A stretch of DNA of 64,000 bases from Deltaproteobacteria bacterium (lineage in GTDB: Bacteria; Myxococcota_A; Polyangia; Polyangiales; Houyiibacteriaceae), in the NCBI GenBank assembly GCA_034670305.1, contig JAXMNT010000001.1, positions 160,001 to 224,000 of the forward strand. The letters are read 5' to 3'. This document shows, piece by piece, positions 1 to 64,000 of the stretch. A model generated the notes under the pieces. The model worked only from the letters and a program-made list of their open reading frames with translations, ran no database searches and had not been told where the DNA came from. The position numbers and the translations under genes were made by a program. Within the stretch, counting starts at the first letter, position 1. Each line of letters opens with the position of its first letter.

Positions 1-66
1 GACGTCGGGCTCATCATCGGCGTCGTCTCGGTCTTGCGTGCGCTCAAGGGGATCACCCGCCGCTGA
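1..66 (+). CDS. 3' end of a gene truncated by the window edge
   Basis: Frame 1 reads DVGLIIGVVSVLRALKGITRR then TGA at 64-66, with GC3-rich codons. Confidence 0.5.
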   Translation, partial: DVGLIIGVVSVLRALKGITRR

Positions 67-125
67 GCGGGCTGGGTCCTTCGGAGCGTTTCGCGGGCCA
101 TCGACGAGCGGCCCGTTGACCCGCC

Positions 126-1610
126 TCAGCCCTCGATGAGGATGGTGCCCGCAGTCGGGGCCGGCGAGGTCTGTGGTGTGCCGGTGACCGTGCCAGAGGA
201 CGTATGCCAGCGGATGCGACCGGCGGCCCCGCCGCCACCGCCGCCATGATCGCCCTGGCCGCCGTTCTCACCCGCCAAGTCGTCGAACGCGCCGCCGCTG
301 CCTCCCCGCGCGTCGCCGGATCCGCCGGCCGCCCGCCGCACGTCCCGCACCGCGTGTTCGCCGGGTCCGGAGCTGCCGAAGTTCTCGTGACCGCCGCCGC
401 CGCCGCCGCCGTTCGCGACCACCCAGCCCATCACGCTGACACTCGGCGATTCGAGCAGCACCGAACCGCCTGCGCCGCCCCCGCCCCCGCTGTCGTCGTC
501 CCCGTCGCCGCCTGCGCCGCCGACATCGATCACCCCGGTCGGCCCGACGGTGATGAACCCGCTCGTGGTGATCTGGAGACCGCCGCCACCGCCGCCGCCG
601 TGTCCGCCTCCATCGGCGGGCGCGCCGGATCCGCCGCCGCCGCCGCCGACCAGTGGCACCGCGAGCGCGTCGTCGATCGCAGCGCCGCCCGTGCCGCCGC
701 TGCCGCGCCCGCCGCAGCAGTCGCGTTCGTCGCCGCCGTTGCCTCCAGCCGCGCCATGTCCACCGCCGCCGCCGCCGCCGCCAAGTCCGTCGAACGCGCC
801 GCCGAGGTGTCCTCGCTCGCCCGCGCCCAAACCGAACCCGTCGCTTCGGTCCACGCCGCCAAGGCCGCCACCTGGACCGGGCGAACGTCCCGAAGCGCTC
901 AGATCGATCGTGCCGTTGATGATCGCCTGGGTCGCGAGCAAGACGACTGCGGCTCCCCCGACCGCGACCAGCCGCCCGCCGTCTTCCACCAAGATCTGAT
1001 CGAACGCGAAGATCGCCAGTTTGGGCGCGTCGCCTTGTTCTTCGGAGCCGAAGTGCATGCCGTCGATCAACCCATCGCCCGGCGCTCGAATCACGGTGCC
1101 GGTGCCCGTCTCCCGGATCCCGCCGTCGCTGCTGTTGAGCTCCACCGATTCGCCGGCCCTCACGGTCAAGGAGGCCGTGCCGCGAAAGAGCGCGGCGTCG
1201 TCGTCGACATTGCTCACGTCGAGTCGGCGGCACGTCTCTCCGGTCGTGGCGCAGCCGAGCGGGCACTCGGCCACCACCACGAGCCCGCCTTCCGTGCACT
1301 CCAGGATCGTAGGCTCCGCGCAGTAGCGGTCACCGATGCGGCAGCCTCCATCCCTCGGCGGGGCGTCCACGCCGGTGTCGAGCGCGTCGACCGCGCTGTC
1401 GACCGGTGGCGCATCCATCGGGGGCGCGTCCATCGGGGGCGCGTCCATGCCGGGCGCGTCGAGTCCGGGCGCGTCGAGGTGCGCGTCGAGGTGCGCATCG
1501 AGCCCGTTCGCATCGAGCCCGCCTGCATCGGCGCCGAGGTTCAGACCGGTGCGGTCGACGGCGCACGCCGCGACCAAGGCCACGACGCAGATCAGCGTGC
1601 TGTGTTTCAC
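126..1610 (-). CDS. Glycine-rich secreted lipoprotein (PE_PGRS-like Gly repeats)
   Basis: GTG start overlaps the rnc stop (GTGA). Lipobox VALVAAC, DAPP/DAG linker, Cys-rich segment, many GGGGG runs. Confidence 0.8.
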   Translation of the reverse strand: MKHSTLICVVALVAACAVDRTGLNLGADAGGLDANGLDAHLDAHLDAPGLDAPGMDAPPMDAPPMDAPPVDSAVDALDTGVDAPPRDGGCRIGDRYCAEPTILECTEGGLVVVAECPLGCATTGETCRRLDVSNVDDDAALFRGTASLTVRAGESVELNSSDGGIRETGTGTVIRAPGDGLIDGMHFGSEEQGDAPKLAIFAFDQILVEDGGRLVAVGGAAVVLLATQAIINGTIDLSASGRSPGPGGGLGGVDRSDGFGLGAGERGHLGGAFDGLGGGGGGGGHGAAGGNGGDERDCCGGRGSGGTGGAAIDDALAVPLVGGGGGGSGAPADGGGHGGGGGGGLQITTSGFITVGPTGVIDVGGAGGDGDDDSGGGGGAGGSVLLESPSVSVMGWVVANGGGGGGGHENFGSSGPGEHAVRDVRRAAGGSGDARGGSGGAFDDLAGENGGQGDHGGGGGGAAGRIRWHTSSGTVTGTPQTSPAPTAGTILIEG

Positions 1611-2311
1611 GCGCCGACCTCCAGCTTCACGAGCGCGGACTCTGCGGCGATCTGCTCCGCTTCGGCTTTCGACCGGCCGGTGCCTTCGGCCACCACCTCG
1701 CCATCCAGTTCGATCGCCACCGTGAAGCGGCGGTCGTGGTCCGGTCCTTCTTCCACGAGCACCCGATAGCTGGGGGTGCCGCGGCCTCGGGCTTGGGTGA
1801 ACTCTTGGACCTGCGACTTGTGATCGCGGGCACCGGTGGCTGCTTCCAAGAGCGCTTCGAACTGACGCCGCACGGCACCCCAGGCCGCTTCGTGTCCGCC
1901 GTCTCGGTACACCGCCCCGACACAGGCCTCGAGCGCGGACGCGAGCAGCCGCGGTTTGTCGCGTCCGCCGGTCTTCTCTTCGCCCTTGCCAAGACGCAGC
2001 GCTTCGCCGAGCGCGAGCCGGCGGGCGACCTCCGCCAACTGCTTCTCGCAGACCAACTCCGCCCGGCGCCGGGTGAGTTGGCCCTCGCGCAGATCGGGGT
2101 ACCGCTCGAACAGCATCTCGGCCACGCAGACCCCGAGCACCGCGTCGCCGAGGAACTCCAGCCGCTCGTTGTCCCGTTTCACGAACTTCGAGTGTTCGTG
2201 TCGGTACGAGCGGTGGGTGAGCGCTGTCGCGAGCCATCCGAGGTCGTCGAACGAATGGCCCAAAGCTTCGGCGATGCCGAGAAGGGTCTGTTCTTCATCC
2301 GCGCGCCCCAC
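1607..2311 (-). CDS. rnc: Ribonuclease III
   Basis: ALTHRSY, signature NERLEFLGDAVLG, C-terminal dsRBD (DHKSQVQE...GPDHDRRF...GRSKAEAEQIAA); start approximate. Confidence 0.95.
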   Translation of the reverse strand: MGRADEEQTLLGIAEALGHSFDDLGWLATALTHRSYRHEHSKFVKRDNERLEFLGDAVLGVCVAEMLFERYPDLREGQLTRRRAELVCEKQLAEVARRLALGEALRLGKGEEKTGGRDKPRLLASALEACVGAVYRDGGHEAAWGAVRRQFEALLEAATGARDHKSQVQEFTQARGRGTPSYRVLVEEGPDHDRRFTVAIELDGEVVAEGTGRSKAEAEQIAAESALVKLEVGA

Positions 2312-2384
2312 CCTGATTCTGTACCCTTCTCGGGACTCCGGAGCAATGACACCTGGTGCCATTTGCGGAAATCCGCCCGGTCTT

Positions 2385-2410
2385 GGAACCTTTGGGTGTG
2401 TTCGCACGTC
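2385..2410 (+). promoter_or_regulatory. Putative ECF-sigma promoter GGAAC-N17-CGTC
   Basis: ggaac ctttgggtgtgttcgca cgtc, 11 nt upstream of the ATG at 2422. Confidence 0.4.
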
Positions 2411-2421
2411 ACACCCTTTCC

Positions 2422-3258
2422 ATGCACCCAAGGCCCGACTCCGTCCGCTCCCCCATCGTTCGCCGCCCCGTCGCAGGCCGGCTCATCCTGGTTTCGGGAG
2501 GATTGGCGGCGGTCACCGCCATCGGCTTCGGGTTCTGGTTGCCGGCGAATGTCGAGGCGAGCCCCAACAAAGAGCGCATGGCCCAGCAAGAAGACCACCC
2601 GCAGGCGCCGCCGCCAACCCAGCCGTTTCTGCAGCCGCCCAGGGATCTGCAACCGGGCGGGGCCGGCGGAGAGCGGGTGCTCTCGGTGCTCGACGGCGTG
2701 CGGGAGAACCTGCGCGAGACCCGGTACCAACATCGAACCGTCGTGAACGAACGCCGAGGTCGTTACCTCTGGGACTGCAGCGGCATGGCGGATTGGGTGC
2801 TGGAGAAGGCGCGTCTGCGCCGGGCACGCCGGGCGCTCAACCGGAGCCGGCCGGTCGCCCGAAGTTTCTTCCGCACGATCGATCGCGCACCCACCGAACG
2901 GGCCCGCCGCGGTTGGCAAAAGATGGATCACATCGAGAACGTTCGACCCGGCGACGTCTTCGCATGGCTCCGCCCACCCGACTGGCCGAACCGCAACACC
3001 GGCCATGTGGGGTTCGTGCTGGCGGCGCCGCGCCGGGTGAACCGCTGGCCGGGCATGTACATCGTGCGCATCGCGGACGCGACCTCGGTGCCGCATCAGG
3101 ACGACACCCGAACCTGGCCCGGGGACGGCGGATACGGCGAAGGCACGATCCTCTGGACGAGCGACGGACTCGGACAGGCGCTCGCCTACGGCTGGCACGG
3201 CGTGCGCAGCCGCGGCGTCGTCGAGACCCGCGCCGTCTTCGGCCGCCTCAGCCGCTGA
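2422..3258 (+). CDS. Membrane-anchored NlpC/P60/CHAP-like Cys-His hydrolase
   Basis: N-terminal TM segment, WDCSG motif and NTGHVGFV motif. Confidence 0.65.
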   Translation: MHPRPDSVRSPIVRRPVAGRLILVSGGLAAVTAIGFGFWLPANVEASPNKERMAQQEDHPQAPPPTQPFLQPPRDLQPGGAGGERVLSVLDGVRENLRETRYQHRTVVNERRGRYLWDCSGMADWVLEKARLRRARRALNRSRPVARSFFRTIDRAPTERARRGWQKMDHIENVRPGDVFAWLRPPDWPNRNTGHVGFVLAAPRRVNRWPGMYIVRIADATSVPHQDDTRTWPGDGGYGEGTILWTSDGLGQALAYGWHGVRSRGVVETRAVFGRLSR

Positions 3259-4615
3259 GTGTCTTGGACGCGAGCGGGCCTTCGAGCACGACTTCGAGTC
3301 CACCCTCCGCCGGGTGTTCGAAACGCATCGTCCAGCCGTGCCGTTCCGCGACTTCCCTGGCGATCGCGAGGCCGAGTCCGCTGCCGGCCGGTTGTCGGGT
3401 GCGGGCTCGTTCGCCGCGGAAGCGTCGCTGGGTGAGCCGGGCCCGTTCCGCTTCCGGCACACCGGGGCCGTCGTCGAGCACGCGCAGGCGAAGGCGGTCT
3501 TCTTCGAGCTCCAGAATCAGCGCCACGTGCCCACCGGCTTCGCCGTAGCGCACGGCGTTGTGGACCAGGTTGCCGATCGCGCGCTCGAGCAGCGTCACGT
3601 CGCCGGTGATCGGCACCGGACCATCCGGGATCGCGAACTCCAGTTCCACCTTTCGTTCCCGGGCGACCGGCCGGTGCCTTGCGACCACGCGCGGCACCAG
3701 CTCTGCCAGGTCCAGGGGATCCTGGCGCAGGGGTACGTCGCGGGAGTCGAGCTGCGCGGCGGCGGCCAGGTTGCGCAACAGCGAGGCCAAGTGGTGCGAT
3801 TCCTCGAGCGACGCCTTGAGTCGCGCATCGTCCGGCCGCTCCTGCAGCAAGGTGGAGATGTGCCCCTGCAGGACCGTCAACGGAATCATCACGTCGTGGG
3901 TGGTGTTGGCGACGAACCCGGCCAGCGCTTCGTCCCGCTTTTGCACTTCTTCGAGTGCTTGTTGCTGGCGTTCGCGGCTCGCCAGAAACGCGCGGGCGAG
4001 CCCGCCGAGTTCGTCGTCCGCATCGATCTCCGGCAGCGGCGCGTCCCCGCGTTCATCGACTGCAGCGGTGAGCCGGACCACGCGTCGAACGAGTGGCCCC
4101 GCGGCCAGCAGCGCGATCATCATCACGGCGAGCGTCAATGTGAGCGCGGGCACGACGGTCAGCCAGAGGGGCGGAGACGGGGTCGGCCGGCGCACGGCCA
4201 CGATGGCGCACGGCCCGCTGTCGGCTGCGCGAACGGCGACGAGGTGGTGTCCGTTGGGAAGTTCGAACGAGGCCCGGTCGGCGCCCGCCGACAGCACCGC
4301 CACGACCTCGGGAGGGAGTGTGCGGCTGCGTGGATCGGTGGGTTCGAACGTTGCGTTGTAGCTGTTCAGCCGGCCGAGTCCGCGCCGCCCTCGACCGCGC
4401 CCATGGCGTCCGGCGTGGGCTTCGCACTGTTCGAGGCCGCCGTCCTGCATCCGGTCCTGGAGCGCGTCCGCGGTGGCTTCGATCGCTTGCCACTGGATGA
4501 GCGCGCGGGTCGAGATGCCGGTTGCGATGCCGAGCGGAACGACGGTCAACAGAAGCGTTGCCGCGAGACGGACCCGCAGGCTGCGCCCGGTGCGGGCTCT
4601 GGTCTTGTCGCTCAC
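3248..4615 (-). CDS. HAMP-domain sensor histidine kinase
   Basis: Two TM segments, H-box ANTTHDVMIPL, N-box NLVHNAVRY, DDGPG, GSGLGLAI; GTG start overlaps the upstream regulator stop. Confidence 0.9.
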   Translation of the reverse strand: MSDKTRARTGRSLRVRLAATLLLTVVPLGIATGISTRALIQWQAIEATADALQDRMQDGGLEQCEAHAGRHGRGRGRRGLGRLNSYNATFEPTDPRSRTLPPEVVAVLSAGADRASFELPNGHHLVAVRAADSGPCAIVAVRRPTPSPPLWLTVVPALTLTLAVMMIALLAAGPLVRRVVRLTAAVDERGDAPLPEIDADDELGGLARAFLASRERQQQALEEVQKRDEALAGFVANTTHDVMIPLTVLQGHISTLLQERPDDARLKASLEESHHLASLLRNLAAAAQLDSRDVPLRQDPLDLAELVPRVVARHRPVARERKVELEFAIPDGPVPITGDVTLLERAIGNLVHNAVRYGEAGGHVALILELEEDRLRLRVLDDGPGVPEAERARLTQRRFRGERARTRQPAGSGLGLAIAREVAERHGWTMRFEHPAEGGLEVVLEGPLASKTLSG

Positions 4616-5283
4616 GGCACCTCGGAGACCAGCTTGTAGCCGATGCCCCAGACGGTGGTGATCTGGGCACCGGCCGATCCGAGCTTCTTGCGAAGCCGGG
4701 AGATGTGCACGTCGAGGGTCCGTTCGGTGCCGCGTTCGGGATCGAGGGCTTCGTTCACCAGCGCCGCCCGGGTGACAGCGCTGCCCGCGCGTCGGGCGAG
4801 CGCTTCGAGCACATCGAGTTCGGCTTTGGTCAGTTCGATGATGGTGCCATCCACCCGGACTTCTCGTTTGCCTGCGTCGATCACGATCGCCCCGACGACC
4901 CGCGTGGTGCCGTCGCCGCGCACCAGATCCGGACGCCGCAGCCGTGCCCGCACCCGCGCCAGCAACTCCTCCGGCCAGAAGGGTTTGGTGACGTAGTCGT
5001 CCGCACCGAGCTTCAGTGCACGCACTTTGTCGCTCGCGTCCTGGCGCGCACTCAGCACGAGCACGGGCACGTCGCTGGTCTTGCGCCAGAGCGCGAGCAG
5101 GTCGAGTCCGTAGACGCCGGGCAACATCAAATCGAGGATCACCAAGCCGAAACGGTCCACTTCTGCCCGTTTGGCAACTTCCCCGTCGCGCAGCCACTCC
5201 ACGTCGAAGCCGGCGCCGCGCAGGCTCTCTGCGACCTGGGCGCCAAGCGCGTCGTCGTCTTCGATGAGCAGGATCCGATCCAT
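4612..5283 (-). CDS. OmpR/PhoB-family response regulator
   Basis: ILLIEDD, ILDLMLPG, GADDYVTKPF, winged helix RTLDVHISRLRKKL, TVWGIGY. Confidence 0.95.
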   Translation of the reverse strand: MDRILLIEDDDALGAQVAESLRGAGFDVEWLRDGEVAKRAEVDRFGLVILDLMLPGVYGLDLLALWRKTSDVPVLVLSARQDASDKVRALKLGADDYVTKPFWPEELLARVRARLRRPDLVRGDGTTRVVGAIVIDAGKREVRVDGTIIELTKAELDVLEALARRAGSAVTRAALVNEALDPERGTERTLDVHISRLRKKLGSAGAQITTVWGIGYKLVSEVP

Positions 5284-5376
5284 GTCCCAAGATAGAACGC
5301 GGAAGTCTGAAGCTGGTCTAAAGAGATCGGTAAATCACCTGTCGCGCCCCGCCAACGCAGATAAGATGCATGGTTC

Positions 5377-7476
5377 ATGGCGGAGACGGACAACCCTGGG
5401 GCCACGGCTCCGAAGTCAGACGCGCCAAAGCCAACGGACTCGCCCACTGCACCCAGCGTGACGACGGGTGTGCGCAGGCCCGGGCAGGCGCCTGCGGTGA
5501 GACGACCGGGCGCTTTCGCGGAGCCTGTGCGTCGGCCCGGGCAGTTCGCGCCCCCGGCCGCCGAGCCCGAAGCGCCGTCGGACGATCTCTACCCCGTGGT
5601 CCCGATCAGTGGCGCGGAGCTTCGCGAGCGGGCCACCGACCTGCCGGCGCTCGGCAGCTTCGGTCCCTACGACATCCTCGGCCGCATCGCCCTCGGTGGC
5701 ATGGCGGAGATCCTCTTGGCCCGGCGCTCGGATGACCCGCGGCCGATCGTCGTGAAGAAGATCCTCGCGCAGTACGCGCGCGATGATGAGTTCAGCGAGA
5801 TGTTCCTGGACGAAGCCCGCATCTGCAGTGTGCTCGACCACAAGAACATCTGCCGCTTCCTCGACAGCGGGGAGATCGACGGTCAGCTCTTCATCTCGAT
5901 GGAATGGGTCCACGGCCCGACGCTCGGCCGCATGATTCGGCGCGCCCGCAAGTCCGGTGGACTGACGATGCCGATGGTGGCCGCGCTCGTCGCGCGGGTG
6001 GCCGACGCGTTGCACTACGCACACACCGCCCGGGACGCGCAGGGCACGGTCATGGGGCTCGTGCACCGGGACGTCTCTCCACACAACATCATGGTCGCGT
6101 ACGACGGCCAAGTGAAGTTGCTCGACTTCGGTATCGCCAAAGCGGAAGTGCAATCGCACCGGACCCAGGCGGGTGTCGTGAAGGGCAAGTTCGCCTACAT
6201 GGCACCCGAGCAGTGTCGTGGCCGCGACGTCGATTTCCGGATCGACATCTTTGCGCTCGGCGTCGTGTTCTACGAAGCGCTCACGGGCAAGAGTCTGTAC
6301 CGCCGGCAGAGCGAGATGGAGACGATGCGCGCGATCGTCACCGGCCCGGTGCCTTCGTTGTTCGAGAAACTCGAGTCGGCGCCGCGCGAACTCGAAGCGA
6401 TCGTGAAGACCGCGCTGGCGAAGGATCCCGCCGACCGGTTCCCGACCGCGGCTTCGATGCGCGATGTGCTTCGCAGCTACGTCAAACGCAGCGGTGAGAA
6501 TACCGACGACGATCACATCGCGTCGGTGGTCCAGCACCTGTTCGCCGACGAGCTGCAGCGCGGCCCGAGCGTGGACTCCACGCCGTTCGGGAGTTCGTTC
6601 AACATCTCGTCCGAATCGGGTGCGCGGCCCACCGCGGTGCCGCCCGCGCAGCGCGCCGCCGCGAAGCGTGTCGACCTCGAGACCGGTGCGCCCGAACTCG
6701 AATCGCTCGGAGCGTCCCTGCCGGTCCCGGATGAGGACGTCCCCACGGCGATCGGTGCACCCCTGGCCGACGATGCATCGGCGGCCCTCGGAGATTCGCT
6801 CGCGGAGTCCCTTGCCTCGCTCGAGGCGGACGACGCGGCGGACGAAGCCGGGATCGACGTCTTGGTGGGCGCGCCCGACGAGGCGACCGCGGCGGTGTCC
6901 CCAGACCGGCTGCTCGAGAGTCTCGCGAAGAGCCGCGCCGACGAGCCGACCGCCGGCGGACCGACCAGCACGCCCAGCGAACCCGGGCCGACCAAGCGGC
7001 CACCCGCGCCCGCACCGAGTCCGGCACCTGCGCCGCGTCCAGCGCCCGCCCCGGCGGCGGCGGGTCCGCTGCTGCCGCTTCCCCCGACCGCCGCCGTGGC
7101 GTCCGTGCCGAACCTCGAGGATGTGCCCGTCGCCGCCAAGCGGTCCACGATGTCCACGATCGCGATGGGCATGGCCGTGCTCGTCGCGGTGCTGGCCGGG
7201 GTGGCCCTCGGCATGTGGGCGCTCCAGAACGACCAGACACCGGTCGCGGTGGAAGACGCGCGGGCGAGCGTCGTGGTCCGGAGCACGCCGCCTGGCGCGT
7301 CCGTGGTGGTGGGCGAACGCCCCGCGCAACCGTCGCCCGCGGTGTTCGATCGACTCATGCCAGGCACCCACGACGTCCGGGTCGAACTCACGGGACATCA
7401 GGTGTGGCGCGGCCGCGTCATGATCGAAGCCGGCCAGAGTGGGGTCGTCGACGTGAACTTGGTGCCGAACCCCTAA
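5377..7476 (+). CDS. Membrane Ser/Thr protein kinase with C-terminal PEGA domain
   Basis: GGMAEI, HRDVSPHN, DFGIAK, GKFAYMAPEQ, TM segment, VRSTPPGASV PEGA motif. Confidence 0.93.
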   Translation: MAETDNPGATAPKSDAPKPTDSPTAPSVTTGVRRPGQAPAVRRPGAFAEPVRRPGQFAPPAAEPEAPSDDLYPVVPISGAELRERATDLPALGSFGPYDILGRIALGGMAEILLARRSDDPRPIVVKKILAQYARDDEFSEMFLDEARICSVLDHKNICRFLDSGEIDGQLFISMEWVHGPTLGRMIRRARKSGGLTMPMVAALVARVADALHYAHTARDAQGTVMGLVHRDVSPHNIMVAYDGQVKLLDFGIAKAEVQSHRTQAGVVKGKFAYMAPEQCRGRDVDFRIDIFALGVVFYEALTGKSLYRRQSEMETMRAIVTGPVPSLFEKLESAPRELEAIVKTALAKDPADRFPTAASMRDVLRSYVKRSGENTDDDHIASVVQHLFADELQRGPSVDSTPFGSSFNISSESGARPTAVPPAQRAAAKRVDLETGAPELESLGASLPVPDEDVPTAIGAPLADDASAALGDSLAESLASLEADDAADEAGIDVLVGAPDEATAAVSPDRLLESLAKSRADEPTAGGPTSTPSEPGPTKRPPAPAPSPAPAPRPAPAPAAAGPLLPLPPTAAVASVPNLEDVPVAAKRSTMSTIAMGMAVLVAVLAGVALGMWALQNDQTPVAVEDARASVVVRSTPPGASVVVGERPAQPSPAVFDRLMPGTHDVRVELTGHQVWRGRVMIEAGQSGVVDVNLVPNP

Positions 7477-8840
7477 CGCCTGACGAGTTTGGCGAGCAGC
7501 TCGACGTGGGCCGTTTGGGGCAGCGTGTCCCAAGCCCGGAGCGACACCAGTTCGTATTCGGAGCCGAGCCGTTCGAGATCGCGGGCCAGTCCCGCAGGAC
7601 CACAGCTCATGATGTGGATGCGCGGCGGCTTTCTGGCGAGGAGCGCGTCGCACACCTGTTGGCCGAGGCCCTTGCGTGGCGGGTTGGCGACCACGACCTC
7701 AGGGGTGGATGCTTCGGCGCGAAGAAACGCTTCGACGCGCGTCGGTTCGACGCCGAGTGCGGCCGCGCTCTCGGGGTGGGCCTCCACCGGGGTGACGTCC
7801 GAGAAGAGCGCCCGCGCCGCCCGCGTGATCACGCCGGCGCCTGCGTAGAGGTCCCACAGGTGGGCGCCACCGAGGGCGGCCCCGTGTTCGTCTTGCAGCA
7901 GGGCATCGTAGAGCGCGTTGGCGACCACGGGGTTGGGCTGCAGAAACGCGAGCGCCCCTTGGTCAGAGCCGCCCACGTCCTCGAACGAGCCGCGGCCACG
8001 GAGGAGGGTCGCGGACGCGCCCCGAAGTGCGTTGCCGCCGGAAGCCGCCCAGGAGACGCCCACAGGGACGGTCAGTGCGTCCGCCACCTGTTGTGCGAGT
8101 TCGAGCGGGTCGACCTGCGCCGCGCCCCCGACCGAACCCGAGTCTTCGTCCTGCGTCGCATCCGCCGATTCGTCTGCCTCGGTACCGGATGCATCGAGGG
8201 TTTGTGCGGCGAGGATCAAAGTGACCAAGACATCGTCGCCGTTGGTCTTGAACCACACGCCCCGGAGCACGCCGCGGCCGGCGGACTCTTGCCATGCCGG
8301 GATGCCGACCTCCCGCGCAACCAGTTCGAGTTCGTCCGCGGCGGCTTGGATCCGCGGGTGGTCGACCAGACATCCCTGCATCCAGGCCGGACGGTGACTG
8401 CCGCGCACGAAGCTGCCGAGCCGCAGGCGTCCCGGGCCACCAAATGCGATCCGCTTGGCGGCGAATCGGTAGCCGAGCGCGGGGCCGGTGTGTTCGATCG
8501 TGTCGACCTTCAAGCCGAGGCTCGCCAGCATGGCGCGCTTCTGAACGCGCTGGGCGTCCTCGCCGAGCTGCATGAGCGGACAGCCAGAACACTTTCCTTC
8601 TGTGCTCGAATCGTGCCGTGCGCACGCCGCCTCGCGCCGCGCCGCATCTGGCTCCGTCACGGTGCGCACGATCGCATGGGCCACCGGCCCGCCGCGCGAC
8701 ACGTGCACGACTTCGACCTCGACGCGTTCGCCGCCGAACCCGCCTGCGACCCGCAGCTCTCGGCCCTCGACCTGTGCGACCCCGCGGCCTTCCAGATCGA
8801 TGTGGGTGAGGCCGACGACGAAACGGTCCGAGACTCTCAC
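7473..8840 (-). CDS. RlmD/TrmA-family RNA (uracil-5)-methyltransferase
   Basis: TRAM-like N-terminus, C..CSGC cluster motif, FLQPN, DLYAGAG, NPPRKG, MSCGP, PQTAHVE. Confidence 0.85.
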   Translation of the reverse strand: MRVSDRFVVGLTHIDLEGRGVAQVEGRELRVAGGFGGERVEVEVVHVSRGGPVAHAIVRTVTEPDAARREAACARHDSSTEGKCSGCPLMQLGEDAQRVQKRAMLASLGLKVDTIEHTGPALGYRFAAKRIAFGGPGRLRLGSFVRGSHRPAWMQGCLVDHPRIQAAADELELVAREVGIPAWQESAGRGVLRGVWFKTNGDDVLVTLILAAQTLDASGTEADESADATQDEDSGSVGGAAQVDPLELAQQVADALTVPVGVSWAASGGNALRGASATLLRGRGSFEDVGGSDQGALAFLQPNPVVANALYDALLQDEHGAALGGAHLWDLYAGAGVITRAARALFSDVTPVEAHPESAAALGVEPTRVEAFLRAEASTPEVVVANPPRKGLGQQVCDALLARKPPRIHIMSCGPAGLARDLERLGSEYELVSLRAWDTLPQTAHVELLAKLVRR

Positions 8841-10180
8841 GCGCTGGGCTCCGCCGGTTGCCCGTCGTCCGACGCGCCGGCCCCTTCGGATGCGCCGGGA
8901 GCCTCCGGTGTCTCCGTCGAGTCGGACGCCGCCTCGGATGGGTCGGGACCAGGCGTCCCGTCGTCGCCGAGCTCGAGTCCCGGCAGTTCGAACACCGCCT
9001 GTCCGGTCTCGAAATCGAGATGGAACTTGAAGTCGTAGCGCTGTCCGTCGCGCAGGTCTTCGAGTTCGAACCCTTCCAGGAGCGCGTGCGAATGCGCCAC
9101 GCGCGGCGGCAGCGAGGGCAAGAGTTCGTCGAGCGCAGGACCCGCCTGGAAGATGCCCACCCCGACTCCGGGCGGCCGCAGGTGTGCCTGTCGGATGTAG
9201 CCGAGCACCGACTCCACCGCGCCGACCGAACGCACGATGCGCCAGTCCGGAGACACCGTGAGTGGCGGGGTCACTTCTTCCGCCGCCGGGCCGAGCCAGC
9301 GTTTGCGGTCCTTGGTCACCCGCCAGATCCCGTAGACGCATCCGCCCGCGATGAGCCAGCCCACCGGAAGGCTCCAGAGCGGCAGGTGCTCGGCCGCGGT
9401 GATGTTGGCTTCGGGACCCGCGAGCTTCGACGCGAGCAGTGCGGTCGAGTTGTTGGCCACGTGCGCGACGATCGGCACGAGGGTGGTGCCGGTGCGGGCG
9501 CCGAGCCACGCGAGGTAGAACCCGAGCGGCAGCACGCCCGCGACGTGGTGCGGGTCCATGTGAAAACACGAGAAGCTGACCGCGCTGAGGATGATCGCGA
9601 AACGTCCGAACCCGGCCGCGCGTTGCACGAGCCCCCGGAAGAACACTTCTTCGGAGATGCCCGGGGCGAGCGCGATGATCGGCCAGAGCATCCACGCGGG
9701 GTGGGCGGTGACGAACGCTTCGATCGAGCCGAGCGCGTTCATCGTCCAGTTCGGAAAGTACTCCTGCATCCACATCACGAGCCGGTCCGAGGTCGGCCCG
9801 AGTGCGAGGATCCCAATCGGCGCCAGCACGAACGTCAGCGGCGGTGCACCGCGGAAGCCGAGTGCTTCTTTGATCGAGACCTTGGAGAGCTTCGCCGTGA
9901 GCATCGGCACGACCACCAGGAAGAACCCGGTCGCGACGACGCTGGACGCGACGATCGGGTAGTTCGACATCACCCGCTCCATGAACGCGGGGTCCTGGAG
10001 CGCCTCGGGGGTCAGCGCCGAGGCCGGCAGCACCAGGAACGCCACGCCGATCGAGACCACGCCGCTCCCGACGATGGCGAGGAGGCCGCCGATGACCGCG
10101 CCAGCGAATGCCGGAATCGGCCGGATGCGGAAGCGGGGGGGCGCGGAGGAGGCAGGGACCAGCAGAGGGGTGCGCGGCAC
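8837..10180 (-). CDS. CPBP (Abi/CAAX) intramembrane metalloprotease with a soluble C-terminal extension
   Basis: Multiple TM helices, EEVFFRG, FSCFH, AHVANN motifs. Confidence 0.88.
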   Translation of the reverse strand: MPRTPLLVPASSAPPRFRIRPIPAFAGAVIGGLLAIVGSGVVSIGVAFLVLPASALTPEALQDPAFMERVMSNYPIVASSVVATGFFLVVVPMLTAKLSKVSIKEALGFRGAPPLTFVLAPIGILALGPTSDRLVMWMQEYFPNWTMNALGSIEAFVTAHPAWMLWPIIALAPGISEEVFFRGLVQRAAGFGRFAIILSAVSFSCFHMDPHHVAGVLPLGFYLAWLGARTGTTLVPIVAHVANNSTALLASKLAGPEANITAAEHLPLWSLPVGWLIAGGCVYGIWRVTKDRKRWLGPAAEEVTPPLTVSPDWRIVRSVGAVESVLGYIRQAHLRPPGVGVGIFQAGPALDELLPSLPPRVAHSHALLEGFELEDLRDGQRYDFKFHLDFETGQAVFELPGLELGDDGTPGPDPSEAASDSTETPEAPGASEGAGASDDGQPAEPSA

Positions 10181-10288
10181 CGAGACGCCATATCACGTAT
10201 CTGGCCGCCTTCGACCCGGGTCGCTGGGCGCGTCTCGCTGGCACAGGTCGGCGGTTGACGCGGGGAGGGCCGTGCGCACCCTCCGGCC

Positions 10289-10867
10289 ATGTCTGGAAGC
10301 AAGAAACTGTCGTGGCTCCTCCGCCACGGCGCGACCGAAGCCGGTCTCCCGATGGACCCGGCCGGCTGGGTCGACATCGCCGCGTTGCTCGCGATGCTCG
10401 ACATGAAGCGCGCCGTGCTCGATCAGATCGTCGCGGACAACACCAAGAGCCGACTTCAGGTGGAGGGCGACCGCATCCGCGCGTGCCAGGGCCACTCGTT
10501 CGGGGTGCCGGTCCAGGTCGAGGCGCTCGAGGCGAGCTGGCATCGCTACGAAGGCGCGGATCGCGTCTGGCATGGCACCTCGGTGGAGGCCGCCGAGAAG
10601 ATCGCTGCCAGCGGAGAGATCGCGCGGGGCGCCCGCACCCACGTACACCTGGCGCCGGGGCTCGAGAGTGTCGTCGGCAAACGCGCCGGCGTGCACGTCA
10701 TGCTCGGCGTGTCGGTTGCGCGGGTCCGCGCCCAGGGCCTCGAGGTGTTCGAGTCACCGAACGGCGTCGTGCTCTGCCGCGCTGTGCCGACCGGCTGCAT
10801 CGACCAAGTCGAGCCGCAGACCAAGCGCGCCAAGAAGTCGAACCTCGCCGACCTGTTTCTGCTCTGA
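10289..10867 (+). CDS. kptA: RNA 2'-phosphotransferase (Tpt1/KptA)
   Basis: SKKLSWLLRH, KSR, IRACQGHS, WHGT, RTHVHL, SPNGVVL. Confidence 0.92.
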   Translation: MSGSKKLSWLLRHGATEAGLPMDPAGWVDIAALLAMLDMKRAVLDQIVADNTKSRLQVEGDRIRACQGHSFGVPVQVEALEASWHRYEGADRVWHGTSVEAAEKIAASGEIARGARTHVHLAPGLESVVGKRAGVHVMLGVSVARVRAQGLEVFESPNGVVLCRAVPTGCIDQVEPQTKRAKKSNLADLFLL

Positions 10868-10895
10868 GAAGACGCCGGCAGGGCGTTGACTCAGA

Positions 10896-11036
10896 CCCTT
10901 GCCCTTGCCCGTGCCCGTGCCCTTGCCCGTCGGTTCCGCCCGCGTTTGCGGTCCACTTCAAGTGGATCCCCGAGCGCACCTGGAGGAGCCAAGTGCCCGA
11001 CCCGGGCAAGGGCAAGGGCAAGGGCAAGGGCAAGGG
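10896..11036. repeat. Palindromic element with (CCCTTG/CCCGTG)n and (GGGCAA)n arms
   Basis: Left arm 10896-10928 is complementary to right arm 11004-11036; lies between convergent genes. Confidence 0.8.
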
Positions 11037-11056
11037 GAGTAGTCCGCTGTCGCGGA

Positions 11057-11830
11057 CTACTCTTCGGCCGGCATCGGGGAGAACTGGACCGGAACGGGCA
11101 GCTCCCACGCTTCTTCGATTGGCACGATCTTGTCGTTCTCGTCGCGGACGCGGACCGTCAGCTCGAGCACCACGTTGCCGGGGCTCGTCGATCGCAGACC
11201 CGCGCGCAGGCCAGTGAGCGCAGGAATGACGCGCGGGATGTAGCGCATCGACCGTTCGTCGTGGGCCGACTGGTTCTGGAAGTAGACGATTTGGTTCGCG
11301 TTGGGCGCACCGTTGACGACGGTGGCCAGGTCGACAGCGATCTCGTCGAACTCTTCCTCGCGGATGGTTCCGAACCGGCGCTCGAGCGGCTCCACCCGGT
11401 AGGTGCGTTCCCAGCCCGCGTAGTCCGCGACGAGTTCTTCGTCGACGATCGCGAAGAGCGGCACGTACTCATGGAACTCACTGATCCCGTTCATCGTGAT
11501 CGTGATGTTGTGCGGCGCATCGTCCAGGTTGATGAGCACCCAGTCCACCACGATCTCGTAGTCGTGTCGCAGCACCCAGGGGTTGCGCTCCCAGGGAAGG
11601 TCTTCGCTGCCCTCGAAGAGGCCGGCCATGGCTTCTTCGCTCGGTTCCGCGATGGGCAATTCGATCCGCTGCTCGACGAGGAAGATCGCAGTGTCTTCCT
11701 CCTCGATCGCGGCCGGCGTGTCCTCCGTGATCGCGAATGTGAAGAGTCCTCCCTCACCGACGAACACCTGATCGGAACACGCGGCTCCGAACAGAAGAGC
11801 GCCGACCACCAACCAGCGTGCTTCCGACAT
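11057..11830 (-). CDS. Hypothetical lipoprotein
   Basis: Signal peptide with lipobox LLFGAAC, acidic globular body, GC3 bias. Confidence 0.8.
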   Translation of the reverse strand: MSEARWLVVGALLFGAACSDQVFVGEGGLFTFAITEDTPAAIEEEDTAIFLVEQRIELPIAEPSEEAMAGLFEGSEDLPWERNPWVLRHDYEIVVDWVLINLDDAPHNITITMNGISEFHEYVPLFAIVDEELVADYAGWERTYRVEPLERRFGTIREEEFDEIAVDLATVVNGAPNANQIVYFQNQSAHDERSMRYIPRVIPALTGLRAGLRSTSPGNVVLELTVRVRDENDKIVPIEEAWELPVPVQFSPMPAEE

Positions 11831-11879
11831 GGCCCCAGCATAGCAGTCTTGGGAGCCGGCGTCGCCGGGGGCGGTTCGG

Positions 11880-12254
11880 TCAGTGGGCGGTGAAATCGAT
11901 GTCGCCGATTTCCATGTCGAGTGCCGGCTCCGGCTCGGGTTCCATCATCATCGAACCGACCCAGATGCCGAGCACCGTCGCGAGCACGGCCACGACCGCA
12001 CCGACCACGTAGAGCAGGGGGTTCTTCTTCGCGGGCGGCGGCGCCGTGGAACCCGCGGGGGGTGCGGTCGACGGCGCGACGGAGGGGGGCGCGGAGCTGC
12101 CCCGCGGCGGCAGCGGTGGAGGAAGGCTCAGGCCGCCCTCGGCGTCTTCGTCGGCCTCGCCAGCCGCCTCGCCGTCCATGAACAGATCGGCGGACAACGC
12201 ATCCAGCTGGATCGTCTGACCTCCCCGCAGCTTCTTCGAGTCGTCGTCTGCCAT
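11880..12254 (-). CDS. Small Pro-rich protein with C-terminal TM anchor
   Basis: ATG start, acidic N-terminus, Pro-rich linker, KKNPLLYVVGAVVAVLATVLGIWVG helix. Confidence 0.75.
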   Translation of the reverse strand: MADDDSKKLRGGQTIQLDALSADLFMDGEAAGEADEDAEGGLSLPPPLPPRGSSAPPSVAPSTAPPAGSTAPPPAKKNPLLYVVGAVVAVLATVLGIWVGSMMMEPEPEPALDMEIGDIDFTAH

Positions 12255-12422
12255 CGTCTCCGCGGCCTATCGCACCACGCTCCTGAAACTCAAGCGTACC
12301 AGCGGCGCTCCACCGCGTCAGCAGATGCACACCTTCGGCTGTTTGCTCGGGCGGGACCGAACCGCGAGCGTGGTCGATTCCATGCAGATGACCCCGGCCG
12401 GCCCATGATACCGTCGGCCCGC

Positions 12423-13133
12423 ATGGAGCCAGTCGCTCGAGCGAGACGAAGGCCGATGGCGGAAGGGGGTGCAGGACTTCTTCTTCTGGCCGCCCTTCTC
12501 CTCCCCACGTTCGCCCACTCGACGGCGCACGCGCAGACCGCGGCGCCCGTCGAAGAAGAGGTCGACACCACCCGTCTGGATGTCGAGCGGCTCCCGCCGG
12601 AGGCGATTGAACTCACCCGCGATCTCTACGCCCACGGCGTGTTCATCGAGGCCTTCATGGGCGTTCGAGGGTTCATCGGCGGGGCAGGGCGCTTGTCCCG
12701 ACCGGGACCCTTCCTGCACATCGGCGCTGGCTACGAAGTCGCACGCTGGCTCTGGGTGTCGGTCGCGGCAGAGGGATCGCTCCACAAGACCGAAGCGCCG
12801 AGGCCCCCGGGTCCCGCCGTCTTCGAGGTCCTGTCGTTTCTGGCCGAGGTTCGCCTGCAAGCCAACATCGGCGCACGGGCCGCACTCTGGCTCGGCGGGG
12901 AGTTCGGAATCACCTTCGTGACCTCCGACGTGCTCACGACGTACGGACTGCAGGAAGCCAGCGAGATCGGCATCGTGTACGGCGGCCAGGTCGGCCTGGA
13001 CTGGCATCTGCGCAACCGGCACCACAGCATCGGTCTGTCGGGCGGCGCCCGCGTCCATCCCGGACTCGAAGGGCTCGATGGCGAAATCGCGATCGGCGTG
13101 CACGGCACGCTCTACCTTCGCTACGTGTTCTGA
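12423..13133 (+). CDS. Putative outer-membrane beta-barrel protein
   Basis: Signal peptide ending AHA-Q, alternating beta strands, C-terminal LYLRYVF Bam-type signal. Confidence 0.7.
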   Translation: MEPVARARRRPMAEGGAGLLLLAALLLPTFAHSTAHAQTAAPVEEEVDTTRLDVERLPPEAIELTRDLYAHGVFIEAFMGVRGFIGGAGRLSRPGPFLHIGAGYEVARWLWVSVAAEGSLHKTEAPRPPGPAVFEVLSFLAEVRLQANIGARAALWLGGEFGITFVTSDVLTTYGLQEASEIGIVYGGQVGLDWHLRNRHHSIGLSGGARVHPGLEGLDGEIAIGVHGTLYLRYVF

Positions 13134-13232
13134 ACCTGCGTTCGAAGCTGTGATCTGAACCCGCGTTCTGAACCTGCGTTCTGAACCCGCGTTCTGAAAC
13201 CTGCGATTTGAACCGTGCGTTCTGAACGTGCG
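13127..13232. repeat. Degenerate ~13-bp tandem repeat (GTTCTGAACCYGC), about 8 units
   Basis: gttctgaacctgc / gatctgaacccgc / gttctgaacctgc / gttctgaacccgc / gttctgaaacctgc ... Confidence 0.85.
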
Positions 13233-13285
13233 CTGAAGTCCGCGTTGAGGCGCCCCCAGCGCGCGCACCCTGCTAACCTCCAGAC

Positions 13286-14449
13286 TTGGCCAACATCGGC
13301 TACCTCCAAGTCGTCCGGCACTGCAACCACCTGTGTGGGTTCTGCAGCAACCCGACCACGCCGTACGAACACGACTTCGACTCCATGAAGGTGCTCGTCG
13401 ACGATTTCGTCGCGCGCGACTACTTCGGCATCATTCTCACCGGCGGCGAACCCACGCTGCACGCAGACCTGCCGCGGATCGCGGAGTACGCGCGCGGTCG
13501 CGGCCTGCACGTTCGGATGATCACGAACGGCAGCCGCCTCGCCGACCCGAAGTTCGCGCGCTCCATGGCGGACGCTGGGCTGCAGCTGGTTCACATCAGC
13601 GTGTACAGCGTGCGGCCCGAGGTCGAAGCCGAGCTGCGCGGCACACCGGACACGTTGCCGAAGGCGTTCGCGGCGGCGGATGCGGCGCACGACGCCGGCA
13701 TCGAGGTGAACATCAACTGCGTCATCAACGCGATGAACGCGGATCACCTCGACGAAGGGGTGCGGCACTGGATGCGCCACCATCCCTACATCCGCCACTT
13801 CGTGTGGAACAACCTCGATCCATCGATGGGCCGGGCGGAGGTGAACCAAGACAAGTTCACGCCGAAGCTCGCCGACTTCGAGGTCAGCCTGCACCGCGCG
13901 CTGCGGCTGCTCCACAAGAGCGGGCGCACCTTCCGGGTGGAGAAGGTGCCGCTCTGTTTCATGACCGACTTCGCGTGGGCGAGTACCGAGACGCGCAAGA
14001 TCATCAAGGGCGAGGAGCGCATCGTGTTCTTCCTCGATCAGAAACAAGCGGTGAGGCAGACCGACTGGGAACACGTCTACGCCGAGGGCTGCGGCGTCTG
14101 TTCGCTGCGGACCATCTGCGGCGGCTTGTTCGATCGAGGCAACGGCTACGACCCGGCGGAGCTCGAACCGGTGTTCGTCGATCGCGATCAGATCGCGCGG
14201 TTGGTGATCGAAGACCCGTCGGACCCGTCCTACGGGCTGCGCAACTTGGATGCCTGGCGGGCGGACTTCGAGCAGCGGATCGCACGCGCGCAAAAGACGC
14301 GCTCGTTGCCGGTGCTTCCCGATGCACCCCAGGTCGGAAAACGCACCGAACGCGCCGAACGGCGCTTTGAAGCCAAACGCGCGTCGGAGAGCCGCAAGGC
14401 GGTCTCGCAGGGCATCGAGATGGAAAAGGTCGACGAACCCGAGGTCTAG
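13286..14449 (+). CDS. Radical SAM protein with SPASM/twitch-like C-terminal Cys cluster
   Basis: CNHLCGFC, LTGGEPTL, MITNG, CGVCSLRTICGG; TTG start. Confidence 0.9.
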   Translation: MANIGYLQVVRHCNHLCGFCSNPTTPYEHDFDSMKVLVDDFVARDYFGIILTGGEPTLHADLPRIAEYARGRGLHVRMITNGSRLADPKFARSMADAGLQLVHISVYSVRPEVEAELRGTPDTLPKAFAAADAAHDAGIEVNINCVINAMNADHLDEGVRHWMRHHPYIRHFVWNNLDPSMGRAEVNQDKFTPKLADFEVSLHRALRLLHKSGRTFRVEKVPLCFMTDFAWASTETRKIIKGEERIVFFLDQKQAVRQTDWEHVYAEGCGVCSLRTICGGLFDRGNGYDPAELEPVFVDRDQIARLVIEDPSDPSYGLRNLDAWRADFEQRIARAQKTRSLPVLPDAPQVGKRTERAERRFEAKRASESRKAVSQGIEMEKVDEPEV

Positions 14450-14860
14450 CAGGCTGCTGAAGAACGCCCGTAGGGCGTTCTCGCAGCCTGCCCCTTGCCC
14501 CTGCCCTTGCCTTTGCCCTTGCCCGCGGATCAGCGGTCAGATCGCTTGATCAGCGCGACGAGCATCGCGACGACCTGCTCGAGGTGCGGGGTTTGGGGGC
14601 TGTGCCCCCAAGAAATATCGAGGCAGACGCAAGACACAGTTCGCCGCCTACCTGGCCGGCGCCGCATACAACCTCCTACGCGTCGCGCGGCTACGGAGCT
14701 GCGCCGCGTAGCACCGACCGATGCCCGGCGGCTTCGTCCGCTGGGCATCGGGCTCCGATTCGCGGCCTCGCCGTCGCGAAACACACGGCGTCCGCGACGC
14801 GGGCAAGGGCACGGGCAAGGGCAACGGCAAGGGAGCAGGTCGCTTTTCAGCGACCTGCTA
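14447..14860. mobile_element. MITE-like non-coding element with imperfect terminal inverted repeats and hexamer arms
   Basis: Left end TAGCAGGCTGCTGAAGAA versus reverse complement of right end TAGCAGGTCGCTGAAAAG; inner (CCCTTG)n at 14492-14524 and (GGGCAA)n at 14801-14833. Confidence 0.55.
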
Positions 14861-15105
14861 CGAATGGCTTACAGCCGTCCTTTGGCGGGGTGCAAAACCA
14901 CCTTCGACCCTGGTCCACGCAATCACAGACGATCCAAACCGGTCGGCGCTGGGCTGTGACGCGGCGCGTTGGAGTGGTGCGTCATTGTTCTTGACGCGAT
15001 GCGTCACTGGCGGTATCTCTTCGGAGTCAGGCATCGACCCTCCACAGATTGGTGCCTGGCGGAGCTCGTCTCCAAAACACCCCAAAACCCCCAGCTGACA
15101 CCCCG

Positions 15106-15141
15106 GCCCTGCAGGGGAACACCCGTGTTCCTCTGCAGGGC
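15106..15141. terminator. Strong hairpin immediately downstream of rsgA
   Basis: gccctgcaggggaacac-cc-gtgttcctctgcagggc; no clear U-tract. Confidence 0.45.
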
Positions 15142-15142
15142 G

Positions 15143-16084
15143 TCAGCGCTCTTCGTCGTCGAAGATGCGGCAGTAGGACTCGTAGCGGTCGGGGTGGATC
15201 TCGCCCCGCTCCAGTGCTTCTTTGATCGCGCAGCGGGGCTCTTTGCGGTGCGCGCAATCCCGGTACCCGCACTGCCCGAGGTGGGCGCGGAACTCTGGGA
15301 AACAGTCGTCGAGGGCCGCGTCCGGCAACTTCCAGGCGCCCAGCTCTCGAATCCCTGGGGTGTCCGCGAGCCAACCGTCTGCCACCCGGTGCAAGGTCGC
15401 GACACGCGTGGTGTGTCGGCCCTTGCCATGCGCCGCGCTGATCTCCGCCACCCGAATGTCGAGTGAGGCATCGAGCGCGTTGGCCAGGCTGCTCTTGCCG
15501 GCCCCGCTCGGCCCGGCCAGCGCGGAGATCTTTCCGTCGAGGAGAGACCGCAACGGTCCGAGGCCTTCGCCTTTGGTCGCGCAGGTCGGCAACACCGGGT
15601 AGCCGATGGTGGTGTAGCGTGCGAAGAGCGCTTCGCTCTCGGGGGTGCGCACATCGGTCTTGTTCGCCACGACGATCGCATCGAGTTCGTTGTGCTCGGC
15701 GATCACCAAGAACCGGTCGAGCATCTTGGGATGGAACGGTGGATCGCTGTGTCCGAAGACCACGACCAACTGGTCGAGGTTCGCCACCAGCACGTCCTCG
15801 CGGTACCGGCCGCCGCGTCCCGGGTGACGGCGCGAGAACACGCTCCGCCGGTCCAAGACCTTGACGATCACCGCCTCGAATCCTTCGTTCGCATCGCCGA
15901 GTTCCTCGGGCCGCTCGATGCGCACCTGGTCGCCGATCACACAGAGGTCGGTCTTCTTCTCCACCCGCTTGAGTCGGCCGCGCATCTTGCACCGCACGAC
16001 GGCGCCATCGGCGAGGGACACGTCGAAGAAGCCGCCCGTCGCGAGCACGACGATGCCTTCTTCTGGGGTGGCGTCTTTGGACAC
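15143..16084 (-). CDS. rsgA: Ribosome small subunit-dependent GTPase A
   Basis: OB fold, ANLDQ, circularly permuted NKTD, GPSGAGKSS, GRHTT, DTPG, C-terminal CGYRDCAHRKEPRC zinc site. Confidence 0.95.
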   Translation of the reverse strand: MSKDATPEEGIVVLATGGFFDVSLADGAVVRCKMRGRLKRVEKKTDLCVIGDQVRIERPEELGDANEGFEAVIVKVLDRRSVFSRRHPGRGGRYREDVLVANLDQLVVVFGHSDPPFHPKMLDRFLVIAEHNELDAIVVANKTDVRTPESEALFARYTTIGYPVLPTCATKGEGLGPLRSLLDGKISALAGPSGAGKSSLANALDASLDIRVAEISAAHGKGRHTTRVATLHRVADGWLADTPGIRELGAWKLPDAALDDCFPEFRAHLGQCGYRDCAHRKEPRCAIKEALERGEIHPDRYESYCRIFDDEER

Positions 16085-16134
16085 GCGCGGAGGGTGGGTC
16101 TGCGCCGAGCCATGCGCAACCTCGCCACGGCTTC

Positions 16135-17532
16135 TTACTCGCTGCTGGCGCTCGGTGTATTGCGCGGGAGCACCGGCTGGTCGTTCGCGGGTTTGCTGCG
16201 CAGCGCGAAGTACAAGAGCACGGCGGCCGCGAGCCACGCGAAGATGCCGATCCCGATCACCACGTACGCCCGACCGCGGGCCCGCTTGTCGGCGGGCGCG
16301 GGCAGATCGGTGCGGCCAGGAGAAGGCTCGGGGTCCACCGGCTTCCCGATCACCGCGGTCGAGAGGTCGCGTTGCGGCTTCTTCTCTTTCTTGTCGGGCA
16401 ACGTCTCGCGCTTCTCGTCCGAGCGCGACGGCGGCGGCACGGTCGAGGTCGGCGCCCCCGAGGTCGGCAACCCGAGCACCCGGGAGCGTTCGTCGGTCGG
16501 GCGGTGCAGCGGAATGAGCCGCGAGCTCGATCTCGAGGGCTGCACCATGAGGGCACGGTCCTTGGCCTGGGCCCGCTTCAGCTCTTCCTGAATCTTGCGG
16601 AGCGAGGGGCCGCCGTGCTGCTGCACGAACGCCGCCATCTTGCGCGGGCTCGGACGGTCCGGGACCGCGTCGCGCAGCGCCCGCGCATAACGCGCGGCGG
16701 TCGGACACCGTTTGTCGGGATCCCGCTCAAGTGCCCACATCACGATCCGCTCGAGTTCTTTCGGCACGTCGGGCCGCAACTCGCGCGGCGACGGAATCGG
16801 CAAGTCGCGCACGCGCTGCACGGTCTCGAGTGGGTCGCCGGTGTTGAACAAGCTCCGCCCGGTGAGCGCCTCCCAGGTCACGACGCCGGCGGCAAAGACA
16901 TCGGACCGCCGATCGAGCGGCTGACCGCGCGACTGCTCTGGGCTCAGGTACGCCACCTTGCCCTTGAGCTGTCCGACCTGTGTCTTGGTGCTTCGCATGA
17001 CCGCGCGCGCGATCCCGAAATCGGTGACCCGCACCCGGCCGTCCGCGCCAACGAGCAAGTTCTGCGGCGACACATCGCGGTGCACGACCTGAAGTGCCTG
17101 ACCGGTCGGGGTCGTCGCGTTGTGGGCGTCGTCCAGCCCGCGCGCCGCTTGGGCGAGGGCCTCCGCCACGAACGGAACCGGCAGCGCACCGAGCGTGCTG
17201 TCGAGCACCGCCACGCAGATCTCGTAGAGCGTCACGCCCACGACCAGCTCCATCACGATGTAGAGCGCGCCGTCGTCCTCGTGCCGTCCGAGCTCGAGCG
17301 TCTGCACGACGTGTGGGCTGGTGATGTTCGCCGCGAGCCGCGCTTCGTCCTGGAACATCGTGACGAACTGTTCGTCGGCGAGGTCCGGCAGCAGCCGTTT
17401 GATCGCCACGAGCTTTTCGAAGCCGTGCGGTCCGCGGAGCCGGGCTGCGAACACTTCGGCCATGCCGCCGCTCGCGATGTGAAAGAGCGCCTCGTATCGC
17501 CCGAATGTGAGAGGAGCTTCGGCGGACGCCAC
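16135..17532 (-). CDS. Ser/Thr protein kinase with C-terminal TM segment
   Basis: GGMAEV, VAIKR, HRDVSPQN, DFGIAR, GKVAYLSPEQ. Confidence 0.93.
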   Translation of the reverse strand: MASAEAPLTFGRYEALFHIASGGMAEVFAARLRGPHGFEKLVAIKRLLPDLADEQFVTMFQDEARLAANITSPHVVQTLELGRHEDDGALYIVMELVVGVTLYEICVAVLDSTLGALPVPFVAEALAQAARGLDDAHNATTPTGQALQVVHRDVSPQNLLVGADGRVRVTDFGIARAVMRSTKTQVGQLKGKVAYLSPEQSRGQPLDRRSDVFAAGVVTWEALTGRSLFNTGDPLETVQRVRDLPIPSPRELRPDVPKELERIVMWALERDPDKRCPTAARYARALRDAVPDRPSPRKMAAFVQQHGGPSLRKIQEELKRAQAKDRALMVQPSRSSSRLIPLHRPTDERSRVLGLPTSGAPTSTVPPPSRSDEKRETLPDKKEKKPQRDLSTAVIGKPVDPEPSPGRTDLPAPADKRARGRAYVVIGIGIFAWLAAAVLLYFALRSKPANDQPVLPRNTPSASSE

Positions 17533-17654
17533 GCGCGCATCCTACTCGCTTTTCTCTCGCGTCCTAGGTCGAACCGCGCCCGTCCGACCATCGCGTGCCA
17601 CTTCGAGGTGGGGCAAAACCATCCGCAACCGGTGGAACCACGTATACTCCGGCC

Positions 17655-18434
17655 ATGTTCGTTTTGCTTGGCACTCGACCATTCTCGAGCTGTGCTCTCT
17701 TGTTGACCCTCGGGGTCGTGCTCTGCGCCTACCAGCCGCGCGCAGAGGCCCAGAGCGACACGCCTCCGTTCGAGGGTCCGGTCGGGGAGGCGAGCCGCGA
17801 AGGGCTGTCGCAAGCCCGCGATCTGTTCGTCCAGGGCACCAACGACGCGGAGGCCGGCCGTTGGGCGGATGCCTTGCATGCGTTCGCCGAGGCGTACCGA
17901 CTCAGCGGCATTGCCGCCGCGCTCTACAACGCGGCCACCACCCTGCGTTCCATCGGGCGCTACCGGCACGCCCGCGATGCGTTCGACCAGCTGCTCGAAT
18001 CTCATCCGGACCTCGCAGACGAAATGCGTGAGTCCGCGCGCTCGCTCCGAAGAGAGGTGGCGCGCCGCGTGGCCATCCTGACCGTGGACGATCTGCCGGA
18101 GGATCCGGAGTTGCGGTTGCGGCTCGATGGAACCCCTCGTCCGGACACTGGTGCCCGCCCCTTGGACCTCGAGACCGATGGTGGGCAACACAGCCTCCGG
18201 GTCGAACGGGAAGGGTTCGAGCCCTTCCTCTGGGAGGGCCGCATCAACGACGGCGACCGGGTCCGCGTGCCCGCCGTGTTCGTCGAGCTTCCCGAACTCG
18301 AGGGATCCAACGTCGGACGGATCATCATCTTCATCGCGGTGGGCCTGGCCCTCGTGGCGGGCGGCGTGACCCTGGGATTGCTCCTGCGGGAAGAAGGTCT
18401 CTCCCCGAACTCGATGAACGTGGTGGAGCTGTGA
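17655..18434 (+). CDS. Secreted TPR + PEGA-like protein with C-terminal TM
   Basis: Signal peptide, ARDLFVQG...ALYNAA TPR helices, GQHSLRVEREGFEPF, terminal hydrophobic helix. Confidence 0.8.
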   Translation: MFVLLGTRPFSSCALLLTLGVVLCAYQPRAEAQSDTPPFEGPVGEASREGLSQARDLFVQGTNDAEAGRWADALHAFAEAYRLSGIAAALYNAATTLRSIGRYRHARDAFDQLLESHPDLADEMRESARSLRREVARRVAILTVDDLPEDPELRLRLDGTPRPDTGARPLDLETDGGQHSLRVEREGFEPFLWEGRINDGDRVRVPAVFVELPELEGSNVGRIIIFIAVGLALVAGGVTLGLLLREEGLSPNSMNVVEL

Positions 18435-18994
18435 GGCGCTTCATCACGACGACGCGCTTTGCGATGCGCTCTGCCTGGCTCTCGCTGGCGGCGCTCTTGG
18501 CCTTCGGTTCCCTTGGTTCGGGATGCACCGACAACGCGGTGCTCGAGCTCGAGGTCGACCTGCCGGCGAACACGACCGGCGCGGACCTCTACGCGTTCAT
18601 CCAGGTCCGCACAGATGAACTCGGCTTCGATGTGCCGTGGTCCGGCGCGGACCCTGTCGATGGGTTTCTGCTCTCGCCGACCGAACGCACCACCCAGCCG
18701 ATCAGCATCGTCGCGGACGCGGCGGACTTCGAACGCGATGTGAGGGTGCGTGCGACGTTCTGCAGCGCGCCGCGCTGCGACGGCTTCGGCGACGACCGCG
18801 CCGCCGAGAGCCGCCTCGAGATCGAACACCCGTTCTACTCGCTCAGCCGGACGAATGTGGTCTGGCGCATCGAGTCCGTGCCGGCGATGACGGACCCGGC
18901 GCCGGTGTTCGTGGAGCGCTGTTCGGTCGCGGGTTGCCGCGATGGCACGACGAGCGATCACTGCCGGATGGACGGCACCCACTTCTGCGAGTGA
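18431..18994 (+). CDS. Hypothetical Cys-rich lipoprotein
   Basis: Lipobox LGSGC, paired cysteines, start overlaps the upstream stop. Confidence 0.75.
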   Translation: MRRFITTTRFAMRSAWLSLAALLAFGSLGSGCTDNAVLELEVDLPANTTGADLYAFIQVRTDELGFDVPWSGADPVDGFLLSPTERTTQPISIVADAADFERDVRVRATFCSAPRCDGFGDDRAAESRLEIEHPFYSLSRTNVVWRIESVPAMTDPAPVFVERCSVAGCRDGTTSDHCRMDGTHFCE

Positions 18995-19010
18995 GTTCGT
19001 GAGCGAAGCA

Positions 19011-19475
19011 ATGCCCAAGAGCCCGCGCCTCTCGTTGACGGAGTCGACGGAGATCGTCTTGCCGCAGCACACCAACGCGATCGGCACGGCGTTCGGTGGA
19101 ACCATCATGTCGTGGATCGACATCTGCGCGGCCGTGAGCGCGCAGCGTCACTGTGGTCGGGTGGCGGTCACCGCGAGCGTCGACGCGCTCGAGTTCACGG
19201 CGCCGATCCGCCTCGGCGACGTCGTGATCCTCCACGCCCGCATCAACGCCGTGTTCCGCACTTCCATGGAGGTCGCGTGCAGCGTGCATCGGGAAATCAC
19301 CGAGACCGGCGAACGCATCCTCTGCGCCGAAGCATTGCTGACCTTCGTGAACATCGGACCCGACGGGCGACCGGCCGGCATCGTCCCGCTCGCGGTCGAG
19401 ACCGAAGACGACGCCGCCCGCGCCAAAGCCGCCGTCGAACGTCGGGCCTTCCGGCTGTCCCAGAAACACCGCTGA
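19011..19475 (+). CDS. Acyl-CoA thioesterase (hotdog fold, YciA-like)
   Basis: VLPQHTNAIGTAFGGTIMSWID, VTASVD, FRTSMEV, LTFVNI. Confidence 0.92.
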   Translation: MPKSPRLSLTESTEIVLPQHTNAIGTAFGGTIMSWIDICAAVSAQRHCGRVAVTASVDALEFTAPIRLGDVVILHARINAVFRTSMEVACSVHREITETGERILCAEALLTFVNIGPDGRPAGIVPLAVETEDDAARAKAAVERRAFRLSQKHR

Positions 19476-19582
19476 GGGGCCTCGCGGCTGCGCCTCGCCA
19501 ACGACTGCGGACCGTGCGGTCTCGACCCAGGGCGTCTCCGCCGCGTAGTGCACGCCAACCCGGTCCTGACCGAAGCAAGCGA

Positions 19583-19774
19583 GCGCCACCTGCTGCGGGG
19601 ACGGAGGGCGCCGGAGTTTCGGTGTAGCCAATAGGGCGGCGGGGTTCCGGCAGGGAAGGGTTCCGTCGACAGAGTCGGCCGCGCGGCGCGACGGTGGGGC
19701 TTGTTTGCCAATGCAGCATGCTGCTGCACCGGATTGAACTGCCGTGTTCGGGGTTCCGCCGTTCGCTGCCCGGC
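19583..19774. repeat. Left arm of ~190-bp imperfect inverted repeat flanking the transposase
   Basis: Shares ggtgtagccaatagggcggcggggttccggc, tttgccaatgcagcatgctgctgcacc and ttgaactgccgtgttcg with the reverse complement of 20656-20846. Confidence 0.9.
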
Positions 19775-19846
19775 GGGCGGCACAAAGCGCAGCGTCCGAC
19801 CCGCGTCGCCGGTGCTCAGAAAGTGGCTGCGCAAGCGACAAAGTAC

Positions 19847-19874
19847 TTGAAACGATGGCCGAATCTGATATGTT
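19847..19874 (+). promoter_or_regulatory. Putative sigma70 promoter of the transposase
   Basis: TTGAAA-N16-TATGTT in an AT-rich patch just before the ATG at 19886. Confidence 0.4.
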
Positions 19875-19885
19875 AGCCCAATCAA

Positions 19886-20584
19886 ATGGCGCGTCGCACT
19901 CGAAAATTGAAACAGTTGGACCTGCAGTTTCGGCAGTGGGGTGGGCGACGGGTGGGCGCGGGTCGCAAGCCGAAGGGAGAACGGGCAGGCGTGGCCCATC
20001 GCCGGAGGCCGGCCATTCAGAACCGGCACCCTGTGCACGTGACCATCAAGGTCGCGAAGGACCTGCCAAACCTGCGCCGCCGCGACCTCCGGGCGGTCTG
20101 CTTTGCGGTCTTGGAAGAAGCGGCCGAGCGCCACGGCATGCGGATCGTTCACTTCTCGATTCAGAGCAATCACGTGCATCTCATCGTCGAGTGCAAAGGC
20201 ACGACGGCGCTGCAACGCGGCATGAAGGGTTTGCTCGTTCGGCTGGCCAAGCGGCTCAACAAACACCTCGGCCGGCGCGGACAAGTGTTCCCCGACCGCT
20301 ACCACGTCGAGCCGCTGAAGACGCCGACCCAGGTCCGCCACGCGCTCCGCTACGTGTTGAACAACGCCCGCAAACACGCGGGGGCCCGCAAGAAGATCGA
20401 CGCCCACTGGGTGGATCCATGCTCCACCGCGCACACCTTCGATGGTTGGAAGTCGACGCCCAAGTGCCCCGCGAACTGTGATCGAGCCCCGAGGATGCCA
20501 AGAGCGGGCACCTGGTTGCTCCGCGTCGGGTGGAGGAAGCGCGGGAGGATCCCCATCGACGACATCCCGGGTCCGCGCCGCTGA
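19886..20584 (+). CDS. REP-associated tyrosine transposase (RAYT, Y1 HUH family)
   Basis: PVHVT, HFSIQSNHVHLIVE (HUH), GQVFPDRYH, LRYVLNN (catalytic Tyr). Confidence 0.88.
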   Translation: MARRTRKLKQLDLQFRQWGGRRVGAGRKPKGERAGVAHRRRPAIQNRHPVHVTIKVAKDLPNLRRRDLRAVCFAVLEEAAERHGMRIVHFSIQSNHVHLIVECKGTTALQRGMKGLLVRLAKRLNKHLGRRGQVFPDRYHVEPLKTPTQVRHALRYVLNNARKHAGARKKIDAHWVDPCSTAHTFDGWKSTPKCPANCDRAPRMPRAGTWLLRVGWRKRGRIPIDDIPGPRR

Positions 20585-20655
20585 CCCAGACCCCAAAGCG
20601 CAGCCACCTCTCGACTACGCGGAGCGGAGCCTTGGCGCTGCGCCTCACGACAGAG

Positions 20656-20846
20656 CCGGGCAACGAACGGCGCCGCCTCGAACACGGCAGTTCAAGGCGG
20701 TGCAGCAGCATGCTGCATTGGCAAAGAAGCACCCTCCACGCTCCGCTCTTTCTGTCCGTTGGACAGAGCGCCTTCGCGCCGGAACCCCGCCGCCCTATTG
20801 GCTACACCGAGACCCCGGCGCCCTCTGTCCCCGCATCAGGTGACGC
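20656..20846. repeat. Right arm of ~190-bp inverted repeat
   Basis: Reverse complement aligns with 19583-19774; the central part is diverged. Confidence 0.9.
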
Positions 20847-20924
20847 GGTCGAACCTCCAGAAGGTCGAGGCCATCCAACCCGCAACAGGTGACGCGCCAC
20901 CCAACGAAGCGGATCGTCGGCCCG

Positions 20925-23039
20925 TCAGCCGGTCCAGACGAGTTTGCCGGGACCACCGCGCTGGGCGACGCGGAGTCGGCCCTCCGCCACGAGGGTGAGA
21001 TCGCCCAAGGACTCGGCGTCTTCGGGTGCCGAGGCGACGCCGATGCTGAGCGTGGTGTGCACGCGTCCTTTGCGGCCCTGGAAGCCCAGGCCTTTGACCT
21101 CTTGCTGGACGCGCTGGAGGGTGGTCGCGATCTCGGTCGCCGTGGCGTCGGCGAACGCGGCCACCAACATGCCGTGGCGCCATCGCCCGCGCACGTCTTC
21201 CACCCGCAAGCGCGCAGCCAGCAGTCGCGCGACGCCGTTGGTCACCCGCTCGGTGAACGCAGAGCCCTCGCGGGTACGCATCCCGTCGTGGTCGTCGACT
21301 TCGAGCACCGCGAGCGAGAACGCGTGGGCGCGGCGCCGAGTCTCGGAGAGCCGGGCGGCGAGGGCGCGGAGCAGTTCGCCGCGCGAGGGGAGCCCTGTCA
21401 CCGGATCGGGCGCGCGTCGTCGTCGCGCGAGCACGTGGTCGGCGTGTTGCCGGATGCGGGCGGCCCATTCGCTCGGCTCTCCGAGCATGCCGTCTGCGTC
21501 GAGGTTGTTCTGGGTCTGTACGAGCAGCGCGACCTGGTCGCCGCCGTCCGCCATGCGGACCACCTTGGCGAACGCCTCGGCGCCCCCGCCGAGCACGACC
21601 ACATGCGGCTGCTGTCGTTTCATCACCGAGAGCAACGACTCCGGTCCGTTCAACTGCACGACGTCGAGCCCCGAGGACGCGAGCGCATCGGCCACCGGTG
21701 GTGCGTTCACGACCACGACGCGGCGCGCATCGGGGCGCAGCGCATCCAGCCGCAGGACCGCGCGGGCCAACCCCTGTTCGTCGAGCGGGTGCGACAGAAA
21801 AAGCTGCGCGCCGCTCTCCGCCGCGCCGAGGCGCACGAGGAGTGAATCCTCCATCGCGAGCAGTGCGGTCGGGATGCCTGGGAAGCGGCTTCGCAAGGCG
21901 GCGATCGTGTCGGTACTTCGATCGGGCGAGCCGAAGGGCATGCCGATGATCGCTACGTCGACCCCCTTGAGCGTCTCGATCGCGGCGAACGAACTGCACG
22001 GGACAAAGGTGGCGAGCGAGTCCGCCAGGACCCCTTCGACATACTCGAGCAGTGCCGGGTCGTCGTCGATGATCGCCATGCGCGGTCCCAGAAAAACCGA
22101 GTCCGCAGGGTCGAGCGCAGAAACGGGCAGCTCGCGTTGGGAACTCCGAGGCAACGTGATCTCGGGCGAGGTCCGTGCCGAGGGCGGGACGGGTGGCGGT
22201 GCACTGGGCTGAAAGAGCGACGACGGCGGTTCGATCTTGGTCTTCTTGCGGATCGGCAGCGCCCGCACGGCAGCGACCGCCCGATCGAAACCGTCCCAGT
22301 CGACCGCGTCGCGGTTCTGGAGCGCACGCAGTTGCGACTCCACGACACTCGCGCAGTGCCCGATCTCCGCGTACCCAAACGAGCCTGCGGTGCCCGCGAT
22401 GTCGTGGGACTGTCGGATCGCTTCTTCGACGGAGGATGCATTGTCGGGACGCCGCCGCGCTCGGTCCACCGCGCGCAGGAAGAGATCCAGAATGTGCGGA
22501 AGCACGTCGCTGTAGGACTCGCGAAGCTTCTCTTCCGACGCCGGCTCGTCCACATCGGGCACGACGACGAAGTCGTCCATCTGCGCGTCGCCGCCCTCGT
22601 CCTCAAGCAGCTCCTCGATCTCTGCGAAGTCGAGCTCGAGGGTGGAGCTCTTGCGTTCCCGCCGCTTTCGAACCCGCCGTGCGTGCTGGGTGACCCGCAC
22701 CGCGAAGCTCGCGGGTTCCACCGGCTTGTGCACCACGTCGGCGACCTTCAACTCGTCCTTGAGCTTCTTGTAGGTCGCCAGGTCTCGGTAGAACGCGGAG
22801 ACGAACACGATGGGCGCGTCCGCCCCTTCGGCGCGGATCTTCTCGATCCAGCGGATGCCGTTGGTGTCCGGGAGCAGGCCATCCACGATCAAGAGATCGA
22901 AGTCGTGCTCCGTCAGTTTCTCGAGCGCCTCCCGGCCCTTGGCCGCTTCGACCACCTCGAACCCTTGGGTCCGGAGTGCCGGCGCCACGAGCGCGCGAAA
23001 CATCGCGTCGTCATCCAACAAGAGCAGCCAGCGCGACAC
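20925..23039 (-). CDS. Multidomain regulator: REC-Hpt-REC-(REC-like)-degenerate GGDEF
   Basis: LLLLDDD/LIVDGLLPD receiver, SHDIAGTAGSFGY Hpt, DPVTGLPSR and TLSIGVA GGDEF-fold landmarks. Confidence 0.85.
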   Translation of the reverse strand: MSRWLLLLDDDAMFRALVAPALRTQGFEVVEAAKGREALEKLTEHDFDLLIVDGLLPDTNGIRWIEKIRAEGADAPIVFVSAFYRDLATYKKLKDELKVADVVHKPVEPASFAVRVTQHARRVRKRRERKSSTLELDFAEIEELLEDEGGDAQMDDFVVVPDVDEPASEEKLRESYSDVLPHILDLFLRAVDRARRRPDNASSVEEAIRQSHDIAGTAGSFGYAEIGHCASVVESQLRALQNRDAVDWDGFDRAVAAVRALPIRKKTKIEPPSSLFQPSAPPPVPPSARTSPEITLPRSSQRELPVSALDPADSVFLGPRMAIIDDDPALLEYVEGVLADSLATFVPCSSFAAIETLKGVDVAIIGMPFGSPDRSTDTIAALRSRFPGIPTALLAMEDSLLVRLGAAESGAQLFLSHPLDEQGLARAVLRLDALRPDARRVVVVNAPPVADALASSGLDVVQLNGPESLLSVMKRQQPHVVVLGGGAEAFAKVVRMADGGDQVALLVQTQNNLDADGMLGEPSEWAARIRQHADHVLARRRRAPDPVTGLPSRGELLRALAARLSETRRRAHAFSLAVLEVDDHDGMRTREGSAFTERVTNGVARLLAARLRVEDVRGRWRHGMLVAAFADATATEIATTLQRVQQEVKGLGFQGRKGRVHTTLSIGVASAPEDAESLGDLTLVAEGRLRVAQRGGPGKLVWTG

Positions 23040-23448
23040 GTGCGGATGATGGGTGCCGCCACCCTTGGCCGCAACCGTTTGTTGTCGGAGGGGAGACGCG
23101 CGTCCGACCAGCGGCAACGCTGTTCCGGCCTCCCCAACCTCCAGGGCTCCGCGCTGTGACCACCCCTGTGTCCACCCGGGCCCGCTTGCACACCCGGCGA
23201 CCCAGAAGCCGCACCTCGGCCCGCCATCCGTGCGATCTCTCACCGCGGTGGGTGGGGGGCCCAGCCCGCCGGTCCCCCGCACCCTTGCGATCCAAGCACA
23301 TTGCGTCACACCGGGATGCGCGGGATGGCTTCTCGACGGAAACCCATCCTCTTCTACCGAACCCGCCCGTGAATTCGGTACCATCCGCGCCCTTCCGCCC
23401 GGTGCCCGAGCGCGGTGGCCTGGCAGCACTTTTCCCCCCGGAATCCTG

Positions 23449-26400
23449 ATGAGCGAGACGAACGACCTATTGCGCGGCGAACTCGAACGACTGTTCGAGC
23501 CGGATGAGATGACCACCCTCGCGTTGGAGCTGATGGGCTACACGGCCACGGAGCTCGGCGATCCGGACGGCAAGGGCGCGTTCGCGCGTGCCCTGGTGGA
23601 TCGCTGCGAGGCGGACGACGCCCTCGAGGCCCTCGCCGACGGGATGACCCTCTTCGGCAAGGCAGCACGCACGGCGAAGATCTTCGAGTCGCGCGCCGGA
23701 CGAGGCCTCGAGCCGGGCGAGGAGCTCGGGGGGTTCAAGGTACGCAAGTCGGTGGGCGGGGGTGGCCTCGGCGACGTGTACTTGGCGGAGCGGGGCGATG
23801 GGGACGAGAAGGTCCGCGTCGCACTCAAAGTCATTCGTTCGAGCCTCTCGCGAGACCCGAGCGCCGTTGCGCGGTTCCTGACGGGGCAGCGCGGTTTCAA
23901 GCGCGCCAAGATCGCGGGCGTCGCACCCGTGCATGGGTGTGGCCGCCTCGCCGATGGCCGGCCCTGGGTCGCCACGGAGTACGTGGACGGGCAGACGCTC
24001 GCCTCCCGCATCGAGCGGGTCGGACCGATGCACTTCAACGAAGCACGGCCCGTCTTCCGAGGTGTGCTCAGCGCGCTGCAAGCGCTCCACGACGGCGGGC
24101 TCGTCCACGCGGACGTGAAGTCCGCGAACGTGTTCGTGGTGCGCCCGACGGCCAAGGACGGCAGCCGCGGTGAACCCACCGGCGTGCTCGTCGATGGCGG
24201 CGCGCACCGGCTCTTGGCCGCGGGCGCGACGCGTCCGGACGCCATCGGCGCGCTTCGCGTCTTCGGCAACGCACAGGCGATCGCACCGGAGATGGCGCTC
24301 GGTGGATCGATCGATGCCGCGAGCGACATCTACGCGGTCGGCGTGATGTTGTACGAGGTGCTCACCGGCAAGGTTCCGTTCACCGGCGACAGCGCGTTCG
24401 AGGTCATCGCCAAACACATCGACACCATCCCGGCGGCGCCGAGTGAGATCGCCCCGAAGGGCTGGGTCCACAAAGACGTCGACGCGCTCGTGCTCAAGGC
24501 GCTGGCGAAGGACCCCGCCGACCGGTTCGGTTCCGCCCGCGAGCTGCTCTCGGCACTCGACGCGCTCGCGAAACCGAAGAAAGAAAAGGACCTCGATCCC
24601 AAGGCGCTCGAGAAGGCCGCCGCCGCGCTCGAGAAGGATCTGAAGAGCGCGGAGAAGGCGAACGCCGTCGACGAGATCATCGCGCCCTCGCTCGCGTGGG
24701 ACGAGGGCATCGCCGTTTTCCAGAAGTGCGTCGACAAAGCCAAGGACGCCGCGGTCAAGAAGGCGCTGCTCTTCCGCATCGCGCGGATCGAAGCGGTCGA
24801 GAAGGGCGACAAAACCGCCGCCGAGAAGACCTACCGAGCGATCCTCGAAGCAGACGCCCAAGACGCGATCGCGCGCAGCGGACTCGAGGAGCTCAAGCGG
24901 GAATCCGGCGACGACGAGGGGCTCGCGGAGCTCCTGCTCGAACGCGCGGAGACCATCTCCGATCCGATCGAACGCGCCGAGGTACTGCGGGAGATCGCGC
25001 GTCTGTACGAGACCCGGATCAAAGATCCGGAGAACGCCCTCGTGGCCTGGACCCAAGCGGTCGCCGACGATCCTTCCGACGCCCGTTCGGCCCGCGCGGT
25101 GGAGCGGCTCGCGGAGCACGACCAGGACCGCTGGAACGAGGTCATGGCCACGCTCGCCGAGACCGTTCAGGAGACCGGCGACGTGCCCGAAGCCGTGCCG
25201 CTCTACTGTTTGATGGGCCGCTGGTACGGAGACGCACTCAAGCGACCCGACTTCGCGCTGCCGTGCTTCGCCAAGGCGATCGAGATCGATCCCAACTGCG
25301 ACGCCGCGTACGAAGGTTCCCTCACGCTCTACCGAGGCGCGCAGTCTTGGCCCGAGGTCGTACAGGTGCTCGAAGCCCGCGCCTCCGCGAGCTCGAACCC
25401 GGCGGCCGCGCGCGACCACCGCGCCGCCGCGGCCGACGTCGTGCTCCGCAAGGTCGGCGACCAAGCCCGCGCGGTCGGCATGCTCGAAGCGATCCTCGAA
25501 CAGGACCCTGGGCATCCCGGTGCGATCGATTCACTGATCTCGATCCACGAAGAGAAGAAGGAGTGGAAGCCGCTCGCGAAGTTGCTCTCGCGTCAGCTCT
25601 CGCACACGGCCGCAGGCGCGAAGGTGTCCGGCACGCTTCGACTGGCCGAGCTCTACGAAGACCGCCTGAACGACTTCGAACAAGCGATCGTCCACTACGA
25701 AGCCGCCTTCGCGCAGGACGCGGGTTCGCTTGCGGCGCTCAAGGGGCTCGAGCGCGTCTACGCACGCGGCAACGACTACCCGAAGTTGCTCTCGACCCTC
25801 CAGCGCCAGCTCGCCTTGATCGTCACCCCGCGACAGAAGATCGCGGTGCTCGAACACATCGGCGCGATTCAAGAAGAAGAGTTCGTCGACCAAGACGCCG
25901 CGATCGAAGCGTACGAGCAGGTCGTCGAGATCGACCCGGGCAACGAGAACGCCAACCCGGCCCTCGCGCGCCTGTACCGCCAGAAGGGTCGATTCGATGA
26001 ACTCGTCTCGACGCTCGAGCGGCACGCCCAGGCCACCGAAGACGTCCAGCGAAAGACGGACCTGCTGCTTTCCGCGGCGCGCACGTTGATGCTCGACGTG
26101 GGTGCCCCGGAACGCGCGCTCGGATTCACGGAGCGGGTGCTCGTCGCGGATCCGAAACACTCGGACGCACTCACCCTGCTCGCGCGCCTGAAGGCGCAGT
26201 CCGGCGACGCGAACGCGGCGGTCGCGGCCGTCGATCAGCTTGCGGACGGCGAGAGCGATCCGAAGAAGAAGGCGGAGCATCTGGTCGAAGCGGGCAAGAT
26301 GCTCGAAGGCGCCGGCGACAAGGACCAGGCGATCGACCGGTTCAAGAAGGCGCTCGACCTCGACGAGAAGAACGCCGCGGCCGCCGAAGCACTCCGGCGA

Positions 26401-28752
26401 CTCTACGCCTCGCGCGGCGACGCCCACGGGGCCGCCGAGTTGCTCGTGCGCGAGATCGCAGCCACCGACGGCAAGAGCCGCCAGGCCGAACTCCAGGCCG
26501 AACTCGGAGTGCTCTACCGAGATCGACTGGAAGACGCCGAGAAGGCGCACGCTGCGTTCCGCAAAGCGCTCGAACTCGACGCCACCTGCACGCCGGCGGC
26601 CTTCGGGCTCGGTGTGATGGCCTTCGGTGCGAAAGACTGGGAAGCCGCGACCGCGCACCTCGAGCCGCTGCTCGCCCGCACCTCCGAGATGGACGCCGAA
26701 CAGGCCCGCGACCTCAGCATGATGTGCGGCGACGCGTTCCGAGAGAAGGGCGACTTCCCCAAAGCGCAGCGCGCGTACCTCAACGCGAAAGCCTACGCGC
26801 CCGAGGACCGAGAGGTGCTGCAGCGCGTGGCGGACGTCACGTTCGAGTCCGGCGAAGCCGACGAAGCCGCCGAGCTCTACCGAGAGATGCTCGAGAAGCT
26901 CGGGTCCTCGCTCGACGCGGATCTGCGTGGACGCATTCTCGTGCGCCGCGGTGAGTCCCTCCGCCGGGCCGGCAACCTCGACGAAGCCGCGAAGATCCTC
27001 GAGCAGTCGGTCGAACTGCGGCCCGAAGATCCCGAGCCGCTCACCTCGCTCCGCAAAGTGTACGAAGCGCAGTCCAAATGGGACGAGGTGGTGCGCACCT
27101 TGCGCCGCCGGATGGAGCACGCACCGGATGCGGAGCGTTTCGATCTGCTCGTCGAAGTCGGCGATGTGCTCGCCGGCAAACTGAGCGACCGCGACAAGGC
27201 CGCCAAGAGCTACGTCGCCGCGCTCGAGATCACACCCGACGATCGCAACCTGCTCACGAAGCTCATGGGCGTGTACTCGGAGACGAAAGACTGGTCGCGT
27301 CTGGTCGAGGTCATCCTCCGGATCGCCGAGCTCGTCGACGACCACAAGCAGCTCGCCAAGTACTACCTGACCGCGGCGTCGATCGCGCAGTCCGAACTCG
27401 GCCGTCACGAAGAGGCCGCGGACTACTACGAACAGGCCCTCGAGAACGACGGCACCATCGGCCGCGCGTTCGAGGGGCTCAAGTCCTGCCTCGAGAAGTC
27501 CGACGACTGGGCCGGACTCGCGAAGGCCTACCGTGCGCAACTCGACCGCCTCAAGTCCGCACCCGCGGAGAAGCGCGCGGAGATCTGGGACGCGCTCGGC
27601 GCCCTCTACCAGGACAAACTCGACGACCTCACCCGCGCGATCGAAGCGTTCGAGGCCGCGCAGGATCTCGACCCGGATGGCCGACGCCGCCTCGAGATGC
27701 TCGCCGGCATCTACGAAGCGGAGCCGAAACGCTACTTCCGCAAGGCGGTCGAGGCGCACACCCAGCTCCTTCGCAAGAGCCCCTACCGGATCGAGTCGTA
27801 CCAAGCGCTGCGCCAGCTCTACACCGACGTGAAGAAGCCCGACCAGTCCTGGTGCATCTGCCAGGCGCTGCGGGTCCTCAGCATGGCCGGTCCCGACGAG
27901 CAGAGCTTCTTCGACAAACACCGGTCCCGGCATCCGGCCGCGGCGCAGGAGTACTTCGACGAGGACATCTGGTTCAACCACGTCATCCACCCCGAGCAGG
28001 GCCCGCTCCTGACCGGCATCTTCGCGGCCATCACGCCCGCGGTCGTGGCCTCGAAGGCCCAGGAGCTCTCGAGCTACAAGGTCGAGGCCAAGGACGCGCG
28101 GGACCCGGAGGCCGATGAGTCGGTCATGGTGCAGACGCTTCACTACGTGTCCGGGGTCACCCAGATCCAGCTGCCGAGCGTCTACTATCAGAAGCACGAC
28201 CCGGGTGGGCTCAGCATGCTCTACGCCGATCCCCCTTCGATCGGTGTCGGCAAGGCGGCGCTCGCCGGCGGACCGGCCCAGGCACTCGCGTTCCTCGCGG
28301 CGCGCCACCTGAGTTACTTCCGCCCCGGCCACTACCTGCGGCACTTCGTTCCGTCGGGCAGTGGGCTTCGCGCTTGGTTGCTCGCGGCGATCAAACTCGG
28401 CACGCCTCAGTTCCCGGTGCCGGGCAACCTCGGCGCCAAGGTCGACAAGAGCCTCGCGGCCCTCAAGAAGCACTTGGACGCGTCGCAGGCGAAGAAGGTC
28501 GCGGAGCTCGTCCAGAAGCTCCTGGCCGCGGCGCCCGAGCTCGACATGAAGCGCTGGGTGGCGGCGGTGGACTTCACCGCGGACCGCGTTGGGTTCGTGA
28601 TGGCCAACGATCTGGAGCTCGCGGCGGCCGTCGTGAAGGCTTCGCCCGACGACGGCATGCAGAAGGAGCGCCTCAAGGAACTCTATCTCTACAGCGTCTC
28701 CGAGTCGTACATGCAACTTCGGCAGAAGCTCGGGATCGCGATAGACTCCTAG
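23449..28752 (+). CDS. Giant Ser/Thr kinase-like + multi-TPR protein
   Basis: GGGGLGDVY, VALK, HADVKSAN, IAPE, SDIYAVG, then over 1100 aa of TPR-like helices and a C-terminal ADRVG domain. Confidence 0.9.
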   Translation: MSETNDLLRGELERLFEPDEMTTLALELMGYTATELGDPDGKGAFARALVDRCEADDALEALADGMTLFGKAARTAKIFESRAGRGLEPGEELGGFKVRKSVGGGGLGDVYLAERGDGDEKVRVALKVIRSSLSRDPSAVARFLTGQRGFKRAKIAGVAPVHGCGRLADGRPWVATEYVDGQTLASRIERVGPMHFNEARPVFRGVLSALQALHDGGLVHADVKSANVFVVRPTAKDGSRGEPTGVLVDGGAHRLLAAGATRPDAIGALRVFGNAQAIAPEMALGGSIDAASDIYAVGVMLYEVLTGKVPFTGDSAFEVIAKHIDTIPAAPSEIAPKGWVHKDVDALVLKALAKDPADRFGSARELLSALDALAKPKKEKDLDPKALEKAAAALEKDLKSAEKANAVDEIIAPSLAWDEGIAVFQKCVDKAKDAAVKKALLFRIARIEAVEKGDKTAAEKTYRAILEADAQDAIARSGLEELKRESGDDEGLAELLLERAETISDPIERAEVLREIARLYETRIKDPENALVAWTQAVADDPSDARSARAVERLAEHDQDRWNEVMATLAETVQETGDVPEAVPLYCLMGRWYGDALKRPDFALPCFAKAIEIDPNCDAAYEGSLTLYRGAQSWPEVVQVLEARASASSNPAAARDHRAAAADVVLRKVGDQARAVGMLEAILEQDPGHPGAIDSLISIHEEKKEWKPLAKLLSRQLSHTAAGAKVSGTLRLAELYEDRLNDFEQAIVHYEAAFAQDAGSLAALKGLERVYARGNDYPKLLSTLQRQLALIVTPRQKIAVLEHIGAIQEEEFVDQDAAIEAYEQVVEIDPGNENANPALARLYRQKGRFDELVSTLERHAQATEDVQRKTDLLLSAARTLMLDVGAPERALGFTERVLVADPKHSDALTLLARLKAQSGDANAAVAAVDQLADGESDPKKKAEHLVEAGKMLEGAGDKDQAIDRFKKALDLDEKNAAAAEALRRLYASRGDAHGAAELLVREIAATDGKSRQAELQAELGVLYRDRLEDAEKAHAAFRKALELDATCTPAAFGLGVMAFGAKDWEAATAHLEPLLARTSEMDAEQARDLSMMCGDAFREKGDFPKAQRAYLNAKAYAPEDREVLQRVADVTFESGEADEAAELYREMLEKLGSSLDADLRGRILVRRGESLRRAGNLDEAAKILEQSVELRPEDPEPLTSLRKVYEAQSKWDEVVRTLRRRMEHAPDAERFDLLVEVGDVLAGKLSDRDKAAKSYVAALEITPDDRNLLTKLMGVYSETKDWSRLVEVILRIAELVDDHKQLAKYYLTAASIAQSELGRHEEAADYYEQALENDGTIGRAFEGLKSCLEKSDDWAGLAKAYRAQLDRLKSAPAEKRAEIWDALGALYQDKLDDLTRAIEAFEAAQDLDPDGRRRLEMLAGIYEAEPKRYFRKAVEAHTQLLRKSPYRIESYQALRQLYTDVKKPDQSWCICQALRVLSMAGPDEQSFFDKHRSRHPAAAQEYFDEDIWFNHVIHPEQGPLLTGIFAAITPAVVASKAQELSSYKVEAKDARDPEADESVMVQTLHYVSGVTQIQLPSVYYQKHDPGGLSMLYADPPSIGVGKAALAGGPAQALAFLAARHLSYFRPGHYLRHFVPSGSGLRAWLLAAIKLGTPQFPVPGNLGAKVDKSLAALKKHLDASQAKKVAELVQKLLAAAPELDMKRWVAAVDFTADRVGFVMANDLELAAAVVKASPDDGMQKERLKELYLYSVSESYMQLRQKLGIAIDS

Positions 28753-28771
28753 TTCGCTGAGCTTCGCCTTC

Positions 28772-30607
28772 ATGCACCTTTGTTCGAATCGAGTCGCCTT
28801 GCTCTCCGTGGCGGCGACCGCGGCTTGCCTGGCATTCACGGGCTGCGCGGTCGATCGCAGCGGCCTCGGTGTGACGTTGGACGGCGGGTTCGACGCGCCG
28901 ATGCCCGACGTGGGCACGGACGTCGGCGAAGACGCGTCCTTCGACGCCGGGAGCGACGGTGGCCTTTGCCCGAGGCCCGGTCCCCTCGAGGAGCTGACCG
29001 CGGTGCCGAGCAGCGGCACCATCGGTGACCCGAACCTCCACCGCGTGACCGATGGTCTGGAGCTGCTCGTCCAGCCGTTCCGACTCGGGGCCCTTCGGGT
29101 GAAGGCGTTCCGACGCGCGCTGATCGACGAGGACGCACCGTCCACCGTGGTGACCGAGACGCCAACCGGCGTGGCCTACCGAGCACTCGAGGTCCCGTCG
29201 GCGGAAGGGGTGATCGAAGGACTCGGCCTCACCGCCGACGACGACGAGTTCACGATGACCTTCGTCGGCGAGATCTTCCTCGAAGCGGGCACGCACCGGT
29301 TGGTCGTCGACGCGGACGACTTCGCCGTACTCGAGATCGGCACGCTCTCACCGGTTCAGATCGTGGCGCGTCTCTCGGAGACAACCACCCACGACGTGAC
29401 GGTCGGCACCGAAGGCTGGTTCGAGTTTCGGGCGGCGCTCCACGACCGCGGTGGACCTGCCGAACTGTCGGTAGAACACACGCCACCCGGCGGTGCCTCC
29501 GGCCCGATCTCGCCCAGCCGGTTCCGCATCGAGCCGCGGCTCGCCGGCCGTGAAGTGTGGTCGTGGGACGATACGAACGGACGCGGAGAACCGCTCGCCC
29601 GCCGCCTCGACTTCGACACCACCAACCGAGACTACGGCGCAGGCAATCCGGGCGACCTCGGCCTCGCCGACGACGGCTGGACGGCCCGCTGGGTCGGACG
29701 CGTCCAGCTCGGCGCCAACCCTTCCCTCTTTCTCCGCTCCGACGACCGCCATCGGGTCTGGTTGGACGGCGTGTTCCTCGGAGGCGCCGAAGCGCTCGTG
29801 CCGTCCGAAGCCACGTACCCGACCGGCGCCCCGGCCGGGTGGCACGACCTGGTGCTCGAGCTCACCGACGCGACCGACGACGCAGAACTTCGATGCACCA
29901 TCGACGGTGCGACGCTGACGGCCGATCGGTTCGAACCGAGGACCCGCTTCGGAGGCGAGGTCTACGCCGTGGGCAGCGTCTCGTCGCTCACGGTCGGGGT
30001 GGGCGAAGCCGCGTCGGAGATGGTCGCGCTCGTCGCACCGGACGGCCGCGCGACCGTCGAGACCACGGCCATCTTCTCGGCCGCGGACCTGTCTGCGCTG
30101 CGGGTCGTCATCACCGGACCGGACGGGGTCGTGGCCAACCACTCCGCCGACGAAGCGGCCATGCCCTGGGGCGCGGGACGGTGGGCGATCCGCCACGTTC
30201 GCACCACCGACGAGCCGAACGGGAACTGGCGCTTCGAGGTGCGCAATGCGTCGTCGGCTTCGGTGTCGGTCGAGACCCTGGGCGTCGTGGCACATGTGGG
30301 CGCCGACCCCGCACCGCACGCGTTGTCGGGTGTCTTCACCTCGGGGGTCGTCGACCTCGGGGGCGTGCGACTGATCGAAACGGCGGCGCTCGACGGCGAC
30401 GTGCTGCCCGACACCGAAGTCGTGGTTGCGGTGCGTGCGGCGGCGTCCATGGCGGAGCTGGCCTCAGCCGGCTTCCGAACCGCGACCGAAGGAGCGCTCG
30501 ATGGCGTGCTCGGCCGGTTCGTCCAGGTCCGCTGGACCTTGCGAGGCCCCGGCCACACCACGCCTCGGGTGCGCGGCGCGATGTTGTCCGGCCGCTCCTG
30601 CTTCTGA
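28772..30607 (+). CDS. Lipoprotein with two PA14-like beta domains
   Basis: Lipobox FTGC; DEFTMTFVGEI...DADD and DGWTARWVG...RSDD PA14-type motifs. Confidence 0.75.
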   Translation: MHLCSNRVALLSVAATAACLAFTGCAVDRSGLGVTLDGGFDAPMPDVGTDVGEDASFDAGSDGGLCPRPGPLEELTAVPSSGTIGDPNLHRVTDGLELLVQPFRLGALRVKAFRRALIDEDAPSTVVTETPTGVAYRALEVPSAEGVIEGLGLTADDDEFTMTFVGEIFLEAGTHRLVVDADDFAVLEIGTLSPVQIVARLSETTTHDVTVGTEGWFEFRAALHDRGGPAELSVEHTPPGGASGPISPSRFRIEPRLAGREVWSWDDTNGRGEPLARRLDFDTTNRDYGAGNPGDLGLADDGWTARWVGRVQLGANPSLFLRSDDRHRVWLDGVFLGGAEALVPSEATYPTGAPAGWHDLVLELTDATDDAELRCTIDGATLTADRFEPRTRFGGEVYAVGSVSSLTVGVGEAASEMVALVAPDGRATVETTAIFSAADLSALRVVITGPDGVVANHSADEAAMPWGAGRWAIRHVRTTDEPNGNWRFEVRNASSASVSVETLGVVAHVGADPAPHALSGVFTSGVVDLGGVRLIETAALDGDVLPDTEVVVAVRAAASMAELASAGFRTATEGALDGVLGRFVQVRWTLRGPGHTTPRVRGAMLSGRSCF

Positions 30608-30669
30608 GCGGCGGGAGCGGCGGACCAACGACGCCTGAGCTTCGGACCAACGAGCAGCAGCGACGCGGG

Positions 30670-30748
30670 CTGGTTCTGCTGCTGCGTCTGTCGCTGCGTC
30701 TGTCGCTGCCACTGCCGCTGCGCCTGCCGCTGCGGCAGTCGCTGCCCA
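30670..30748. repeat. Degenerate (CTGNNN) hexamer array between convergent genes
   Basis: ctgctgctgcgtctgtcgctgcgtctgtcgctgccactgccg... Confidence 0.7.
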
Positions 30749-30757
30749 TGGCGCTGG

Positions 30758-31321
30758 TCAGGCGCGCGGGTCGTCGGGGCCGATCAGCGCGCCGTCCAGC
30801 GTGATGCCGTTCTGCACCACCGCGAGGTAGATCACCGGGATGTCCGAGATGGCGGTGAGCGCGTGCACGTCGTCGACGCCGCTCACGACCCGGTCGCCCC
30901 GGCCGTGCCGCTTCTTGGTCGCCTCGTCGAGGAGTTCGCCCTGCAGCACCACCACGATCTCGGTGCCGGCGTGGCCGTGTTCCGCGAAGCTGCCGCCGAC
31001 TTCGATTTGCACGAATCCGGTGATCGCATTCGTCGTCGAGGGACCCCCTTCGAAGTGCAGCAGCTGCACGCCGGCCAAGGGCCCCGGCTCCCACGAAGAA
31101 GGGTGGTCGATGCTCAGCAGCAGCGCCTCGGTGGCGTCCTCATCGAGGTCGCAATCGCCCGCGATCTGGCCGAGCAGGTCTTCCCATCGGTGGGTCTTGG
31201 ACACGTTCGCGAAGAGCCGTGCCCGCAAGCTGGCCGGAAGCGGCAACCGCCCGGTGACAACGGCGCTGAGTGCCTCGAGCGTTTCGGGTGTCTCGAGGTC
31301 GTCGGGGTCATCGGGTGTCAT
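30758..31321 (-). CDS. Cupin-domain (ChrR-like) putative anti-sigma factor
   Basis: PASLRARL linker, FAEHGHAGTEIVVVLQG and DVHAL cupin metal motifs; overlaps the sigma gene stop. Confidence 0.8.
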   Translation of the reverse strand: MTPDDPDDLETPETLEALSAVVTGRLPLPASLRARLFANVSKTHRWEDLLGQIAGDCDLDEDATEALLLSIDHPSSWEPGPLAGVQLLHFEGGPSTTNAITGFVQIEVGGSFAEHGHAGTEIVVVLQGELLDEATKKRHGRGDRVVSGVDDVHALTAISDIPVIYLAVVQNGITLDGALIGPDDPRA

Positions 31322-31935
31322 GGCGCACCGTCTTTCTCCCCCGGTCTGCGGGCCGGTCTTGCGGGCGCCGATTCAGCGTCCGATTCGGCGTCCGATTCGT
31401 TCACATCGGCGCGCAGTTTGCGCAGCCCCGCCGCGATGCGCGACTTCACCGTGCCGATCGGGATCGCCAACGCCTCGGCGATCTCCCGACTGGACATGCC
31501 GCCGAAGTACCCGAGCACCAGCACCTGCCGCTGTTCGGTGGGCAGCTGTTCGAGCAAGGGCGCGACCTTGGCGGCGTCTGCGTCCCGCTCCGGATCCGCG
31601 TCGGAGGTCCGGCCGTCGATGTCGATGGTGCGGCGCCGCGAGACCGCGGCAGACTTGATGTAGTCGAGGCAGCGCGACCGCATCCGGAGCACGAGCCAGC
31701 CGCGGACGCTGGACCGGCCGGGATCGTAGGTGTGTGCCTTGCGCCAGACCTCGAGGAAGACGTCGTGCAGCACATCTTCGGCCTTGGCGCGGTCACCGAC
31801 GATCCGCGTGCCGATCGCCAGCAGCAACCCCCCGAATTCGTCGTAGAGGCCGCCAAGCGCGTTCCGATCTCCTCCAGCGACGGCCCGCACGAGCTTCGTC
31901 GCGGCCGATCGGTCCATCGGGAGGCGTTCGGTCAT
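31318..31935 (-). CDS. ECF sigma-70 factor (SigK/RpoE-like)
   Basis: AEDVLHDVFLEVWRKAHTYDPGR, region 4 YFGGMSSREIAEALAIPIGTVKSRI. Confidence 0.92.
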   Translation of the reverse strand: MTERLPMDRSAATKLVRAVAGGDRNALGGLYDEFGGLLLAIGTRIVGDRAKAEDVLHDVFLEVWRKAHTYDPGRSSVRGWLVLRMRSRCLDYIKSAAVSRRRTIDIDGRTSDADPERDADAAKVAPLLEQLPTEQRQVLVLGYFGGMSSREIAEALAIPIGTVKSRIAAGLRKLRADVNESDAESDAESAPARPARRPGEKDGAP

Positions 31936-31975
31936 TCGGAGGGAGCATAGCGTCATCTGGGGGCTCGTGAAGCAG

Positions 31976-32001
31976 TACGGCCGACCGGGCGTTCGAGATC
32001 G
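31976..32001 (-). promoter_or_regulatory. ECF promoter motif CGATCT-N16-CGTA upstream of the sigma gene
   Basis: Minus strand reads cgatct cgaacgcccggtcggc cgta; twin of the motif at 32187-32212. Confidence 0.6.
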
Positions 32002-32186
32002 GCACTCGCCGTGCATTCGCGTGGCGGCGCGGCTCCCAGACCTTGGTCCGCCGTTCGCTGCGCTTCCGACGGCCATCGTGCGATCCGCCCGGCGCTTGCC
32101 ACCCATTCCACACCCGGGAGACCGATCTGTCCCACGATGGGGACCGTTTGCGTGACACCCGGTGTCAGAAGAAATCATGATCAGGT

Positions 32187-32212
32187 CGATCCACGACCCG
32201 CGTTGGGTCGTA
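32187..32212 (+). promoter_or_regulatory. ECF promoter motif CGATCC-N16-CGTA upstream of the DUF4331 genes
   Basis: cgatcc acgacccgcgttgggt cgta. Confidence 0.6.
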
Positions 32213-32293
32213 GAGTCCGATTGGAGGGGCCAGTTTTGACACAGGCACCCCCAAATGAAGTACGCTTCGCCCAACTCAGGAGGGACTTTTTTG

Positions 32294-32941
32294 ATGAAAC
32301 CCAGATACATGGGGATCTTGGTGGTATCGGCGCTTGTTGCTGTTGCTGGCTTGACCTCGAACCAAAACCCCGCGCAGGCGGCGGACCACGGTGACCCCGA
32401 CGGTCTTGCTGCACCTGTGGACGGACAGGCGGACATCGCCGACTTCTACGCATGGCACCGGGACGGCACCACCGTCTTCGCCATCAGCCTGCTCGGCGCG
32501 CAGCCCGCGACCGCCGCAGCCGACCTCGCGTACGACCGCGACGTGCTTCACGGCATCCACATCGACACGGACGGCGACAGCGTGCCGGACGAGAACATCT
32601 GGGTCCGCTTCGGCCAGGACGCTGACGACGCCTGGGGCATTCAGGTCAGCGGCGTGCCCGGTACGGACGCCGCCATCGAAGGCGCCGTCGAGACCACCCT
32701 CTCGAGCGGCAGCGTGCAGGTCTTCGCCGGCCTTCGCGACGATCCCTTCTTCTTCGACGTCGCCGGCTTCACGAACACCGTGTCCAGCGGCAACCTCGCG
32801 TTCTCGGGTCTCACCGACGCGGGTCCGGTCGACGGCATCGCCGGCGCCAACTCCACGCTCATCGTGATCGAGGTCCCGACCGCGGACATCGGCGCGACCG
32901 CTTTCCAGACCTGGGCCACCTCCGGCCGGATTGGAACATGA
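32294..32941 (+). CDS. Secreted DUF4331-family protein (N-terminal type)
   Basis: Signal peptide, AADHGD, ADIADFYAW, VFAGLRDDPFFFD. Confidence 0.85.
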   Translation: MKPRYMGILVVSALVAVAGLTSNQNPAQAADHGDPDGLAAPVDGQADIADFYAWHRDGTTVFAISLLGAQPATAAADLAYDRDVLHGIHIDTDGDSVPDENIWVRFGQDADDAWGIQVSGVPGTDAAIEGAVETTLSSGSVQVFAGLRDDPFFFDVAGFTNTVSSGNLAFSGLTDAGPVDGIAGANSTLIVIEVPTADIGATAFQTWATSGRIGT

Positions 32942-33732
32942 TCATGAAGAACAAGAGCATTCTCTTCGCACTCATCCTCGGACTCACGGCCTTCGGCTGT
33001 GGCGACGACGACGCGGGTGGAACCGACTCCGGCATGGGCACGGACGCTCCGACGGGCGAAGACGCCCCGACGGGCGAAGACGCCCCGACCGGTGAAGACG
33101 CTCCGGGTGAAGACGCTCCGGTGGCCGACGGGTTCGACTTCCGCGACGACGCCCCCGAGGCCTACACGCGCCGCGACCGGATGGGCATGCCCGCCATCGC
33201 GACCGCCGTCATCACCTCGAAGGTCGACTACAACAACGACGACCCCGAGGACGACATCACGGAAGTGGACGCAGGCGAATTCGGCATGCTCCCCAAGTGG
33301 GCACCGGAGATCGCGACGAACCTCGGCAACCTTCACGAAGCCCTTCGTGAGGACTTCCTCGCGGCGGGTCTCCCGACGTGTGAAGACGCCCTGGCGGGAC
33401 CCTCCCCGGCGAACGCCATTCCCTGCGCCACGCAGGCCGTGGACGGCGCCGAAGGCCCGAGCATCCTCAGCCTCATCGTGCCGGACACCCTCTCCCTCGA
33501 CACCACGGTGGCGGCGGGCGAGCGTGGATTCCCGAACGGCCGCGCGCCGGCCGATCCGGTCGTCGACGTGACGCTTGCGATCGTCCTGCTCGACATGACG
33601 GCCGACGGTGTCAACGCGCTCTCGTTCGTCGAGTTCGACGGTCCCTCGGACGTCGACGGTGTGAACCCGACGGCCAACGACGTCGCGTTCGACACGACGT
33701 TCCCGTACTTCGCCGCGCCGCACACGCCCTGA
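32938..33732 (+). CDS. DUF4331-family lipoprotein (C-terminal type) with GEDAP repeats
   Basis: Lipobox AFGC, DRMGMPAIATA, GFPNGRAPADPVVDVTL, NDVAFDTTFPYFAAPH. Confidence 0.85.
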   Translation: MIMKNKSILFALILGLTAFGCGDDDAGGTDSGMGTDAPTGEDAPTGEDAPTGEDAPGEDAPVADGFDFRDDAPEAYTRRDRMGMPAIATAVITSKVDYNNDDPEDDITEVDAGEFGMLPKWAPEIATNLGNLHEALREDFLAAGLPTCEDALAGPSPANAIPCATQAVDGAEGPSILSLIVPDTLSLDTTVAAGERGFPNGRAPADPVVDVTLAIVLLDMTADGVNALSFVEFDGPSDVDGVNPTANDVAFDTTFPYFAAPHTP

Positions 33733-33773
33733 GTGTGATGGCCAGGCTCCTCTCCGAGGAGCCCACTTGAACC

Positions 33774-33809
33774 GGGGTCCGCGTTTCGACGCGGGCCCTG
33801 TTCTTCTTT
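33774..33809 (+). terminator. Intrinsic terminator
   Basis: gggtccgcgt-ttcg-acgcgggccc followed by tgttcttcttt. Confidence 0.65.
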
Positions 33810-33859
33810 AAGGGCGCGTCTTCTTCAAGCATGCGGCCGCGCCTGCTACAGCCCCTCTG

Positions 33860-35191
33860 ATGTTCCGTTTGGGTTGGCCGTGGTGGGAAGCCGCCCCTGT
33901 GTCCGTGCTGCCTGTGTGCGTGCTGCCTGTGTGCGTGTTGGCGTGTGTTCTCCTGGCCTGCGGATCCACCGAGCCACCAAGCAGCGACCTCGCCCCCTCC
34001 GTCGAGCCCGTGGAGGCCGTGGAGCGGTCGTATCCCGACTCCGACTACGGCCGCGCGCTCCGCGACTCCGATGTTCGGCTCGCGGATCTTCGGACCCGGC
34101 TCGACACCCCGGGCGCGCTTCACCGCCAAGCGTACGTCGCCGCGTTGCTGGATCGGGCCCGGCTCGTTGGCGGGGTCACGGACTACGCGGCCGCCCTCGC
34201 CGCGCTCGAAGATCTCCAGGCGCAATTGCCACGCGAGCAGTGGCCGCACAGCATCGCCGCGGGCGTCTACGCGTCGGTGCACCGGCTCGACGCAGCCGAA
34301 GACGCGCTCGACGGAGCGCAGCGCCGGATCCTCGGCGCCAACCACGCCGCGATCGCCGCCGCCCGCGGCGACCTCTACCTCCACCGGGGTCTCTTCGAGG
34401 TGGCCCACGCGCTGTTCGAGGAGTCCGAGCAGCGCAGCCCGCACGGCGGCGCCGCGAGCCACGTGGCCTACTACCACTGGCAACTCGGCGACTACGCGGC
34501 CGCCGACGCCGAGCTCGATCGCCTCACGCTGTTGCGCGGCCGCCATCTGGCGTACCTCGAGTTCACCCGCGGCATGCTCGACTTCGCGCAGGGCCGACAC
34601 GGCGAAGCGCTCGCGCACTACGAAGCGGCGGACGACGCGTTCTCCGGTTGGCCGCTCGTCTGGGAACACATGGCCGAGGTGCACCAAGCCGAAGGCCGAC
34701 TCTTCCTCGCGGAGGCGCTGTACCGCCGGGTCGTCGAACTCACCGAGAGCCCAAGCGCGATGACGATGCTCGCGCTCTGCGTGGACGCCGACGAAGCCGC
34801 CTACTGGTTGCGGCGCGCGGAGCAACTGCATCGACGGGACCTCGAGCTCTTGCCCGAAGCGTCGGCCGGCCACGCGCTCGACTACTTCCTGCACCACGGC
34901 GACCCCGCCGAAGCGCTCGACCTCGCCATCCGCAACCACGGCTTGCGACCGGGCGGCGAAGCGACGGTGAAGTTCGCCCAAGCGCTGTGCAACGACGGCG
35001 CCTGGCACCTCGCCGCAGCCCGCCTCGACCGGCTGCACGCCACCACCCCCTTCCGCTCGCCAGAGAGCCTCGCCACCGCCGCCCTCGCCCACCGACAGCA
35101 GGGCGGCGAGGCCCGCGCCGCCGAGCTCGAATCCGAAGCCAACCAACTGCACCCGGACGCCATCTCCCTCGTCGCCTGGCTCACCCCCTGA
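33860..35191 (+). CDS. TPR-repeat lipoprotein
   Basis: Lipobox LLAC, repeated TPR-like helices; start uncertain. Confidence 0.8.
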   Translation: MFRLGWPWWEAAPVSVLPVCVLPVCVLACVLLACGSTEPPSSDLAPSVEPVEAVERSYPDSDYGRALRDSDVRLADLRTRLDTPGALHRQAYVAALLDRARLVGGVTDYAAALAALEDLQAQLPREQWPHSIAAGVYASVHRLDAAEDALDGAQRRILGANHAAIAAARGDLYLHRGLFEVAHALFEESEQRSPHGGAASHVAYYHWQLGDYAAADAELDRLTLLRGRHLAYLEFTRGMLDFAQGRHGEALAHYEAADDAFSGWPLVWEHMAEVHQAEGRLFLAEALYRRVVELTESPSAMTMLALCVDADEAAYWLRRAEQLHRRDLELLPEASAGHALDYFLHHGDPAEALDLAIRNHGLRPGGEATVKFAQALCNDGAWHLAAARLDRLHATTPFRSPESLATAALAHRQQGGEARAAELESEANQLHPDAISLVAWLTP

Positions 35192-35288
35192 GAACGAAGT
35201 CGCGGTCGCAGTGGAGCGGGGGTTCTGCGACGGAACTCCCCCCACTCCCCCACAACTCCCCCGAACTCTCCCCAAAACGGTTTCGGAT

Positions 35289-35448
35289 TCGGCAGCGGCA
35301 GTGGCAGCGGCAGCGGCAGTGGCAGTGGCACCAGCAGTCACAGCATCAGCGACAGCCCATGCTCTCCTTCGGAGTCGCGCGGTTTGTAGCCTCTCCTTCG
35401 GAAGTCGGCTCCTTCGTCCTTCGGACTCGGAGTGACCTGGGGGTGGGC
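35289..35448 (+). repeat. 160-bp direct repeat, copy 1 (hexamer array plus 5' part of leader)
   Basis: Matches 36080-36239 with two mismatches seen. Confidence 0.93.
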
Positions 35449-35626
35449 TTGCTGGCTCGGCGGGATCTTGATGGTGGCGGAGTGCTCGGGCGCGTCAAGG
35501 GTGCCTTCGGCCCCAGCCTTCGGAAGGCTGGCTTCGCCCTTGACCCGCCCTCCGCTCTCCACCGGGGGCGCACGGGGTGCGCCGCCGAGCAATGTCGCTC
35601 TGGTGTGTGGCGCGTTGGAGGCTGTG
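35384..35626 (+). ncRNA. Putative structured leader RNA, copy A
   Basis: Homologous to 40855-41100 and 46423-46657; cUUCGg loops and compensatory stem changes. Confidence 0.65.
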
Positions 35627-35938
35627 ATGATTGTTCTCGAATCTTGTTTCGTTCTCGTTGGTGAGTTGCGCGGGGTGCTGGCGGCTGTTTCTCGCCGGGA
35701 CCGTTCGCTGGGTGACCAGATGCGGCGGGCGGCTCAGTCCGTCGTTCTGAACTGCGCCGAAGCGAAGAACGCGCGGGGCAAGCGGAGCGTGGACCGCTTC
35801 TCCATCGCATACGGCGAAGCGAGTGAGCTGAAGGCGGCTCTTCGGTTGGTGCGGTTGTTCGGCTACGCGGAGGTTGGCGAGGAGGTGATGCGGCGGTGCG
35901 ACGAGGTCTGCGCGATGTTGTATCGGCTCAGTCGCTAG
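35627..35938 (+). CDS. Four-helix-bundle protein (23S rRNA IVP / Avd-like family)
   Basis: GGAGG RBS; DRSLGDQMRRAAQSVVLNCAEA and FSIAYGEASEL family motifs. Confidence 0.88.
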   Translation: MIVLESCFVLVGELRGVLAAVSRRDRSLGDQMRRAAQSVVLNCAEAKNARGKRSVDRFSIAYGEASELKAALRLVRLFGYAEVGEEVMRRCDEVCAMLYRLSR

Positions 35939-35968
35939 ACCGGCTGCGAGGCCCGCGCGAGTCGCGGG

Positions 35969-36147
35969 CCTCGGCGTCGGCAGCGCCAGGGGCAGCGGCT
36001 TTCGGCGTCGGCTTTGGCGTCGGCCTCGGCTTCGGCCTCGGCGTCGGCCTCGGCGTCGGCTTCGGCGTCGGCCTCGGCATCGGCAGCGGCAGTGGCAGTG
36101 GCAGCGGCAGTGGCAGTGGCACCAGCAGTCACAGCATCAGCGACAGC
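35969..36147. repeat. Hexamer array, (TCGGCN)n grading into (GGCAGY)n
   Basis: cggcgtcggcctcggcttcggcctcggcgt...ggcagcggcagtggcagt. Confidence 0.85.
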
Positions 36148-36239
36148 CCGTGCTCTCCTTCGGAGTCGCGCGGTTTGTAGCCTCTCCTTCGGAAGTCGGC
36201 TCCTTCGTCCTTCGGACTCGGAGTGACCTGGGGGTGGGC
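36080..36239 (+). repeat. 160-bp direct repeat, copy 2 (contains a truncated leader)
   Basis: Near-identical to 35289-35448; diverges after gggtgggc. Confidence 0.93.
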
Positions 36240-36340
36240 CTCCGTCGGATCAGGCGGCACGGCCTGCCCCAATCTGTCACTCCCCCGCCCTCGGTTTCGG
36301 CCGCCCTGACCGCGCCGCGTCAGGTGCTATCTTCCGGCCT

Positions 36341-39300
36341 ATGGCTTCACTCTTTCATGGGGGCGCGGCGCCTCGCTTCGCTGCTTCCCACGCCTTCGCG
36401 TCAAACTCGGGACGCTTGATCCCCGCGCTGCTCCTGTGCTCGTTGCTCCTCGCCTGCGGCGACGACGACACCACGCCCATCGATGCGGGCCCGAGCGACG
36501 CCGCCGATGTCGGCATCGACGTGCCGCTCCCCGACGGCCCGCGCGGCGACGTCCTGCGCATCCCGGAATCCGAGCGCCGCGAGCTGCCGCTGAACGACGA
36601 AGTCTACGTGCTTCGGACCGAGACCCACGTGCCGCACGTGTACGCCTCGAACGAACACGACCTCCGCGTCGTGCAGGGCTTCTTGATGGCCCGCGACCGC
36701 TACTTCCAGATCGAAGCCGGCCGCCGCCTCGGCCAAGGCACCCTCAGCGGTCTGGTCGGAGACGCAGCGCTCGCCGCTGACATCGGCGCCCGCACCCAGG
36801 GCATGACCCGGGTCGCCGACCGCTTGGCCGCGAGCCTCACCCCCGAACAACGCGAAGTCGTGCAGGCCTTCACCGACGGCGTGAACGCCTACGTTCGGCT
36901 CGCCAAAGCCCGCGGCATCGCGGCCCCGAGTGAGTTGACCATCGCCGCGCCCGTCTTTGGTGCGACCAGCGCCGGCGCGCTGATGGAAGAGCTCTCGCTC
37001 GAAGACCTCATCGCCTTCGCCGCGGTCCCCGTCTACCAGCTCGGCTGGGAAGCCAAGGACCTGCGCTACGCCGAAAGCGAAGCCTTCGTCGCGGACGTCT
37101 TCACCGGCGCGGAGACGGATGCGGAGCTCAGGCACGATGGTGCGGTCCAGGACATCTTCCAGAACGTCGACCCGATCAACGACATCGTCTCCGCCAGTGG
37201 CTTCGGGCTCGAAGAGGGCACGTCGTCGTTCCTGCCGAGCTTCGGCCCCCCCCGCGCCCCGGCCCGCTTCGTCGCGCCCCAGGCGATGCCGGTGGAGCGC
37301 ACCATGCTCGACCGCTTGCGCGCCCAGACGGACCGCTTCGAACACACCCTGCGTGGTCCGGTCGACGGAGACTTCGGGTCCAACGCCTGGGCCGTCGATG
37401 GCGCGCACTCGGAAGGCGGCGCAGCGCTCTTGGCCGGCGACGGACACCTCCCGCTCTCGATCGCGCCGCTCTTCTACCAGCTCGGTCTCGACACCAGCGT
37501 CTTCGGCGAAGGCGCCGACAACGACATCACCTTGATGGGCCTCTTCTTCGCCGGCATCCCGCACATGGCGGTCGGCACCAACGGCCGCGTCGCGTGGTCG
37601 CAGACTTACCTGCGCGGCGACGTCACCGACTGGTACGCCGAGGAGCTCGTGCTCGACGCCGAGGGCATGCCGGTGGCGACCCGTTTCGAGGGCAGCGACG
37701 AACCGCTCGTGCGCATCGAGGAGTCCTACGAGATCCGCAACGTGCCGGGCCTCGGCAGCGTCGGCCGCACCGAGACCATCGCCCGCTTCGAGACCTTCGA
37801 CGGCCGGCCGATCACCGCGATCGAAGGCCGCCCCGCCACCGCGGACACCGTGCCCGGCGACGGCGAGTCGCTCGTGAACATCGGCGGCGAATACGTCATC
37901 CCGGAGGACGTCGACGAAGACGGAACCATCAGCGCGGTCAGCTTCGACTTCGCGGGCTTCGACGTCTCCAACATCCTGCGCGCGCTCGAAGGCTTCAACG
38001 ACTCGAACACCGTCACCGACTTCCGCAACGCCACCCGCGAGCTCGTCACCTACGCGCAGAACCTGGTCGCGGCCGACATCGAAGGCGACGTCTACTACGG
38101 CAGCTACAACGCCATCCCCACCCGCGAGTACCTGGAGCGCACCGAAGCGGGCGGCCCGTGGACCCCTGGATCCGATCCGCGCAGCTTGCTCGACGGCACC
38201 CGCTACCGCGGCTTCGAGATCGTGCTCGACGAAAACGGCATGCCGGACGAGTCGATGTGCGCAGGCGATACCTACCGCTGCCTCGTGCCGTTCGATGAGT
38301 GGCCCGCCGCGCTCTCGCCCGACCGCGGCTTCGTGCTGACCGCGAACCACGACATCGCCAACATCACCACCGACGGCGACATCTTCGACGACCCGTACTA
38401 CCTCGGCGGCGCCTGGAACAACGGCTTCCGTGGCGCGTCGATCACCGCGGGCATCGTCGCGCTCGGCACCGGCGCGACCGCGGCGGCGATGAGCGAGCTG
38501 CAGAACGACCACCACTCCGTGCTCGGGCCGCTCTTCGTGCCCTACCTGCTCGAAGCGATCGACGAAGGCCAGCGGCTCGCTGCCGAAGAAGCGATCACGC
38601 CTTCCGAGATGCGGCTGCTCGCGATTTACACCGCCAACCAAGCCGCGCTCGATGAAGTCGAGACCCGGCTGGCCGCGTGGGTGGCCGGCGGCGCCGAAGC
38701 GGCGTCGGGTGTGGACACCTTCTACCACTCCGCCGATGGCGAAGCGGACGACAGCGTGGCGACCATGATCTTCAACGAGTGGTGGAAGAAGGTCATCGCC
38801 GCGACGTTCGAAGACGAAGGCATGGCGCCCGCGTTCGGGCCCGACGTCTCCACCAGCATCACCCGCGCGATGTACGACCTCTACCGCGGCCGCGGCGCCG
38901 GCAACCCCGCGGGGCTGCAGTCCTGGAACGTAGCGACGTCGGAGTCGGTCTTCTTCGACGACCTCGGCACGGTGGAAGTCGAGTCGAGCCACGAAGTCTC
39001 GCTCTCCGCGCTGACGACCGCGCTCGCCGCGCTCTCGGCCGACCCCGATCCCGAAGTGCCGGGCGTCGGCGGCTTTGGTTCCACGGACATGGACGACTGG
39101 CGCTGGGGCCTGCGTCACCTCGTCAAATTCGAGTCCCTGGTCGCGACCTTCGTCGGCACCGACCCGGCCTTTGCGCTCTTGGCCAACGGCTTCTCGATCA
39201 CCCCCGAGACCCTGCCGCTCGCCGAGGACCTCGAGGAGACCGACCCGCGCGCGACCCTTCCGTGGTTCCCGCGCCCGGGCGACCTCTTCAACGTCGACGC

Positions 39301-39559
39301 CGGCCACTACGATCCCTTCGCGGACGATTACTTCTATGCAAACGGCCCGGTCATGCGCATGGTCGTGCGCCTCGAAGAAGGCAACATCTCTGGCGTCAAC
39401 ATTCTCCCGGGCGGACAGTCCGGATTGACCGACTCCGACCAGTTCGACGACCAAGCCCAGCTCTGGCTCGCGAACGAGACGGTGCCGCTGCGTTTCCACG
39501 TGGCGGACGTCGTCGCAGGTGCGACCTCCCGCGAGACCTACGCCCCGATGGGCGACTGA
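36341..39559 (+). CDS. Penicillin acylase family (Ntn hydrolase) lipoprotein
   Basis: Lipobox LLAC, VPHVYA, ARDRYFQ, autocleavage GSNAWAV, LAGDGHL, PGGQSG. Confidence 0.92.
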   Translation: MASLFHGGAAPRFAASHAFASNSGRLIPALLLCSLLLACGDDDTTPIDAGPSDAADVGIDVPLPDGPRGDVLRIPESERRELPLNDEVYVLRTETHVPHVYASNEHDLRVVQGFLMARDRYFQIEAGRRLGQGTLSGLVGDAALAADIGARTQGMTRVADRLAASLTPEQREVVQAFTDGVNAYVRLAKARGIAAPSELTIAAPVFGATSAGALMEELSLEDLIAFAAVPVYQLGWEAKDLRYAESEAFVADVFTGAETDAELRHDGAVQDIFQNVDPINDIVSASGFGLEEGTSSFLPSFGPPRAPARFVAPQAMPVERTMLDRLRAQTDRFEHTLRGPVDGDFGSNAWAVDGAHSEGGAALLAGDGHLPLSIAPLFYQLGLDTSVFGEGADNDITLMGLFFAGIPHMAVGTNGRVAWSQTYLRGDVTDWYAEELVLDAEGMPVATRFEGSDEPLVRIEESYEIRNVPGLGSVGRTETIARFETFDGRPITAIEGRPATADTVPGDGESLVNIGGEYVIPEDVDEDGTISAVSFDFAGFDVSNILRALEGFNDSNTVTDFRNATRELVTYAQNLVAADIEGDVYYGSYNAIPTREYLERTEAGGPWTPGSDPRSLLDGTRYRGFEIVLDENGMPDESMCAGDTYRCLVPFDEWPAALSPDRGFVLTANHDIANITTDGDIFDDPYYLGGAWNNGFRGASITAGIVALGTGATAAAMSELQNDHHSVLGPLFVPYLLEAIDEGQRLAAEEAITPSEMRLLAIYTANQAALDEVETRLAAWVAGGAEAASGVDTFYHSADGEADDSVATMIFNEWWKKVIAATFEDEGMAPAFGPDVSTSITRAMYDLYRGRGAGNPAGLQSWNVATSESVFFDDLGTVEVESSHEVSLSALTTALAALSADPDPEVPGVGGFGSTDMDDWRWGLRHLVKFESLVATFVGTDPAFALLANGFSITPETLPLAEDLEETDPRATLPWFPRPGDLFNVDAGHYDPFADDYFYANGPVMRMVVRLEEGNISGVNILPGGQSGLTDSDQFDDQAQLWLANETVPLRFHVADVVAGATSRETYAPMGD

Positions 39560-39696
39560 CGCGATTGAAGTTTCACCCGCACCACCCTCGAACTGGCAAT
39601 GTGACGGCAACCCGCGTGCGGGTGCCCACCACGTTGTGTCGGGCACAGCTGTGAAGGCAAAAGTCCGCGGCGCGTAGGCGCGCGGCATTGGGGACC

Positions 39697-40707
39697 ATGA
39701 CCGAAGCCACCACCACCTCCGACCTCGAGGTCGCCGACTCCGAGCTGCTGCTCCGCCTCACCGGACCGAACAGCGCACACCTCAAAGCCCTTGGCTCCGA
39801 GTTCGACGTCGCGATGGGTTTGCGCGGCGACACGATCCGCATCCAAGGCGACGCCGCCAAAGTCGCGGTCGTCGAACGGGTGCTCGCGGAGCTGCTCGGC
39901 GTGCTCGCCCAGCGCACCCTGAGCGCCAACGAGATCGCGCGCGCCGCCCGCACCGTGGCCGACCACCCGGAGATGCACCTGCAGGAGCTCTTCGACGACG
40001 TCGTCCTGCGCACCGGCAGCAAACGCGTCATCTCCCCGAAGGGCGTCGCCCAGCAGTCCTACGTCGCGTCGATCCGTTCGCACGACGTGGTCTTCGGCGT
40101 GGGGCCGGCCGGCACCGGCAAGACCTACCTCGCGATGGCCATGGCGGTCGCGGCGCTTCAGGAGCGCTCCGTCAAACGCATCATCCTCACCCGGCCCGCG
40201 GTCGAAGCCGGCGAGAAGCTCGGCTTTCTTCCGGGAGACCTCGCGGAGAAGGTGAACCCCTACCTGCGTCCGCTCTACGACGCGCTGCACGACATGATGG
40301 ACGACTCGAAGGTCGCTGGCCTCATGGAGCGCCAGACCATCGAAGTCGCGCCGCTCGCGTTCATGCGGGGACGCACCCTGAACGACGCGTTCGTGATCTT
40401 GGACGAAGCCCAGAACACCACCCAGGAACAGATGAAGATGTTCCTGACCCGCCTCGGCTTCCGCTCGCGCGCGGTGATCACCGGCGACATCACCCAGGTC
40501 GACCTGCCCGGCGGCCGCCGCAGCGGACTCGCGGACGCGCAGTACTTGCTCGAAGGCATCGAAGGCATCGCGTTCTGCAAGTTCTCCGACGCCGACGTCG
40601 TACGTCACCCGCTCGTGCAAAAAATCATCCGCGCCTACGACGCACGAGACGCGAAGCGCTTCGCGGCCAGAGAAGCCAAACGCGCGAAGCGCGAAGAAGC
40701 CGAGTAG
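39697..40707 (+). CDS. phoH: PhoH-family ATPase
   Basis: [51 protein letters not shown]. Confidence 0.95.
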
Positions 40708-40744
40708 CGCCGTAGCTAGGCCGGTAGGGGAGGAGTAGGGCTGT

Positions 40745-40855
40745 AGAAGCAGCTGCAGACGCGGTGGCACAGCAGAAGCAGCGGCAGAAGCAGCGACAGA
40801 AGCAGCGGCAGGAGCAGCGACAGCGGCAGAAGCAGCGACAGCGGCGGAAGCAGCT
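40745..40855. repeat. Degenerate (CAGCRG/CAGAAG) hexamer array
   Basis: cagcagaagcagcggcagaagcagcgacagaagcagcggcagg... Confidence 0.8.
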
Positions 40856-41100
40856 GTAGCCTCTTCCTTCGGAAAGTCGGCTCCTTGCAATCCTTTGGAT
40901 TTTGGGAACACCCCAATTGGTTGGGCTTGCTGGCTCGGCGGCAGATTGATGGTGGCGGAGTGCTCGCCTGCGTCAAGGGTGGCCTTCGGCCCCCAGCCGA
41001 TGCGGCTGGCTTCGCCCTGGACCCAGGCTCCGCTCTCCACCGGGGGCGCTCCGCGCCGCCGAGCAATGTCGCTCTGGTGTTTGGCGCGTTGGAGGTCCTG
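40855..41100 (+). ncRNA. Putative structured leader RNA, copy B
   Basis: Colinear with 35384-35626 through the RBS and ATGATTGTTCTC. Confidence 0.65.
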
Positions 41101-41190
41101 ATGATTGTTCTCATCCGCTCGTACGCCGAAGGTGAGGGCGCCCGAGAGGTCTACCGGGACATCGCCGGCTTCCTGCTCGACTCGCGCTGA
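41101..41190 (+). pseudogene. Four-helix-bundle gene truncated after MIVL and joined to unrelated sequence (29-codon ORF)
   Basis: First 12 nt identical to 35627-35638, then homology is lost. Confidence 0.55.
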
Positions 41191-41206
41191 GGCGCCGATC
41201 GTGGAC

Positions 41207-43042
41207 TCACTCGGTGGGTGAGGGGTTCTCGATCGCGAAGTTGATCACATAGGGTGGGTCGAAGACTTCCGGCACGCCGCCGGCCACGTCCCGAACGCCG
41301 CCGGTCACGAAGAGCGAGCCGGCGATGCGGGTGTTGCTCGATTCGGCGGCCAAGACGAAGCCTTGGTTGAGCAGGAAGTTCGGCGCCCCGTCGATCTCCA
41401 CGAAGAGGTTGGCGCCGGGCCCGAGCGGGTAGACGCCGCGTGGCCAGGAGACCTCTTCGATGGGCGTGTCCATCGCGGCGACGGCGATCTGGAGCGTAAG
41501 CACCGCGGGGTACGAAGCGTCCCCGAACCCCGAAGTCCCGGAGGCGTTCATGACGAAGACCTTGGCGCCTGGGCCGGTCCCGAGGTACGCGCGCACATCG
41601 CTGACGTAGGGCGAGTCCGCGGACCCGTCGCGACGGAACGTGAAACCAACGGCCGTGCCCTCGAGGTTCACGTCGCCCACGCACTCGGCCACGTCTTCGG
41701 TGGAGATGAGACCGAGGTCGCGCGCGAAGTGCAGCTTCGTGTACAGCGCCGCGAACCGAGAGGGCACACCCATCGTGTCCATGTGGGCGCGCATCACCTG
41801 GCAGCCGATGTCCTTGCCGGTCACGCGCTCGTCTGCGTAGACGGGTCCCATGATGCCCCACGCCACCATCTCTGCGATGTCGTCGGTGAGGCGGGTGGCG
41901 CCGTACCGGGACATGGCACCCCCGAGCGCGACCGCCTGATCGGTGCCGGCCGTGAGTGCTTCCTCCTCGCTGCCGGCCAATCGGGTCGCCAGCCGATCCC
42001 AGCGCGAGGGGTGCGGTGCCGCCCAGCCGAGCTCCACGAACTCTTCGTGCAGCCGCTCCCATTCCTGTACGAGTCCCCGCTGCAGCCGCACGTGTCGGAT
42101 GGTGGTGCGCGCCGTGCTTCGCCAGGACTCGGCCCACATGCCTCCGAAGTCTCCTGGGTGCCGTCCCTCGACGCCGAGCAAGAAGGTCGCCGCGTGGGTC
42201 GCTTCATGCAGCAGCGTTTGCTGTGTGCCGAGTTGGCCGGACAGGCCCGGCAGCATGACCCGCGCGTTCAGAACGACGATGTCACCTTCGGACTGAGAGA
42301 CGAAGCCAGCCACCCCGCTGGCGCGTTCCATGAATGCGATTCGGGAAACGGAGTGACAGAGCAGGCGCGGCATCCGGTTCAGGCCGGCCTCCACCGCGGT
42401 GCGCAGAGCCGGGCTCGCGGTGACGAGCACGTCGCCGTCGTGGAGCACCCCGCGGAGCCGGTCGCCGTCCGTCTCGTCCATGATCTGGACGTGTGCGCAC
42501 GCTGCGTTCGAGCGGCTGAGTGCTTCGGTCCGGGGCGCGACGATCGCGGCGGGGGTCGCCATGGTGACGAGCGTTGTCCCGGTGTCGTCCACGAGCGCGA
42601 TCTCGGTCGCGTCGAGGTTGCCGCGCAAGTAGCCAACGGCGCTGACCACGCCTTCGATGAGGGACTCCTCGTGGTAGGGCAGGCCGCTATCGTCGTAGTG
42701 CATCGACCGGGTGTCGGCGAAGTGCAGGAGCTGCCCGTCGACCTCGACGCCAGCGCTGTCGCGCGCAACCAGGAGCACCTCGCCGGTGGCGGGACCGGGC
42801 GGGATGCCGACCTCGGACAGCACGTCTACGCTGTCGACGTCACCGAGGGTGAAGATGCCGTCGGTTTCTCGAAAGACGGTGACCCGCCAGATGGGTTCCT
42901 TCGGTCCCGAGAGATCGAAGTACGGCGACTCACCGCACCCCGGGGTGGCGGCGCAGGCTTCTTCGTAGGTCTCGAACTCAGCGGGTTCGGTATCGCCGCA
43001 GCCGATGGTGAATGCCAAGAGGACGCAGAGTGATCGGAGCAT
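41207..43042 (-). CDS. Lipoprotein with HExxH zinc-metallopeptidase motif
   Basis: Lipobox TIGC, LLHEATH, downstream SRYGAT...DDIAE. Confidence 0.75.
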   Translation of the reverse strand: MLRSLCVLLAFTIGCGDTEPAEFETYEEACAATPGCGESPYFDLSGPKEPIWRVTVFRETDGIFTLGDVDSVDVLSEVGIPPGPATGEVLLVARDSAGVEVDGQLLHFADTRSMHYDDSGLPYHEESLIEGVVSAVGYLRGNLDATEIALVDDTGTTLVTMATPAAIVAPRTEALSRSNAACAHVQIMDETDGDRLRGVLHDGDVLVTASPALRTAVEAGLNRMPRLLCHSVSRIAFMERASGVAGFVSQSEGDIVVLNARVMLPGLSGQLGTQQTLLHEATHAATFLLGVEGRHPGDFGGMWAESWRSTARTTIRHVRLQRGLVQEWERLHEEFVELGWAAPHPSRWDRLATRLAGSEEEALTAGTDQAVALGGAMSRYGATRLTDDIAEMVAWGIMGPVYADERVTGKDIGCQVMRAHMDTMGVPSRFAALYTKLHFARDLGLISTEDVAECVGDVNLEGTAVGFTFRRDGSADSPYVSDVRAYLGTGPGAKVFVMNASGTSGFGDASYPAVLTLQIAVAAMDTPIEEVSWPRGVYPLGPGANLFVEIDGAPNFLLNQGFVLAAESSNTRIAGSLFVTGGVRDVAGGVPEVFDPPYVINFAIENPSPTE

Positions 43043-43103
43043 GCGTCGGAGTGTACGGCAGGAAGGGAATGCCCGGACCTGCCGCACGCGCTATCAAGCC
43101 CGC

Positions 43104-44843
43104 ATGGGTGCGCGTTCTCTTATCGTTGGGCTCGACGGGGCCGATGTGTCGGTCCTCGAGGAGCTTGGGCCGCGGCGGCTCCCGAACCTCTACGCGCACA
43201 TGCAAAACGGCGCTTGGGCGCGGCTGGAGAGTGTGCGGCCGCCCGCGACGTTGCCGAACTGGACCACCTTTCTGACCGGCATGGATCCGGGGCGGCACGG
43301 GGTCTTCGACTTCACCACCCGCGATGGGTACGGGGTTCGTTTCACGGCCGGCACGGTGCGGGAGACGCCGACTTGGATCGCGCGGCTCGATGCGCTCGGC
43401 AAACGCTGCGCGTGCGTTGGGTTTCCTGGGACTTGGCCGCCTGAGCCGCTGGAGCATGGGATCTTCATCAGCGGGTGGGATGCGCCCGTCGCGTTTGAAG
43501 CGGACCGTTCGTTTGTGTGGCCGGAGGTCCTGTTCGACCGGATCGTGCAGCGGTTCGGACCGATGGACTTCGACGTGGGCGAGTTCGATGCCGACGCGGA
43601 AGGCTGGCACGATGGGCTGGCGGACTTGCTGGTCTCGAAGATCGAACGCAAGACCGCGCTCGCCCAGTGGCTGATGGACCCGTCGTCGGGCGGCGCTTCC
43701 GAAGACAGTACTGCGCTTCCCACAGACAGCACGGACTGGGACGTGTTCGCGTTCTACTTCGGCGAGAGCGACACCGTCGCGCACCACCTCTGGGCCCACC
43801 ACGATCCGGGCTCGCCGCGCCATCCGAGCGGCGCTTCGGCGCGCAGCCGCGCGGGGCTCGGCAAGGTCTACGAAGCGCTCGACCGCGCGGTCGGCGCGCT
43901 GGTTCAGGCCGCGGGCAAGGATGTGGAACTCACCCTGGTGAGCGATCACGGCTCCGGTGGGTCGAGCGACAAAGTGCTCTACCTCAACCGCGCGCTCGAG
44001 CAGGCGGGGCTGTTGAAGTTTGCGCCCACTTCGATCCTGCCGTGGAGCCGCTTGGCCAAAGACGCCGCGCTCACGCTCTTGCCGCCTCGGCTCAAAGAAC
44101 GGCTCTTCCGCGCGTACGGCGCGCGCCTGCCGAGCTGGCTCGAATCGCGCGCCCGGTTTGGCGCGATCGACTTTGGCGCCACCGTCGCGTTCAGCGATGA
44201 GCTCAACTACTTCCCGGGCGTGTGGCTGCACCTCGCCGGTCGCGACCCGCTCGGTTTCGTGCCCGAAGAAGAACGCGATGCGCTCGCCCGCCGGGTGAGC
44301 GACGCGCTCTACGACTTGCGGGATCCGTGGTCCCGCGAGCCCGTCGTCGAAGCGGTGCACCGGCGCGAAGTGATCTTCGACGGCGACTTCGTGGAGCGCG
44401 CGCCGGATCTCTTGCTCGACTTCCGCCTCGACCACTCGGAGAGCCCGCGCGGCTACAGCTACAACCTGATGCCCACCGCGAGCGCGCCCCGCGGCATTGG
44501 CGCGTGGCGCCGGCTCGCGGAATCCGAGCACCTCGGCCGCAAAGGACGCAGCTTGCCCGGCAGCCACCGCAACCACGGCTTCTTCGCGGCCTCCGGACCG
44601 AGCGTCGACGCGGTCGGGGAAGTGGACGCACACATCGCCGACGCTGCCGCCACGGTGCTCGCGCGGCTCGGCGCGGAGATCGACCCCGTGATGCGCGGCC
44701 GCGTGCTCTTTGAAGTCTTGCGCGACACTGCGGGCACGACCGAAGCGCTGCCCGCTGCCCGGGTGGCCAAGGGCGGCACGGGCGGTGGGGACGGCGAAGC
44801 CCGGGTCGAAGCCCGGCTGCGTGCGCTCGGCTACATCGACTGA
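43104..44843 (+). CDS. Alkaline phosphatase superfamily phosphodiesterase/nucleotide pyrophosphatase
   Basis: IVGLDGA, PPATLPNWTTFLTG, DTVAHHLW, VSDHG, GSHR, C-terminal RLRALGYID. Confidence 0.88.
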   Translation: MGARSLIVGLDGADVSVLEELGPRRLPNLYAHMQNGAWARLESVRPPATLPNWTTFLTGMDPGRHGVFDFTTRDGYGVRFTAGTVRETPTWIARLDALGKRCACVGFPGTWPPEPLEHGIFISGWDAPVAFEADRSFVWPEVLFDRIVQRFGPMDFDVGEFDADAEGWHDGLADLLVSKIERKTALAQWLMDPSSGGASEDSTALPTDSTDWDVFAFYFGESDTVAHHLWAHHDPGSPRHPSGASARSRAGLGKVYEALDRAVGALVQAAGKDVELTLVSDHGSGGSSDKVLYLNRALEQAGLLKFAPTSILPWSRLAKDAALTLLPPRLKERLFRAYGARLPSWLESRARFGAIDFGATVAFSDELNYFPGVWLHLAGRDPLGFVPEEERDALARRVSDALYDLRDPWSREPVVEAVHRREVIFDGDFVERAPDLLLDFRLDHSESPRGYSYNLMPTASAPRGIGAWRRLAESEHLGRKGRSLPGSHRNHGFFAASGPSVDAVGEVDAHIADAAATVLARLGAEIDPVMRGRVLFEVLRDTAGTTEALPAARVAKGGTGGGDGEARVEARLRALGYID

Positions 44844-44854
44844 GGTCCTTCCGC

Positions 44855-45922
44855 ATGCGCATGCTGCACATCGCCTGTCTGCCGATGCCGAGCCCGCAGG
44901 GGACGCAGGCGGTGCTGCGCACGATGACCGAAGCGCTCGCGCGGGCGGGGCACGAGACGCATCTGCTGACCTATGGGTACGGCGCGGGGGCGGCGCTCGA
45001 GGGGGTGCTGCACCATCGATGTGGAAGAAGTGGCAGGGGCTCGATGCGCTCCGGTCCCTCGTGGTCGAAGGTGCGGGACGACGTGTTCATGGTCGCGTCC
45101 ACCCGCCGGCTCGTGCGTCGCCTGCAGCCCGAGGTCGTGGTTGCGCACAACGTGGAAGCCGCGCTCGTCGTGAACACGGCGACTTCCCTCCTGGCCGTCC
45201 GTCCCCGCACTCTCTACTTCGCGCACACCCGCTTCGATCTCGAGCTGCCGACCTACGGCCGCGTCGGCCGTGCGGGCGCCGTGTTTGGTCGCGCGCTCGA
45301 CACGCTCGCTTGCCGGCTCGACCAAGTCGTCGCGATCTCGCCGGCGCTGGGAGATCATCTCGGCGCGCCGGTCGTGCTGCCACCGTGGCCAGTTGCGGCG
45401 CCGATCTCGGACGACGAACGTCGCGCGGCGCGCACAGCGCTCGGTCTCGCCGAAGACGAACCGGTGCTGCTCTACGCGGGCAACCTGGACGGCTACCAGG
45501 GCTGGGAGGTTGCGGCCGCCGCGGCACAGGCGGTGGGTGCGACGTGGCTCGTCGCAACTGAGTCGGACCCGGCGCCGCTGCGGCGCTTCCCGCATCTGCG
45601 GATGCGCTTGGCCACCGAAGCGAATCGAAGACGCGCGCACGCGGCCTGCGATCTCGCGCTCGTGCCGCGGCGCACCCCGGGCGGACTGCCGATCAAGCTG
45701 CTCGATGCACTTGCGCGGGACGTGCCGGTGGTGGCGAACCGGCGCGCGCTCGCGGGGCTGAGTGCGGCCGGCGTGGAGGTGTGCGTGGACGATGACGTGG
45801 ACGCGTTCGCGGCGGCGATTCGGCGCGCGTTGAGGGAGCCGCCGAGGGGGGGGTGGGCGTGGGTGGCGGAGACGTTCGGGGAGGACGGGTTCGTGCGGGG
45901 GTTGTGGGAGAGCGTGTCGTAG
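44855..45922 (+). CDS. Glycosyltransferase family 4 (GT-B)
   Basis: ALARAGHETHLLTY, LYAGNLDGYQG, GLPIKLLDALA..VPVV. Confidence 0.85.
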   Translation: MRMLHIACLPMPSPQGTQAVLRTMTEALARAGHETHLLTYGYGAGAALEGVLHHRCGRSGRGSMRSGPSWSKVRDDVFMVASTRRLVRRLQPEVVVAHNVEAALVVNTATSLLAVRPRTLYFAHTRFDLELPTYGRVGRAGAVFGRALDTLACRLDQVVAISPALGDHLGAPVVLPPWPVAAPISDDERRAARTALGLAEDEPVLLYAGNLDGYQGWEVAAAAAQAVGATWLVATESDPAPLRRFPHLRMRLATEANRRRAHAACDLALVPRRTPGGLPIKLLDALARDVPVVANRRALAGLSAAGVEVCVDDDVDAFAAAIRRALREPPRGGWAWVAETFGEDGFVRGLWESVS

Positions 45923-45940
45923 CGGCCCGCGTGTGGGCTG

Positions 45941-46410
45941 TGTTGCTGTTCGCTGTTCGCTGTTGCGGTTGCTGACTCTGACGCTGACGCTGACGCTGAC
46001 GCTGTTGCTGATTCTGATTCTGATTCTGATTCTGACTCTGATTCTGACTCTGATTCTGATTCTGACGTCGCAGCCGAAGCCGAACCCGAAGCCGAAGCCA
46101 CATCCGAATCCGAATCCAAAGCCGACGCCGAAGCCGACGCCGAAGCCGAAGCCGAAGCAGACGCCGAAGCAGACGCCGAAGCCGATTCCGCCACCACGAC
46201 CCCCACCGCTACCGCGACCCCCACCGCTACCGCGACCCCCACCGCTACCGCGACCCCCACCGCTACCGCTACGCGACCCCCACCGCTACCGCGACCCCTA
46301 CCGCTACCGCTACCGCTACCGCGACCGCCTCCGCCTCCGCTTCCGCTTCCGCTTCCGCGACCGCTTCCGCTTCCGCGACCGCTTCCGCGACCGCTCCGCT
46401 TCCGCGACCA
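45941..46410. repeat. ~470-bp compound hexamer/18-mer microsatellite
   Basis: Successive blocks (CTGACG)n, (CTGATT)n, (CCGAAG/CCGACG)n, (CCGCTACCGCGACCCCCA)n, (CCGCTT)n. Confidence 0.9.
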
Positions 46411-46422
46411 GGACCGCACCGC

Positions 46423-46657
46423 TTGTAGCCTCTCCTTCGGAGTCGGCCTCATCCTCTCCTTCGGAATCGGATTCGGGTCCGATGGGGCTGGGGTTGTGCC
46501 CGGCGGGAGGTCAAGCGTGTCGTCTGGCGTGCCAGGCCTCAAGGGGGCCTACGGCCCGGCGGGATGCCCGCCGCTTCCTTGACCCCTGACCCGCCAGACG
46601 ACGGCGGCCTGCGGCCGCCGGGCATGTCGCTCGGTCGTCGTCACACAGGGGTCTCCG
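46423..46657 (+). ncRNA. Putative structured leader RNA, copy C (diverged)
   Basis: Starts ttgtagcctctccttcgga like copy A; same stem order with a different sequence; keeps tcaaggg, ccttgac and atgtcgctc. Confidence 0.6.
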
Positions 46658-46972
46658 ATGATCGTTCTTCAAACTTCCTTCGAACTCGTGCGTTCGCTGC
46701 GCGCTCAGGTACTGCCGCTCGTACGCAAACACGACGCTTCGCTAGCGTCACAGATGCAGCGCGCGGCGCAGTCCGTGGTTCTGAACATCGCAGAGGCTCG
46801 GCAGGCGCGAGGACTTCGTTGTCATGACAAGTTCTCGATTGCCTACGGAGAGTGCAGCGAGCTGAAGGCTGCGATTCAGCTCGCTGAGGTCTTTGGGTAC
46901 ATCGACCTGGACGCGACGCTCCTCGATCGGTGCGACTACGTCTGCGCGATGCTGTACAAGCTCAGCCGTTGA
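46658..46972 (+). CDS. Four-helix-bundle protein (23S rRNA IVP / Avd-like), paralog of 35627-35938
   Basis: MIVL start, SLASQMQRAAQSVVLNIAEA, FSIAYGECSELKAA, RCDYVCAMLYKLSR. Confidence 0.9.
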   Translation: MIVLQTSFELVRSLRAQVLPLVRKHDASLASQMQRAAQSVVLNIAEARQARGLRCHDKFSIAYGECSELKAAIQLAEVFGYIDLDATLLDRCDYVCAMLYKLSR

Positions 46973-47053
46973 GGTTCGGCCGGCGTCCAAGGGGCGCCGG
47001 CCCCTGAGCCAAGGGCGGAGCGTCCGCCGGACGCTCCGCTTCGCGCCCGCCCA

Positions 47054-49951
47054 CTACTTCTTCTTCTTGCGGGCGAGGAGTTGTTCGGCCAGCGAGCTTG
47101 CGGGCGGGGCGGCGGGTTCCGGCTTCTCATCGGCCTCGGCCGCTGGCGGTGCCGCTGCCGCTTGTTTGTCGGTGGAGCCGAGTGGCTTGTTGCTGGGAGA
47201 CAGCACCGCGGTGTCTCCGTCCGCGGCGCCGGCGAGGGCTTCTTTGATCTCGTCCGCGGTCTCTTCGTTGCGGGCGCGCTTCTTGGCTGCGATCGCCATG
47301 GCGGCGCTCGATTGCAGCGCTTCCGCGCGCCGGGTCTTCTTGCGGCGGAAACGTTTCGGGATGAGGCGCGCGAACATGCCGGCGGGCAACACCAACCGGC
47401 GCATCGCGACGCCGAGCAGGAAGAAGCACAGCGCGCTCATCAGGAGCGGGGGCCAGAGCGGGTCGTAGGCGTAGGTGGGGGGCGGGCGGTCGCTGAAGAC
47501 TTCGCTCAGGTCCGTGCGGACTTCGCCACCGGTGAGCGCGGCGACTTGGCCGAGCAGCGCGTGGTTGGTTCCGTCGCCGCGCAGCTCGTCGCCGCTCGGG
47601 CGCACCATGCCGGCGCTGCCGACCATGCCGCGGTCGTCTTCGGTGACGGTGACGAGGTAGGGACCCGGCGCGTTCGCGTCGAACGTGCCTTCGTAACGGC
47701 CGGCTCCGGTCTGCTGCAGGTCGACGTCCACTCGGCGACCGCCCGGCGCGGCGACGGTGCCACCGAGGTCGAGGTAGTTGCGGTACTGGCCGGCGTCGCT
47801 GACCGCTTCGACCCGCACCCGGCCGATGCCGTTCTCGATGCGCAGACTGACCTGGGCGTCGCGCCGTTCGGGGGCGCGGGCGAGGTCGCGGGCGAGCTGG
47901 GAGAAGAGCTGGGAGTACCCGGCCCATCCGAGCCACGGTTGCCCGAACTCGGCGCCGACGTCGGTGGTGAAGACGCCGGAACGGCCGACGCCGTGCTGCC
48001 ACACCGCGAGCAACGCGTCTTCGTCGTCCTTGGCCCGCAGCAGCACCGTCGCGCGGTTGCGCGCGTTCACCACCGAGTAGCCGCCGAGCGCGGGTGCGCT
48101 TCCGAAGTCGATGCCGCGGGTCGCGGCGCCCGGCATGATCGGCTCGGCGCGGAACGGCTCTTCCACGATCGCGGCGCGCGAGGCTTCGATGGTCTCCTGG
48201 GTGAAGATGCGCGGCAGCTGCGTCATGTCGTCGACGATGTAGAAGCGGCCGCCGCCGAGTCGGCTCAGGTGCTCGAGTTCCGGTGTGTCCGGGCCGCGGC
48301 CCATGGAGACGATCGAGGTGGTGATGCGGTCCTGCATCGCGCGCCGGACCATCTGGCGGGTGCCGGTCATGTTCTCGGAGTCGTTGCCGTCGCTGAAGAG
48401 CAGGAAGTGTTTGAGCTGCGTCTGCTCCGCGCGGAGCGCGTCGTACGAAGCCTCCATCGTGATGTCGACGAAGATGCCGCCGCCGCCCGGTTGCGCGCGC
48501 CGGACCGTGCCGGCGATCGACGCGGGCGAGTCCACGCTCGTCATCGGCTGCGTCCACTCCACCATCGTGTCCACGTGCATGACGCCGACTCGGTCCATGG
48601 GGCTGAGCAACATCGCCGAGCGCGCAGCGGCTTCGTTCGCCATCTCGAGTTTGGTCACGCCGGGCGAGGCCTCGGCCATCATCGAGCCGCTCTTGTCGAT
48701 GGCGATGATCATCGCGAGGGAGAGCCGGTCGCGGCGCTGCCGCAGATCGAAACGCGCCGGCAGCACTTCTTCGACCGGGGTGTAGGCGTAGCCACCGAGC
48801 CCGAACGAGTCGCGGGCGCCGACCATCAAGAGGCCGCCGCCGAGGTCGCGCACGTACGAAGCGAGCGCGTCCATCTGGTCGCTCGTGAAGGCGCGCGCGT
48901 TCACGTCGCTCAAGACGACCAGATCGTAGGTGGCGAGTTCGCCGAGATCGATCGGGAAGCGGGCCGCGCGCCGGAGTTCGGCTTCGAGTCCCGAGCCCTG
49001 GATGGCGGCGGTGAGCGCCTGTGCTTCGGAGACTTCGCCTGCGGCGACGAGCACCCGGCTGCCCCCGAGCACCCGCATGAACGCGCCGCCTTCGTTGTTG
49101 CGGCGGCCGAGATCGTGGCCAGCGGTGAGCGGCTCGACCAGCACGTCGTAGCGATGCACGCCCGAGTCCGGCGCTTCGTCGCGCATCACCAAGACGTCGC
49201 TGCCCGCGTCGAGCACGGTCTCGGTCTCCGCGAGGGTGGTGCCGTCGCGCATCACCCGGACCCGCGCGGGGGTGCGGTGGGTGGCGCGGGTGACGATGCG
49301 GATCTCGATCGGTTCGCCGGGCCGCGCGGTCGGCGGCACGCGGACCCGTTCCACCGCGACCTCTGGCTCCGGCGCGCGTTCGATCGGCAGCACGTCGACG
49401 ACCACGCCACGGCCCGCTGCCAGCGACGCGGCCGCCAGCGCGTCGCCGCGGGTCTCCACTCCGTCGCTGACGACGACCACGCGGCCGGTGTGTTCCGCGG
49501 GGATGTCGGCGAGCGCGCGCCGGATCCCGGCGGCCAGATCGGTGGCGTCGCGAGGCACGCTGGCGCGCAGTGCGCCGACCGGCGGTCGCGGGGAGGGCAA
49601 GAGCTCCGTGGTCGCGCTGGCGCCGAAGACCACCACGCCGGCTTGGTCGCCGGTCCGCATCGTCTCGATCGACCGACGGATGCTGCGCATCGCATCGTCG
49701 GCGGTCTGGCTCGCGTGGTCGATCGAGCGGCTGCGGTCGACGGCGAAGACCACCGCGAGCCGGTCGATGCGGCGGCCGAACTCGAGCCCTGCGATGGCGA
49801 GCGTCGCGGCGATGCCCGCGAGCGCCATCACCACTTGGATCTTTCGTCGGCGCGATCCGAAGTCGTTCGGGAGCCGGGTGAGCCGCCATACGAGCAGCAG
49901 CAGCAGCGGGGCCGCCAGCGCGAGCAGCCACGGTTGGGAGAGACGCATCAT
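47054..49951 (-). CDS. Membrane protein with two VWA domains and a glutamine-amidotransferase-like domain
   Basis: MIDAS motifs DRSRS and DKSGSM, VSDG/FSDG, GGGLLMVG...SFGLGGY, N- and C-terminal TM. Confidence 0.88.
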   Translation of the reverse strand: MMRLSQPWLLALAAPLLLLLVWRLTRLPNDFGSRRRKIQVVMALAGIAATLAIAGLEFGRRIDRLAVVFAVDRSRSIDHASQTADDAMRSIRRSIETMRTGDQAGVVVFGASATTELLPSPRPPVGALRASVPRDATDLAAGIRRALADIPAEHTGRVVVVSDGVETRGDALAAASLAAGRGVVVDVLPIERAPEPEVAVERVRVPPTARPGEPIEIRIVTRATHRTPARVRVMRDGTTLAETETVLDAGSDVLVMRDEAPDSGVHRYDVLVEPLTAGHDLGRRNNEGGAFMRVLGGSRVLVAAGEVSEAQALTAAIQGSGLEAELRRAARFPIDLGELATYDLVVLSDVNARAFTSDQMDALASYVRDLGGGLLMVGARDSFGLGGYAYTPVEEVLPARFDLRQRRDRLSLAMIIAIDKSGSMMAEASPGVTKLEMANEAAARSAMLLSPMDRVGVMHVDTMVEWTQPMTSVDSPASIAGTVRRAQPGGGGIFVDITMEASYDALRAEQTQLKHFLLFSDGNDSENMTGTRQMVRRAMQDRITTSIVSMGRGPDTPELEHLSRLGGGRFYIVDDMTQLPRIFTQETIEASRAAIVEEPFRAEPIMPGAATRGIDFGSAPALGGYSVVNARNRATVLLRAKDDEDALLAVWQHGVGRSGVFTTDVGAEFGQPWLGWAGYSQLFSQLARDLARAPERRDAQVSLRIENGIGRVRVEAVSDAGQYRNYLDLGGTVAAPGGRRVDVDLQQTGAGRYEGTFDANAPGPYLVTVTEDDRGMVGSAGMVRPSGDELRGDGTNHALLGQVAALTGGEVRTDLSEVFSDRPPPTYAYDPLWPPLLMSALCFFLLGVAMRRLVLPAGMFARLIPKRFRRKKTRRAEALQSSAAMAIAAKKRARNEETADEIKEALAGAADGDTAVLSPSNKPLGSTDKQAAAAPPAAEADEKPEPAAPPASSLAEQLLARKKKK

Positions 49952-51969
49952 GCGCTGGCCCCTCCGCTGCCCATGGCGGTCGGTGCGGCTTTGGCGTCGC
50001 TGTCGCCGCGCTTTGAGATCTTGGTGGGGCCGGGCGTCTTCGACGGGTCGATGCGCTTCGGGGCGCGGGTGGCCCACCAGGCTTCGAGCAGCACGAGCAA
50101 GAGCAACACCCCGGCCACCCACGGCCAGGACTCGCGGTGTTCGCGCGGCGCCGAGAGCGCGGAGCGGGTGTCGTTGCCGCCCCGCGTGAACCGTGCCCGC
50201 GCGCTCAGGTCGCTCTCGCGTTCGTCGAGCAAGCTGCGCAGCGCGTGCAGCTCGCGGTCCCCGGTGCGGATGGCGTAGACGCCCGGATCCGCGCCGACCT
50301 CGACGATGGCGACGCCGCCGCGCGAACGCGCGACGAGGGTCCGGCCACTGGGCGTCGTGACCTGCACTTCTTCTCCATCGAGCGCGGGCACCCGGAGCGG
50401 TTCTCCGAGTGGCGCGACCGGGACGCCGCCGGCGGAGCGGCGCGCGCGCGCCCGCTCGAGCAAGTTGCGGAAGAACACCACGAACGAGGTGTGCGACGAC
50501 CAGTCGGTGCGGTCGGGATCGAACGCGAGGATGGTGCTCTCCCCGTTCGGGCGGCTGACGGAGACGACCGCGGCGCCCGCGTCGGTGTCCACGAGCACTC
50601 GGCCGGCGCCGCCTTCCAGGGGCCGCATCGTGCCGATGTGCACGTCGCTGAATCCGACGAATCGAAGCCGTGCGTCGCTCTCGTCCCAGGTCACGATGCG
50701 GGGCGCTTCGACCTCGGCGCCCACGCTGAGCTCGAAGGCCTGGTCGTCGACCGGCGCGAGCACGACGGAGTCCCCGGCTGGCGGCACGACCGGCGTGTCG
50801 CCGGTGTAGAGGAACAAGCCGTCGAGTGGGGGTTCGTCGGCGTCGCGTTCGGCGAGCGCGGTGAGCGAGGTGGCGAAGAGTTCGACGTCGGCGTCGGAGC
50901 GCAGCACCCGCTGGACCGAACGCGGCGCGGTCCCGACCAGGAACACCGGCAATCGGCGGGAGCCAGGACTCGGCACGACGGCGAGGTCGTCGAGCGAGAG
51001 GTCGTCGTCCAGTGCGCCGCCGTCTCCCGGGGCGATCGACACCCGGACCACCGCCGCGCGCCCGTCGGGGCTCGGCGGCAGGTCGGCGCCCATCACGATC
51101 GACTCGGTCGCGCCTGGTTCGATCGTGACCCGGCGGGACGCCACCACGCCCTCGCGTCCATCGATGGACGCGCTGACGAACACATCGCGCGCTTCGGCGC
51201 CGTGGTGGTGCACCCGCACGAACACGTCGCAGCGGTCGGGGCCTTCTCCGGTCCGCTGCCGCACGTCGGCGTCGATGATCGCGGTGTTCACGAAGGGCGC
51301 CGGGGTGCCATCCGGAGCTTCGTCGCGGACGAGCCGGACTTCCACCGGCGCCCCGGATTGGTCGAGCGCCATCTCGCCGTCTTCGGATCCGTCGGTGAGC
51401 AGCAAGACGTGCGAGCCGCCCGGGGCGTCGCGCAGCCGTTCCGCCGCCACCGCGACCGCGCCTTCCAGGTTGGCGTGGCCGCCGCGCACTTGGAGTTGTC
51501 CGATCGCCTGCTCGAGCGATGCGCGGTCGCTGGTGAGCGGCGCGAGCACGTCGCCTTCGGCGTTGGCTTCCACGAGCATCATGCGGCCGCCGGGAGGGAG
51601 GCTGCGTGCGATGTCGAGCGCCGCATCCCGCGCGTGGGTGAAGCGGGTGGAGTTGCCCTGGCGTGCGGCCATGGACGCGGAGGTGTCGACGACCACTGCG
51701 ACCCACGCGCCGCTCGGCACGCTGCCGGCACCGGCCGGCCGGGCGAGTGCGATCGCGCCCACCACGATCGCGAGGATCTGCAGGAGCAGCGAGACCTGGG
51801 GGATCAGCTTCTTCCACGGGCGCTCTGCGCGCATGTCGCGCAGCGCCTGCTCCCAGAGCAACGTCGAACCGATCACGCGGCGCTGGCGCCGACGTTTCAA
51901 GATGTACAACGCGACGAGCGGCACCAGCAGGCCGAGCCACAACAGCTGCATGGGTGCGAGGAAGGTCAT
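49948..51969 (-). CDS. BatA-like N-terminal domain + VWA membrane protein
   Basis: LVALYILKRRR...STLLW, VDTSASM, LLTDG, C-terminal TM ending LEAWW. Confidence 0.88.
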   Translation of the reverse strand: MTFLAPMQLLWLGLLVPLVALYILKRRRQRRVIGSTLLWEQALRDMRAERPWKKLIPQVSLLLQILAIVVGAIALARPAGAGSVPSGAWVAVVVDTSASMAARQGNSTRFTHARDAALDIARSLPPGGRMMLVEANAEGDVLAPLTSDRASLEQAIGQLQVRGGHANLEGAVAVAAERLRDAPGGSHVLLLTDGSEDGEMALDQSGAPVEVRLVRDEAPDGTPAPFVNTAIIDADVRQRTGEGPDRCDVFVRVHHHGAEARDVFVSASIDGREGVVASRRVTIEPGATESIVMGADLPPSPDGRAAVVRVSIAPGDGGALDDDLSLDDLAVVPSPGSRRLPVFLVGTAPRSVQRVLRSDADVELFATSLTALAERDADEPPLDGLFLYTGDTPVVPPAGDSVVLAPVDDQAFELSVGAEVEAPRIVTWDESDARLRFVGFSDVHIGTMRPLEGGAGRVLVDTDAGAAVVSVSRPNGESTILAFDPDRTDWSSHTSFVVFFRNLLERARARRSAGGVPVAPLGEPLRVPALDGEEVQVTTPSGRTLVARSRGGVAIVEVGADPGVYAIRTGDRELHALRSLLDERESDLSARARFTRGGNDTRSALSAPREHRESWPWVAGVLLLLVLLEAWWATRAPKRIDPSKTPGPTKISKRGDSDAKAAPTAMGSGGASA

Positions 51970-52835
51970 GCGGCGCCCCGCAGGTACTCGAGGAGTGCCC
52001 CTTCGAGATCCACCTCGCCGAAGGCTGGGATGTACGAGATGCCGCGCCGGCGGCAGTACGCGGCGATCGACTCCACAAAGGCGGCGACCCGTTTCTGGTA
52101 CGCCTCGATCGCGCGGTGATCGAGTGAGACGTCGACCGCGGTACCCCGCTCGGAGTCGACCAAGCTGAAGTCGCCGCCAGGGGTGGGGCGCACCTCGTCT
52201 TCGGAGAGGACGTGGAAGATCACCGGCTCGTGCCGCTGCCCCATCAACCGATCGAGTGGCCGCTGATACCCGCCGGGGTCGAGCAGATCGCTGAGCAAGA
52301 CGACGAGTCCAGGACGCGGCCGCCGCGCGAGGAAGGTCTCGACGGTGCGCGCGAGGTCCGTTTCGCCCCCGGCGCTGAGCCCATCGAGGAACCGCAGCAC
52401 GTGGCCGATGCGGCCTTTGCCGCGCGTGGGTGCGAGCGGCGCGCCCATGCCGTCGGCGAAGGGCACCACGCCCACGCGCTCACTGCCGCTCAAACCCACG
52501 TATGCGAGCGCCGCGGCCAACCGTGCGGCGGTCTCGAGTTTGGGCGGCGTGCCGTGGCCGAGCGAGGCGCTGGTGTCGAGCAGGAGGTAGACGCTCAGAT
52601 CCTCTTCGGCGATGTAGAGCCGCAGCACGAGCTCCTCGAGCCGCGCGTACGCGTTCCAGTCGATGCGCCGGATGTCGTCCCCCGGTGCGTACGGCCGGTG
52701 GTCCGCGAACTCTACCGACTGTCCCTTGCGCGTCGACCGCCGCGCGCCACCGGCCGCACCCGCAAACCGTTTGCGCGCGAGCAGGCGCAAACGCGCGAGG
52801 CGCCGGATGAACTCGGGGTCGAGCAGCGAAGACAC
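51966..52835 (-). CDS. DUF58 family protein
   Basis: [40 protein letters not shown]. Confidence 0.93.
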
Positions 52836-52844
52836 AGACGTCGA

Positions 52845-54926
52845 TCAGTACTCAGGCGGCTCAGACGGCCGCACCCCCACCGCCCGAGGCTCACCGGAAT
52901 CAGAATCCGGCCCATCGGCATCGGAGTCGGCTCCAGAGTCGGAGTCGGAGTCGGAGTCGGAGTCGGAGTCGGATTCGGATTCGGATTCGGATTCGGCCTC
53001 GGAGTCGGCCTCGGCTTCGGCTTCGGCTTCGGCTTCGGTTTCGGATTCGGCTTCGGCTTCGGAAGCGGAAGCGGAAGCGGCTTCGGAACCGGAACCGGAA
53101 GCGGCTTCGGAAGCGGAAGCGGAAGCTCCAGGCTTCTCCCCCCCCGCCCACCGCTCGAGCCCGCCATCCATCGGCGCCGGTGGCGGGTTCGACGCCAACG
53201 CGGGCGGGATGAAACTCACCCGCGACCCGGCCGCCTCGGCCGCCGCCGCCTCGCGCTTCTCGCGTTGCACCGCCACCGCACTGGCGATCTTGCGAACGCG
53301 CGCTTCGAGCAGCACCCAGAAGAAGAGCGCGAGCAACCCGTAGACGACCACGGGCAGCAACACTTCGATCAGCCGGTGCACCTGGCCGTCATCCGCGATC
53401 TCGATCCCCAAAATGAGGTGCATGATCGGCGAGAACCGCACGAGCATGGGCGGGTCGTCGTCGAGGTTGTCGAGCGAGTCCGGGTTGATGATGACCGAGG
53501 CGAGCAGCGGCATCACGATCAGCACGAGCACCGTGGCGATGCTGAGGACCCGCGCGGCCACGCCGCTGCGCAACACCACCCGCAACCACGCGCCAAAGCT
53601 CGTGGTGAACAGGCACACCGCGGCGGTGCCGGCGGCGATGCACATGAGCCCCGCGTCGGACTGCAGGTGGTCGGGGTGCGATGGGAACATGTAGTAGCGC
53701 GCCGCCGATGCCGCGATGGCGCTGCCGAAGCTGGCCAGTACGATCATCAATCCGGCAAAGCGGGTGGTCGGCGCTGCGCCCGGGCCGAAGATGCCCAGCG
53801 CCTTGCGTGCGGTGCCCTGTTCCTGTCTGCGCAGCTCCCACAGGCGGGGCGGCAGCGGCGGCTCGTTGATGAACATCAACGCCAGGAAGAAGATCGGAAA
53901 CGACCAGAAGATGTTCATGCCCACGGCGGCTTCGGGGATGTCGTGGTGGTCCCACAGGGTCGTGGTGCCGAACATGATGCCGACCATGCCGACCGCCGCG
54001 ACGATGGCCCACCACTTGAACGGGGTGGACCGGTCTTCGGCGGTTGGACGCACTCCGGCGATGGCCGAGGCGAGGAAGAACCACACCAGCATCACCGAGA
54101 CGTAGATCGGGAGCACGCCGAGCAGCAGGAAGGTGTCGCCTTCGAAGAACCGGTTCGCGAGCGCTTCGGTGAACCAGAACGGCCCACTCATCGTCAGGTC
54201 CCAATCGCGCTCGGCGGCTTCGCCAAACGCGGCCAGGATCAGGGTGGCGATGAAGGAGCTCGGCACGAAGATGCCGAGCGAGAGCAGGATCGAAACCCGC
54301 GTCGAGGTGACCCGTGCGGAGAGCGCGATGCCGAGCGCGACCGCGGGGCCGAGCACGAGGATCAAGCCGTAGAAGCCGATGATCACGTGGAGCGGCGAGA
54401 TGCCGCCGAAGAGGAACGCGATGCCGACGATGGGCGCGAACGCGACCAGCACCAGGGAGAACATCCCGAACGAGGCGAGGAACTTGCCCCACACGATGCG
54501 GGCCGGATCCATGCCCGTGAGAATGAGGGACTCGTACGTGCCCATCTCCCGTTCGCCGGTGAGCGAGGTCGCGGCGTGCGCCGGTGCGACGAGGCAGAGC
54601 ACCATCAGCGCCATCGAGAAGAAGAACTGGAAGACGATCTGCCCGACCTGGGCCGGCGCCATCGATTGAGCTGCGATGGACGCGCCGCTGACCAGAACGA
54701 TCAGCGCGACGAGGCCAGTGCTCAAGTACAAGAAGCGGATGAAGAGCTTGGTGCGGAAGACCGTGCGCAGCTCTTTGACCAAGATCGGGTTCGGATCCCG
54801 GAACCACTCGCGGACGCTGGGCACGAGTCCGCGCTTCTTGGGCGGCGGAAGGCTGGCGCCGGCAGAGGGGTCGGCGGGTGCGCCGGGCTCAGGCACCGAA
54901 CTGGGGGTGGCGGTGGAGGTGCTCAT
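52845..54926 (-). CDS. ABC-2 type transporter permease with acidic repeat tail
   Basis: [28 protein letters not shown], many TM helices. Confidence 0.88.
52915..53126. repeat. Coding hexamer array (SD/SE/AE dipeptides)
   Basis: (tcggag)n(tcggat)n(tcggct)n(gcggaa)n inside the permease 3' end. Confidence 0.85.
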
Positions 54927-55852
54927 TGGAGTTCGCCTCGGGTGACTTCGAGGAAGATGTGTTCGAGGTCGTCGCGTTCGGGTTCGACCCGCGTGACCTT
55001 GAGCCCCGCGCGCACCGCCTCGGCGACGATCTGAGAGACGGCTTCGTCGCCGCCGCTGTAGAGGATCCGGAGGAACCCTTCGGGGCCACGTTCGACGGCG
55101 GTCACGCAGGGGAGGGCGTGGAACGGTGCCTGGCACCCTTCGGGGTATTCGAGCAGACGCAGCTTCACCGCGCGCTCGGGCTTGAGCTGTTGGCCGATCC
55201 GGTCGACCGGACCCGAGGCGAGCACCCGGCCCTTTTCCAGGATCGCGACCGACGAGACCATGTCGGACAGCTCGGTGAGGATGTGGCTCGAGAGCACGAT
55301 GGTCTTGCCGAGTTGCTGAAGCTGCTCGATGAGATCGCGCATCTCGATGCGGGCGCGCGGGTCGAGTCCGTTGGCCGGCTCGTCGAGAATCAGGACCTTC
55401 GGATCGTGCAAGAGGGTGCGGGCGATCGCGAGCCGCTGCTTCATGCCCTTCGACATGGCGGCGACGAGTCGGTCGCGCAGGGGCCCGAGGTCGGTCAGCT
55501 CCATCACCGCGTCGATGTTTCGTTTGCGAGCGTTCGCGGGGATGTCGTACGCAGACGAGAAGAACTCGAGGTACTCGCCCACCGTGACTCGTTCGTAGAC
55601 GCCGAATCCATCCGGCATGAAGCCGAGAACCCGTCGTACGTCGACCGGTCGCTCGACCACATCGATGCCGTCGACGAGCACCCGGCCGTCGCCGGGTTCG
55701 AGCAACGTCGCGATCATGCGCAGGGTGGTGGTCTTGCCGGCACCGTTCGGACCGATGAACCCGAACACTTCGCCCTTGGGCACGTTGAACCAGACGTCGT
55801 GCAACACCTTGAGGTTGCCGAAGCCGTGAGAGACACCTTCGACGCGAATCAT
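54923..55852 (-). CDS. ABC transporter ATP-binding protein
   Basis: GPNGAGKTT, MSKGMKQR, LILDEP, SSHIL. Confidence 0.95.
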   Translation of the reverse strand: MIRVEGVSHGFGNLKVLHDVWFNVPKGEVFGFIGPNGAGKTTTLRMIATLLEPGDGRVLVDGIDVVERPVDVRRVLGFMPDGFGVYERVTVGEYLEFFSSAYDIPANARKRNIDAVMELTDLGPLRDRLVAAMSKGMKQRLAIARTLLHDPKVLILDEPANGLDPRARIEMRDLIEQLQQLGKTIVLSSHILTELSDMVSSVAILEKGRVLASGPVDRIGQQLKPERAVKLRLLEYPEGCQAPFHALPCVTAVERGPEGFLRILYSGGDEAVSQIVAEAVRAGLKVTRVEPERDDLEHIFLEVTRGELQ

Positions 55853-57921
55853 TCTTCGAGCTCCATCGAGTCGCGGAACTGGTCGAACTGGTTCTGGAAC
55901 TGGGTGTCGAGCGCCTCCTGCGGAACGGCGGGGGCGCGGGCGGCGCGCGGGACGACCCGGACGAACCGGACGTCCTCTTCGGTCACGAAGTGCTCCCCTT
56001 CGACGTGCGGCTCGGATGCGATGCGCCCGTAGAGCACCGGCATCTGGGTGGAGATGCTGCCGCCCATCGTCTGCACGAGCCCGTACACCACGTCGGTGTC
56101 TTCGGCCGGGTCGAGCCCGAACGCGCGACAGAGATCACGGACTTCGTGGTCGCTCGAACCCCAGAACATCTGGCTGTCGCCGCCGAGCGTCATGCTCGCA
56201 GTTCCGGGGATGGGCGACGAACGCCCCGAGGGGACATCGCCCACGGGGTACACGTTGCCACCGATGTCGACGACGAAGGCGTCGAGCAGGTCGGTGGCCG
56301 ACCCGTTGTGCACGGCGCTCAGGTGGTTGTCGGTCCGCTCGAATCGAACGCCCGTGCCGCCGAGATCGGCGATGCGTTCCTGGCGCATGAAGAGCGTCTC
56401 CCAGAGTCCGCCTTGCATGCCTTCGAGCACCGGTCGGTCGCCGGAATGCACGATGGCCGGCGCGCGCGAGCCGCCGGCTTCGAGCAGCTCCGCAGAGCCG
56501 TGTTCGGGCATGGCCAAGTCGAAGCTGGTGGGACGGGTGAGGAAGAAGCCGACGTAGCGCCGCTCGGGTCCACTGGCGTCGTTCTCCATCAACTCGTGCA
56601 TGGACACCGCCCGATACCTCATCGTCGTGCCCTTGCCGATGTACCCCACCCCGAGCAGCACGAGCAGGCACCCGAGCGCGATGATCGGAGTGCTGACGAG
56701 CGCGAGGATCGGTCGGTTCTTCTTGCCAATGTAGTTGAAGTTGATCGGTCCGACGAAGAACACGTAGAGCAGCAGCACCACGGCGACGAGCCCGAGCGCC
56801 GGCCGGAACGATTCGTTGGGGTCGAGGGCGGGACGCATGGTCGAGAAGTCGCTCTGGTTGTCCATCCACGGTTCGCGGTTCGCTTCCCGCGCGCCGAATC
56901 GGTAGAAGGGCACCGTTTGTCCAGGCAGGTTCGTGCGCGCGCCCAGCACGGTCTCCACCGCGCGGCGGGTGGCCGGGTCGTCGACGAGTGCTTCTTCGGT
57001 CGCGCCGTCGAACGCGGCGACGAAGACCATGCCGAACCCGAGCGGCGCCGAGACGCCGAAGTGTTCGTGCGAGACCAGGCTGTCGGGCGGCACGGTCATC
57101 ATCCGGCCGCGCGCGACCTCGGGGACCAAGGTGTAGGCGTCGCCGTTCACCCATTCGACCGGCCCGAGAATGGCGCCGAGCGTCGGCGCTTGAACGTCCT
57201 CTTCGGTTCGGGGAAAGACGAGCATGGCGCCGCCGGTCCGAACCCAATCCAGCAGCGCGTCGGTCTGCTCGGGGTCGAGCCGTTCGAGCGCGGGGGCAGA
57301 CGCCACCACGAGCTCCACACCGGACCACGCGATCGCTTCGCGCGGTACGAGAGGGTCCCCGGTGTCGGGATCGAAGGAGACGGTGCCCACCGGCAGGTTC
57401 ACCATGCGGCTGCCGCCGTAGGGTTCGTGCTGTTCGTCCTGCAGGTCGAGGATTGCGCCGCGAAGTCGGGGCGGATCGGAGAGCACGACGATGCCTCGCG
57501 CGGAGGCGTTGTACCCGACGCCGACTTGGCCTGCGCCGAGTTCGGTGCCGCCGTCGACGAACTGGACCGCGACGTCGCCGCCGTCCCGCACGTGCATGGC
57601 GAGTTGTACCCGGCGGGTGGCGCGCGGCGGCAGGTCCACCGGAATGCGATGTTCTGGACCGCGGTTGCGCCAGTCCCGGATCTTCGCGTGCACCACGCCG
57701 CTGAGCTCCCGCTCGGTGCGGTTCTCCAGGGTGATGAGCATGGGGGCCCATCCTTGAGGCGGGGTCACGTCGTCGCCGAAGAGTCCGCTCACGGTGACGT
57801 TCACCGGTCCGCGGCGTTGGCCCGGCGGCTGCGCGTCGGCTGGGCTGGCGGCGACCGCCGCGGCGATCGCGAGGAACGCGACCAGGATGCTGGACGCGGT
57901 CCGCAAGAGGGCAGGTCTCAT
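55849..57921 (-). CDS. Secreted/membrane hypothetical protein of the MoxR operon
   Basis: Signal peptide, ALLDWVRTGG GATase-like segment, two central TM helices (YVFFVGPINF). Confidence 0.8.
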   Translation of the reverse strand: MRPALLRTASSILVAFLAIAAAVAASPADAQPPGQRRGPVNVTVSGLFGDDVTPPQGWAPMLITLENRTERELSGVVHAKIRDWRNRGPEHRIPVDLPPRATRRVQLAMHVRDGGDVAVQFVDGGTELGAGQVGVGYNASARGIVVLSDPPRLRGAILDLQDEQHEPYGGSRMVNLPVGTVSFDPDTGDPLVPREAIAWSGVELVVASAPALERLDPEQTDALLDWVRTGGAMLVFPRTEEDVQAPTLGAILGPVEWVNGDAYTLVPEVARGRMMTVPPDSLVSHEHFGVSAPLGFGMVFVAAFDGATEEALVDDPATRRAVETVLGARTNLPGQTVPFYRFGAREANREPWMDNQSDFSTMRPALDPNESFRPALGLVAVVLLLYVFFVGPINFNYIGKKNRPILALVSTPIIALGCLLVLLGVGYIGKGTTMRYRAVSMHELMENDASGPERRYVGFFLTRPTSFDLAMPEHGSAELLEAGGSRAPAIVHSGDRPVLEGMQGGLWETLFMRQERIADLGGTGVRFERTDNHLSAVHNGSATDLLDAFVVDIGGNVYPVGDVPSGRSSPIPGTASMTLGGDSQMFWGSSDHEVRDLCRAFGLDPAEDTDVVYGLVQTMGGSISTQMPVLYGRIASEPHVEGEHFVTEEDVRFVRVVPRAARAPAVPQEALDTQFQNQFDQFRDSMELEE

Positions 57922-57925
57922 CGGT

Positions 57926-58948
57926 TCAGCTCGCAATCGCTCGGGCTCCGTCGGAGACCTTGGGCACCTCTTCGAGGAGCCGATCCAAAATGGCGTCGGT
58001 GGAGATGCCATCCGCCTCCGCCTCGAAGTTCGGAATGAGTCGGTGTCGCAGGGCGGGGTGAGCCACCCGATGCACGTCGTCGAACGAGACGTGGGAACGT
58101 CCAGCCACGAGCGCGGCGACCTTCGCGCTGAGGAGGATCGCCTGTGCACCCCGCACCCCGGCGCCGTAGCGGAGCAGTTCCCGGGCGGCGGGCGCGGGCG
58201 CCTCGGTCGTCGGATCGCTCGCTCGAACGAAGCGGGCGACGTAGCGTGTGATCGGTTCGGCGACTTTCACTTCGCGCACCAGCCCTCGCATCTCAAGGAT
58301 GCGCGGACCGTCCACCACCTTCGGGACCTCTGGGGTCTCGGTGCCGGTGGTCCGATCGAGAATGCCCACGAGGGTGTCTTCGTCGGGCGAGTGGACGAAC
58401 ACCTTGAAGAGGAACCGGTCGAGCTGAGCTTCCGGGAGTGGGTACGTGCCTTCCATCTCGATCGGGTTCTCGGTCGCGAGCACGACGAAGGGTTGGTCGA
58501 GTGCGTGGCGTTCGCCAGCGATGGTGCACGACCCTTCCGCCATGGCTTCGAGCAACGCGCTCTGGGTCTTCGGGGTGGCGCGGTTGATCTCGTCGGCAAG
58601 CACGAGCTGTCCGAAGATGGGCCCTTTCTGGAGCTCGAAGCGCTTCCGACCTTCGTCTTCGACGATCATGTTCGTTCCGACGATGTCCGCGGGCATCAGG
58701 TCGGGCGTGAACTGGATGCGGGAGAACTCGAGTTGCATCGCCCGCGCCAGCGTGCGCACGAGCAGGGTCTTGCCGAGACCGGGCGCGCCTTCGAGCAGCG
58801 CGTGCCCTCCGGCGAAGAGGCAGATCAGCACCTCTTCGACGACGCTCTCCTGTCCCACCACGACCTGGCCGACGGCCTCTCGCAGGGCTTGGGCGGTCTT
58901 CTGAAATTCTGCGATCCGCGACTGCGCGTCGCTTGTTCCGTCCGTCAT
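57926..58948 (-). CDS. moxR: MoxR-family AAA+ ATPase
   Basis: EGAPGLGKT, RIQFTPDLMPAD, LADEINRATPKTQSALLEAM, EGTYPLPEAQLDRF. Confidence 0.95.
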   Translation of the reverse strand: MTDGTSDAQSRIAEFQKTAQALREAVGQVVVGQESVVEEVLICLFAGGHALLEGAPGLGKTLLVRTLARAMQLEFSRIQFTPDLMPADIVGTNMIVEDEGRKRFELQKGPIFGQLVLADEINRATPKTQSALLEAMAEGSCTIAGERHALDQPFVVLATENPIEMEGTYPLPEAQLDRFLFKVFVHSPDEDTLVGILDRTTGTETPEVPKVVDGPRILEMRGLVREVKVAEPITRYVARFVRASDPTTEAPAPAARELLRYGAGVRGAQAILLSAKVAALVAGRSHVSFDDVHRVAHPALRHRLIPNFEAEADGISTDAILDRLLEEVPKVSDGARAIAS

Positions 58949-59075
58949 TCGATTCCTGCAGTCGTGGGGGGCGTTGGGGTCATGCTCGACGTGTCTTCGC
59001 GGCGCGAGGTCGCCAAGGAGCACAACGGGTGCGCGTCCGGGTCGGCGCGAGTGTACGTGGAGGGAGGGGGCGTCG

Positions 59076-60863
59076 TCAGCGACCTTCGCCGAAGAACGTC
59101 CGTACGTGTTCGCGGTAATCCTCGGGAATGGGCGCGCGCTCGATGCCGCCAGCTTCTCCGCTCACGGCTTCACCGGTCGCACCACCGGTTCCTTCGGCGC
59201 GCCCCGCGACGGGGGTGCCGTCGGGGTTGACCCACTCGGTCCAACTGCGCCCAGGGGCACCGGGGCCGATCATGGGGCGGACCCGGGCGAGTGGACCTTC
59301 GGGGGCGCCGTTGTGCTCGCGGGTTTGACCGCCGCGTTCGCCAGGCCCGCCGCCTTGGCCACCGGTGCCGCCCGCGCCCGCTCCGCCGCCGTTTCCGTTC
59401 CCGTTCCCGTTCCCGTTCCCGTTCCCGTTCCCGTTTCCGTTTCCGTTCCCGTTTCCGTTTCCGTTCCCGTTTCCGTTCCCGTTTCCGTTTCCGTTCCCGT
59501 TTCCGTTTCCGTTTCCGTTCCCGTTTCCGTTTCCGTTTCCGTTGCCCTGACCGGGCATCGGCATGCCGCCTTGGCCGGCTCCGCCAGTCTGCGCTTGCAG
59601 GTCGTCGAGGTGTTCGAGTGCTTCGCGGAGCATGCGTTCGTATTCGTCGGCGCTGATCGGTTGTCCGCCGCCCGCTTCGGCATTCTGTTGCGCGGCGTCG
59701 TTTTCCGCGGCTTGGGCGTTTCGGAGCGCCTCGGCGAGTCGCTCGCGTTCTTCCGCACTCAAGCGGCTCCAGGCGTCGCGCATCGCGTCGACCATCTCCT
59801 GGGTGAGCTCGCTGCCATCGCCGTCCCGTTCGAGCCGTTCGAGCTGGCGGCGCACTCCGTCGCCCTGCATCTCCGGCATCGCCTCCGAGAGTTCGCGCGC
59901 GAGCTCTGCTTGCTGGCTGCGTCGGTCGAGCAACCGCTCTCGGTTCAAGAGCGATTCCGCCAGCGCTTCGTCGCCTTCTTCGCGTGCGGCTTCGGCGGCT
60001 TGTTGAAGGGCCTGTCGCGCGGCGTCCCGGTCCGCCTGTTCGCGTTGCGCGGCGGCACGCTCCACGGCCCGATCGAGCGACTCGAGATCCCGCTCTGCGA
60101 GTGCACGCGCCATCTCGGGCTGCGACTCGAGTGCGTCCACAGCGGCGTCGCGGGCGCGCCGCTCTTCTGGGGTCACCGGGCGCCGGGTCTCCTCGACCCG
60201 CTCGCGCAGCGCGTCGAGGGCATCGAGCGCTTCCCGCTGCTCGAGTCCTTCCGCCAGTTGGTGCCGCAGCTCGGCCGCTTCCCGCGCCAACTCCTCGAGT
60301 TCGCGCTCGTGTTCCTCATCCCGAGCGAAGTCCTGCAGACGTTCGATGCGGCGAAGTGCATCGGCGTCGTCGATCTGGACTTCGGTCGGCGCGGGTCCGG
60401 TCGTCTCGGGGGGCGGCACCGGCACGAAGAGCGCAGCCACGAAGAACGTCCCGGCGAAGGGCACGCTCCAGAGGTGGTTGCCGAAGACCCGTGGTCGGAC
60501 GTCCTTGGCCTTGGCCGCCGACAGCTTGGACTCGGCCGCTGCGACCGCCATGGCGCCGAACTCGTCGGGCTGTGCGCCGAGGCCCCATGCGGTCACGATG
60601 CTGGCACCGGCATCGAGTTGTTCGTCGACGTAGAGGACCAGGTCGGACTCGCTGGGCAACTTTCGGATCGCCCAGATCAATCCGGCGATCGGTCCAAGCG
60701 CGAGCAGGGCGAGACCAGGCCAGCGAGGCCACGTGGGCAGGCCGAGCGCCACCACGAGCAGCAACGCCCCGAGCACCACGGCGACCGTCACGCTCACGGA
60801 CACGACGCGCCGAGCCAAGAGGGCCCTGCGAATGGTGGCGATCAGTGGGTGAAGTCGGTTCAT
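59076..60863 (-). CDS. Membrane-anchored coiled-coil protein with (GN)26 tract
   Basis: Three N-terminal TM segments, long E/R/A coiled coil, C-terminal IPEDYREHVRTFF. Confidence 0.82.
   Translation of the reverse strand: MNRLHPLIATIRRALLARRVVSVSVTVAVVLGALLLVVALGLPTWPRWPGLALLALGPIAGLIWAIRKLPSESDLVLYVDEQLDAGASIVTAWGLGAQPDEFGAMAVAAAESKLSAAKAKDVRPRVFGNHLWSVPFAGTFFVAALFVPVPPPETTGPAPTEVQIDDADALRRIERLQDFARDEEHERELEELAREAAELRHQLAEGLEQREALDALDALRERVEETRRPVTPEERRARDAAVDALESQPEMARALAERDLESLDRAVERAAAQREQADRDAARQALQQAAEAAREEGDEALAESLLNRERLLDRRSQQAELARELSEAMPEMQGDGVRRQLERLERDGDGSELTQEMVDAMRDAWSRLSAEERERLAEALRNAQAAENDAAQQNAEAGGGQPISADEYERMLREALEHLDDLQAQTGGAGQGGMPMPGQGNGNGNGNGNGNGNGNGNGNGNGNGNGNGNGNGNGNGNGNGNGNGNGNGNGNGGGAGAGGTGGQGGGPGERGGQTREHNGAPEGPLARVRPMIGPGAPGRSWTEWVNPDGTPVAGRAEGTGGATGEAVSGEAGGIERAPIPEDYREHVRTFFGEGR
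59391..59546. repeat. 26 x GTTYCC hexamer encoding Gly-Asn on the minus strand
   Basis: gtttcc/gttccc units, 156 bp. Confidence 0.95.
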
Positions 60864-60994
60864 GAGAAAGTAGACACGCGGCGAAGCGTGCAGCTTGGCC
60901 TGGTTCAGGGAACGGACGGGGGGAAGCATACCTTCCCTCAGCGCTCGAACGAACGCTGGAGTCCGTGCCGGCTTTGCACGGTTCTCACGGATCG

Positions 60995-61933
60995 TCAGCG
61001 CAGCCCGTCGGGCAGTGGGTCGACCGACGCCCCGCGGTCCTGCAACGCGTCGATGAGCACCCGCAGTCCGCGCGTGACCGGGACATCGGCCCGGCGGACG
61101 AGCGCGATGTGATCTCGGTAGCGGGGCAGCCCCTCGAGCACTTGGAGGCGCTTCTTCGGCACCCCGTGGGTGGCGACTCGGTAGGGGAGGATCCCGACGC
61201 CGGTCGCGTCCAGCACCAGGCTCTTCACGAGCGCCATGCTCTCGCACTCCAGCGTTCGCACGCGGTGGTCGAGCTGCGCAAGGAGCTCTTGGCTCTGCCG
61301 CAGTGCGGGGACCATGAGCACCAGCGTGCGCTTGAGCGTGCGCACGGAGTACGCCTCCGAGAAGGGTCCGCGTCCGAGCAGTTTGCCGACGGCCACGAAC
61401 GCCACCGCGTCGTCGAAGAGCGGGCGCACGATCGTGTCGGGGTGGTTCGACGGGTTCACGACCAGCCCGACGTCCACGCGACGTTCGACAATGGCGTCTT
61501 CGACCTCGCGGGAGTTCGCGTTGAAGAGCGAGAGCTGGATGGCGGGGAAGCGCTCGAGGAAGCGCGCCATGAACCCGGGCAAGAAATAGGTGCCGAGGCT
61601 CTCGTGGCAGCCGATGCGAAACGAGCCGCGCGGTTCGTTCGCGAGCGCGCCGATCTCGTCGTGCGCCGCCCGAAGCGCCGCCCGCGCTTCCCGTGCGCGT
61701 GCGACGAGCAACTCGCCCGCGCGGGTCGGACGCACCCCACGCGCGGTGCGGTGCAGCAGCTGGGCGGACAGCTTCTCTTCCAGCTTGCGCATCGCGACGC
61801 TCAGGGTGGGCTGGGTCAGCCCCATCGCTTTGGCCGCGGCGCTGAGGCTGCCGTGTTCCACGACCTCGAGCAGCTGCCGAATCGCCGGGTCGAGCAGGTC
61901 GTCGTGAGGTTCGGCCGGCTTCTTCATCGCCAC
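60995..61933 (-). CDS. LysR-family transcriptional regulator
   Basis: GSLSAAAKAMGLTQPTLSVAMRKLE, LLHRTARGVRPTRAG, substrate-binding domain. Confidence 0.93.
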   Translation of the reverse strand: MAMKKPAEPHDDLLDPAIRQLLEVVEHGSLSAAAKAMGLTQPTLSVAMRKLEEKLSAQLLHRTARGVRPTRAGELLVARAREARAALRAAHDEIGALANEPRGSFRIGCHESLGTYFLPGFMARFLERFPAIQLSLFNANSREVEDAIVERRVDVGLVVNPSNHPDTIVRPLFDDAVAFVAVGKLLGRGPFSEAYSVRTLKRTLVLMVPALRQSQELLAQLDHRVRTLECESMALVKSLVLDATGVGILPYRVATHGVPKKRLQVLEGLPRYRDHIALVRRADVPVTRGLRVLIDALQDRGASVDPLPDGLR

Positions 61934-61951
61934 TTCAAGCGCTGTGCGTGC

Positions 61952-62575
61952 TCATCGGTGGGGCGGGGTGGCGAGCCGTGCGCCGGTCTCGGCGTTGCCC
62001 GTGCCTGCGAACTCGACCTGCCCAGTGGTGGGTCGGTCGTGGCCCGCCGGCCAGGGCAAGAGGGTCCGGGTGGCGAGCAGCGGTCCGGCGGTCGGCTCTC
62101 CTTCGCGCGCGGGCCAGGGCAGCAGCGCCGCGGTGCGCCGCGTCAACGGGTGCCCTTGCCAGTTGCGGAGGGTGCTGCGCTCTTCGTAGTGCGCGATCAC
62201 GGTCGCGAGGCGCTCGGCAAGCCACGCGGCATCTGCGGCGCCTTCGGTCGGCGGCGTCAGCCGAAGCTCCCAGCGTTCGAGGTTCACGGCCATGAACACC
62301 ACCGCCGCCGTGCCCGTGACCCGAACGGCGAGCCACATGTTGGCCGGCTGTCCGAGCGGCACGACGGCCCGCGAGGTCTGCGTCGCCAGCAAGGTGCGGA
62401 CTTCGGTGGCGCTCAAGGGCCCGTCCGATTCGACCGCGACCGCGATCGCGATGGAAGGCGCGGCTTCGGCTGTGGGGACGGGTTGCGCCGACGCGAGCCC
62501 TGAGAGCCCGCACACGGCGAGGACCGCGACCGCAGCGCACATCACGGATTCGCAGCTGCGTTCGAGGCCAGGCAT
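61952..62575 (-). CDS. Hypothetical secreted protein
   Basis: Signal-like AVAVLAVCGLSGLASAQ; repeated LLPWPA; start uncertain (62542 or 62575). Confidence 0.55.
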   Translation of the reverse strand: MPGLERSCESVMCAAVAVLAVCGLSGLASAQPVPTAEAAPSIAIAVAVESDGPLSATEVRTLLATQTSRAVVPLGQPANMWLAVRVTGTAAVVFMAVNLERWELRLTPPTEGAADAAWLAERLATVIAHYEERSTLRNWQGHPLTRRTAALLPWPAREGEPTAGPLLATRTLLPWPAGHDRPTTGQVEFAGTGNAETGARLATPPHR

Positions 62576-62622
62576 GGCGCGAGGGTCGCCGAGTGCCGTA
62601 CGGGGGTCAATCGCGGACCCGG

Positions 62623-62924
62623 ACGGAAGCGGAACCGGAAGCGGAAGCGGAAGCGGAAGCGGAAGCGGACGCGGAAGCGGGAGCGGGAGCGGAAGCGGAA
62701 GCGGAAGCCGAAGCGGAAGCGGAAGCGGGAGCGGTAGCCGAAGCGGAAGCGGAAGCGGAAGCGGGAGCGGTAGCCGAAGCGGAAGCGGAAGCGGAAGCCG
62801 AAGCCGACGCGGAAGCCGAAGCCGAAGCCGATGCCGAATCCGAAGCCGAAGCCGACGCCGAAGCCGACGCCGAAGCCGACGCCGATGCCGAAGCCGATGC
62901 CGATGCCGAAGCCGAATCCGCCGA
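62623..62924. repeat. Intergenic hexamer array, (CGGAAG)n grading to (CCGAAG/CCGAYG)n
   Basis: About 300 bp of 6-nt periodicity between two co-oriented genes. Confidence 0.9.
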
Positions 62925-62925
62925 C

Positions 62926-64000
62926 TTAGTTCGCCCTGGGCTCGAGGGAGAGGAGCCACTGGACGAGGCGGGCGTCGGCGGACTGGGCGCCGCTGCGATC
63001 GAGGACGACGTCGACGTCGCGGAACATCCAGGCAGCGGCCAACTTCAAACCGTGCGCGGGTGGGTCGGGGGCGGCGGCCGCCGCGGGATCGAGCTGAACG
63101 AGCACGCGGCTCGGCGTGGGCGACGAGGTGTCGAGCGCGCGTGCGTAGGGGCTCCAGCCGGAGGGCTCCGCGCCATACTCTTCCCGCCAGCCGAGTCCGT
63201 CGCCGAGCAAGGGGCCGCGCGACAGATCGGCGACGGGGTCCCGGAGCACCACGGCGTGTCCACGCGAACCAGCGAGCGCAGCCAAGACGCCGCCATGGGA
63301 CCAACCGAAGAAGACGAGCGCGCTTCGGGGCGCCACGGCTTCGGCGATCCGGCGAAGTCGCTCTGCGCTGCGCAGTTTGCCCGCGGCCGTGCCTTCGAGG
63401 TGCCACTCGCTGCGACGCGGCGCACCGCCCGGCACATCCGCGAACACCCACCGGCCGCCTGCGGCAAGCCACGCCGCGACTTCGGGTCGGTACCGTGCCC
63501 GCGCCGTGCGTCCGAACGCGCCCATCGCTTCGACGACGGTCGCGCGTTCGTGGCCGCCGCCATCGGCGACGTATGCATGTTCGCCGGCGGCTTCGAACCG
63601 CACCCCGGGGACGCGCGGTCCATCTTCGAACATCACCCGCGTGGTGCCGCTCGCGGAGAGGCGGAGCAGCCTCGGCGGCGTGCTCGGATTGCTCCAGAGG
63701 ACCCACGCGCCCATCGCGTCTCCCGCCAGTGCGTCCACCACACCAGGCTCCATGCGGACTGGATGGAGTGCGCCCGAGTCGAGCGTGCGCATCGTCGAGA
63801 TGGGTCCTTCGTCGTACGCGAGCAGGATCGCGTCGCCAAGCCTGCACGCGCGGCTGGGATGACCCACTTCGGCGTTCTGCCACGCGTCGGCCAGATGGGC
63901 GCGGGCGACCGACGCGGTGCGCGCGACGCCGCCGTCGATGATGGTGACGCGCCGTTCCTGCGCGACCACGAGCGCGTCGCTGCTGACGGTCGCGACCAAC
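62926..64000 (-). CDS. Partial protein with alpha/beta-hydrolase-like (S9 peptidase-like) C-terminus; 5' end outside the window
   Basis: FGWSHGG nucleophile elbow, PVADL, WREEYG, WSPY. Confidence 0.6.
   Translation of the reverse strand, partial: LVATVSSDALVVAQERRVTIIDGGVARTASVARAHLADAWQNAEVGHPSRACRLGDAILLAYDEGPISTMRTLDSGALHPVRMEPGVVDALAGDAMGAWVLWSNPSTPPRLLRLSASGTTRVMFEDGPRVPGVRFEAAGEHAYVADGGGHERATVVEAMGAFGRTARARYRPEVAAWLAAGGRWVFADVPGGAPRRSEWHLEGTAAGKLRSAERLRRIAEAVAPRSALVFFGWSHGGVLAALAGSRGHAVVLRDPVADLSRGPLLGDGLGWREEYGAEPSGWSPYARALDTSSPTPSRVLVQLDPAAAAAPDPPAHGLKLAAAWMFRDVDVVLDRSGAQSADARLVQWLLSLEPRAN

Follow-up and report, generated by a model that had tools for sequence, protein, structure and literature searches.

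The window, by which we mean the whole 64,000-nt stretch of DNA analyzed here, contains four related sites, all on the positive strand: two intact copies of a cassette, a third that retains only the leader, and a 63-nt stub. Each begins with a 17-mer motif opening with GTAG and, as the preliminary description had it, directly follows a hexamer-type tandem array. The motif was found exactly at positions 35386, 36177, and 46425. Allowing up to three mismatches, the search returned four matches (0.21 expected; none of 100 shuffles reached four), the fourth of which, at 46449, is an internal echo within copy 4. The copy at 40856 was found by reading and alignment; it is absent from the mismatch search because its motif carries a 1-nt insertion. 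TRF placed arrays with periods of 6, 12, or 18 nt before the four starts, at 35290-35338, 36075-36129, 40772-40854, and 46205-46409.

The array of copy 1 (35290-35338) is of the (CGGCAG)n type and contains the CAG core common to the arrays of family A, one of three subfamilies described below. A module of 47 nt separates the array from GTAG in copies 1 and 2 (35339-35385 in copy 1); in the 14-copy family A alignment, this 5' module is optional, occurring in about half of the copies. The leader (35386-35626; model match, 35416-35629) consists of a variable stretch of about 60 nt and a conserved fold, P1 to P5, with an SD sequence. It runs into a family A four-helix-bundle gene of 103 aa (35627-35938), assigned by HMM, alignment, and structure prediction and comparison. 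Past the stop codon lies a G+C-rich, terminator-like hairpin (35948-35972), read and aligned as conserved in family A. TRF arrays occupy 35967-36129: a (GGCTTC/TCGGCG)n array, matched by other family A downstream arrays, and then a second (CGGCAG)n array belonging to the stub. In the stub, copy 2 (36130-36239), alignment shows a duplicate of the 5' module followed by the initial 63 nt of a leader, which end just before helix P1. These 63 nt match the beginning of copy 1 at 100% identity, and the array ahead of them is duplicated along with the module.

Copy 3 follows a (GCAGAA/GCAGCG)n array (40772-40854, TRF) and comprises a complete family A leader (40856-41112 with its coding remnant; model match, 40890-41103), which scores 174 bits with our covariance model. 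The codons ATG ATT GTT CTC (MIVL) remain at 41101; the sequence diverges afterwards, and no more of the gene remains. Copy 4 is preceded by three abutting arrays, (CTGACT)n, (AGCCGA)n, and (ACCGCT)n (45970-46409, TRF). Its leader belongs to family B (46425-46657; model match, 46456-46660), as does its four-helix-bundle gene of 104 aa (46658-46972; HMM and alignment), and a G+C-rich hairpin past the stop codon (46978-47002; read and aligned) is conserved in that family. The two window ORFs are 61% identical to each other. Thus, the earlier account of two copies running into paralogous genes of about 104 aa, one copy keeping the whole leader and the MIVL codons, and one stopping at about 65 nt was borne out with slight changes in length.

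By Pfam, the genes flanking the window copies encode a penicillin amidase, PhoH, a phosphodiesterase, a GT4 protein, and a VWA protein, which are unrelated. The preliminary description also gave TPR and peptidase labels; 33860-35191 and 41207-43087 (negative strand) have no Pfam match at an E value of ≤1e-5. A sigma-70 promoter scan, which is uninformative in a genome of 69% G+C, found 0 sites (0.4 expected).

The protein and its folded leader

Both window ORFs exceed the cutoffs of PF05635 (52.5 and 57.9 bits; cutoff, 33.8) and TIGR02436 (57.9 and 60.3 bits; cutoff, 24), in agreement with the proposed IVP/Avd-like identity. An AF2 model (pLDDT, 95.8) predicts four helices in an up-down bundle, with TM scores of 0.82 to 2GSC, 0.88 to 2RLD, and 0.72 to 0.74 to Avd, both free (4DWL) and within the DGR ribonucleoprotein (8UB7). 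The family proteins are basic (pI 8.4 to 9.4). The motif R-x3-S-x3-N-x2-E of PF05635/TIGR02436, as quoted in PMC3936711, reads R-AAQ-S-VVL-N-xA-E in families A and B (alignment A7); L replaces N in family C, and the G-x2 with which the motif opens is not conserved. Entries 2GSC, 2RLD, and 4DWL each contain five chains, and PMC4990558 states a homopentameric ring for this protein family. From these relatives we infer that the cassette protein likewise forms a homopentameric ring. PADLOC and PHROGs returned no match. The genome encodes about 47 IVP genes.

The leader is predicted to fold into helices P1, P2, and P3, a three-way junction, and a side hairpin, P5; the rod carries an invariant UCAAGG/CCUUGA helix. 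Across 31 copies from this genome, 88.3% of the alignment cells pair, as opposed to 36 to 42% with slid partners; 15 of the 38 pairs change on both sides, and the covariation score is 0.253 (≤0.083 in the controls). In an alignment of 7 foreign and 6 own sequences, which is itself fitted to the covariance model, pairing reaches 92.8% (40 to 43.5% with slid partners), 24 of the 38 pairs are doubly changed, and the score is 0.441 (≤0.075). Trimmed-core alignment A3 was left out because family C was shifted in it by one column. Folding individual copies by MFE gives the same helices. Rfam yielded 0 matches at an E value of ≤1 over 35000-47500.

The fold always lies 35 to 45 nt before an SD sequence and start codon, on the same strand. 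Counts of G.U versus A.C pairs (6 versus 37 in alignment A2; 8 versus 8 in A6) did not favor the sense strand, and the fold may instead form in antisense RNA or single-stranded DNA. In family A, a conserved 5' GUAGCCUC is able to pair with the SD sequence in the MFE fold only, with no covariation; family B folds differently.

The cassette family in this and other genomes

Read 5' to 3', the cassette consists of a strand-fixed array of short units, a fast-evolving module of about 60 nt, a rod-like fold of about 170 nt, an SD sequence with a gene of 103 or 104 codons, and a hairpin, often with a second array 3' of the hairpin. A genome-wide covariance model search, which supplies the copy count for the leader, found 40 leaders in three subfamilies, named A, B, and C. 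Thirty-four of these precede an intact gene, 3 precede a degraded gene or its first codons, and 3 are solo. An array lies within 100 nt upstream of 35 of the 40 leaders, compared with 5.3% of random crude-intergenic positions, a control diluted with coding DNA because no more than 68.5% of the genome is covered by the crude, GC3-filtered gene calls. The enrichment remained large after a threefold correction of the control.

The array cores are specific to subfamily and to strand: CAG+NNN in A, CCGC in B, and CCGA-N-G in C. In families B and C, one and the same unit recurs in direct rather than inverted order. The genome contains a total of 1,396 merged period-6 arrays, >95% of them away from cassettes; part of its unusual hexamer array load is tied to a gene family. 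The cassettes sit at unrelated intergenic sites, with tandem copies on one other contig (C46) and in the window (copies 1 and 2). Their orientation equals that of the crudely called upstream gene in 20 of 28 cases.

Among 30 relatives, 5 other genomes also have leaders, as do 3 of an additional 150 genomes of the class. Thirteen of 14 foreign leaders, all from other genera, follow an array and 11 precede a gene, and the array units are all different. The cassette block recurs as a unit at unrelated intergenic sites, in this genome as well as in other families of its class. A search for synteny between foreign and own copies gave, at 1 of 14 loci (L039), a flanking gene with its best match 1.5 kb from a family C copy but in a different relative orientation. 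The leader-gene and leader-array associations, here and in the foreign genomes, support the proposal of the preliminary description that RNA, small protein, and repeats behave as one unit.

A metagenome search with the amidase gene returned 12 loci. In three of these, amidase-PhoH synteny holds at 61 to 68% identity, with neither cassette nor leader present and the other flanks not syntenic. A 2.2-kb contig of the same genus ends 134 nt after phoH and contains neither array nor leader there; the intergenic DNA is generally unalignable. Four DNA runs of one study contain the stretch, and their contigs break at arrays and cassettes. A fifth run contains a relative with 93 to 95% identity, in pieces of 0.3 to 0.9 kb.

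Age, exchange, and spread of the copies

Judged by their substitutions, the copies are mostly old and constrained, yet mosaic. The mean dS among copies is 0.45 to 0.63, the dN/dS ratios are 0.13, 0.09, and 0.06, and the closest ORF pair is 97.1% identical. The leader core evolves 4 to 6 times more slowly than dS, with a Jukes-Cantor (JC) distance of 0.075 to 0.12, compared with 0.5 to 0.8 for the adjacent 5' module. These rates show that both protein and fold have been under purifying selection. Across 78 pairs, leader identity shows no correlation with ORF identity (r = -0.05), and leaders 97.5 to 98.8% identical stand beside ORFs 88% identical, a comparison showing that segments have been exchanged between copies. 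Gene conversion, rather than selection, may be behind part of the leader conservation.

The preliminary description had the unit mobilized in trans, and this is not supported as stated by the age and constraint of the copies or by their ends. A shared flank word of at least 8 nt, as expected of a target-site duplication, occurs in 1 of 32 copies (control rate, 4%), the single case being the duplicated 5' module. Shuffled sequence pairs better than the flanks of A, B, and C copies do (mean z of the flanks, +1.3 to +1.8); 0 of 33 copies fall below -2, and none pairs better than its shuffles or has inverted termini. Of the features of a transposon or MITE, we found no target-site duplications, no terminal inverted repeats (the B and C arrays being direct), and no near-identical recent copies.

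The genome holds 3 RVT_1 and 11 Y1_Tnp genes, and the positions of both showed that, as a rule, no enzyme gene adjoins the cassettes. The RVT_1 genes lie at C23:86418, C10:168437, and C67:18832, none of them in the window; the nearest cassette, at C67:13298, is 5.2 kb away. The suggested co-occurrence with RT or HUH genes is not strict, as genomes with 9 to 31 family genes lack RVT_1, Y1_Tnp, or both: G015 has 10 family genes, one model match, and no RVT_1; G026, with 9, lacks both enzymes; G012, with 31, lacks Y1_Tnp. Counts of RVT_1 and family genes correlate with a rho of 0.48 (n = 31), kinship and genome size being uncontrolled.

The same genome contains a second, IVS-like cassette family, D, with about 140 loci that are 95 to 98% identical and mostly decayed or internally deleted. 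It came to light through a second jackhmmer run, which served only this end; the run had drifted to 149 pieces of ORFs, most of them reading frames across repeats. Near-identical copies, a feature of recent activity, occur in family D and not in A, B, or C. Its flanks carry inverted arrays (pairing z, -3.3) and served as a control for the pairing test; one cassette of another genome (L037 in G027) also has inverted arrays. No link was found between the Y1_Tnp gene of the window and the family D hairpin.

Probable autoregulation and competing explanations

Literature searches found no description of this cassette. One of its closest counterparts is the ORF-bearing 23S rRNA IVS of Coxiella burnetii and Leptospira, whose S23p ORF also belongs to PF05635 and which combines a small self-contained ORF with short tandem repeats just upstream. 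According to PMC4990558, the Coxiella IVS has 2 to 3 GACAGAT heptamers, variable in number, before an ORF that is decaying and probably untranslated. In contrast, the cassette lies outside rRNA, lacks a terminal inverted stem, has a conserved folded leader of about 170 nt, and exists in about 40 copies under purifying selection. Identity with a 23S rRNA IVS was rejected, the window copies lying between amidase, PhoH, GT4, and VWA genes with 0 of 33 flanks pairing. Avd of DGRs has a similar four-helix-bundle fold at an identity of only 13 to 14%, the cassette protein being basic. No RT lies beside the cassettes, unlike in DGRs; the three RVT_1 genes are elsewhere. Avd bound with structured RNA in the DGR ribonucleoprotein (8UB7) nevertheless offers a model for a protein binding a neighboring RNA. 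The best sequence (E value, 1.8e-10) and fold matches are the free-standing IVP proteins XCC0516 (2GSC) and BT_0352 (2RLD), for which neither a partner RNA nor accompanying repeats are described in the literature searched.

Two ring proteins, TRAP (on the trp leader) and Hfq (on (ARN)n), bind periodic RNA. They resemble the cassette by analogy only, in that a fixed 3- to 4-nt core with variable spacers is repeated beside the leader of a ring-forming protein family; there is no homology, and the array units of the cassette differ between genera.

We favor, with a probability of about 0.5, a maintained module of protein and cis-acting RNA, probably an autoregulated ribonucleoprotein, that has been spread and reshuffled by recombination. 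By analogy with its ring-forming, RNA-binding solved relatives, the protein would bind its own mRNA at the folded leader and perhaps also the periodic RNA of the array. The resulting ribonucleoprotein would control its own translation and might have a role elsewhere as well; in family A, the MFE-predicted pairing of GUAGCCUC with the SD sequence could contribute. New copies would arise when the block as a whole is duplicated or relocated, and they would be reshuffled through homologous recombination between copies and arrays, presumably with no dedicated transposase or reverse transcriptase. The three leaders that persist without a gene run counter to this module. Array binding would need co-evolution, because the units differ between genera, and passive inheritance of arrays accounts for the family-specific cores equally well.

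A non-autonomous mobile element, copied to new sites by an RT or HUH/Y1 transposase encoded elsewhere, would suit the roughly 40 dispersed loci in unrelated contexts, their discrete ends, the tandem copies, stubs, and solo leaders, as well as the RVT_1 and Y1_Tnp genes of the genome and the correlation given above. Cassettes of this protein family are able to proliferate, since the mostly internally deleted family D reaches about 140 near-identical loci. We still consider such an element unlikely, given the mean dS under strong purifying selection, the single trivial target duplication, the lack of pairing or inverted termini, the family-bearing genomes without one or both enzymes, and the usual absence of an adjoining enzyme gene. 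Most improbable is IVS-like processing, in which flanking repeats would pair in the host transcript, RNase III would cut the stem, and the cassette would be excised as from 23S rRNA. The protein family and upstream repeats shared with the Coxiella and Leptospira IVSs (heptamers in Coxiella per PMC4990558), the inverted arrays of family D and L037, and the 20 of 28 cassettes oriented as their upstream gene speak for it, but A, B, and C flanks pair worse than shuffles, B and C carry direct units, and the cassettes lie between protein-coding genes.

The fold could also act in single-stranded DNA as a site of recombination or replication pausing, like attC or REP, with the arrays as its slippage products. 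Covariation cannot separate RNA from DNA, the pair counts do not favor sense RNA, the copies are mosaic, and, whatever its unit, an array is found on the same side of the fold at 35 of the 40 loci of this genome and at 13 of the 14 foreign ones. Against these points stand the constant spacing from fold to SD sequence and start codon, the few cases in which the fold is lost or decaying upon gene loss, and the lack of any linked integrase or Y1 gene; we find a DNA-level role very unlikely. An ordinary cis-regulatory 5' UTR of expanded paralogs (thermosensor, riboswitch, or RNase target), with no link to the protein and with arrays as bystanders, has a similarly low probability. The fold does occupy a 5' UTR position and most period-6 arrays are remote from cassettes, but array adjacency is far above the control, is family and strand specific, and holds in other genera even though their units differ; the rod with its invariant helix also seems to resemble a protein site more than a ligand pocket. 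A type III toxin-antitoxin-like addiction module, in which the upstream RNA (leader, repeats, or both) neutralizes a harmful protein and so keeps copies intact, would fit the order of repeats, structured RNA, and small protein gene and the many dispersed copies each under purifying selection. We judge it highly improbable: the units are 6 nt long (TRF), known type III antitoxin repeats being far longer, at tens of nucleotides; neither PADLOC nor PHROGs gave a match; and we know of no nuclease or toxin among relatives of this protein family. Leader-only remnants exist and gene-only copies are rare, and a decaying addiction pair predicts the opposite.

A broader extension, which we regard as quite unlikely, is that ring-forming IVP proteins read periodic sequence, each family recognizing its own repeat unit (CAG+3 in A, CCGC+2 in B, CCGA-N-G in C) and its own leader through the UCAAGG/CCUUGA helix, so that about 1,400 arrays and about 47 IVP genes form one RNA- or single-stranded-DNA-binding network. 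If true, such reading would explain why short tandem repeats are found with this protein family in settings ranging from rRNA IVSs to these cassettes.

PF05635/TIGR02436 is a very large family with no known function outside DGR Avd. The cassette supplies it with a specific, conserved, covarying RNA neighbor and a recurrent repeat array, and its function therefore becomes directly testable. For a bacterial class, the leader is a candidate for a new structured RNA motif, and the cassette bears on the old question of why short tandem repeats lie beside IVS ORFs.

A three-part cassette shared among genomes of one class

The four cassette starts that the preliminary description had proposed in the window (68.7% G+C) were all present. 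Three (35386, 36177, and 46425) were exact copies of a 17-mer and the fourth, at 40856, carried a one-base insertion. With up to three mismatches the 17-mer had 4 matches, the fourth being an internal echo at 46449 in the last copy; 0.21 matches were expected, and none of 100 shuffles reached four. A tandem array precedes every start. The first and last copies (families A and B, respectively) are intact, and the ORFs of both are IVP-family genes, with scores exceeding the curated cutoffs of PF05635 and TIGR02436. The copy at 40856 retains the full leader and four codons only, whereas the one at 36177 retains 63 nt, the array and 5' module having been duplicated along with it. As described, the flanking genes are unrelated; they are ordinary genes (penicillin amidase, PhoH, phosphodiesterase, GT4, and VWA). 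The amidase-PhoH spacer is 129 nt in the window as opposed to about 1.06 kb in a metagenome relative with 68% identity (L047:5897-6956). A C-rich run with a period of 9 to 10 (AACTCCCCCC type) lies at 35228-35280, just 5' of the array of the first copy; a similar run precedes the family A copy on contig C11, and the metagenome contig L056, from the same genus, ends in another.

The host genome comprises 7.93 Mb in 105 contigs. An iterated search over its six-frame ORFs recovered 38 ORF pieces, including 33 intact genes and 1 frameshifted gene. These fell into family A (14 copies, the frameshifted one included), family B (8 copies), and family C (12 copies), with a few more truncated copies. 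When copies were aligned together with 700 nt of 5' and 300 nt of 3' sequence, homology ended at the arrays and the flanks farther out were unrelated. Thus, the repeated unit is the array, leader, gene, and hairpin, often with a second array, rather than a larger segmental duplication. A covariance model of the leader, R1, found 40 leader sites: the leaders of 34 genes, the leader-only copy of the window, 2 sites with degraded genes, and 3 solo leaders.

The proposed association between arrays and leaders held genome-wide. An array ended within 100 nt upstream of 35 of the 40 R1 sites, compared to 5.3% of random positions outside crude gene calls; since such calls miss coding DNA, the true background is above this value, though not tenfold. 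Both the array unit and its strand are specific to the family, with a CAG core (0.86 to 0.89 per position) plus three variable bases in family A, a CCGC core in family B, and a CCGA-N-G core in family C. A (GGCTTC)n array usually follows the family A cassette. The genome contains 1,396 merged period-6 arrays, which make up 1.9% of its DNA. Thus, most arrays are located away from cassettes, while most cassettes are located at arrays. Long arrays adjoining no cassette were found in the window at 52921-53126 (TCGGAT/TCGGCT/CGGAAG)n, 59389-59543 (CCGTTT)26, and 62624-62916 (CGGAAG)49.

R1 matches were found in at least 5 of 30 relatives and, among 150 additional genomes from the class, in at least 3; these are lower bounds, given that 15 to 77 candidates were scored per genome outside the host. 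An array was found directly upstream of 13 of 14 foreign leaders. The unit differed in every case (periods of 6, 7, 8, 12, and 13). Thus, an array and the side on which it lies are conserved, but not its sequence. A gene followed directly downstream of 11 of the 14, and one more was cut by a contig end. The array, leader, and gene form a single unit, as was suggested for the window, and this tripartite unit is conserved across the class. In a related genus (G002), PF05635-family genes occur in convergent pairs about 15 to 30 nt apart (e.g., C6:465600-466234), a layout unlike that of the host cassettes, and R1 had no match in that genome.

The leader is a covarying fold

Thirty-one of the 34 leaders were aligned, leaving out three with loop insertions of about 70 to 75 nt, and R1 was built from this alignment. 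The structure tested was drawn by hand and has 38 pairs, forming helices P1, P2, and P3, a three-way junction, and a side hairpin. It paired 88.3% of the cells, compared to 36 to 42% for slid partners, with covariation scores of 0.253 and at most 0.083, respectively. Both sides changed in 15 of the 38 pairs (115 cells); this number rose to 24 once 7 foreign leaders were added in an alignment fitted to R1. The main helices were also recovered independently by RNAalifold (10 compensatory pairs) and appeared in the minimum free energy (MFE) folds of single copies (z of -1.7 and -3.1). No Rfam family matched the cassette region. One MFE fold, of family A, allows GUAGCCUC, the conserved bases that open the leader, to pair with the SD, without covariation. 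A comparison of G.U and A.C counts did not favor the sense strand, and the fold may instead form in single-stranded DNA or antisense RNA.

The leader fold tolerates loop insertions. The same insertion of about 70 nt, with only 2 HSPs in the genome, occupies one loop of the family A leaders on contigs C28 and C68. A second insertion, of about 80 nt and with a GGGGCTGTGCCCC hairpin, had 66 blastn-short HSPs, of which 32 were at least 60 nt long; it interrupts cassettes as well as numerous loci elsewhere. It was found inside a family A ORF (C11:27643-27722) and, on C10, in a loop of the leader that belongs to the family C copy at 57088, and part of it lies at about 14590-14625 of the window. This insertion has a recurring peptide-like frame in many spurious ORFs.

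Selection, recombination, and mobility

The dS values were 0.45, 0.53, and 0.63 for families A, B, and C, respectively, with dN/dS of 0.13, 0.09, and 0.06. The Jukes-Cantor distance was 0.075 to 0.12 in the leader core and 0.5 to 0.8 in the preceding 60 nt or so. Thus, the gene and the fold are both under purifying selection, and the three families did not arise in one recent burst. The copies have also recombined with each other. Leader and ORF identities were uncorrelated (r = -0.05 over 78 pairs, partly confounded by two insertion-bearing leaders). The tandem pair on contig C46 had leaders 98.8% identical and ORFs 88.5% identical; the respective values were 97.5% and 88.1% for the first window copy and a copy on C44, and one ORF pair was 97.1% identical. 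The copies are thus mosaics, and ectopic recombination between them is ongoing. Such recombination may be the source of part of the leader uniformity.

The preliminary description inferred that the cassettes were mobilized in trans, which the data do not show. Target duplications were found in 1 of 32 cases, that one being the duplicated 5' module of the first two window copies. Flank pairing was found in 0 of 33, and mean pairing was worse than in shuffled sequence. As for site occupancy in close relatives, sequencing-run contigs break at the repeats, and the single metagenome contig from the same genus is short. The host encodes 3 RVT_1 (reverse transcriptase) and 11 Y1_Tnp (HUH transposase) genes, none of them regularly adjoining cassettes. 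Across 31 genomes, with kinship and genome size uncontrolled, the family gene count correlated with (CCGNNN)-type arrays (Spearman rho of 0.67), RVT_1 (0.48), and Y1_Tnp (0.23). Three genomes are counterexamples to a requirement for these enzymes: G015 has 10 family genes and an R1 match without RVT_1, G026 has 9 family genes without either enzyme, and G012 has 31 without Y1_Tnp. The window itself carries an IS200-like Y1_Tnp gene (20072-20362, positive strand), one of 11 paralogs of 233 to 249 aa; no link of this gene to the cassettes or to the hairpin of family D, a separate cassette family of this genome, was found.

The protein, its relatives, and family D

AlphaFold predicted a confident four-helix bundle (pLDDT of 95.8). 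The closest solved structures were XCC0516 (2GSC) and BT_0352 (2RLD), followed by the DGR protein Avd, alone (4DWL) and within the DGR ribonucleoprotein (8UB7). The proteins are basic (pI of 8.4 to 9.4) and matched no defense or phage family in PADLOC or PHROGs. One report describes excision by RNase III of the Coxiella intervening sequence (IVS) of 23S rRNA, in which two to three heptamer repeats precede a probably untranslated S23p ORF, and cites a pentameric ring for the Xanthomonas protein (PMC4990558). A second places PF05635-family genes inside cas loci and gives a conserved motif (PMC3936711), and a third equates PF05635 with Avd (PMC10053308). A literature search, which covered papers without their supplements, returned no description of multicopy, leader-bearing cassettes of this family. 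We infer that the protein would bind its own leader in an autoregulated ribonucleoprotein, and perhaps the periodic array as well. The cassettes would spread by duplication and recombination at arrays.

The Pfam model had 47 matches in the host genome, and those beyond families A, B, and C led to the fourth family, D. In its reference copy (C14:16220-16835), a more canonical PF05635 gene (C14:16417-16749) lies between inverted arms. The order is hairpin, (CCCTTG)n arm, leader of about 150 nt, gene, inverted (CAAGGG)n arm, and hairpin. The arms pair (z of -3.3), which makes the family IVS-like. Pieces with 95 to 98% identity were found at 144 loci for the leader and 138 loci for the ORF, with at least 80% of the ORF kept at only 6 loci. 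The window contains an internally deleted copy on the negative strand (14446-14862) and a gene-free, arms-only relative (10896-11036), in which (CCCTTG)5.5 and inverted (GGGCAA)5.5 surround 75 nt and the hairpins outside the arms differ from those of family D. Arrays of the arm type make up the two most frequent classes of short array in the genome (445 and 101 TRF rows). Thus, PF05635-family cassettes can multiply and degenerate in the way that mobile DNA does, and the long-lived, constrained counterpart of family D is formed by families A, B, and C.

Follow-up and report, generated by a model that had tools for sequence, protein, structure and literature searches.

A covarying RNA fold in the 5' leader of a multicopy four-helix-bundle gene cassette

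The question raised by positions 35384-35626 of the window, by which the whole 64,000-nucleotide stretch of DNA analysed here is meant, is what a 243-nt segment capable of elaborate self-pairing does directly in front of a small gene: whether it is translated, whether it works as RNA or as DNA, and what it might bind. The segment is the 5' leader of a compact cassette built around a gene for a four-helix-bundle (4HB) protein. The cassette consists, in order, of a 5' module, a fold of ~165-195 nt, an SD/ATG, a PF05635/TIGR02436 gene encoding 103-104 aa and a GC-rich hairpin. The window holds a cassette of type A (copy A), one of type C (copy C) and, between them, a further leader (copy B). Their features, in order of position, are as follows.

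35279..35356, + strand: period-6 tandem array, (GGCAGY)n, 5' of cassette A (repeat families; TRF, C1:195290-195338)
35357..35450, + strand: 5' module shared by cassettes of types A and C (CCCATGCTCTCCTTCGGAGTCGCGCGGTTT-GTAGCCTCTCC...); it contains small CUUCGG hairpins (alignment)
35451..35629, + strand: leader core, copy A (covariance model R1, 152.6 bits, C1:195451-195629; the single-sequence MFE fold has identical helices)
35455-35461 / 35584-35590, + strand: copy A, helix P1
35476-35485 / 35554-35563, + strand: copy A, helix P2a
35488-35492 / 35546-35550, + strand: copy A, helix P2b
35494-35501 / 35537-35544, + strand: copy A, helix P2c
35503-35505 / 35509-35511, + strand: copy A, helix P3
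35513-35520 / 35524-35531, + strand: copy A, helix P4
35567-35573 / 35577-35583, + strand: copy A, helix P5
35617-35621, + strand: copy A, SD sequence GGAGG, followed by the ATG at 35627-35629
35627..35938, + strand: 4HB gene of type A, 103 aa (Pfam PF05635, E = 6.3e-14; NCBIfam TIGR02436, E = 1e-15)
35947..35973, + strand: GC-rich 11-bp hairpin, 9 nt past the stop codon of the type A gene, terminator-like, with no U tract
35967..36147, + strand: period-6 arrays, (GGCNTC)n and then (GGCAGY)n, 3' of cassette A (repeat families)
36069..36239, + strand: second array end and 5' module, lacking the core, ahead of a penicillin amidase gene (BLAST, C1:196074-196239)
40855..41112, + strand: copy B, 5' module and full leader core (R1 match 40929-41103, C1:200929-201103, 141.9 bits)
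46423..46660, + strand: copy C, 5' module and type C leader core (R1 match 46494-46660, 132.3 bits)
46658..46972, + strand: 4HB gene of type C, 104 aa (PF05635, E = 1.4e-15; TIGR02436, E = 1.8e-16)

The genes that neighbor the cassettes in the window are unrelated and of the housekeeping type (TPR, penicillin amidase, PhoH, phosphodiesterase and glycosyltransferase). The A- and C-type units open with the common 5' module (...GTAGCCTCTCCTTCGGA...), and this module, together with the 8-mer GTAGCCTC, is practically confined to A- and C-type cassettes and their remnants. The coreless duplicate at 36069..36239 is 96% identical to positions 35278-35448. Copy B has a complete leader, the ORF being reduced to its first 12 nt, as seen in the sequence and in the BLAST homology, which stops at query position 369; to judge from these letters, it is a gene-less relic. 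The hairpin that follows the stop codon has an equivalent in most of the copies listed and differs in sequence between subtypes.

An in-frame ORF (35432-35938) runs across the leader of copy A and could be taken for an N-terminal extension of the protein. This possibility is ruled out by indels and by the reading frame of copy C: a 4-nt indel is found in the P5 loop in 5 of 12 A-type copies, and the ORF upstream of the copy C gene lies in another frame.

The fold is organized around a three-way junction closed by P1, a helix of 7 bp, on which the subtype RNAalifold predictions, the joint alignment (A2) and the single-sequence fold agree. P1 reads GCUCGGC/GCCGAGC in type A, GCCCGGC/GCCGGGC in type C and GCCCGA/UCGGGC in a third subtype, D. 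The junction within P1 holds two elements, the long interrupted helix P2 and the hairpin P5. P1 and P2 are joined by J1/2, ~12 nt long with a conserved A and GU. The outer part of P2, P2a, has 10-11 bp and a sequence that is wholly different between types A, C and D; P2b, of ~5 bp, is also variable, and P2c (UCAAGG/CCUUGA) is near-invariant. The tip of P2 is a multiloop carrying two or three hairpins, namely P3 (GGCC-UUC-GGCC), the variable P4 and an additional one in type D. The joining regions and internal loops GUGCUCGG / CCUGCGCGC are conserved, as is J1/2 with its A..GU. The fold is followed by a tail of ~40 nt, which frequently contains a small hairpin, and by a GGAG situated 6-8 nt ahead of the ATG. 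One copy elsewhere in the genome (C10:57113-57360) has an insertion of ~85 nt placed exactly within the P3 loop.

The minimum free energy of positions 35384-35626 on the + strand is -128.2 kcal/mol, corresponding to z = -2.58, and 2 of 200 shuffled sequences reached a value as low. Because the DNA has a G+C content of ~70%, folding energy alone is weak evidence for a structure. The evidence that carries the fold is the pattern of substitutions between copies. The first-pass annotation had drawn attention to three paired swaps that turn GGGCG(35488-35492)/CGCCC(35546-35550) of copy A into GCCTG(40966-40970)/CAGGC(41024-41028) of copy B, and both the letters and the coordinates are correct; the swaps are G-C to C-G, G-C to C-G and C-G to U-A. 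It had also described an inner stem, GTCAAGGG(35494-35501)/CCCTTGAC(35537-35544), enclosing hairpins in copies A, B and C. The stem and the hairpins are present in all three, although the 3' arm of copy B (CCCTGGAC) introduces one mismatch. Similarly, the outer stem of copy C, TCGTCTGGCG(46520-46529)/CGCCAGACGA(46592-46601), is indeed perfect, but it is not new, as had been thought: in alignment A2 it is homologous to GGCGGAGTGC(35476-35485)/GCTCTCCACC(35554-35563) of copy A, which has two mismatches.

Alignment A2 was made from sequence only and comprises 31 copies from this genome, 29 of them distinct, with 37 base pairs. In it 91.9% of the cells are paired, compared to 34-42% in controls, in which the 3' partners were slid along by 1-3 columns. 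Both sides have changed in 15 of the 37 pairs, against 3-7 in the slid controls, and the covariation score reaches 0.275, the controls staying at or below 0.093. As three subtypes represent few independent events, other genomes were brought in. Alignment A6, calculated with MAFFT only, contains 44 P2 cores, drawn from over a dozen other genomes in addition to this one. For its 25-pair P2, 87.9% of the cells are paired (36-44% when slid), both sides have changed in 19 of the 25 pairs (9-12 when slid), and the covariation score is 0.407 (at most 0.099 when slid). An independent RNAalifold calculation on A6 gave 17 pairs, all of which are among the 25 and 15 of which show double changes. Among the 44 sequences, the outer 7 bp of P2a occur in 26 different forms and P2b in 24. 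In the largest alignment, A4, which holds 80 matches and leans towards the covariance model because it was fitted to it, 92.2% of the cells are paired compared to 33-44%, and both sides have changed in 33 of 37 pairs. Covariation is strong even where the alignment was made from sequence only (A2 and A6). Covariation is decisive in placing the fold beyond chance, whereas the contribution of folding energy alone is modest.

The conservation of the leader can be compared with that of the gene that it precedes. Within subtypes, the ORFs have dN/dS of 0.06-0.13 and dS of 0.43-0.63. The distance between leader cores within subtypes is 0.08-0.11, or 14-22% of the dS of their own ORFs, which makes the divergence of the leader 5-7 times slower than that of synonymous sites. 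These copies are old, their proteins have been maintained, and the leader is constrained about as strongly as non-synonymous sites; purifying selection acts on leader and protein alike. The first-pass annotation had suggested that a structure is under selection here, probably as RNA. This is borne out by the compensatory changes across three paralogous subtypes and other genomes, which belong to several families and orders, and by the slow divergence of the leader relative to synonymous sites. It is very probable that the leader contains a genuine conserved RNA structure tied to the 4HB gene family.

One element of the original description does not hold. Several extra-stable cUUCGg tetraloops had been noted, and CTTCGG does occur four times in 35384-35626, yet the hairpins supported by covariation have loops of 3 nt, in the registers GCC-UUC-GGC, GGCC-UAC/UGC-GGCC and CAGCCUU-CGG-AAGGCUG. 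The P3 and P4 loops (UUC, UGC, UAC and CGG) differ among copies. In the 5' module, the tetraloop register puts a C·A mismatch beside the closing pair. With loops that are three nucleotides long and variable between copies, the cUUCGg tetraloop is unsupported.

Nearly all pairs of the fold are Watson-Crick, so that either strand can fold. The structure could consequently be thought to act as DNA, in the form of a cruciform or single-stranded hairpins, or as an antisense RNA of the minus strand. Relative to shuffled sequences the minus strand folds better than the + strand (z = -4.87 compared to -2.58). Counts of non-canonical pairs in this genome lean the same way, with 7 G·U against 29 A·C, but 18 of these A·C trace to one C·A site that was inherited in type A and would be G·U on the minus strand. 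Other genomes show the opposite, with 57 G·U against 10 A·C. Furthermore, two U·G positions are kept on the + strand and would be A·C mismatches in the DNA or on the other strand: columns 5/125 of A6 are UG in 32 of 41 cells, and columns 14/117 are UG in 25 and GC in 11 of 44. The orientation of the fold relative to the ORF is invariant as well. Action as DNA or as antisense RNA is thus very improbable. On balance, from the U·G wobbles, the excess of G·U in other genomes and the adjoining SD/ATG, the fold is read as RNA of the mRNA (+) strand.

The cassette is far from unique in its genome. PF05635 matches 47 times in the assembly (7.93 Mb in 105 contigs), 39 times with a score above the Pfam cut-off, and 35 of the 47 matches have the leader together with a recognizable start motif. 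These fall into three subtypes: A (n=14, MIVLE...), C (n=8, MIVLQ...) and D (n=13, MLVFDKS...). The ORF is intact in 33 of the 35 cassettes. With E <= 0.01 as the limit, the covariance model R1, built from 31 copies, finds 40 sites in the genome. A separate group of PF05635 genes, also in this genome, is preceded by a different conserved sequence.

Outside this genome the leader is patchily distributed. R1 was detected in 8 of 87 other genomes of the family and in 12 of 150 sampled from the order; R2, a model of the core only that was used for the class and phylum searches, was detected in 10 of 150 genomes of the class sample, one of them with at least 12 copies, and in 3 of 150 of the phylum sample, one of which belongs to the same family as the genome of the window. 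All these counts are lower bounds, since 18-31 candidates were scored per genome and the filters were strict. PF05635 itself is present in 62 of the 87 genomes of the family, compared to 8 for the RNA model, and the leader is therefore the mark of a single clade among these genes. A search with a single protein retrieved only three related loci.

The RNA match is closely followed by a 4HB ORF in 18 of 23 loci of relatives and in 14 of 26 further loci. The other 12 of these 26, one of which is at a contig end, have the P2 core and no 4HB gene detectable with a profile HMM built from the proteins of this genome only, which distant 4HB genes may escape. In this genome the matches at C1:200929 (copy B), C18:54470 and C22:10038 have no adjoining intact gene, a tally that leaves out the R1 matches C54:5127 and C19:96542. 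Copy B and the gene-less loci elsewhere indicate that the RNA can persist alone. They could also mean that the fold is a small RNA or repeat element in its own right, which often adjoins 4HB genes and acts apart from the mRNA. In the great majority of full-length matches, however, the spacing of ~40 nt to the SD/ATG is fixed and the orientation is constant, and a consensus scan of copies A and C found no terminator-like site between the fold (P1) and the SD/ORF. The orphans are consistent with decay, because copy B retains the first 12 nt of its ORF. An independent RNA is an improbable explanation.

The genes upstream of the cassettes have the same orientation as the cassette in 21 cases and the opposite in 8; for downstream genes the numbers are 15 and 18. 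At least for the eight copies whose upstream gene is divergent, a separate promoter is needed. The consensus scan gave no promoter-like sites around copies A and C; for this organism its negative results, that on terminator-like sites included, are uninformative. A search for sequencing runs that contain the stretch listed none of RNA, and the four that cover most of it are probably DNA (contigs).

A further aspect of the setting is the short tandem arrays. An array is found 100-500 nt upstream of 32 of the 35 cassettes, and in other genomes 31 of 33 loci have an array with a period of 6n no more than ~320 nt 5' of the leader; of the other two loci, one carries an array of period 7 and the other begins at the end of a contig. 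Period-6 arrays occur genome-wide, in 2,399 merged tracts that total 237 kb and include 800 tracts of at least 100 bp, and are thus not specific to the cassettes. The sequence CTTCGG is a rotation of the unit of the genome's commonest hexamer array. Several copies sit inside an array of one unit, and 7 of 33 have stretches of 22-50 nt that match directly from one flank to the other. In inverted orientation, exact matches between the flanks of these 33 copies are limited to 15 nt at most, mostly 0-11 nt. An enclosing stem of the IVS kind is therefore absent in this genome. At the loci of one other genome (G033), the flanking arrays are inverted complements.

This setting bears on a further explanation, in which the fold would act in cis as an element of processing or propagation, recognized by a trans-acting RNase, recombinase or reverse transcriptase that excises, stabilizes or copies the cassette RNA. 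Such a role would explain the ~40 copies dispersed within hexamer-repeat tracts in either orientation relative to their neighbors, some of them inside a one-unit array with directly matching flanks, the arrays that precede the leader in other genomes, and the gene-less relics here and elsewhere. A distant genome, G361, to which three of the 12 gene-less loci belong, adds to this picture. It has at least 12 near-identical weak P2-like matches (38.9 bits, E = 5e-4), contained in a 1240-bp repeat and located directly after an IS110-family transposase ORF. However, the age of the copies and the purifying selection on their ORFs are unlike a recent burst, the assembly of the window's genome has no PF02371 transposase match, and its flanks lack inverted complementarity. 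None of its three reverse transcriptase genes (PF00078) adjoins a cassette, the nearest being ~5.2 kb away (C67). A handle for processing or propagation is on the whole unlikely.

The protein is a well supported member of its family. The bit scores are above the curated cut-offs of both PF05635 (52.5 and 57.9; cut-off 33.8) and TIGR02436 (57.9, 60.3 and 44.4; cut-off 24). The nearest solved relative is PDB 2GSC (E = 1.5e-4), which was deposited with five chains. The three types of protein have no matches in PADLOC or PHROGs, which were searched for defence and phage families. PF05635/TIGR02436 proteins (S23p, IVS protein, Avd) are very widespread and often multicopy, and we know of no function for them outside DGRs. 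The 4HB proteins of the cassettes are basic, with a median pI of 8.4-9.4. Avd is described as a positively charged pentameric barrel in a preprint (bioRxiv 10.1101/2023.10.23.563531), which also refers to Avd-binding stem-loops in DGR RNA.

The variable helices that surround conserved internal loops and the conserved P2c have the look of a protein-recognition site. Since, furthermore, the proteins are basic and Avd belongs to the same family, the explanation that is favored is that the fold may be a cis-acting binding site for the cassette's own protein, serving autoregulation or particle assembly. This proposal is tentative and is given somewhat less than an even chance. RNA of the coding strand would fold into the three-way junction ahead of the SD/ATG; the 4HB product of the cassette would bind this fold, as Avd binds the stem-loops of DGR RNA; and binding would either set the translation or stability of the protein's own mRNA or build a protein-RNA particle. 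Sequestration of the SD by the fold is inconsistent, and hence no simple occlusion mechanism is evident. The match between leader subtype and protein subtype is sufficiently explained by duplication of whole cassettes.

A complex multi-stem junction with covarying helices and conserved joining regions and internal loops is also what a riboswitch-like sensor of a small molecule, an ion or another signal controlling the 4HB gene would look like. Alternative pairings can be drawn in two subtypes: the 3' strand of P1 in type A (GAGC) can pair with a GCUC just downstream, and a CCGCC of type C can pair with either of two GGCGG segments. Nevertheless, the sole associated gene encodes a small protein that is neither metabolic nor involved in transport, no terminator or SD-sequestering platform is conserved across subtypes and genomes, and ~40 copies per genome would be unusual for a riboswitch. 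A sensor of this kind is distinctly unlikely.

Several known systems share some of the properties of the cassette. Leaders through which ribosomal proteins, e.g. L1, S15 and L10, regulate their own synthesis are well established. Like them, the 4HB leader is a conserved structured 5' UTR that immediately precedes the SD and start codon of a gene for a small basic protein, and its covarying helices and conserved internal loops are as expected of a protein-binding site. Unlike them, it precedes the gene of a non-ribosomal protein and is present in ~40 paralogous leader-gene units per genome, and the binding is putative. The DGR of Bordetella phage BPP-1 (avd-TR-Sp) resembles the cassette in having a basic Avd-like PF05635 protein and a structured non-coding RNA encoded beside the gene. 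It differs in that the cassettes have no adjoining reverse transcriptase, the RNA is upstream and not downstream of the gene, and no similarity in sequence or in Rfam is seen. Identity with a DGR was rejected, as all three PF00078 matches of the genome lie away from the cassettes.

The intervening ORF-bearing sequences (IVSs) of the 23S rRNA of Coxiella and Leptospira (PMC4990558) likewise place a PF05635 (S23p) ORF in a structured, selfish-looking RNA with many copies and gene-less relics. In contrast to these, the cassettes are outside rRNA genes, have in this genome no stem enclosing the ORF and carry a fold that is wholly upstream of it. Identity with an IVS is also dismissed: the neighbors of the cassettes are protein-coding genes, a search of the window detected no rRNA, and in this genome enclosing arms are lacking.

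The IS110/IS1111 elements have non-coding bridge or seek RNAs. The likeness of the leader to these consists in the weak P2-like match within the non-coding 3' portion of an IS110-family element, seen only in G361. The variable segments of the leader pair with each other and are not open guide loops, unlike those of the IS110/IS1111 RNAs.

The fold had not been recognized as a member of a named family when it was first described, and this assessment stands. A search of the whole 64-kb window with the 4227 models of Rfam 15 gave no match at the gathering score. In positions 35250-35950, at E <= 10, only mir-1224 (17.3 bits, threshold 105), raiA-hairpin (15.2, threshold 43.7) and isrG (9.8, threshold 100) appeared. 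No description of a structured leader of PF05635/TIGR02436 genes was found in the full-text literature, supplements and most subscription journals aside. Rfam holds orphan structured-RNA motifs from comparative genomics, of the Weinberg/Breaker type. The leader is like these in being a motif supported by covariation with a fixed gene association, and unlike them in matching none of the Rfam 15 models. It is a new RNA motif of a familiar kind.

What is described here is a leader fold of ~170 nt that contains a three-way and a multi-way junction and has accumulated dozens of independent compensatory changes. Its setting is unusual, with ~40 paralogous cassettes, each under purifying selection, amid ~2,400 tracts of hexamer repeats. 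A more far-reaching interpretation, for which the odds are long, is that the leader and a free-standing Avd-like protein might form a self-maintaining RNP cassette, the fold being the handle by which it is copied or inserted into hexamer-repeat tracts. If that were true, the 23S rRNA IVSs, the Avd of DGRs, the short-period arrays and perhaps the guide RNAs of IS110-type elements would be relatives within one ancient RNA-guided mobile system. More immediately, the fold is a concrete candidate ligand for one clade of 4HB proteins, and it makes the question of what these proteins bind a testable one.

Period-6 tandem arrays are found in the window at the following positions:

30668-30757, period-6 tandem array
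35279-35356, period-6 tandem array
35967-36147, period-6 tandem array
40759-40866, period-6 tandem array
45946-46410, period-6 tandem array

The end of a hexamer array and the 5' module, the segment that precedes the core fold in A- and C-type cassettes, together make up a direct repeat of 171 nt, the copies of which (window 35278-35448 and 36069-36239) are 96% identical. The copy at 36069-36239 is without the core fold and lies upstream of a penicillin amidase gene. Across the window's own genome (G000), TRF gave 2,399 merged period-6n tracts with a summed length of 237 kb, 800 of which are at least 100 bp long. The commonest array units are AAGCCG, with 442 arrays covering 75 kb, and AAGGGC, with 450 arrays.

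Unlike in G000, the leader-4HB unit in another searched genome, G033, lies between an upstream and a downstream array that are reverse-complementary, CGCGTCTGCGTT-type versus ACGCAGACGCGA-type (loci L039, L126 and L143). These flanks could form a stem around the cassette.

The core-only model gave weak matches (E = 5e-4) in a further genome, G361, where at least 12 near-identical stretches of 83 nt resemble the P2 core (loci L168, L171-L174, L176, L178 and L180). They are positioned directly 3' of an IS110-family transposase ORF (PF02371) and within a 1240-bp repeat; at L171 an IS1380-type transposase gene comes next. The similarity may reflect a genuine tie to IS110 non-coding RNAs, or it may be a resemblance by chance.

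One more group of PF05635 genes in G000 is preceded by a different conserved sequence, which contains a hairpin of its own and which none of the leader models matched:

C14:16486-16722, further PF05635 group
C15:131727-131960, further PF05635 group
C1:298705-298866, further PF05635 group
C5:239589-239735, further PF05635 group
C63:24547-24714, further PF05635 group

G000 also encodes three reverse transcriptases (PF00078), none of which adjoins a 4HB cassette:

C23:86418-87011, PF00078 gene
C10:168437-169069, PF00078 gene
C67:18832-19467, PF00078 gene

Three leaders in G000 carry large insertions, and the ORFs downstream of all three are intact. Both of the ~70-nt insertions immediately follow GGUGGC on its 3' side.

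C10:57113-57360, leader with an ~85-nt insertion exactly in the P3 loop
C28:6824-6988 with 7039-7134, leader with an ~70-nt insertion in the P2a 5' strand
C68:36053-36214 with 36265-36363, leader with an ~70-nt insertion in the P2a 5' strand

In two type-C leaders of G000, the P4 hairpin has the type-A sequence (CCAGCCUUCGGAAGGCUGG):

C35:10979-11152, type-C leader with type-A P4
C10:16234-16408, type-C leader with type-A P4

The presence of this hairpin in type-C leaders suggests that recombination or gene conversion has taken place among the cassette subtypes.
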